Part shown: positions 1 to 37,702 of the stretch, piece after piece
Position numbering within the stretch: position 1 is the stretch's first letter
Layout of the letters: each line of letters opens with the position of its first letter
From: Elsinoe ampelina
Lineage: Eukaryota
Length of the DNA: 37,702 nucleotides
Direction: 5' to 3'
Assembly: GCA_010093995.1 (NCBI GenBank)
Contig: ML992502.1
Coordinates: 697,717-735,418, forward strand
Notes under the pieces: model-generated
What the model was told of the DNA's origin: nothing
Databases searched by the model: none
What the model saw: only the letters and a program-made list of their open reading frames with translations
Made by a program: the position numbers and the translations under genes

Positions 1-1673
1 GCATTCTATAAGTAAAGAGTATACCTAGAAGGAACAACCTTACCTATATAAGTCTATACTAACTATAAGAACCTATTATATTAGATAATAACTAAGGTTC
101 TTAATAGATAATAGATTTAATAGTTAGAAACACTTATAAGCTACAACTTTTAGATCTACTATGTTAAGGGATTAGAGAACAGTAGAGTAGACGCTCTTAG
201 CTAACAACTAGATTACTTAAAGAATATAATAATAATAGAGGCCTCTATACTAAAGTAGTAAGACGGCGCTCTAGTCTATAAGTACCTAAAGGTAGAGTAG
301 TTATATAGCCTTACCTAGGAGCTTACGTAAGAATAGAAGAAAGAAGTTATTTAAATATACTATAACGACCTAATAGTAGAGCATAGCAGGATTAATAAGA
401 CTATTAAACTTATTATATAAAACTACCTATAGAAAGGACTCTAAAATAATATTAAGACGTATATTACTATATACGATACATACTACAAGTCTAAGTACTT
501 ATAATATAAGCTATATAGGCTATTATAACTCTTACTACTACTAGACAAACTATAGTAATTAGTCACGATAGACTTTATAGGACCTCTACTACTATTAGAA
601 GAACCTCTTATAGGTATAAAGTATAATAGCATTCTAGTTCTAGTAGATAGGTTTACGAAGTATTACTACTTTATACTATATAAGACAATAGTAACTACCG
701 AGGATATAGCCTTTACCTTTCTCTAAATAATTGTTTTATAACATAGAGTACTACGAGACTTAATAACTAATAGGGATAAGCTATTTACGTTATAATTCTA
801 GTAATTATTTATAGATCTACTAGGAGTTAAACATAAGCTATTAACTTTCTTTTATCTATAAACGGACAAATAAACTAAATAGGCAAATTAAGTACTAGAA
901 TAGTACCTACGCTACTACCTAAACTATAAGTAAGACTTATAAGTAACACTATTACTACTTGTAGAGCTTGCTGTTAATAATAGAAAGTTAGCTAATAAAA
1001 TTTTACTATTTTATATAAACTATAGAATATACCTAGATCTATACTATAATATACTCGGAATTAAGCTAATATCTAAGGATACTAATATACTAGTAGCTAA
1101 TATTAAGAAACTATATACCTAGCTATACTACGATATAGTATTTATATTATAAAGAATAGTAGAGTTTACTAACTAGAAGAGAATTACAAGACTAATTCTA
1201 TAGAAGAGAGAGAAAGTTTACCTCCTTAGTAGAAATATTAAAACGAAACAACTAAGTAAGAAACTTAACTACACTAAACTAGGACCCTTTAAGATCCTAG
1301 AAAAGAAAAATAAAAACGTATACAAACTAGAACTACTAAGATATATAAGGATCTATCTAGTCTTTTATATATTACTACTAGAGAAAGTACTATAGAATAC
1401 TATACCCGGACCTATTAAACTAGATAAAGAAACATAGGAGCTATAGTATAAGATTAAAAGAGTTTTATATTATAAATCTATAAGGGGAAAGCGTTACTAT
1501 CTTATCCACTAGAAAGGATATTAGTATAGTAAAGTAATATAGGAACTAGAGAAACACCTTACCTCGTAAGTAATTCTAGATTACTAGACTAAAAACCTAT
1601 CCTAAGTAAACTAACTAGGTAGGCCCGACACTACTAATACTAAACAAAAACGAGAATGCCTAAGAAAGACTAC

Positions 1674-2222
1674 TTAGCTAATAGAAGTACTCTAATTATT
1701 ACTAAATAAGAAACTCTAATTAGAGTTAGGCATAAATAATCGCTAGTCCTATAGTAGGATAGGATCTACTAATAATAGTATTTCCTCCTACTCTAAGACT
1801 TAAATATAGGTCTCCTCTAGAGAAATTACTTTATCTACCTTATCCTCTAACTTTTATATCTCTTCGCGTAGGTAAAGCTTATTACCTATAGCTCTTTAAT
1901 AAGTCTCTTTTGCCTTTTTATAAGCTTCTTTAGCTTCCCTTCTAGTAGCTTTAGCTATAACTAATTCCTTTCGTAAGTAAATATACTTAGACTAGAGACG
2001 CTACTATTCTAATTTTGTTACCTAAATATTATAACTCGAGTAGTTACTTATAATATACTAGCTATAAATACCTAACTAAATATAGACTTTATAGTCTAGC
2101 CCTTTTAACTTGTAACAAGAGTAAGCTTATAGCATGTTAGTTCTAAATAACTTAATAAACTCCGAGAGGTTCTTTCGTATAGATATACTAGATTTACTAT
2201 GCCTTTAACGACTAGGAGGCAT
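1674..2222 (-). pseudogene. RIP-inactivated antisense accessory ORF of the Gypsy element (~182 codons): Cys6 cluster followed by coiled coil
   Basis: ATG at 2222-2220 and an in-frame TAA at 1676-1674 (549 nt). De-RIPed reading is approximately MPPSR..RKNLSEFIE..MPQACSCCKSKGLDCKVHVRSGVCGQCV..RSSCDI..SEW.RL, then an E/K/A/R-rich helix. Internal stops are TAA/TAG, consistent with RIP. Confidence 0.7.
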
Positions 2223-2296
2223 ATTTAGTATATAGCGTAGAAGGATAAGAAAGGATACTTACTTATTAGAATAACTCGATTAAAAGAGAAGAGTAA

Positions 2297-2757
2297 TATT
2301 ATAAACTAGTAGAATAGCTAGAGTATAGAGACATTAGGACTAATTAAACTACTAAGGTTATTATATGACCTAGCTCGACATTTACTTAATTCTCTATCTT
2401 CTCTAGTAGCTCTACTCTAGAGACTATAGAGCGCGTAGGTTACTAGTGGACGTGTACTCTATATTGCCTCTAACTCTTACTATAGAGCATATAGAGTATA
2501 TAGAGCATATAGTAAAGAATATATATATAGGAATAGTCCTTACCTTATATAAGTACTATAGTTAACCTCGTCTAGATAGCGAATACTAGTATTACTAAGG
2601 CTAGCCTTTATAATACTATCTAATTATACTTTATTATCTATAAGACATACCTTCTCTAACTCTTACCTTAGTGCTATTCTGCTATAGAAGTAGAACTACC
2701 TCGTTCTTAGCTTAGCTTAGACTACTAGCGTAGGCTGTATTTAGACAGTTTATAACA
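2297..2757 (+). repeat. 3' LTR of the Gypsy element (461 bp)
   Basis: Follows the PPT aaaagagaagagtaa. Begins tattataaact (RIP of TG...) and ends agtttataaca; the ends form an 11-bp terminal inverted repeat with one RIP-type mismatch. Confidence 0.85.
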
Positions 2758-2802
2758 TTTAGGTAGTAATTAATTCTTTTTTCTTCCCTATATAAGTTAA
2801 TA
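2758..2802 (+). repeat. Remaining 45-bp 3' end of the Copia 5' LTR
   Basis: Aligns without gaps to 7892-7936; all 8 differences are C>T. Followed directly by the PBS-like sequence. Confidence 0.9.
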
Positions 2803-5451
2803 GTTATAAGCCTAGTATAACTACCTCTATATAAGTAGATTACTTAGTTACTTTCCTACTCTATCTATTAGTTAATCCTCTATTATCTTGCTTTTTAAGT
2901 ATTAGAATCTATTAAGAACTGTCTTAATTATAACTATAGAATTTAGGTATTAATAAAGAGATAAATAACTATAGATACTAACACCTTAATAGCTAGAACA
3001 CCTATTATTCTTGCTATATTAGCTAAATAGGCTAGCTAGCTATATATTATTAAGATAAGAGCTTTAAATACTAAGATATAGAACCTTATTAATCCCTAGA
3101 AGACTATTAAGCTAGAGGGGCTCTCTAAGCCTTAGAGGCTAGAAGTAGTAAATATTAACTTCTTAGCACTCTTCTAGATATATAAGGAGGAATAAGTATA
3201 GTATAACAAATAATATAAGGCCTTAGCTAATTTAGCTAGCCTTATTTAGTTATTAATTGTACTATAAGTTCTTACTGTTATTTAGCTAGAAGAGGATTCT
3301 TATCTATAGGCTATTCTTTAAGCCTTAAAGAACAGATTTACTCTATCTAATATAGCTATATAGCTTAAAGTTAAAGCACTCTAGAGGAAATAACTCTCTA
3401 GTTCTTCCTTATAGAATATAGACTATTAGCTTTAGTAATAGAAAGAGGTTATAGACAAGGCTAGGAACTATAATCTACTAGAAGCTTAAGGCTTAAAGCT
3501 ATAGAGAGACTTCTTACTTTCTATCTTAAAGACTAAACTAGCATTTACTAATAAGTACCTTATTAATCTAGATTTACTAACTCTACTAACTATACTTAAA
3601 CTAATTACTAAGTTTAGATAGTTTTATAAACTCTATAAGCTATATAGCACTATAAAGGCTAGTAAGAGAGCTATAGCCTTCTCTATAGCTACTAAGAATA
3701 TTCTTTATAAGAAACCTAGTCTCTCTAGAGAGCCTAAATATATATACTAAGGCCAGCATAAGTAGATTAAGTACTATTACTTAAATAAGCATCTAAGGCT
3801 AGAAGGATAGACACTAAACTAGTAGACTATAAAGGAGGTTAAATAAAGGCTAAATAATAAAACTCTTAAAGAGAGAATTAAGGCTTCTATTACTAAGGAA
3901 GTATAATATTAAAAGGGGTTAACTCTACTAGTATTAATTAATATAGCTATTACTATTAGATTACACTTAGTATTTATTTTAGCTACTAGTAACATCTCTA
4001 ACTTATAAATACTAGATTCTAGAGTAACTAATTATATCTATAATTATACTATAAAGGACAGATATAAGGTTACTAGAATTATAGAACCTTATAAGAAGCT
4101 ATTCTATAGTAATACCTTACTTAGTATTAAGAGTTAAAGAACTATTAATATTATAGCTCTTTATAAAGGAAAGCCTATAACTATCTATCTTATAAAGGTA
4201 GCCTATATACTATTAATTATAACTAATCTAGTTAGCCTTAGGAGGTTTATTAATAGTAAAGTCTACTAGAATACTTAAACTATAGAGATTAGCTATAAAG
4301 GAATAGTACTCTTCTTAGTTATACTAAAGTATAACTAATATATCTTTAAGAATAACTCTAAAGTTCCTAATATTGCTACTATAGTATTAAGGGATAATAA
4401 TAATTATCTACTATTAGTATTTACTATAGTTACTATAAGGACTAATTAATCTTAGTATAAAGTTATAGGCTATCTAAGCTTAGAGTTTGTTAATTACCTT
4501 CTAACTACTATAGTTAGTAGTAAACTAACTCTAACTAAGCCTAGTTTAGCTTAACTAATTTATCTTAGGTCTCTATATTAGACTTATAAGCTATTAAATA
4601 CTTAGTAGATTATATTAAGGAGCTCTAATACTAAACTTGCTATATTAAAGCTATTTAAAAGAACTACCTTTAATATTATTATTAATAGATTTACTAGCTA
4701 TAATAAAGTAAGATATATAAGCTACTTTACTTATAGGACTACTAACTATTAACTAGTTACTACCTATGCTTATAGATATAAGATTAATAAAATCTATATT
4801 AAGATAATTACTTATATTAAAAGCAATCTTAGCTTTAAAATTAAATTTCTTAGGAGTAACAATAAGAGGGCCTTTAGCCTTAAATTTACTATCTTTCTAG
4901 ATAGTAAAGGAATCTATTATAAGCTATCTACTCCCTATACTTAAGCTTAGAATAGTTATAATAAAAGGATAAGAGCTATACTATTAAGGAGAGTAAGGGC
5001 AATTACTATCTTTACTAATCTACTAAGAGAATTATACTCTAAACTATATAGATTAGTAGCTTATCTAATTAATAGAATACCTCTTAAGAAGCTAGACTAG
5101 AAAACTCCTTTTAAGCTAGTTTATAGATGCTCTTTATTAGTTACTTATCTTAGGCTACTTAGATATAAAGCTTATACTTTAGATAAGCTTATTATAAGTA
5201 GTAACAAGCTTACACTAAGGGCTTACATTAGCTATCTAGTTAGCTATAACTTAACTAACATCTTTAGGATCTTTATACTAGCCTCTAAGAAAGTTATTAG
5301 AACAAGAGATATTAGATTTAATAAAACTTAGTTCTATAAGCTAGAGGAATAACCTTAGCTAAAACTAATTAAATTACTTAATCTACTAAGGCTCTTATAG
5401 GAGATTAATAAATCTAAAGGGGTATATAAAGCAGAGGAAATAACTAAACTA

Positions 5452-5523
5452 AATCTAGTTTAGAATCTAGTTTAGAATCTAGTTTAGAATCTAGTTTAGA
5501 ATCTAGTTTAGAATCTAGTTTAG
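5452..5523 (+). repeat. Tandem repeat, 6 x 12 bp (aatctagtttag), in the Copia integrase-RT linker
   Basis: Six identical consecutive units read directly. Confidence 0.95.
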
Positions 5524-7677
5524 TAGCCGAACTAGATATTATCTTAGACTCTAAGTTAGAGTAATCTAGATTAAGAGCTAAGCCTATCTTAGTAGCTAGA
5601 TAAGAGTTACCCTATTACACTAGATTAGTTACTACCTCTATTAGACTAATTAGAAGAGGCTATTCTAGATCTAAACCTAGCTTAGATCTAGGAATCTTTA
5701 CTAAATAAATAGTTCTTTAATACTCTAGCCTTACTACTATCTATAGTAGTATAGCTATCTCCTCTACTACTAGGAGAAGATAAAGCTAAAGGAGATAAAA
5801 TAGAAGTTTAAAATAAAGAGGTAGTTAAAGCTTAGCCTAAGTAACCCCCTTAAAGAATTACTATAAGGTTAGCTAATCTTCTTCCTAAATATATCCTTAT
5901 AATAAGAAGAATAAGAAAACTAAAAAGGCAAGTATATATTACTACCCTTATATAAACTAATAAGGCTCTTAGATATTACTAAGCCTTTAATACTTATCTA
6001 TTAATAATACTAACTTAGCCTAAGCTAGAATTAAGAGATAATCTTCTACTACTACTAGCTAATATTAAAGAACTTAAGGCTTATCCTTATAAGAAGCAAT
6101 TTTAAGAAGCTATAAAGGTTAAATTACTTACTTTACACTTAAAACATATATAGACTATTATACTAGTAGCTTAAGCTACTAGTAAGCCTATCTCTTTAAT
6201 ATAGGTATTTACTTATAAAGTTAATAATAAAGGAGAGGTTATAAAGTATAAAGTAAAAGTCTATATAAAGAATAATCTCTAATTAATAGAATCTAAGACT
6301 TATATAGTAACTCTAGCAGCTAAGATCTTTAGAATACTTATAGTATTACTTACTTATAAAGATATAGAGGCAATCTAGATAGATATTATTAATGCCTATA
6401 TTAATAGTCCTATTAATAAGACTACCTACTATACTATCCCTACTAGATTTAAGCTAGTAGTAGAGGATCTTATAAAGGACTATCCTAGTATTGCTCTATT
6501 AAATGTAATTCTCTTGCTTAATAAGGCCTTATATAGTCTTAAATAAGCTCTAGCTCTCTAGTATACTAAATTTACTACTACTCTAAAGAGTATTAGTTTT
6601 ACTTAGGCCCTCGAGGCTCCTTACCTCTAGCTAACTCCTAATATAATAATCTTCTTCTTTATAGATAATATTACTATTATATACCTTAAGAAGTATAAAG
6701 AGAAAGCTAATACTATTATTATAGCTCTCTATACTAAATATAAGATAAAGATGCTTAGAGATCTAAGCTAGTTTCTAGCTATCTAAGTTATAAGGGATAG
6801 ACTAATAAAGAGACTCTAGCTTAGCTAAGCCTAGTATATATAATAGATATATAGTAAGTTTATTATAGAACTAACAAGGCTAGTATTAACACTACTACTA
6901 ATTAAGATACTCTAACCTTATAAAGGCTAAGTATTACTATAAGAGATCTACCTATATTAGTAAAAGGTAAAATCTATTAACTTTATAGTAGTTATTATAA
7001 GGCCTAATATAGCCTTTGCTACTTCTAGATTGTTAGAGTATCTAATAAATCTATTACTAACTTACTAGAGAATAGCAAATAAAGTAATCTAATATCTCTA
7101 TAAAACTAAGAATTTAGCTCTTACCTTTAATAGCTTAATACTACTACTAATCTTTTAAGCTTTATTAGATGCTAGCTTTAGTAGCTACCTAACAAGGAAG
7201 AGCCTTTAAGGCTATCTCTTTAAGATATTTTAAGGATTAATTAACTAGAAAGCTATAAAGTAACTAATAGTTATAATATTAACTATAGAGGCTAAGCTAC
7301 TTACTCTTATAGAGACTACTAAGTAAGCTATATAGTAGAGAAGGCTAATAGCCTCTATCTATCCCCTTAAATATGTTAGTATTTAGTATAACAATTAGTA
7401 AACTATTAGTCTTATTACTACTTTAATTAAGAAGCTAAATATATATCTTTACTATATTAATATTTATTATTATTAGCTAAAACAAGAGATTAATTAAGCT
7501 AGAGATCTATCTAGTCCTATCTTAGTTATATAGACACTATTAGTAGATACACTAGCTAATAGATTTACTAAATTATTACTACCTAGGAGGTATAAGGCCT
7601 TCTTATAATAGCTATCCCTCGAGTTAGTAGTCTACTAACTAGCTATTATAGAGTTATAGCTACTTAGTAAAGGAGTA

Positions 7678-7936
7678 TATTAACCAAGGCATAAGCTAGA
7701 GCGCTAAGAAGATCCTAATTTAGTTTATCCTAAGGTTAAACTAAACACTATCTTATTATTTTACTAATCTATAATTAAATTAGATAATTATTGTCTTAAT
7801 CTGCTACTATTAAGGAGTTCTTTTGATTTAGCTATCTTTTAGTACACTAGGTTAAGTATTTATGTAGTTACAATCTACCTTATTTTAGTAGTTTAGGCAG
7901 TAATTAATCCTTTTTCCTCCCCTACACAAGTCAACA
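7678..7936 (+). repeat. 3' LTR of the left Copia element (259 bp)
   Basis: Follows the purine-rich agtaaaggagta. Starts tattaac (RIP of tgttgac) and ends gtcaaca, its inverted complement. The terminal 45 bp match 2758-2802. Confidence 0.85.
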
Positions 7937-8000
7937 CTGTCCAGACCGCTCATATCGTACACTATCTCCGTCGCGAAGACCTTTCATCTCATCCGTCCGC

Positions 8001-11000
8001 TCATGCAGTCAAATCCATAAGCTCACCTTCGGCTGCTTTCGCTGCCTCCAATTCCGCCTGTAGTCGTGCCACTTCCGCCTTCAGATTACGCTCCGATTTC
8101 GTCAGAGCGACCAGGCGCCTTGCTGTGACGTCTACTCCATCCCTCTCGACCCGTCCCTTCTCCGCCTGCAAAAGTGCAGCCTCAATTTCATGCTGAACCT
8201 GGTCGTCGAGCCCAGGTTGGTCACCCAGCTGAGTATTTACTACCAGATCCTGGTTCACTGACTGAGCTTCGCCTTCTGTCTCGATATCTTTCCAACCGGG
8301 AAGCTCGCTGTTGAAGATGAGGCTCCATATCATGCGAAAGTATTTGTAGCGAAGCTTGTAGCCAAAGCTGGGGATCTCAGATTCTGGTAGGAGTCGCACT
8401 TTCTCCTGTCGAAGCAGATGCTCGGCAGCTTGTGCGGCATAGACACCGCAATCGACGCTTCCAAACGGCTGCTGGTTCTGCGGCATCACTTCGGGTTGCG
8501 ACCAGATACGATGAGGAAAACCACTTGTCGGTGTTGGCCGGTGAATCCAAGGAAGGTCGCCTGTGACTGCGTTAGTACTTGGGATTAGGAAGATGAGGGT
8601 GACGACCTACCAGAATCTAAGACGTGCTCCACAAACCTGACAACATCATCCAACAGCTTTTGGAAACGTTTTGATTCCCTCTTTTCATTCGGTCCAGGTA
8701 GCTCCATGGAATCCCAAATCTGAATGAAGCCTTGGTTAGCATCGGAGAAATCGATCAAGACAGCCATGAAGTGCGTTCCGCTACCAAGCACGGTGACGAC
8801 TTTCTTGATTGGTCGCTCGAAAGAGTCATGACCTTGATTGCGGATTTCATCCAAGACTAGATCATTGTCGGGTATGTGATTGTCTCGTGGGTCGCGAGGA
8901 TCATCATTGACTCGTTGCCTCTCCAAGATCCAGCTACTGATCGTCCTCGAATTGATCCAGACGGGTTCGATCTCTCCACGATTTCTACTGACCATAGTCA
9001 TGACGAGGTCAATCATGTTCTCTGCAAGCCAAGCATCGGGACGCGGGTCTAGATCTGAATTTCCATCTCTGACAAGCGTGACGATGTCGCTGCATAGCGC
9101 TACAGTCCCGTGACTTTCGTCTATGTGATTGTAGGTCATCGGTTCACTATCCTTTCTAGCGAGCAAGGCGGCACGGTTGAGGATTTCCAACATAGGGCGG
9201 ACAATATATCGACGGTCTGAATCTGCGTCTTTGTCCTGAAACTCGCGGTATGTGTCGGCGAACTCCTCTGTGCGGCCATCCAGATTGAGATACTGGACAA
9301 CAGGTGGATCTGGAATGTCGGGATAGGTTGACACGGCCTTGGTCGTTTGTGGACCGGACTCTTCAGTATTCTTGTGAAGCTCGTTTTCGGTTTGGGTGGT
9401 CCCCTTGATACCATTTTGATCCTGGTTCTCGGTCCCGGCACCCTCATTAGGCACGAAAAGGCTGTCGTACTCATCATCATCATCCAGCTGATCGGGCCCC
9501 TCCACAACTTGTGTGTCATCGTTGTCTCGTGCAATGTCTTCGTCGAGATCTTCCATATCGTCCACATCAAGCGCGCCCTCCTCAACAGGAGCTTGAACCT
9601 GGAGAAACTGCTGTCGGTAGAACGAATACGGAAACCAGATACCGGCAAAGGTCTGCGGGAAAGAGATGACTGGGTAGTCCTGCTGCAGGCGATCATACCA
9701 TTCCGTTTCGTGGGCGACGCTCAGAGCAAGAGTGTCCATTGTGCGCATCGACCTCTGCGCTGTTGGAAACTCCCAAAAGAATGAGTTCGCCGTCCATGAC
9801 ATGAGTTGCACTGTGCGTCGGGAATAGTCGTAATCATCTAGACTTTGTGGCTCGCGTACAGACCATCCAGTGAACATGGCATCCCCAGCAGCTATGGGAA
9901 TGGTTGGTCTGCCACTAGAATCTAGTCGATGGAAAGCTCGACCGACGGAGTAGTTCATCGCATGTCTACAGAAAGCCACCAGGCGCTGACCAAAGTAGGG
10001 ACATTTTCCGCCAGTCTCGAGCCATTGTTTGATGATCTCCAGACAGAATGTCAAAAGCGATTCTTCAGTAAGATGATGTTTGTTGCACACCAGAACCATC
10101 GTATTGAATCGGCTCCACATCTCCTCGTAGAACCAATCCCATCCATCGTTATTTGTTGGTCCTGGCATGTTGCGGAAGAGGTGAGGTGCGCCATCTCTGT
10201 AACGCGGGACTTTGAGGCCAGCCTCATTTTCCATGAGAGTGATCATCGTACCGATCATTTCTTTCTCCTGGTCCGTCCATGGCGCGTAGGGCTGTGCTCC
10301 GGTAGATTTGCTGAGTAGCCACTGTCTGAGCCTTGCCCGTGTGAAATACAACTGCCGTGCACGAACAGGTGTCATCGATGCCGCGTCGAAACGTCCTGTA
10401 CGAGATTGTACCTGATGCGCTTGAATGGTTCGTGTATCGGAGATCTCAAGCAGTAGGCGATTGTATCTGGGTAAACATCGGCCTATCATGTACAAATTGT
10501 CCAGAGCACTGTCGATACGCAGTCTGACATCACTGTTTGAGGTGTATCCAGTATTTGGTGTCGAATTCGCGAGAGTCAAGCGCCTCATGGGTTCGACCAG
10601 AGCCATGATGTGAACCGGCTGTGCGTGCTTCAAGAGATTGAGAGCATAGGGCACGAGTACAGTGTTGATGGGAGCATGGAAGGCCACTACACCCTCCCAC
10701 AGACATAGCGCATAAACCTTCTCGACTGACGGCTGCAACGGATGGAAACCGCGGGCTGATAATGGTTCACCGTGTGGACCTGCATTGATGATGGGCAATG
10801 TGGCGGTGCGATCGCGGCCGTACGCATTTGTGTAGGATTTGGGGCTGATGATCTGTCTCCTCAATTCGTCCCTCAGCTCCAGTTTCGTCCAGGGGGGTTC
10901 GTGAATTAGGGAGTCTCTGGTCCAAGCAGACTGATGTAGCCTCCATAGCTTGATATCCATGGTGATCTGTCTCCACTCGGAGAGTGCGGTTGAGGGCTTG

Positions 11001-12820
11001 CTGTGACATTCTTCGCATATTCGGCGGCGGAAGACAGTATCCACTTTCATGGTTGAGCAGAGATGCTCTTTGCCACAGAGCATGCACGAATGCATATGAA
11101 GTGCCGTTTGAGAACATCCTAGAAGGCTGGTTCTTGCAAATTCGACAGTGGTGGAACCCGATTTTATCCGGTCCGCTGCTCGGTTTGCTGCTTGCCATGC
11201 TGCAATGAGGTCACAATTCCCCGCGGCCTGGGTTGCCGCAAGGCGATCCAGAGCAGCTTGGTACACAAAGGCTGCCAGTACTGTGTTATTCGAAGACACA
11301 TAAGTCTGCAACCATCCACTGAGACCCGCTAGATTCGGAGATTCAAGAAGATCCAGCATAGCTGGACTTGAGAGGACTGTTGTTCTGTCCCCTATCAGGC
11401 GAGGTAGGACAAAGAGAGACCGTCCATTCAATGAGCCCACAGAGACCAGAGGAGCGTGACCGAGAGGGGCTCTAGCGGTGTGACTTGAAGAAGCTCGAAG
11501 ACAGCGCTGTCGAATTGCAGCAATCCTTTCCCTGACCTCCCGAACAGAGCCAACCAACCCCACCATCTGGAGCTGCATGAACTTGAGAAGTTCTTCCGTG
11601 GACTTGCGCTGAGTCACAGTCCCAGGCCCACCAGAAAATTTCAGCTTGGTGTCAGCCTGTTTCTTCATTCCTGGACCTCCTGTCTCCTTGACTTTGCGAG
11701 TGACAGCCCAAGGGCTATTCGGGGCAATTATAACCTCGTTTGCGACTTTTTGCGAATCGATGGTATTCGCAACAACCTGTACGACCTCTGGAATTGTCTT
11801 CTTGTCCCTGGCTGAGATACGAGGACAGAAGGAGAAAGGTGGCCAATCGAAGTAGTCGCCGGAAGCACCTTGCTTGATCTCTGAATAAGTGGATTGCTTC
11901 CCATAGCGAAGGACTTCGCCCGCCTGGGCGTAGGAACGAATCTTGTCAAGGTCGAAGTTGATGTCCCATCGAAGTGTGGCTACGGTTTCGATAAAAGCAA
12001 TGACTGGATCGAGCCTTTTCTTGCGGAGCCATTTACCTCGCGGCACGTCATGGTGTAGACGATTGGTTGTGTCTGCCAGGAGTTGGCCAATGATTCTGAC
12101 GTCAGCTTCGTTTGGAAAAACCTCAACGGTCAGACTCCCAGCGGGAATCGTGACTCCTTTTGCGCGCTGTTTGGAACTTGAGTGATCAGTCTCATTCCAG
12201 TAAGGCGTGATCAAGGTGCCTGAATTCTGATCCCTGATCTTGACATCCCACCAACGAACGAATGTTTTGGCCCGTCCCACTGTTCCTTCCTGAATGGTAA
12301 TAGGCTCGACAAGTTCGAATGCACGATTTTGGTGCACAGTGGCTTCTGAGATGTGATGTGCTCCGAGTGTTGCAGACTTTCTGGTATCCACTGGCTGGTA
12401 ATTGAGAGTAACTCCCGGTTTGACTCTCAAGCCTTCATCGATCTTGCGTTGCGCTCTGGCCTCGTTTGTGACTTTCAGTCGATCGATGGGTCTTATACCA
12501 AACCCGCGGGGTCGAGTGCTGTGCTGCGCCGGAAAGCTGGTAGTATCCGGATGTGATGAGGCTGCCGATTGCAGCTGTCGGGCGATCCTAGGAGCACGTG
12601 TTGGGACTTGAGGGTTACTGGTGTCGGAGTCTACAGGTTCCTCAGATAACGCAGAAGAAGAATCGTCATCGCCATCCGCAGATTGTCCGAAGTCCTTGTC
12701 GCGGGTTGAGCTCTGTTCCTGTGGCGGGAAAGGAGCTGGGTCTTCAAGCTCTTCCGGTTCTTCATCTTCGTTGTAGTTGATCTCGCGCCGTACTCGCTTT
12801 GGATTTCGACGGTCCGTCAT
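8001..12820 (-). CDS. Large orphan multidomain protein (~1589 aa): acidic N-terminus, CxxC..CxxC Zn motifs, two degenerate HNH/His-Me-finger-like motifs, acidic linker, Ulp1/C48-family cysteine protease, C-terminal coiled coil. Exons 12820-8611 and 8560-8001.
   Basis: The 1411-aa and 162-aa ORFs join in frame across intron 8610-8561 (GTAGGT donor, TACTAAC branch, CAG acceptor; an alternative in-frame CAG lies at 8567). The join completes the C48 motifs WLAENMID, GTHFMAVLID, IQIWDS and QQPFGSVDCGVY (His-Asp-Gln-Cys). The HNH-like call is tentative. Confidence 0.85.
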
Positions 12821-13053
12821 CGTTCTCTGGTAGTGTAAGGCATGAAAGAACTACCAGAACGTGTCCACTACCGTGATCGCGAGATGTTGCCGCCCGTTAC
12901 CGTTATCTGGTAGTGTGACGCACGCAAGAACTACCACATCCTACCCACTGCCTTGGTTGTGAGATATTGCCGGCCTGTCACCGTTGTCTGGTAGTGTGAC
13001 GTATAGAAGAACTACCAGGTCTTGTCCACTGCCGTGATTGTGACCTGATGTTG
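12816..13053. repeat. Three tandem 80-81 bp imperfect repeats, each carrying a TCTGGTAGT-N15-ACTACCA(GA) inverted repeat, abutting the ATG of the orphan gene
   Basis: Units are anchored at cgttNtctggtagtgt at 12821, 12901 and 12982. Each continues with aagaactacca..ccact.cc..g.t.g.ga. Confidence 0.92.
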
Positions 13054-14021
13054 ATCGTGAATTCGCACGGAAATGAAAGAAGGTGACTTGCCTGGAAGCT
13101 GAGAGAAATTTCCAAGTGAATGCCCCGCGCTAGCCCGCTTCGTTCAGTTTCTGCCGCCGAGCTCGCTGCAGGTCCCCGGGCTTTGACGCACCATGACAAC
13201 AAGTCCGCCGTGCCAAGACCTGCCAACAATGCCCCGGAGTCTTTCCATCGTTCTCGTATCATCGAATGCCACATCTTGCGTCAAGGGATAGGCCGTGTTA
13301 AAGTAGGGACGATAACATGGGCCAACTACCAGAATGCCGGTGCGGAAGAATCCATGCGAGCGCGGACGAAATCGTGGTCACTCGCCGATGAAGACCTCAT
13401 TTTTGGCCGGAGCCTTTTACCAGAACCCTGTAATCTTAGATAGTACCAATTGAAGCCAGCTTTGCCTTTGCGCTATATGGCGTTGCTGTGCGTCCACGTA
13501 GTGGAAGGGGTAATGCTCCACCAGCCAGGTATGGGCTTCAGCCCCGACGATAGGATCTCAATCAACATCATACTCGTGAGGCCCCCTTCACACAAGCATT
13601 TCTGGAGTCTGGCAGAGTAGCACGGCACCGACGACGCGCACAAGACCAAAAGTTTTGCTGGCCCGTTGTGTCCAGCACTTGGGTGCCGCGGCCTGTGCAT
13701 CGATACATGCAAGAATGACCCGTGTTGCGCATGAAACGACGAAGTCCTAGCTTGCTGATTACGACAACCAAATGAATACAACCAAAAGTAGTAGATGCGG
13801 GAATGGCAAACGACGTAGCAAACGCGAGGTTGACCATTTCGGGAGATGATGTTGAGATACCTCTCTTGGCAAACTTCTGGTCTGTGCTTGGAGCGGGAAA
13901 AAAAGTTCCAGCTCCACCACCTCCGAAGACTTCGTGGATATCGCCTTCCCTTGCTCGACTCTCAGGTCAGCATCGATCCGACTCTTCTTTTCTCCGATTG
14001 TTTCTGCAGCAATTCGCGACC

Positions 14022-15491
<1,470 letters not shown>

Positions 15492-15811
15492 GGTGGACAT
15501 CGTCAAGGACGAGCATCATACAGGCAAGGCGATAGCCACATGCGTATCCGCAGCAGCCATCCACCCAGCAGGCCGCTTCGAGATTCCAACGAGCCGAGGC
15601 GAGGAAGGGGCGAAGCGGGCCTGAAGCGAAGCGCCACCATTGCGCATATAGACAGCATGATACCACAATCATCGCATCGCGAATGCGTCGCCATCGCCGA
15701 TGCATCATATGGAATGATCGAGATCAACATGTTCCAACATATTTTCTTTCCATGGCAAGTGTATATCCCGAACGCCACTGCTAAAGTGAGTCCTTCCTTC
15801 TCTCCGCGATC

Positions 15812-17068
15812 CTACTCCAAAAGCCCAGCACTGTCCAACTCCAAAGCCACCGATATCATTCTGCAAACCCAGGCGTACTCTTTCTCTATCCCATCCCTCA
15901 GACCAGCTGATAAGAATGGCCTCTTATCCCACCCATGCCTCACCCCCCTGACCACTCTCCAACTCACCCCGTCCTCCTCCACCTTCGTCACCGTCTCCCG
16001 TTCCTCCCCATCCTCATCTCCCTCTACCTCCCCTCGTCTCGTCCCCACTAGCCGCATCATCATCTCCCCTCCCTCCCGACAAAGCATATCATACTCACAC
16101 CCCACTCCCACAACCCGCATGCCCGCATAGACATCCCTCATCTCCCGCTTTCCCAGTAGGCCAGGACTGAGATACGGATTCTCTAGCCGTATGGAAGCAG
16201 ACGGGATATAGCTCTCATCAAACAACCTCGTCAGGCTATGCGGAAGATCCACAGCAGGGTTCGGGTTGGTAGCGCGGCGGACAGACCGAGACAAGGCGTA
16301 GTTCGTGGATGGATAGCAAGGGACGAGAGCTCTGATCTTGAAGCTTGGCTCTTTCGAGGGACCGGCACGACGAGGCAAAGGGGAGGGGGACTTGAGCGGG
16401 ATGTTCTCTGCCACAGTGGAGGAGAGGGAGGAGGTGGAGGCGTTGGCGTCGAGAGGGGAGATGGTGAGGGAGGTCTTGCCTTGGGGCGACGGGATGGGAG
16501 AGGATGTGGTATATAGGGGGCGAGTGATGGAGCGCAGGTGATCATGCAGGCGGATGGGGACGGAGAGGACGAGATTCCCGCCAGATGAGAAGCCGCTCAG
16601 CGTCAGCGAGAAAGGGTCAATGCCGAGTTCATCAGCGTGCTCGGCGACCCAAAGAACGGCGTCGGCGCCATCGTCTACTGCTGTCGGAAAGGGGTGCTCG
16701 GGAGCGAGACGGTAGTCGACGCTAACTACCACGCAGCCCAAGGCGTTTATGGCGTGTTGGATGAAGCGAGCGTCGTCGGTGGAGGTGCCGAGAGTGAAGC
16801 CCCCGCCGTGGTAGTTGATGATGCATTTGTACAGCTCGGGATGGCCATCTTGTCTGAAGCTTCGTCTGCGGCGTGATTCGTAGCCTGGCGGGGTATATAC
16901 TGAGACGAGAAGGTCGCCGGGGTTTGAGGAGAGGGTGCTGGGAATCAGGCGCTGGAAAGCCGGTGGTGGCGGACGCGGCGGCAGGAGCTTGTGGATGAAC
17001 ATGCCCATCGACATGAGGAAGCGCATGACACGCGCGTGTAGTTTGAGGAGCCATCTTGGTCGAGGCAT
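15812..17068 (-). CDS. Alpha/beta-hydrolase of the hormone-sensitive lipase (Abhydrolase_3) family, esterase/lipase
   Basis: HGGGF oxyanion motif, VSVDYRLAPEHPFP, nucleophile elbow GFSSGG, CEYDML (Asp) and GVRHGWD (His). The first in-frame ATG is at 17068; the track start is a TTG. Confidence 0.9.
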   Translation of the reverse strand: MPRPRWLLKLHARVMRFLMSMGMFIHKLLPPRPPPPAFQRLIPSTLSSNPGDLLVSVYTPPGYESRRRRSFRQDGHPELYKCIINYHGGGFTLGTSTDDARFIQHAINALGCVVVSVDYRLAPEHPFPTAVDDGADAVLWVAEHADELGIDPFSLTLSGFSSGGNLVLSVPIRLHDHLRSITRPLYTTSSPIPSPQGKTSLTISPLDANASTSSLSSTVAENIPLKSPSPLPRRAGPSKEPSFKIRALVPCYPSTNYALSRSVRRATNPNPAVDLPHSLTRLFDESYIPSASIRLENPYLSPGLLGKREMRDVYAGMRVVGVGCEYDMLCREGGEMMMRLVGTRRGEVEGDEDGEERETVTKVEEDGVSWRVVRGVRHGWDKRPFLSAGLRDGIEKEYAWVCRMISVALELDSAGLLE

Positions 17069-17831
17069 GATTGTCTGGTAGGATACGTGTAGCAAACGAC
17101 TGGAAGATCTGATTCTATGGACATGTCTGTACCATGTCGCCGCCTCGAAAATGACGTAGTTGAGCCGGCCGGGTGGGTCGGGAAGTTTGTGAGGTTCATC
17201 TCATCTCAAACTTGGATTCTTGGCTTTCCTTCATGCATTATACAACACTCGGTAGCATCGACGAGCTTTGTTTTCCTGGTACAGTCACCCTTCAAGTGCT
17301 GTGTGTTCACTCAGTCATCACGGCGTGCGAAGGAGGCTCTGCCAGGACCGCTGTCTCAGAGACCCTGGCTCCTCCATCTCGACTGGGGAGCAAAATTGTG
17401 CTCGCGTACGCGGAAGGTCCTCCCAGATCATTACACACACTGGATATACGCTGGAAGGTACGATGAGAGCTCGAGAAGTTCCCATCCTACCAGAAATCTC
17501 GATGTCCAACCCTCGGCAGGTTTGACCGCCGGGTGACATGGCACTTGTGATAGAATCCTCCCAGCTCGAGGTAACCTCAATGGTCGGCACTACTCCATCA
17601 GGCAGAGGTGCTGGACTGTCTTCTATCCCGGGCGTTGCCTGTCTTCTATTGCGGGCACATGATCAGTACTGGCAGAGCCACAATTGCTTAAAGAAGACCA
17701 CAGCCTCCCAACTCATCTGGTAGGCCACTGCATCGTTCGTCCAACGATCACGTGATCAGCGACGGCGACAAGCAAAAAGACTATGACCTAACTCAACTAC
17801 GACCGGTGTACCAGGGCTTCTCAACTCATTC

Positions 17832-17966
17832 CGAGGAGAACTTGATTTGAACCCGAGGCCTTTGCTCTGTGTCAGAGCTACGCTGAGAATAGGAGATATT
17901 CTTAACTCGGTCAACTGCAGGGCAGAGACTTGGTTTTCGCTACTTAACCACTGAGCTAACGCTCAC
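17832..17966 (-). pseudogene. Possible degenerate tRNA gene or Pol III A-box/B-box relic
   Basis: The minus strand has TAGCTCAGTGGTTA (A box/D loop, 17958-17945) and GGGTTCAAATC (B box/T loop, 17854-17844) about 90 nt apart. Acceptor and T stems do not pair well. Confidence 0.3.
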
Positions 17967-19047
17967 ACGTTGTTCGCTGGGGTGTGGATTGCGAATTTGA
18001 CAATATATAGTTAGTCTTAATTGAGAATGGACTTGGCGGCATGTGACAGCAAGACGAATACTGAGCTTCTACGGAATCTCATGGGATTAGAGGAACGACG
18101 AGCTTCGAGCATATGACAACAGTAAAAGGCGCTCTGATGTACACCCTGTGTTACTGTTTTCAAACCTTGCTGCTGCTGACAATTCATAACAGCTGCATCG
18201 AGATACCTGACAGGAACACGGCAAATTGTAGGTTCCTTCTACCGCCAGGCATTGCCTTTCCCAACTCTATGGTGCCGGTGTTGCAATGGCGCAGCACAAC
18301 ACCTTCTACCTGGCGTGTCTGCTCATGGAGCAGAATCGTTCGAGCCAATTGGCAATGTTCAGCTCTGCTATTGCGTGCCATCTGGATCACGCTAGAATCA
18401 CACTACAAGAATAACGAGCACGATTTATATTGACAGATTCTTCAGACACAGCTACTGCATCCGTTCCGACATCTTGTATGGACGATCCTCCTTCTATCAA
18501 GTTGCTCAACAATCACTGTACCCGCAAACCTGCCAAGATGATTCCACAGACTACTCTGGAACATCACCAGCAGGGTCCGCCATGGCGGGCAGAGCGCCAC
18601 AAGTGATAGTAGTGGCGACTATGAGCGATGCGAATGGAGGAAGAAGCTCGGTGCGATCAGGAGTGCACGCTGAAGAATAAGGGCGCCTGTAACGGCGTCC
18701 GATCGTCGGTCTCTGCAAGCTCATCGATGCCGGCCAGCATCACATATCGGTATCATTGGGAGAGCCGAGACTGGGCAGATTGATGGACTGTCTAATCGCG
18801 GTTTAAGGGTCGATATGGCGTTGCGCATACTGGTAGTTCACGATAGGATCGCCTATCAGGCCAAAAGTATCCTACGGGATATGTCCAGTAAGAAGGTTGC
18901 CTCCAACCTAGTCACATGCGCTACAATACCACAGATTGATCATGAAGGTAATGATATTCATTATCATGCAAAGGGTATCTATGCTCGATTCCTCGTCAGC
19001 CTCAACGATCTGCGCAGCTTCCTCCCATCGCCAGTGTCCGAGCAGAC

Positions 19048-22000
19048 CTACTCACTCCCATTGACGACCGGCAGCCTGGATACATCCACCTCCATGCCAT
19101 TACCCTCTTCACCCTCGCCTCCTTCTTCTTCTTGCTCCTCCTCATCCCCCATCTCCTGATCTTCGTCCTCTTCACCTTCTCCTTCCTCGCCCTCACCCTC
19201 TTCCTCCTCTCCCTCCTGCCCTTCCTCATCGGCTTCATCGCCAGCATCATCCTCGTCCGCCGCCCCGTCCAATTTCGGGAACATCGACTTCCTCGGCGTC
19301 GGGCTCTGGCCGCGCTGGACCACGTCCTCGTCCACCTCGCTCAACTCACTCTCATCATCCGCGCTCTCATGGATGCTTCCCACTGGAGTCGCCACGCTGG
19401 TCCTCCTGCGCTCGATGATAATCTGCGGCTCCCGTCTAGGGTATGCCGGCTCGGGCTCCGGTGCAGGCTGGCTGGCGAATTTAGCCACGCAGGCTTCTGC
19501 GCAGGTGCGGACTTCTCGACGGCCGACGCCCATCTTGCGTTTGACTGGGGTGGTTTCGCCGGGCGCTGCGGTGGTCGTGGGGTCTGACATGTCGTAGGAT
19601 GGTCCTGGATCGGGGACGCCGGCGATGAAGTTCCTGATGTGCATGAGTACGCGATTGTGGTCGATGGCTTTGGCGTCTTTCTCTGCCTTTGCTGTCTGGA
19701 GATGCTCGGCCCATAGCTCCTTGCCTTTGGTGTCGAAGAGGTAGGCGTAGGCGTCTCCGATAAGGTCGTCGAGCTGTTGTCCTTTGGCGAGGTTGGAGTT
19801 GACCTTCTTGAATTCGAGAGCGTCTCGTAAGACGTCCAAAGCAGGGTCCTTGGTGTCGGCGTCCTGACACCATTTCTCCAGTACGTCCTTGCGTCTCAAG
19901 AAATCGGCGTGGTCCATACCACTGAAGACCGTCGTCTCTTGACCGGGTGGAACTTTACCTGCACGGCGTAGCATCCTGGTGTAGACCACGAAAATCTCAT
20001 GCCAAAGTTCGGTGTGTCCAAGGTAGTCCCCGGACCGCTTGCGGACCCTACGGGCAAGCATTTCCATCAGATCCTTATTTCCCAGACTTTCGAGGATACC
20101 CATGAAGAAGCGTGTATACTGCGTGGTGTAGACGAAATGACGTCCAGCCCGCTCAAGATCAGGCCGCCAAACTTGCAGCACCATCGTCTTAGTGAAGAGT
20201 TGCTGAGTGAGCTCATGCTTGGCCCCGAGCGCTGCAGCGTAGTCAAATCCGTTAGACTTGTCACCGTAGACAATGCGAGCCGCTCGAGCTATGATACGGT
20301 GGTGCCAATTTGACTTGTCGGCGTTTCTCAGCTGCTTCAATACACTCAGCACATAAGTATCCCACTCTTCAATGTCATCACAGATGGGTACCTTGCGAGC
20401 ATACGGTGTAGTCTGGATAATCTCGCAGGCTTCTGAAAGCTCGAAAGCTCTTGCCGGTCGGCCATCTGGTCCTTTGCGAGTCATCAACTTGTGTACGATC
20501 GACACGATCTTGTAGTGCGGCTCGAGTATTGGCTCCTTTCGATCCCTACGCTCCTTTGGCAGCAGCTCGATTGCGCGCTGGAATGCATGTATAACAAGTG
20601 CATGACTGGGTCTTTGCTGTCCGCCTGCTTGTTCCGCAGTCGCGTTGGACAACTTCCAAAGCACCTTCCCAAGCATATAATGGAGTGACCACTGCTCGGG
20701 GTTACCGGATATCGCTCGTTGGAACAGAGTCTTTGCAAGCTTCCATGCAGTGTAGGTCGACAGCGGGCGGAAGGCAGATACTTCGATGAGTGATTGAGTA
20801 CTCAGCCATCTCTTGGCGCCTTGAACGCCGAAAGCCTGCATGCTAAAGGGCGGTCGAGATGAAGCGTACATGCGGTTCGCGAAGTCCGCGTACAGCTCTG
20901 CGACCGCAGCCGAGGACTCGAATTCAGGATCTGTAATCCGTGTCGCGAGAGCTGTTGCCATTCTGTAGCAGTGTATGACGGAGCGTTGGAGTTGCGCGAT
21001 CTCCTCTGGCTCGTTGTTCAACTTCTCAGCATGCCATGTAACGTTGTCCTCGAGCAGCGAATCGAAAGCTTGACCCAGTCGGAACCATGACTCCCACTTC
21101 TCGGAATTGTACTCCAGATCCTGTGTGAAGAATGAGATTGCTTGTTCCAAGTCTTCGGTCGGAGTCGTCGGGTTCCGCTTGGAAGAGCGGAAGCGAGTCA
21201 AGCACAGGTAGCCCATGACGAAGTACCAGCCTTTGTTGGACAACGCTGCCAACTTGTCGGGGAGGGTGGTCAGTATGATCTCGCCAGTGCCTTTCAGACA
21301 GCGGTAAAGGTCGATAGGATTGATTGGTGATTTGAAGAACTGGTTGTAGATTTCTCTGTTCCTCAAGATTTCCAGCGAGGCCTTCTTGCGAGCTACCACC
21401 GGATGTACACGCTCGAAAGGATCCTTCAATGAGTGCTTGTGGAGATCTGCCAGTTTGATTTTGGAGACTTGCATCAGCAGCAGGTCCACTGCCTGTACCG
21501 CTGCAGCTCGATCCAACGACACATCCCTAGAGCAATCATGTGGTAGAGCTTCCCAGGATGGGTTGACGAAGCAGTTGAGGTTGTACAGATCCAACAGTAC
21601 CTGTGAAAATTCAAAGTCATAGCCAGCGACATGCTTCAGAGATGGTAACTCCTTCTTGAGGAGATTCAGAAGAATCCTGTTCGATCCCTCGCAGAAGCCT
21701 CGACCGCCAACAGAAGTATGCACTGATCGGAGCATTTCCATTCGATGACGATCAAACTGCTCTTGCTCAAACACTTCAGGCAAATCTTTGGCGGCTTCCT
21801 GAAATGCGAGGTACAAAGTGATCCAAGCGCTTAGTTGAGCCTCGTTGAGCAGAGTCGTGGTCATTCGATAGGTCTTTGCCTTTGATACGTCCTTATCGAA
21901 TGGCACCGGTTTCTCACCAACCCGGACTTCATCCTGAGCAAAGTTTGCAAACTGGAGGATCTTGAGGATGGCAACCAGGGATGTCGCAGTCGACTTGATG

Positions 22001-24913
22001 CGATCGAGGTCCATGCACTCGAAGACATCCGTGGAGATCTTAGTCATATCAAGCACCTTCAACAACGACTCGTGAATCTGTTTAAGATGCATGAGTAGTG
22101 ACTGTTGTCGTTCCTCTTGATCCTCATCTTGGAACGTGGGTGCCTCGATGTCAGAGACCAGAACCTCGAGGATGCGAAAGCAGCAGACCGCAACCATGGG
22201 AATGTACTCGATGTTCTGGTACGCCAGACGAAGTCGCTGCCACAGAGCCAGAATAACCGAACTTGAGCAATTGCATAGGAATGAGATCAGCTCCCTGGAC
22301 GCTGGAAGCTGACCCTCCGCATGGGAATCCTCCGTGGTGAGGCCATCCATTTCTGTATCTCCGTTCTGGTCTTGATGGTCGCCTCGAATATCCTGAAGAC
22401 GTTTAACATGAACATGTTCCAGAATCGGTTCCAATCCTTCGATGATGGCTGCAGGATCTTCCGAGTCCGAACCAAAGACTCGGGCGAAAAAGTCAGATGT
22501 TGTTAGTTTAGCAACTTCGCGATCAATGGCCTCAAGAGAAAGTGTTGGCATGAGAGAGTTGTTTGGTAGGCTAATGACTGGTCCGGACCGGGCTGCAAAA
22601 ATGTCGCGAAGCTCTTGCAGACATGCCAGGACTTTCTCTTGATCGACCAGGTCGAGCATCTTGATCTGGACTGCTGCAGCCCAGACGTAGCGTAGATTCA
22701 GAGGATCCTCGAGACCTCCTTCTTCATCGTTTGTCATCTGTCTTAGCTTGATAGTGTCCTTGGCCAGCTCAGACCACCTGTCAGTGCGACTTTGTTGTTC
22801 ACTGAGAGCTGAGAGACGATCTGTAGGCTCGGCGTATTTGACCAGAGAGAGCATCTCGAGATGAACCTCGAAAATACCTTGGACCATTTCAGCTAATTGG
22901 CCAATACTGGGAAGCGGACTTGAAGTTGCCGTCCTGTCCGCAGCAGAAGCGAGCTCGTCGAAGAGCTGATTGACGTTGCTGAATATGTACCCATCGAAGC
23001 CGAGTAGTAATTGCCTGATGTAGCTAAGCAGCTTCTCCGGCCACAAATGTCCTGCGTAGCTCGACTGGTCGTCTCTTAATTGAGGCTGTATGAGAGTCGA
23101 TGCTGGCATGAATAGTAGTTGTATGAGTGAAAAGGCTGCTTCAGAGGCTGTGAGCGAGGTATCGTTGATTCCATCGAGGAAAGAGGCCAGTCCAGCATGA
23201 ACATCAAGCGGCGATTTCGAAGCATGCCTGGTCTGAACTTTGGTGTCCGACTGAAGGGCAGATAACAAGTGTAAGAAATTGGTCTCTGTGTCTGGGCTGT
23301 CGCTCTTAGACACGGCCAATCGAGGCATACTCTCGGGTGTTTCAGCAAGCATTTGGTACATATCAAGCCCAGCAGCGGCAATGGCGTCGGAGGTAGTGTC
23401 TGATATGTCTGAGGGACCATTCACTCGACTGGGGCGAGCTATTCCAAGCTGACCGAAAGTGCTGAGTTTCAGCTTCTTAAGGACTTCGTCGGTGGCGCCG
23501 AACGACCAGACATCATTGTACTCAGTCTCCTGGAATGGATCCTTTTTGGCTTTCTTCGCACTAAGAAGACTATCCTCTGTAGCAGGTAGACCTTCTGCCA
23601 AAGATTCTCGGGCACGTAATCTCTTGCTTTTGACTCGGCCCGTATCCGGACTATCCAATGCAGCCACATCACTAGAGCGCTTCCTGGTTGGTAGACCAGG
23701 CATTGGTGGCTCTCTCATACTTGAAGCACGAATGGCAGCGAGACTGCCCCAGGCTGGTACCGGAACGTTTGGAACGCCGCCGTCTCGGCCGGGGAAGCAT
23801 GCCTCTTGATCCTGTGCGCTTGGGAAATAGCTGACGTAGTCCAGTGAAAGTGCGTCAGGTGTCCTCTCGTCGCCTTTAGATATTGTCGCGGAGAATTTGA
23901 GTATGCCGATTGCGTGTCTTCTGGACGATGCGGAAGTCGCACTGGTGGTGGTGTCAACCAACACCTTCGCCAAATCGGTCCAGGACAAAAGCACTGCCAA
24001 TTCAAGCAGACGATCGCTGGCACTTTGTTCAACCTCGGATAGCAAAGGCTGAGTCCCGCTTAGACCTTCTAACTCGACTTCGTCATCTTGCAACATTGAA
24101 AACCGGCGACGAAGCAGATCATGTAAATGCTTTGTTTTCACATCGCTCAATGGGGCCTGAATGAGGGAGAGCGCATCATGAAGATCTTGAACGATCTTGA
24201 GCAGCTCTTGAGAAGCGAGACTCTGATCGAATCCAGCAAATGCAAGCAAGTCGTTTATTGCATCGTCTTCTCCTTCGAGGATAGCTTCCAAGCAATATCG
24301 AGCGATCCTTTTACTGCGTAAGATTAACCCCACTTTGGATGCTTGTTGCCACACTTGGTTGTCGGATTCATCCTTGTCAAGTGCGTCTACGAAATGGTCC
24401 AAAGCTGAAATTGCGGCATCTCGTACTTCTGTCCAGTTCAGGGTCCGACTCTGTGCCAGGTGTTGCCGATGCTGGTGTTTCACCAGGTCAAGAATGAATT
24501 CGCCGTAGTTCTTGTGGGCCAGATGGAGAATCTGCGGAAGCGTACTGGGTGCACTTTCTCCCGATGCTACAGCTATCACCGGGTCACCGACGACGTATTC
24601 TGTCCATTGGTCTTGCAATGTAGAAGGGCCGTAAAGTTCGATTTTGCGAAGCTCTGACAACGACTCGGGATACTTGAAGATTTCGGATTCGAATAGTTCA
24701 CGGTAGGCTGCAGCAGCTTCCGGGTATGAGTCCGCTCCATCAGAATGAAATTTGAGAGCACTTTGATAGAGCTTCAAAGCCTCCTCGATTTGTAGCTCCT
24801 TGGTGTCATCGACCTCGACATCAGATTCGTCGTCCGACTCAAGGTTGAGAGCTTTGAATGCAGACTATGTCATATAAGTATAATAACATGAGCCATAGGG
24901 TAGACCATACCAT
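19048..24913 (-). CDS. HIR3: Histone transcription regulator 3 (HIR complex subunit, Hir3/CABIN1 family), ~1939 aa. Exons 24913-24911 (ATG only) and 24864-19048.
   Basis: ATG|gtatgg..catag| gives MSAFKALNLE..DDTKELQIEEALKLYQ.ALK. TPR-like segments are present (WESWFRLGQAFD, EPHYKIVSIVHKL, DKSNWHHRIIARAA, WRPDLERAGRHFVY), with an acidic tail. Confidence 0.93.
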
Positions 24914-25311
24914 GTCGGCGACCCCTGGGATCAAGTTGGTATGCGGTCAAATATCGGACCCATCTTCACTTTCTCGGGAATTCAAGTGAAAGCGCGACCG
25001 GTAAAATGAGTTCTCAAGTCGAGAGGCCGGACGTATGTTCAGATAGGAAAGTTGAATATGATTCGTGATGGAGAGATCCAATCACCATGTGAAGTCGCGT
25101 GAGAGGCGTGTTGCTTGATGCCAAGACATGGCTCCAACTTCAAGCTTCAGGTTGGCCGCCGATGCGCTCTTGTCGCAAATACCATTGTGAGCTCGCATTC
25201 CTCAATTGATACCTCACAAGCACGTCGACACCTTGCGAATCACATTCGACAATGGACGAATAAGTGTTGGGTCCTTCCAATTTGGTGTTACGGCACTGAA
25301 CTATCACCAAG

Positions 25312-27560
25312 ATGATTCAAGCTGCGGTTCCTGAGTAAGATCTCTCTACCTGGAAACCCGCTCTCAAAACCGGTTGTTGACGTTCTTCAGGATCTTTGAG
25401 GACGAGAATCACCCCGTTATCGATGTTCGCACGGAAACACTCCAGACACTTCGAGAATTGGGCCCCCCCGACCTGGTTCATCTCATCAAGCAGCCCATTA
25501 AGTCGGCGTCGAAACAGGTTGCTCTGGTAAAACCACCCGTGGCAAGCAGATCTAATCTCGCAGCAGGTCGGAGTATATCATCATGTGACTGGCGTCGATG
25601 CATCGTCCTCGGCAAGCCTTGCGGCCTACATCAACACACTGACTTACTCGACACAAGACAAGAGCCATCGCATCACATCTGGACTCTACTGGTAGGCCGA
25701 TTTGCCTGCTCCTTGGGTCATGCTAACTTCCTCAGCTGCTACAATGCCTTTTCTAGGCTCGACATGCGAGTGCAAGTTCAGATCCCTGGCACGGTCGAAA
25801 GTTACTGCGTGAACGAGCGAGGAGACAAGATGGAAGCATCAGAAGAGCACTGGCTTGAGACATATCTGTGCAGCGTTCTGAGAGGATATAGCTATGCAGA
25901 CAACGGAGGAGGAGAAACGATAAAGAAGATTGTTGGCGTAAGGAGGTTCAACCCAATCACGAATACCGAGACTGAGCACAAGTTTCTCGAAGCTGCTGAG
26001 AGGCTGTTCTTCAATGGCTGGACTTTGGGCTCCGACCCAGAAATCCAAGTTCCAAACCTCGTCTCCAACCACCTCACGACTGGTCTCCTTCAATACATCA
26101 CAACGACGGGACGATACGCTTCGGGGATCAATCTGTTCGAGAAGCTACGTACGCGGGACGGCGAAGTTTCATCATTACTGGCGCAGGTCTACATCGCAGG
26201 CGATGAAGAGGTCAAGGCAGTGCAGCTACTACACGAAGCCATACAAGAGCTGCCCATGGACTACTCTTTACTCGACTGCCAAGCGACATTTCTGAACTCG
26301 AAGGGACGAGGCGACCTCGCCGTCGAGATCGCGAAGCGCGCCGTGGTATCAGCCCCTAGCGAATTCGGTACATGGGCAAGACTCGCAGAGATATACATCA
26401 GCCAGGAGCAGTGGGATCTGGCACTTCTTACACTCAACTCGTGTCCAATGTTCACTTATCAGGACAAGGATGCGCCAAGACTACCTGAACCAGCGAGAAT
26501 ATCTCTACCACTCGCACCGGAGACCATCTGTGACGAGATCGACGATGCAGGTGCCGTCGGAGAGACTGACCTCGTCCATCCGACACTACGAAGACTAGGA
26601 GCGGCAAACTACAAAGGCACGTTCTTGAAAGCTTACATGTTGTTGACCGAGGTCACGAAGAAGATTGGATGGGACCAGCTGCTGAAGATCAGAAGTCAGG
26701 TTTTCGTCATGGAAGAAGAATATAGATCAGAACGTCAGCAGTCGACGGCGCCAGTAAGCGGAAGCCGGAATGCCAGCACAACGGCGCTCAAGGGCACCGA
26801 TAGTCCCAATGGCCATGCTGCGCCGTCGATTTCATCGGATGCCGCAACCCTGACCAACGGCGACCACGGCGAAAACTCGAGCCTCAATCCCGATGTTTCG
26901 AAGCCTTCACAAACAGTGACTGTCAGTTCCAATTCAGACACACCAACGACACCACAAGAACCAATTCCCTCTGACGCAGCACAACCGACCTACACACAAT
27001 TCCAACACAAAAGACTTTGCGAACGCTGGTTGGACAATCTCTTCATGGTGTTGTACGAGGATCTTCGAATCTACACAATTTGGCGAACCGAAGCTGCACA
27101 ATATAGACAGCAGCAGATGGTATACAAGAAGAGTGCCGAAGAGTGGGAGATCCTTGGAGATCTTGCGGAACGCTTACATCACCCAGAAGAGGCGATTGAG
27201 GCGTGGGAGCAATGTCTGAGCACACGCTTCAGTCCCAAGGCAATGCGTGGCGTACTGAAGATGTATGAGAAGGAGAAAGACACAAAGGGCTCGCTCAGCG
27301 CGTTGATAAGATTAATTGCGTGGCAGTACAGATGGTACTCGGAGTTTTCGCCCGACTTGCTCTACGCTGTACGGAAGTTGATTGAGACCGAAGGTGCGGT
27401 CAAGGTCCGCAGCATTGTGCAGGCGACGAGTCTACCACAGAACATTCTCGACCTTACACATCAGTGAGTACACCGGGTTGTAATGTTCGATTGACGCTGA
27501 CGAGATTGTAGATACTGTGGGTTGTGTGCAACATTCAGGAGCAGCGGTAGTGATGGATAA
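25312..27560 (+). CDS. BUD7: ChAPs family (Chs5p-Arf1p-binding; Bud7/Bch1-like) exomer cargo adaptor. Exons 25312-25334, 25391-25517, 25567-25691, 25736-27463, 27512-27560.
   Basis: LRELGPPDLVHL, YHHVTGVDASSSASLAAYIN, CCYNAFSRLDMRV, ALLTLNSCPMF, KRLCERWLDNLFMVLYEDLR. All introns are GT-AG. Confidence 0.92.
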
Positions 27561-27942
27561 ATCATGTCACGGGCATAAATGCAGCGTTTTGTCGTTCAGC
27601 GTTCAAGTAGATGTTACGTCTGCATGAAACCCCCTCATGTCACCTTCCATCATAGCCCGTTGAGGGCAAATGCACTTCCATGGAGACTGTGATTGCAGGC
27701 GCTTTACTTGGCTTTTGACAACACTCGTGTACCAATCTCACGACACACAAGACCCGCGTGCATGGTCGTCTGATGATGCGTCTTTGTTCTCGTTTCTATC
27801 CAAAGACATCCTCCCATCTAGCCTCTAAACTGATCTTGAATACATGGCACTGACCAAAGACTTTTGCCTCGACAACCTCGCATATCTGCTGCAGGGTGAT
27901 CGAGAAGAGCAGCACTGAGTATCATTCGTGCCCTCATGCCAT

Positions 27943-28615
27943 CTACTCAGCGGCCTCAACCTCCTCGAGGTCATCCTCCTTTGGCACGACCTTGCCCTTT
28001 CGGGCCTTGGCCGAAGCAGCAGGACCGGACTTCTTAGCTGTGTCTTCGGCTTCCTCGTCTTCATCACCTCCTTCTTCCTCGGCATCGTCCTCGAGATCCT
28101 TGCCATCGACTTCGTCCTCGTCGACTTCTTCGACGCCGTCCCCATCTTCAACTTCTTCGGGAGCATCGGTCTTGCGCTTCTTGGCCTTGGGTTCTGGTGG
28201 GAGGGTTAGCGGTTGCGGATGGGTAATTGCAGAAGTCGGACTTGCCGGCAGCAGCGTCTTCCTCCTCTGGATCAGCCTCCTCTTCTTCCTCTTCCTCCTC
28301 TTCGTCATCATCTACTCCGTCTTCGCCCTCGGAGTCTTCGTACCTGGGAGGCTCAGTCAGCAAGTCATTCACTACGGCACCAGTACAGTCCATTCTCCGT
28401 CGACGAGGATTGTCTTGGATGGTTATGATGACAACAATTGAATCGCCAGCTACAGGCGACTCGATTGACACCAAACACGTTGTGTTGCGACAATATGTGC
28501 AACAGGCGTGACGTCAAGAGAATGGGTGAGCTTACTCCTCTTCCTCCTCATCATCGTCCTCAGGAAGCTCCTGGAACTCCTCCTCGGTCTCTTGCTTCCT
28601 CTTGCGTGTAGACAT
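27943..28615 (-). CDS. Small highly acidic protein with basic NLS-like patches (~142 aa), function unknown. Exons 28615-28536, 28343-28246, 28193-27943.
   Basis: MSTRKRKQETEEEFQELPEDDDEEEEE|YEDSEGE..AAA|EPKAKKRKTD..; intron 1 is GTAAGC..CAG and intron 2 is GCAAGT..GCTAAC..CAG. Exon total is 429 nt, in frame. Confidence 0.8.
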
Positions 28616-29470
28616 GGCCTAGAAGGGTGCAATTGGCGGGTGTGGAAGGATAGGAAAGGGTTGGATGGTTGGTAGAATGACGGACAGCGAAGAGGGAAAG
28701 GGTGCGAGAGGTGCTAAACGGGCTGGGGGCTGGGGGGAGCTCCCCAAAGCTCTCTCTCTCCCGTCTCTCGCCCTCGCATCGGCGGACTTTGGGCTCGCTC
28801 GCCGGGGAAGACCCTGGGGATCATGGCTGTCTCTCGCCTTTCTCACCTCCGGCAGCTGTTGGCTCTTGTCTCACGGACCGCTTTCGCCCAGCATCTCGTC
28901 ACTGTTCTTCGTGCCCTTTTGCCTTTTTGCTCGACGTTTGTGTGCCTGCCGTGCTGCCCTGCCCTTGCCTCTTGGAGGAAGCACGTGGGGCGGCATTTCG
29001 TCCCTCGTCATCATTTTGCAATTCAAGACACATCTCTGGTTGACTTTGTGTGCTTTTCGCTCGAAGAAGCAAATGCTGGCGATGCTTGATTGATGACTGA
29101 GCCTATCAGCGTTTTATCAATCTCATTGCTTTGAAGCTCGCAGTGATGGCTTTACCCGAGGTCGCTGTCACTGCCCTAATTGGTCCTCCAAGCACTGCAT
29201 CAAAACACATCAACTTTGCATGCAGATACACAATGTTCATTACAAACAACTTGCAGGTGCTTTAACATTCTCCCCCAAGTGCCCAAGAAATGCCGATTCC
29301 AACCAACACCCCTCCCGTACCCCTCATGGCAGATCTCCAACCACACCAAGACCACAGTGCCGAATTCCGAAATTCCCATATAACGATCTCATGGTGAGTC
29401 TCTCAACACGACATCCATCCGGCAAGTACCCCATCCCCATCCCACCTCACCAATCTGTATCGTACCCACC

Positions 29471-30798
29471 ATGCGCGCCGACTTCCCCCACCCCAACCCC
29501 ACCCCACTCCGCATCGCCATCATAGGCGGCGGCATAGGCGGGCTCTACTGCGCCCTCTCGCTCCACCACCACTGCGGCCCCCACGCCTCCATCACAGTGT
29601 ACGAACGCGCCGCCGAATTCAAAGAGATCGGCGCTGGTGTCGGGCTAGGCATCAACGCCGCGAAACTCATCCACGCCGTCGGGCTAGGGGAGAAGCTGAA
29701 CGCCGTGGGTGGGCGACGGAACGGGGTCTGGATATCGTTCCGGAGGTACGATGACTCGGGCGAGATTGTCACTGTCAGGGTGGACGACGAGGGGTTCGTG
29801 AGGCAGTGTCCCGTCGCCCGCAGCGACTTGTTGGATCTCATGAAGGGGGCGGTGGAGGAGAGGGGGGCGGCGAGGTTGTTGACGGGGAAGCGGTTCGTGG
29901 GGGTTGAGGAGGAGGGGGAGGGGGTGAAGGTCAGGTTTGAGGATGGGACGGTGGACGAGGCGGATGTGGTTATTGGGGCGGACGGGATTCATTCGAGTGT
30001 GAGGGCGCAGTTTGCCAGGGATGAGCCGATTTATTCGGGGAGAGTGGCGTATCGGGCGACTGTGCCGACGAGGGAGCTGGAGGGGTGGTGGCCGTTTGAG
30101 ACGTATTCGATACTGTGGAGTGGGAAGAGGAGGCATTTTTTGGTGTTTCCTATTTCGGCGAATAAGACGTTGAATATTGTGGCTTTCACGAATACAAAGG
30201 CGGAGGATGCGAGGGATGTGGCGGAGTCGTGGGTGTCGACTTGTGGGCGGGAGGAGGTGGAGGAGGCGTATGAAGGGTTCGATGAGGTGGTGCAGAAGCT
30301 CATCAAGCTGATGCCGGAGGAACCGAGTAGGTGGAAGATCAACGACAGGGCGCCGCTTGGAAAATGGCATTACATGGGCGGCAAGGTAGTTCTTTTGGGT
30401 GACGCGGCCCATGCTAGTAAGTCCTTTCTGTCAACACGCTCTTCCTCACTGACATGTTAGTGCTTCCTCACATGGGCGCCGGAGCTGGACAAGCCATCGA
30501 AGACGGCTGGATACTGGGACGAGCGCTCGGCGAACTGGTTAACGGCACCGACAAGTCACAACTTCAAGATCTCGAAAGCTGTGCTGCTTTCTATCAGAAA
30601 GTCAGGCTTCCCCGCGCACAGAAGGTGCAGGAGAAGTCGAGAGACACTGGAAACGCATACGACATGTATACCGAGCAGATGAGGGACAAGGATTTCGAAG
30701 AATGCATTCCACTCATGGCAGAGAAGATGAGCTCGCAGATGAAGTTCGTCTGGGAAGCAGAGCTTGACCAGATCTACGACCAAGCCAAGGAAAATTAA
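29471..30798 (+). CDS. FAD-dependent monooxygenase, salicylate hydroxylase-like (group A flavoprotein), ~427 aa; intron 30417-30460
   Basis: IAIIGGGIGG, EIGAGVG, VIGADGIHS; GDAAHA|MLPHMGAGAGQAIEDG is joined across GTAAGT..CTGAC..TAG. Confidence 0.93.
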
Positions 30799-31013
30799 AA
30801 CCAATCCGACACCGAGGTTTTAGCAGCAGGTGCGAGAAAGTTGAGGCCCAAGCGTGAAGCTGGTCGCAGGTTCGGGTGTGTAGCTAGGTCGAGGACAAGA
30901 TACAGTCCCGTGACCAGCATCGTTCAGACTTCGAAGGACGTTTTCTACTTCGCGTGTCACGCGGCACCGCCATCACCGCAATTGAGGAATCGGGATCGAT
31001 GGGACAGGCGCCT

Positions 31014-31634
31014 TTAACACACGGGTGTCGCTTGGACAGAGAATGTGTTCCGAACGGCGGTACTTCGTCTAGCCATGGTGAGCAACACGCACACCAGCGA
31101 CATGATTGCAGCCATCCTCCACACTAATCCCAGGGAGTCGCTCTGCATCTGTCCTGCGAATTCGATATCCGAGTAGCTGCTGGAACCGAAAAGTCGCGAC
31201 CACTTTCGGATGAGAAGTGTTTCCTGCGTACTGTTGTTACGGACCCAGACAAGGCGTTGGGCCCGTTTCTGCCACTGGAAGGTTCCAGCTATCCCAGGAA
31301 CGCTGAAACTATACTTGTGTCTTCCAGACCAATTGTGTGCTTCCTTGTGGACATGGATCGAATGAACAATTCCAGATGGATCAGGTATCTGCATGGCTGT
31401 ATAATAGGGGTTGCGCAGAGCAATTGCAACTGGTGCCGAGGAACGGTCCTTACTAGGTCGAAGAAACATAGGCCCACGATGGCCTTTAGGTGCCGTTGCA
31501 ACGAATAGAGAGCCAGACGTCGTACGCAGTGTGAGTCTGAGTTCACGGGTGAGGAATCTTTGATGAAGGTGAGTGTGCAAGGCGAGAGGAATTGGGTCAT
31601 GGTAGACTTTCGGAGAAGTCGCCATATCGGACAT
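31014..31634 (-). CDS. Hypothetical protein (206 aa), probably beta-rich with a C-terminal hydrophobic helix
   Basis: ATG-initiated ORF that fills an intergenic gap. Its FSVPG..FQWQK..AAIMSLV pattern resembles fungal hypothetical proteins; no family recognised firmly. Confidence 0.55.
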   Translation of the reverse strand: MSDMATSPKVYHDPIPLALHTHLHQRFLTRELRLTLRTTSGSLFVATAPKGHRGPMFLRPSKDRSSAPVAIALRNPYYTAMQIPDPSGIVHSIHVHKEAHNWSGRHKYSFSVPGIAGTFQWQKRAQRLVWVRNNSTQETLLIRKWSRLFGSSSYSDIEFAGQMQSDSLGLVWRMAAIMSLVCVLLTMARRSTAVRNTFSVQATPVC

Positions 31635-32198
31635 GTAGGGGCTGCCGTCGAGTAATGAATCGATAGATGCTGAGATGAGAGTGTTGCTCGCGGCTCGTTC
31701 AACTTGGTCGTCTGAACAAAACTCTCATCTCTAAGGGAGAAATGGCTCCCAAACCTTGGTGGCTTGAGTAGTGGCCTCTGTGTTCACCATCATCAAGCAG
31801 GTGCGAAGCAGCGCTTACCGTGCTATGTGACAGTCACGCATCTGTGAAACATCGCTTTTGAAAAACTCCAGATATCGGGGACACGTCTTACTGATGAATG
31901 TTTCGAGGGCACTGACAGCCTCGATCAAGGTTCCACGATCTTGTGCAGGGCCGAAGTTGCCTTGAGCTGAAAAGATTGATACATATCCTGTCTGCCTGGA
32001 GAGACCTGACTCTGCAGTCAATGTGTTGATGGTTTGTTGAGCAAGAATGATGAGTTGATCAAGCGGTAACTCTTGAAGCTATCACGAATCGGGAGAACAA
32101 ATGCCGAGTTAGCCGTTTCTGGAAAAGAGGGGTAGCAATAATAGCCGGAGCGTGTCCCTCCATGACGTGCGGTGGGATAAAAGCCAATTCACATTATA

Positions 32199-33464
32199 AT
32201 GGTTTTTAGAGCGATACAGAAGCTCAATTATTCTCTGTACTCACTTCGACCACTTTCACGCAGCATACATCCAAACATGGCTCCTCACGTGTGCAAGTGG
32301 GGCATATTGGCAACGGGTGGAATTGCTGAGACGTTCACAAAAGATCTCACTGCCGACCCAGAGACTCGTGGTGTAAAGGACATCAAACACGAGATTGTCG
32401 CCGCCGCCAGCTCCAACAGTGCCGACCGGGCAAAGAGCTTCCTTGAGAAAGTCGGAGCTCCATCTTCAGCAAAGGCTTATGGCTCATACAAGGAGTTAGT
32501 CGCCGACCCAAATGTCGATATCATCTATGTCGCGACCCCTCACAGCCATCACTACCAGAATGCGCGACTTTGCCTCGAGGCCGGGAAGAATGTTCTCTGC
32601 GAAAAGGCATTCACGACAAATGCTAAGCAAGCTCGTACCCTTGTCGAGCTCGCTAGGAAGAAGAATCTGTTTCTGATGGAGGCGGTCTGGACGAGATACT
32701 TCCCACTCTCCATCCATGTCAGAGATTCGATCACTTCTGGAAAGATTGGCACGGTGTATCGCGTAGAGGCAGACAATGCACCCGGCATCGTCGATCCAGA
32801 GAAGGCCTTCCCAGATTCACATCGTATGGTGAACCCGGGCCTGGCTGGAGGTGCCCTACTTGATCTGGGAATCTACTCCTTGACCTGGGTCTTCCAATGC
32901 CTTTACACCACACAACCCGAGAACGAGCGCAAGCCACCAAAGGTCCTCAGTGCGGTCACTAAGTACAAGACTGGCGTGGATGAGTCGACGAGCATCCTGC
33001 TCACGTTCCCTCGCAAAGATGGCGAAGCTCATGCTGTTGCCACGACCAGTTTCCGCACGCTGTCTGATACCGATGGCAAGGGCAGCGCCGGACCAGCCAT
33101 TCGCGTATTCGGTACCGAGGGTGAACTGCAAATATGGCCACCTGCTTATCGTCCAACGAAGACGAGGCTGCTCAAGACCGATGGTACAGTGGAGGAGAAG
33201 GATTGGCCAATGCCAGGACCAGGTAAGGGATCCAACTGGTACAACGGATTTGGCGGTGGTAGTAACGCAGAAGGAGAAGGCCACGGCATGTTCTTCGAGG
33301 CAGATGAGGCGGCTTTCGCACTCAAGGAGGGGAGGAAAGAGGGCAAGTATGAGAGTCTCGACGAGAGCATTACCATCATGGACGTGATGGATGAGGTGCG
33401 GAGGCAGAACGATATCCGCTACCCCGAAAAGATCGAGTCTACGGACTATCCTGTAGATTTGTAG
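32199..33464 (+). CDS. Gfo/Idh/MocA oxidoreductase (dimeric dihydrodiol / NADP D-xylose dehydrogenase-like); conserved start probably at 32277
   Basis: KWGILATGGIA, DIIYVATPHSHHY, VLCEKAF, FLMEAVWTRYFP, GGALLDLGIY. No introns. Confidence 0.93.
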   Translation: MVFRAIQKLNYSLYSLRPLSRSIHPNMAPHVCKWGILATGGIAETFTKDLTADPETRGVKDIKHEIVAAASSNSADRAKSFLEKVGAPSSAKAYGSYKELVADPNVDIIYVATPHSHHYQNARLCLEAGKNVLCEKAFTTNAKQARTLVELARKKNLFLMEAVWTRYFPLSIHVRDSITSGKIGTVYRVEADNAPGIVDPEKAFPDSHRMVNPGLAGGALLDLGIYSLTWVFQCLYTTQPENERKPPKVLSAVTKYKTGVDESTSILLTFPRKDGEAHAVATTSFRTLSDTDGKGSAGPAIRVFGTEGELQIWPPAYRPTKTRLLKTDGTVEEKDWPMPGPGKGSNWYNGFGGGSNAEGEGHGMFFEADEAAFALKEGRKEGKYESLDESITIMDVMDEVRRQNDIRYPEKIESTDYPVDL

Positions 33465-33602
33465 GGATGCATGGAAATGTATAGTTGGACATGTGTAGGG
33501 CCGGGTGAAGCTGTAGACGAATTGGTATAGGAGCGGAAATCCCCCACCATCTGAATTATGGCAGCTTCTGCACGGACCACGCGTTCAGTCTAGGGGACAC
33601 AG

Positions 33603-33744
33603 TGTTGTAATGGAAGGCTGGTACAGCTTCTCTGGTACTGAAGAACTAGCACTGATGAGTCAGCGCACGCACAGTAGATAAATCGGTTATTGTAACTCTC
33701 TGAATAAAACACACATCTCTCGATCCGATTTGCTAGTTATAACA
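33603..33744 (+). repeat. 5' LTR (142 bp) of the right Copia element
   Basis: Starts tgttgtaa and ends ttataaca (inverted termini, one C>T). AATAAA at 33703. Followed directly by the PBS-like sequence. Confidence 0.85.
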
Positions 33745-36453
33745 GGTTATAAGCCTAGCGCTTCTATAAAAGCACTTAAAGCTATAGCAAATTAAGCATG
33801 TCATTATTAAAAGGATTACTAAGCCGCCTACACTAAATTCTAGACTAGCTATATTAAGATAAACACTTATAGTAGTCCGTATTAACTCTTTAATTAAACA
33901 GCCTAAACAGCTTAAATAAGCTAATTACATTAATTAAATTAATAGGCCTTAGGCTAATTACTATTATTATATCTAGATTAGCAAAAATGCTCGAGACTTA
34001 GATTCTTAAGAGAGAGAGCAACTATAATGCTTAGAGATTAACCCTTAAGGTAGCTCTCCTTAAAAAGAATATACTTAGATATGTAATTTATAACATTAAC
34101 TAGATACTAGCAGTTATAAAGCCTAAAGAACTAGCCCTAGATACTAGTAAAGGCACTAAGGCAATCTATAAGGTCAGGAATAAGACCTAGTATAAGAATA
34201 ATAGAATTACTTATAGTGTTATTATAATAAGGATTTATAAATCTATTAGACCTTACTATAGTATAACTTAGAAGACTTTAAAGGAACTTCTAGACACTAT
34301 TAAAGCTATATTTAAACCTGTTATTTTATATAAGCTATATATAGCTATCTATAACCTTAATAAGGTAATTATAACAAGTTATAACACCTAAAGGTACTAT
34401 AAAGATTTTATAAAGTACTATTATTAATACACTATTACTATAGAGCAAAGAGTAAGCACTATTAGTACTAAACTAGATAAGTTTAGGCTCCCTCTATACT
34501 ATATTAAGACTATATTTATTATAGGAATAGAGACTACTAAATAGTTAAGGAGCTAGAGATCTAGCCTTAACTACAAGAAGAGTCTTAAAGAGATAATAGA
34601 CTCTCTTAGAATATAGAAGCCTCTATACAATAGAAGAACTAATCTAAATCCTATTTATAGAGTAGCTAGTTATATTAAGGATTAATACACTTAGTGTACT
34701 TATTATGTCTACTCTAATATAGATTACTTTAAGTAGTACTCTAAGAAAGCACTAAGGAGTTAGAGTAAAAGGAATAATAAAGACAAGTTAAATAATAAAG
34801 GCATAAAGGCTAAAGGCAAAGGTAGAAAGTTAAAGACTAAGAGAGTTAGAGGTTAAGTAGCTATTAAAGAATCTAGAGAACCTACTAAGGTAGGTAAATT
34901 AGATAAATACTCTAACACTAATATTAATATTATTATACTAGTTTATAGAGTAGTAGTAGTATCTACATTATTATTCTTAACCTATAGTAAGAATAGAGTA
35001 ATCTATAACTCTAGTGTATTAAGGCACTTTATTAAAGACAGGTTATAGTTCTTAATAATTAAGGTATATAAAGGTATTCTTAAATTTAAATAAGCTATTA
35101 GTATAAAGAAGCTACTTAATATAGAAGTTAGTATAGTTAGGCTTACTCTAACTAATAGCAAAGGCAAGAAGTTAATTATTAAGCTTTATAATTGTATATA
35201 CTTACTATTATTACTAAACACTCTTATATCTAATCTTTAGAATAAAGAGGAACTTAGTATCTCTATAGTTAGTAAATCCTTAATAAAGGATAGAAAGGAA
35301 GTTAGCCTTATTAAACACTTTAAAAGAGTTAAATAGCTTAAGAACTTTAAAGTCTATAAGCTTTAGAACTATAAGGAATTACCTATAAAGTTAAAACTAT
35401 AGAAGCTATAGGCTATAAGAGCAAATCTAGCTATTGTAACTACTTAAAAGCTAATATTAGAAAGATAGTACTAGAGATTAGGCTATATTAGTAATACTAT
35501 TCTCTCCCTTACTAAAAGTTAAGCTATTAGATTAGAAGAACTTTAAATATTAGATCTTAACTACTATAAACTATATACTATATTAAAGGCATAGAGAGTA
35601 GTATTAAGAGAACTAAGGGATATACTAAAGTACTTACTAGATAAGCTTTATCTAGACCTTATTAGTCCTATTAAACTATAGTTAAGTAAGGGCTATAAAT
35701 ACCTTCTCTTAGTAATATATAGTAAGAGTAAGTATAAGTTTATTACTATTCTCTTTCTTAAGAGTAATACACTAGTAGTAATTAAACTTATCTATATAAG
35801 GAATAAAATAGCCTATAATAAGCTTTTATTTATCTTTATCTCTAATAGAGAAAGTAAATTCAAGAACTATAAACTAGTAATAGCTATTTATCTTAAAGAG
35901 TAGAGATAGAACATCTCTATACCTAATACTTAATACTAAAATAGTAAATCTAAGGCTACTAATAAAGTAGTTATTCTTAGAATAAGATATATCTTTATTA
36001 ATTATAGAGCACCCCTTAAACTCTAGTATATAGTTATAGAGTTTATAATCTATATTAGTAATAGAATTACCTATACTAAAACTAAGAAGATCCCTATATA
36101 AGAGCTAAGAAAGGATCTTCTTAATAATAATAGGCTAGTCTTATTAACTTACATTAGACACTTTAGCTATAGGGCCTATGTCTATAACTAATATGTTTCT
36201 AAATTACATAAATTCTAAGCTAGAGCACTACTTAGTTAGTATATTAGTATATAGAATAACTTAATAACTAATTACCTTATCTAGATACTCTATTAGTATT
36301 ATACTTAGTAAGCCTAGAAGGGAAAGATTATTATATTACCCTATATAACATTTAATAAGAACATAGTCTATAAGGATTAGGCAATGTAACTAATTAAATA
36401 ACTATATATTCTATAGGTATAACTACCTAAGGCTTTATAGCTTTAGAGGGAGT

Positions 36454-36536
36454 AGACATTTAGTAGTAATTATTAGGCAGCTTATAGCTATAATAAGACA
36501 TTTAGTAGTAATTATTAGGCAGCTTATAGCTATAAT
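36454..36536 (+). repeat. Direct tandem duplication with a 42-bp period in the Copia integrase-RT linker
   Basis: agacatttagtagtaattattaggcagcttatagctataat occurs at 36454 and 36496. Confidence 0.93.
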
Positions 36537-37702
36537 TATAATTAACTACTCTTTAGTTATAAGAATCTATAAACTACTTAGGCTAAATAACTAACACCTA
36601 ACTACCCTTTAATCCCTAAATATAAATAACTATCTACCCCTATTAAAGAATAGAGGGAGTAACACTAACATCCTAAACTAGATCCTTAACCTGTTAATAA
36701 ATAGGGGAAGTAACTTAATATTGCTAATTATAAAGGTAAAGACCTTATAATACTACTACCTAAAGTTATTAGTGAACTATATTTAACCTTTAATCCTATA
36801 GTTAATGTTAATTAACTACTAATATATATATAGAATAAGGATATTAACTTCCTTATTACACTATTTAATATATAACCTCTAATTAGTAAAAGGAAAAGAT
36901 CTCTCTTACTATAAGAAACTATTAGAAGGTCCCTTAGAATATATCGCTAGATTAATTATAAGAAACTTAATAATAGCAAGATTATTAGATCTATAGCTGT
37001 TAATTTCAAGCTAGACCTATAAATAGTAAGAGATACACTATTCTCTCCTAAAGGTTATTACTAGTAAGCTATAATAGAGGTAGAGTAGAAGGCTCTAACT
37101 AACTCTAAAACTCTTTTAATTATTAAGAAATTATAGGCACTAAGAGGTATTAGGCTAATAATAGGTAAATAGGTCTTTAAGACTAAGAGGCTTACTAATA
37201 GTAAAGTTAAAAGATATAAGGCTCGTTAGACTATAAGAGGCTTTACTTAAAGAGTAGATATTAACTTTGTTAGAACCTTTATACTAATACTAAGAGCTGA
37301 AACTAGAAAAGTAATTCTTATATATACTCTTTATTATAACTAGGTTATTATAATAGTAGATGTAGTTACTATATTCCTTAGACTAGACATTAATATTAAG
37401 AACTATATCTTCTACCTAGAAGGTATACTAATTCCTAATAAACAGGACAAGCTTATTGTTCTTATAAAGGGCTTATATAGGCTTAAGTAAGCTACTACTC
37501 TCTAGTATAACGCTATAGTTAAGGCACTTCTATTACTTAGTTTTATTAGATCCTATAGTAATGCCTATCTCTTTATTAATAAGTATTATATAGTTCTTAT
37601 ATATATTAATAACTTTAGAATTATTACTACTAGGTAGAAGTATATAGATAAGCTAGTTAAGGATCTTTATCTTAAGTTTCTAATAAAGATTATAAACTTA
37701 AA

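What the first reader, a model, noticed from the sequence alone, without database searches (positions are those of the whole stretch)
8001..13053. Candidate undescribed system: Zn/tandem HNH-like/Ulp1-protease orphan gene with a hairpin repeat array at its start
Seen: an intact, non-RIPed ~1589-aa gene at the edge of a TE block, with three hairpin repeats reaching the ATG and the same TCTGGTAG core recurring at its only splice donor. Known: Ulp1/C48 domains are carried by several eukaryotic DNA transposons (Mutator-like, Zisupton), and this protein lacks the architecture of housekeeping Ulp1/Ulp2/Nep1. Inference: a selfish-element-derived, genome-conflict or defence module coupling nucleic-acid recognition or cleavage to deSUMOylation, with the repeats acting as binding sites or structured RNA.
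Basis: partly seen in the sequence, partly recalled or inferred. Interest (0 to 1): 0.85.

Follow-up and report, generated by a model that had tools for sequence, protein, structure and literature searches.

The report
Zinc-finger nuclease-like SUMO-protease fusion gene
An intact, expressed gene of the grapevine fungus Elsinoe ampelina joins a zinc-finger, nuclease-like core to a SUMO/ubiquitin-type protease; it belongs to an unstudied, fast-diverging family of Dothideomycete fungi and shows no transposon features.

Summary
A minus-strand gene (ATG 12820, one 50-nt intron at 8561-8610, stop at 8001) encodes 1589 aa, identical to E. ampelina hypothetical protein BDZ85DRAFT_293400. An RNA contig carries the spliced form. 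The gene is not RIP-mutated and abuts a strongly RIP-like AT-rich block. An 80-bp x 2.9 tandem array reaches the ATG, and each unit carries the palindrome TCTGGTAGT-N15-ACTACCAG. The same core sits on the only splice donor.

The protein is not an orphan: exhaustive HMMER found 146 other 50%-identity clusters, and every named one I looked up is a Dothideomycete. They share a ~1000-aa core with no Pfam family. The core holds a Cys4 zinc cluster and a beta-beta-alpha unit with invariant His715/Asn728. Several weak leads agree on an HNH fold (PacI, phage and giant-virus HNH proteins). The C-terminus folds as a Ulp1/SENP protease with His-Asp-Gln-Cys intact. Eleven relatives carry a USP deubiquitinase instead.

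No transposase, terminal inverted repeats or other mobile-element domains were found. Function is unknown. My best reading is a dimeric, DNA/chromatin-directed nuclease-like protein coupled to SUMO/ubiquitin removal, with expression throttled by hairpins in its 5' leader.

The parts
8001..12820 (-). Whole coding region (two exons, one intron, stop included) of the 1589-aa protein
   Evidence: identical to P0003; spliced RNA contig
8561..8610 (-). Only intron, 50 nt, GT..AG with TACTAAC branch site. It splits the protease domain between His/Asp (exon 1) and Gln/Cys (exon 2)
   Evidence: run X1 contig skips exactly these 50 nt (table 5)
7908..8000 (-). 3' untranslated region, as far as the RNA contig reaches
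   Evidence: table 8, record 4
9521..12463 (-). Family-wide conserved core (aa 120-1100) with no Pfam family
   Evidence: AlphaFold2 pLDDT 79.1, pTM 0.74
11003..11092 (-). Cys/His zinc cluster, aa 577-606 (H577, C579, C582, C588, C602, C605)
   Evidence: of 59 sequences: C579 58, C602 56, C582 51, C588 49, H577 49; C605 read from the query sequence and alignment block, not counted; weak PHROG HNH match on aa 562-654, E 0.022
10625..10732 (-). First beta-beta-alpha (HNH-like) unit, aa 697-732: S698, H715, N719, N728
9779..9955 (-). Second, degenerate beta-beta-alpha-like unit, aa 956-1014 (T1003, N1012), without the His
   Evidence: hhalign of aa 640-760 against 925-1060: probability 67%, E 5e-5, 29 columns; N1012 54/59
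8337..9028 (-). Ulp1/SENP-like (clan CE) cysteine protease domain, about aa 1265-1478, spanning the intron: H1350, D1370, Q1434, C1441
   Evidence: Foldseek: SENP1 2xre_B E 5e-6, Ulp1 2hl8 E 2e-5, 31 matches at E<=0.001; residues; Pfam PF02902 only 13.9 bits against a 20.7 cutoff
8016..8183 (-). C-terminal coiled coil (aa 1530-1585), predicted parallel homodimer
   Evidence: helices; complex score 0.61 against best control 0.00
12810..13043 (-). 80-bp tandem array, 2.9 copies, overlapping the ATG and covered by RNA contigs
   Evidence: run X1 contigs 12518-12841 and 12863-13218
12826..12856 (-). Proximal palindrome/hairpin (RNA -12.2 kcal/mol, z -3.52)
12906..12936 (-). Middle palindrome/hairpin (RNA -9.9 kcal/mol, z -0.48)
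12987..13017 (-). Distal palindrome/hairpin (RNA -10.1 kcal/mol, z -2.23)
12817..12843 (-). 8-codon upstream ORF. It starts in the loop of the proximal hairpin and its TGA overlaps the main ATG (ATGA)
   Evidence: sequence
8375..8391 (-). Exon-2 arm of a 17-nt inverted repeat (16/17) that pairs with the 5' splice site
   Evidence: I6; pre-mRNA fold z -3.25
8606..8622 (-). Splice-donor arm of the same inverted repeat; contains TCTGGTAG|GT
1..7930 (.). AT-rich block with RIP-like composition, abutting the 3' end of the gene

Best explanation
This is an expressed gene that lies among ordinary host genes. It belongs to an undescribed family so far seen only in Dothideomycetes.

The protein, from N- to C-terminus:
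- a basic N-terminal stretch (PKRVRR) that looks like a nuclear-localisation signal, followed by an acidic disordered region;
- a ~1000-aa conserved core containing a Cys4-type zinc cluster;
- a beta-beta-alpha-metal (HNH-type) unit with invariant His715, Asn719 and Asn728;
- a second, degenerate copy of that unit;
- an acidic linker;
- a clan-CE (Ulp1/SENP-like) cysteine isopeptidase (H1350, D1370, Q1434, C1441);
- a C-terminal coiled coil predicted to form a parallel homodimer.

Most likely mechanism (inferred, not shown). The dimer binds, and possibly nicks or cleaves, DNA through the zinc/HNH module. At the same site it removes SUMO or another ubiquitin-like modifier from chromatin or repair proteins. 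The pairing with deconjugation recurs in the family: relatives carry a USP deubiquitinase in the same position, and some add C2H2, PHD or SAP modules.

The 80-bp repeats most likely lie in the 5' leader. Three hairpins, plus an 8-codon upstream ORF whose stop overlaps the AUG, would hold down translation of a potentially harmful nuclease. A predicted long-range stem that buries the 5' splice site could add control of splicing.

Shown: the gene model, splicing, expression, the repeats, the existence of the family, the CE-protease fold and the conserved residues.
Inferred: HNH fold membership (about 70% likely), any catalytic activity, the nuclear or chromatin site of action, and every regulatory role of the repeats.
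For: Gene, splicing and expression.

Family:
- phmmer of aa 101-1100 against 1.84 billion representatives gave 147 proteins at E<=0.001, the query included (88 at <=1e-10, 15 at <=1e-30). The best other hit had 27% identity, E 2.4e-46.
- I looked up 30 representatives. The 19 with an organism name are all Dothideomycetes: Plenodomus, Parastagonospora, Zymoseptoria, Friedmanniomyces, Elasticomyces, Teratosphaeriaceae, Zasmidium, Pseudocercospora, Aureobasidium, Sphaceloma.

Core structure: AlphaFold2 with 59 sequences gave pLDDT 79.1 and pTM 0.74. H715 and N728 are invariant in 59/59, N719 in 55/59, C579 in 58/59 and C602 in 56/59.

HNH leads:
- PHROG 'HNH endonuclease' match, E 0.022.
- ESM Atlas named hits are HNH/Endonuclease VII clusters, scores 0.76-0.79.
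- BFVD Foldseek: Pithovirus proteins at E 9.1e-5 and 3.5e-4 (the second named 'Zn-finger protein'), Fadolivirus at 3.3e-4, and a Yasminevirus 'HNH endonuclease' at E 0.066, TMt 0.51.
- Internal duplication: hhalign probability 67%.

Protease: the model (pLDDT 61.8) matches SENP1, Ulp1 and SENP2 at E 5e-6 to 1e-4, with 31 matches at E<=0.001. H, Q and C are invariant in 6/6 relatives; the query has Asp where the other five have Asn.

Recurrent fusion: Pfam UCH/USP occurs in 11 of 146 relatives, C2H2 in 4, PHD in 2, SAP in 1. A C48-like domain occurs in 5 of 158 other retrieved proteins. On a 73-row tree the protease labels are clustered (0-2 of 500 shuffles as low).

Dimer: score 0.61, best of 3 controls 0.00. 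The mark was reached by 21 of 30 proteins solved as pairs of one chain and 0 of 23 solved as single chains. On eukaryotes it was reached by 17 of 29, but by only 1 of the 7 with no older solved relative, and by 0 of 30 single chains. Runs agree in at least 57% of contacts; partner pLDDT is at least 66. Contacts are in-register with heptad spacing.

Ordinary genomic setting: the gene sits head-to-head with a PRMT/HMT1 gene (PRMT_C E 5.6e-58) and among ordinary genes.

Leader: RNA contigs cover 12518-12841 and 12863-13218. Only two upstream ATGs lie within 374 nt of the AUG. Hairpins fold at -12.2, -9.9 and -10.1 kcal/mol. The splice-site stem has z -3.25, with 0 of 200 shuffles as stable.
Against: - No Pfam HNH model matches the query or 28 short relatives, even at E<=5. 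Profile searches of PDB sequences found nothing relevant.
- Foldseek against PDB gave no match at E<=0.001 for the core; the best was 0.96.
- The giant-virus matches have low TM (0.31-0.34) and high rmsd.
- The protease domain falls below Pfam's gathering score (13.9 against 20.7 bits), and its model is only moderately confident.
- The 271-nt repeat region as a whole folds no better than shuffles (z -0.48). The middle hairpin alone is not significant.
- With only three copies, covariation cannot be judged.
- The strand of the RNA contigs over the repeats is unknown, so they could belong to a transcript of the other strand.
- No activity, localisation or binding was measured.
Confidence: 0.55

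Rival explanations
1. The gene is, or recently was, part of a selfish mobile element. One form is a Ulp1-carrying DNA transposon whose subterminal repeats are the TCTGGTAG motifs. The other is a free-standing homing-type HNH endonuclease gene, possibly acquired from a giant virus, that spreads by cutting a target site.
For: - TCTGGTAG copies cluster at both ends of the gene: 8240, 8383 and 8607, against 12826-13333.
- The gene sits at the edge of a RIP-like block.
- The same word-based search that finds orthologues of the neighbouring ChAPs gene in E. batatas (89%), E. fawcettii (85%) and E. australis (83%) finds no orthologue of this gene. The nearest relatives are 27-30% identical.
- Several divergent paralogues occur per species.
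- The best structural neighbours of the core are giant-virus zinc-finger/HNH proteins.
Against: - No transposase, integrase or reverse-transcriptase domain occurs in the protein or in 146 relatives.
- No terminal inverted repeats lie at the gene's boundaries.
- The gene is not RIP-mutated, which in a RIP-active genome argues for a single copy (inference).
- It has a spliceosomal intron and host-like GC content.
- Two Parastagonospora nodorum paralogues are each kept at >=90% identity on dozens of isolate contigs, for example 94 contigs for one sequence. That pattern resembles fixed genes more than active elements.
Confidence: 0.15
2. The HNH-like units are catalytically dead binding modules (a pseudo-nuclease). 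The only enzyme activity is the C-terminal isopeptidase. The protein would then be a lineage-specific chromatin or DNA-repair regulator that targets a deSUMOylase or deubiquitinase to particular sites.
For: - The second unit lacks the His.
- Sequence models of HNH families do not recognise either unit.
- The His-to-Asn spacing of 4 residues is shorter than I recall for canonical HNH enzymes (recalled).
- Many relatives have no protease at all, which fits a scaffolding role.
- C2H2, PHD and SAP additions point to chromatin targeting.
Against: His715 and Asn728 are invariant in 59/59 sequences that are otherwise only 17-26% identical to the query. That pattern is expected for catalytic or metal-binding residues. 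Structural roles could, however, give the same pattern.
Confidence: 0.25
3. The 80-bp array is a neutral minisatellite, or a set of transcription-factor sites in the 1.2-kb bidirectional promoter shared with HMT1. It would have no RNA-level role and no link to the encoded protein. The copy of the motif at the splice donor would be chance.
For: - The array lies between two head-to-head genes.
- The whole region is not more structured than shuffles.
- Palindromes with a fixed spacer are typical of sites for dimeric DNA-binding proteins (general knowledge).
- There is no Rfam match.
- Four TCTGGTAG copies also occur elsewhere in the gene-rich part of the window.
Against: - The arms are invariant in all three copies while the loops and flanks diverge.
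- RNA contigs cover the array.
- The 16/17 inverted repeat at the donor gives a fold with z -3.25.
- Few upstream ATGs lie in the array, but many lie further upstream.
Confidence: 0.3

Closest known systems
Ulp1/SENP SUMO proteases (MEROPS C48, clan CE)
   Same: The predicted fold of aa ~1265-1478 matches SENP1, Ulp1, SENP2 and SENP5 (E 5e-6 to 3e-4). His, Asp, Gln and Cys are present in the family order.
   Different: It falls below Pfam's C48 gathering score. It has a 1200-aa unrelated N-terminal core and a C-terminal coiled coil. No orthologue was found in other Elsinoe proteomes. Substrate is unknown: clan-CE enzymes that cleave ubiquitin (OtDUB, XopD, CidB) also match.
HNH / His-Me finger nucleases with zinc sites, e.g. 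restriction enzyme PacI (3m7k)
Giant-virus (Nucleocytoviricota) zinc-finger / HNH endonuclease proteins of 350-500 aa
   Same: These are the best Foldseek matches of the core in BFVD: Pithovirus LCPAC403 at E 9.1e-5 over 471 columns, Fadolivirus at 3.3e-4, a Pithovirus 'Zn-finger protein' at 3.5e-4, and a Yasminevirus 'HNH endonuclease' at 0.066. The first Atlas search listed a weak HNH-named bacterial cluster and the second a 462-aa Nucleocytoviricota HNH cluster.
   Different: TM-scores are low (0.31-0.51). No sequence-level link was found. The viral proteins are shorter, and no protease appears in their names. Their sequences could not be fetched here.
Ulp1-carrying DNA transposons (Mutator-like KI-MULEs, Zisupton/KDZ); architectures recalled, not tested against references
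   Same: A Ulp1-like protease in a large non-housekeeping protein next to repeat-rich DNA.
   Different: No MuDR, DDE or KDZ transposase, nor CxC domains, by Pfam in the query or in 146 relatives. No terminal inverted repeats.
Wolbachia CidB (tandem nuclease-like domains plus Ulp1-like deubiquitinase); architecture recalled
   Same: The layout is analogous: two nuclease-like units followed by a clan-CE isopeptidase. The CidB DUB domain (7fiu) is among the fold matches (E 1.4e-3).
   Different: CidB's nuclease-like domains are of the PD-(D/E)XK type, not HNH (recalled). It is bacterial and works with a partner antidote. No partner gene is evident here.
USP-bearing paralogues of the same family (e.g. 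Parastagonospora nodorum SNOG_10305, 1825 aa)
   Same: They share the ~600-1000-aa core and have a ubiquitin-family protease in the same C-terminal position.
   Different: The protease fold is unrelated (C19 USP instead of C48-like). Identity in the core is below 30%.

Membership tests
Peptidase C48 (Ulp1/SENP), clan CE | Clan-CE protease fold | tested here: met
   AlphaFold2 model of aa 1203-1589 (pLDDT 61.8). Foldseek against PDB: SENP1 2xre_B E 5e-6, TMt 0.53; Ulp1 2hl8 E 2e-5; 31 matches at E<=0.001, and every listed one is a clan-CE protease.
Peptidase C48 (Ulp1/SENP), clan CE | Catalytic His-Asp-Cys with an oxyanion Gln, in that order | tested here: met
   H1350, D1370, Q1434 and C1441. 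H, Q and C are invariant in 6/6 aligned relatives; the query has Asp where the other five have Asn. The residue roles are assigned by motif, which I recalled.
Peptidase C48 (Ulp1/SENP), clan CE | Score above Pfam PF02902 gathering threshold | tested here: not met
   13.9 bits, E 0.049, against a cutoff of 20.7. The whole protein gives no Pfam match.
Peptidase C48 (Ulp1/SENP), clan CE | Cleaves SUMO rather than ubiquitin or NEDD8 | not testable with these tools
   Fold matches include SUMO-, NEDD8- and ubiquitin-specific CE enzymes.
HNH / His-Me finger nuclease | Beta-beta-alpha-metal topology | tested here: inconclusive
HNH / His-Me finger nuclease | Conserved His plus Asn and Asn/His in the motif | tested here: met
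   H715 59/59, N719 55/59, N728 59/59. Their mapping onto the canonical roles is inferred.
HNH / His-Me finger nuclease | Match to an HNH sequence model | tested here: inconclusive
   No Pfam HNH family at E<=5 in 3 query pieces and 28 relatives. A PHROG HNH endonuclease family matches at E 0.022 on aa 562-654.
HNH / His-Me finger nuclease | Metal-dependent nuclease activity | not testable with these tools
   Needs a biochemical assay.
Ulp1-carrying DNA transposons (MULE, Zisupton/KDZ) | Transposase domain in the same protein or element | tested here: not met
   Pfam finds none in the query or in 146 relatives.
Ulp1-carrying DNA transposons (MULE, Zisupton/KDZ) | Terminal inverted repeats flanking the element | tested here: not met
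   The inverted-repeat scan of 7700-13700 found no pair at the boundaries. The best boundary-spanning pairs are 15-25 nt at 72-87%.
Ulp1-carrying DNA transposons (MULE, Zisupton/KDZ) | Multiple copies in the genome | not testable with these tools
   No genome is held for this window. The lack of RIP signature argues for a single copy (inference).
Housekeeping Ulp1/Ulp2 orthologue | Conserved orthologues in related species | tested here: not met
   The word-based search finds only the protein itself. The same tool finds 83-89% orthologues of a neighbouring gene in three other Elsinoe species.

The most novel reading that the evidence does not exclude
The family is a Dothideomycete-specific intragenomic-conflict or genome-defence system. 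A dimeric HNH-type nuclease of giant-virus or mobile-element ancestry is coupled to a SUMO or ubiquitin protease, with the C48 and USP versions interchangeable. It would act as a toxin-like or surveillance enzyme on DNA, much as CidB-type nuclease-DUB fusions act in bacteria-host conflict. The TCTGGTAGT palindromes in its own leader and at its own splice donor would be sites the protein itself recognises, giving autoregulation.
Probability: 0.1. Interest if true: 0.85.

Novelty: new variant of a known kind. Interest (0 to 1): 0.58.

Why it matters
The finding defines a sizeable family of 1000-2100-aa proteins: 146 further 50%-identity clusters. I found no description of it in print. Its members occur in important plant pathogens (Zymoseptoria, Parastagonospora, Plenodomus, Pseudocercospora, Elsinoe) and in rock-inhabiting black fungi.

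A conserved zinc/HNH-like core is repeatedly joined to one of two unrelated ubiquitin-family proteases. Such recurrent, interchangeable fusion is strong comparative evidence that nucleic-acid recognition or cleavage and removal of SUMO or ubiquitin act together in one process. That link is directly testable with standard nuclease and probe assays.

High divergence, several paralogues per genome and the absence of orthologues in sister species suggest rapid turnover of the kind seen in conflict-related genes. The leader hairpins, the overlapping upstream ORF and the buried splice donor offer a compact case for studying post-transcriptional control in a filamentous fungus.

Tried and rejected
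- Sequence searches of PDB with exon 1, the whole protein, the C-terminal 387 aa, and profiles A1 and A2. Only low-complexity or coiled-coil noise came back.
- Pfam on the whole protein and on pieces. Nothing but the sub-threshold C48 match.
- PADLOC and NCBIfam. Only a coiled-coil match to a cyclase model (E 0.0045) and Cys-pattern matches to a multihaem cytochrome model. I judged these spurious.
- The search for homologous proteins with the 59-sequence profile. It returned only the query, because the word filter was saturated.
- Upstream repeats in homologues. The scan with P0158 gave one weak 2.6-kb locus, L001. No fungal genome DNA was reachable, so this test and the synteny test remain undone.
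- Whole genome. None is held.
- Sequencing runs. No listed holder is on record as RNA. RNA origin of run X1 rests on the spliced contig alone. Runs X2-X4 gave only short low-depth pieces.
- Rfam found nothing relevant. The bacterial promoter/terminator scan is not applicable and found nothing.
- Fold of the whole 271-nt repeat region. Not better than shuffles.
- Literature. Searches for Ulp1+HNH+fungi+transposon, the locus tags, Peptidase_C48+Dothideomycetes, HNH+deubiquitinase+Ulp1, and DUF5763 found no description of this family. A search for E. ampelina genome and RIP papers listed nothing that bears on this gene. I saw listings and abstract starts only, plus four passages of PMC3417536 that do not bear on it. 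No supplements were consulted.
- Considered and rejected: KDZ/Zisupton or MULE transposase (no such domains). Housekeeping Ulp1/Ulp2 (no orthologues, different architecture).

Full report
**1. The observation**

The region holds one long minus-strand reading frame (8585-12850) and a second frame (8001-8606) that continues it after a short gap. On the minus strand the gap has a GTAGGT donor at 8610, a TACTAAC branch site and a CAG acceptor ending at 8561. Joining exon 1 (12820-8611) to exon 2 (8560-8001) gives 1589 aa. Database protein P0003 is the only hit of the word-based search. It is named hypothetical protein BDZ85DRAFT_293400 of Elsinoe ampelina and has exactly this sequence across the junction.

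A 4581-nt contig of public run X1 lies on 7908-8559 and 8610-12538 and skips exactly the 50 nt of the intron. So the gene is transcribed and spliced as modelled. The run is not on record as RNA; the spliced contig is what shows it.

GC content falls from 0.51-0.53 in the gene to 0.24-0.29 in 1-8000. RIP indices are extreme in 1-7930 (TpA/ApT 1.93, (CpA+TpG)/(ApC+GpT) 0.17) and normal in the gene (0.50 and 1.26). A second RIP-like block starts near 33901.

**2. The repeats**

Tandem Repeats Finder reports an 80-bp unit, 2.9 copies, at 12810-13043. The repeat finder gives three 88-nt copies. Each carries TCTGGTAGTGTRA...AGAACTACCA, 3 matches against 0.00 expected. In the three-way alignment the arms are invariant while the loop and much of the flanks vary.

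As RNA the hairpins fold at -12.2 (z -3.52), -9.9 (z -0.48) and -10.1 kcal/mol (z -2.23). The whole 271-nt region is no more stable than shuffles (z -0.48).

Run X1 contigs cover 12518-12841, 12863-13218 and 13235 onward at depth 6-8. The array is therefore transcribed, on an unknown strand.

On the mRNA strand only two ATGs lie within 374 nt upstream of the start codon. One opens a 2-codon frame. The other lies in the loop of the proximal hairpin and opens an 8-codon frame whose TGA overlaps the main ATG. Further upstream, ATGs are frequent. That pattern fits a leader of roughly 130-370 nt containing the array (inference).

TCTGGTAG occurs 12 times in the window against 1.57 expected. One copy lies on the splice donor. 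It forms a 16/17 inverted repeat with 8375-8391 in exon 2. The 268-nt pre-mRNA segment folds at -92 kcal/mol against -76 +/- 4.9 for shuffles (z -3.25, 0 of 200 as stable), with the donor buried in the closing stem.

**3. Not an orphan**

phmmer of aa 101-1100 against 1.84 billion cluster representatives found 147 proteins at E<=0.001, the query included. The best other hit is 27% identical (E 2.4e-46).

Among the 158 other proteins retrieved at that point:
- 150 match aa 841-1070;
- 67 match aa 401-840;
- 10 match aa 101-400;
- none match the first 100 aa, the acidic linker or the C-terminal coiled coil.

I looked up 30 representatives. Several species hold more than one divergent member. Two Parastagonospora nodorum members (SNOG_10777 and SNOG_10305) are each present at >=90% identity on many isolate contigs.

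As a control, the neighbouring ChAPs gene finds orthologues in E. batatas (89%), E. fawcettii (85%), E. australis (83%) and Myriangium (76%) with the same tool. That tool found no orthologue for this gene. The gene is therefore lineage-restricted or very fast-evolving.

**4. The core**

No Pfam family matches the query or the core of any relative.

I aligned the query with 58 relatives chosen for long coverage, out of the 146. His715 and Asn728 are invariant. Cys579, Cys602, Ser698, Asn719, Asp774, Pro879, Cys912 and Asn1012 are conserved in at least 90% (counts for some).

AlphaFold2 on this alignment gave pLDDT 79.1 and pTM 0.74. Its secondary structure shows short strands and a helix around the Cys cluster (aa 576-606). 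It shows strands followed by a helix at aa 697-731, carrying His715, Asn719 and Asn728. A similar strand-helix at aa 1004-1014 carries Asn1012.

Evidence that these are HNH-type units is individually weak but consistent:
- A PHROG HNH endonuclease family matches at E 0.022.
- ESM Atlas named neighbours are HNH and Endonuclease VII clusters, at scores 0.76-0.79, which the tool calls leads only.
- In BFVD the best matches are giant-virus proteins: Pithovirus at 9.1e-5 and 3.5e-4 (the second named 'Zn-finger protein'), Fadolivirus at 3.3e-4, and a Yasminevirus 'HNH endonuclease' at 0.066.
- hhalign relates aa 640-760 to aa 925-1060 at 67% probability, aligning Asn719...Asn728 with Thr1003...Asn1012.

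Against this, Foldseek against PDB found nothing at E<=0.001 and no Pfam HNH model matches even at E<=5. I rate HNH fold membership at about 70%.

**5. The protease**

The C-terminal 387 aa give only a sub-threshold Peptidase_C48 match (13.9 bits, cutoff 20.7).

An iterative HMM over the retrieved proteins found the same domain in five relatives: P0027 of Sphaceloma murrayae, P0047, P0104, P0107 and P0122.

With these as alignment, the model (pLDDT 61.8) matches SENP1, Ulp1, SENP2, SENP5, NopD, XopD, OtDUB and CidB. There are 31 matches at E<=0.001, the best at 5e-6. His1350, Gln1434 and Cys1441 are invariant in the six sequences. The query has Asp1370 where the other five have Asn. The intron separates His/Asp from Gln/Cys.

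**6. Family architecture**

Pfam was run on all 146 relatives, at E<=0.01, 1e-4 and 1e-3 respectively. It shows:
- a USP (UCH) domain C-terminal to the core in 11;
- C2H2 fingers in 4;
- PHD in 2, plus one weak match;
- SAP in 1;
- no transposase, integrase, reverse transcriptase or helicase in any.

I built a FastTree of the 73 representatives that span aa <=700 to >=1020; 74 partial ones were left out. Five of the six C48-bearing members fall in one supported clade. USP-bearing members fall in at least two clades. Both labels are clustered: 0 and 2 of 500 shuffles are as low. The query sits on a long, unresolved branch.

**7. Dimerisation**

Two copies of aa 1480-1589 scored 0.61, against 0.00 for the best of 3 controls. 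The mark was reached by 21 of 30 proteins solved as pairs of one chain and by 0 of 23 solved as single chains. On eukaryotes it was reached by 17 of 29, but by only 1 of the 7 with no older solved relative, and by 0 of 30 single chains. Runs agree in at least 57% of contacts, and partner pLDDT is at least 66. Contacts are in-register at heptad spacing over aa 1530-1585. Coiled coils resemble many solved structures, so the pass may partly reflect that likeness.

**8. Setting**

The gene lies head-to-head with a PRMT/HMT1 gene on the plus strand, at about 14020-15490 (PRMT_C E 5.6e-58). Beyond it lie an alpha/beta hydrolase, a 1938-aa TPR-containing frame, a ChAPs gene and two oxidoreductases. 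No terminal inverted repeats bound the gene.

**9. Reading**

Shown:
- an expressed, spliced, non-RIPed gene;
- a real tandem palindrome array at its start;
- membership of a large uncharacterised Dothideomycete family;
- a clan-CE protease fold with catalytic residues;
- conserved His/Asn/Cys positions in the core;
- recurrent alternative fusion to USP.

Inferred:
- the core is a zinc-dependent HNH-type DNA-binding or DNA-cleaving module;
- the protein acts as a dimer on DNA or chromatin and couples this to removal of SUMO or ubiquitin;
- the leader hairpins, the upstream ORF and the splice-site stem limit its expression.

The transposon reading fails the tests that could be run. A homing-type or conflict role is not excluded.

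**10. Literature**

Six searches aimed at the family (among them, aimed at the E. ampelina genome) found no description of this family. I saw listings and abstract starts only, plus four passages of PMC3417536. Comparisons with CidB, ZRANB3-type HNH proteins, KI-MULEs and Zisupton/KDZ rest on my recall, apart from the 7fiu fold match.

Noticed in passing
window 7900-7938: Three other contigs of run X1 share only these ~32-37 nt at the GC/AT boundary and then continue with unrelated sequence. Their depths are 131, 16 and 324, and one is 1060 nt long. This looks like the end of a repeated, expressed element abutting the gene's 3' end (tables 7 and 8).
   Followed up: no
window 1-7930 and 33901-37702: Two heavily RIP-like AT-rich blocks (TpA/ApT 1.93 and 1.81) bracket a ~26-kb gene island of normal composition. 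The first block holds a 12-bp microsatellite (AATCTAGTTTAG) at 5428-5559 and no long internal repeats.
   Followed up: partly
window ~14020-15490 (+): A PRMT1/HMT1-type arginine methyltransferase gene with several introns lies head-to-head with the studied gene. The shared upstream region is 1.2 kb, and RNA contigs cover most of it.
   Followed up: partly
window 19048-24864 (-): A 1938-aa uninterrupted reading frame whose only Pfam match is a weak TPR repeat. It is another large protein of unknown function.
   Followed up: no
window 17074-17723: Three further TCTGGTAG copies lie within 650 bp near the 5' end of the alpha/beta-hydrolase gene. Whether the motif is a general regulatory site in this genome is open.
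   Followed up: no
P0027 (Sphaceloma murrayae): The closest Elsinoaceae relative that shares the C48-like domain is named 'Beige 1' in its source record. No BEACH or other Pfam domain was found in it, so the name looks like an annotation error.
   Followed up: partly
P0017 aa 1245-1302, P0055 aa 449-501: Two relatives give sub-threshold matches to the MCM3-like winged-helix domain (E about 2e-4). This may be another DNA-binding addition in the family.
   Followed up: no
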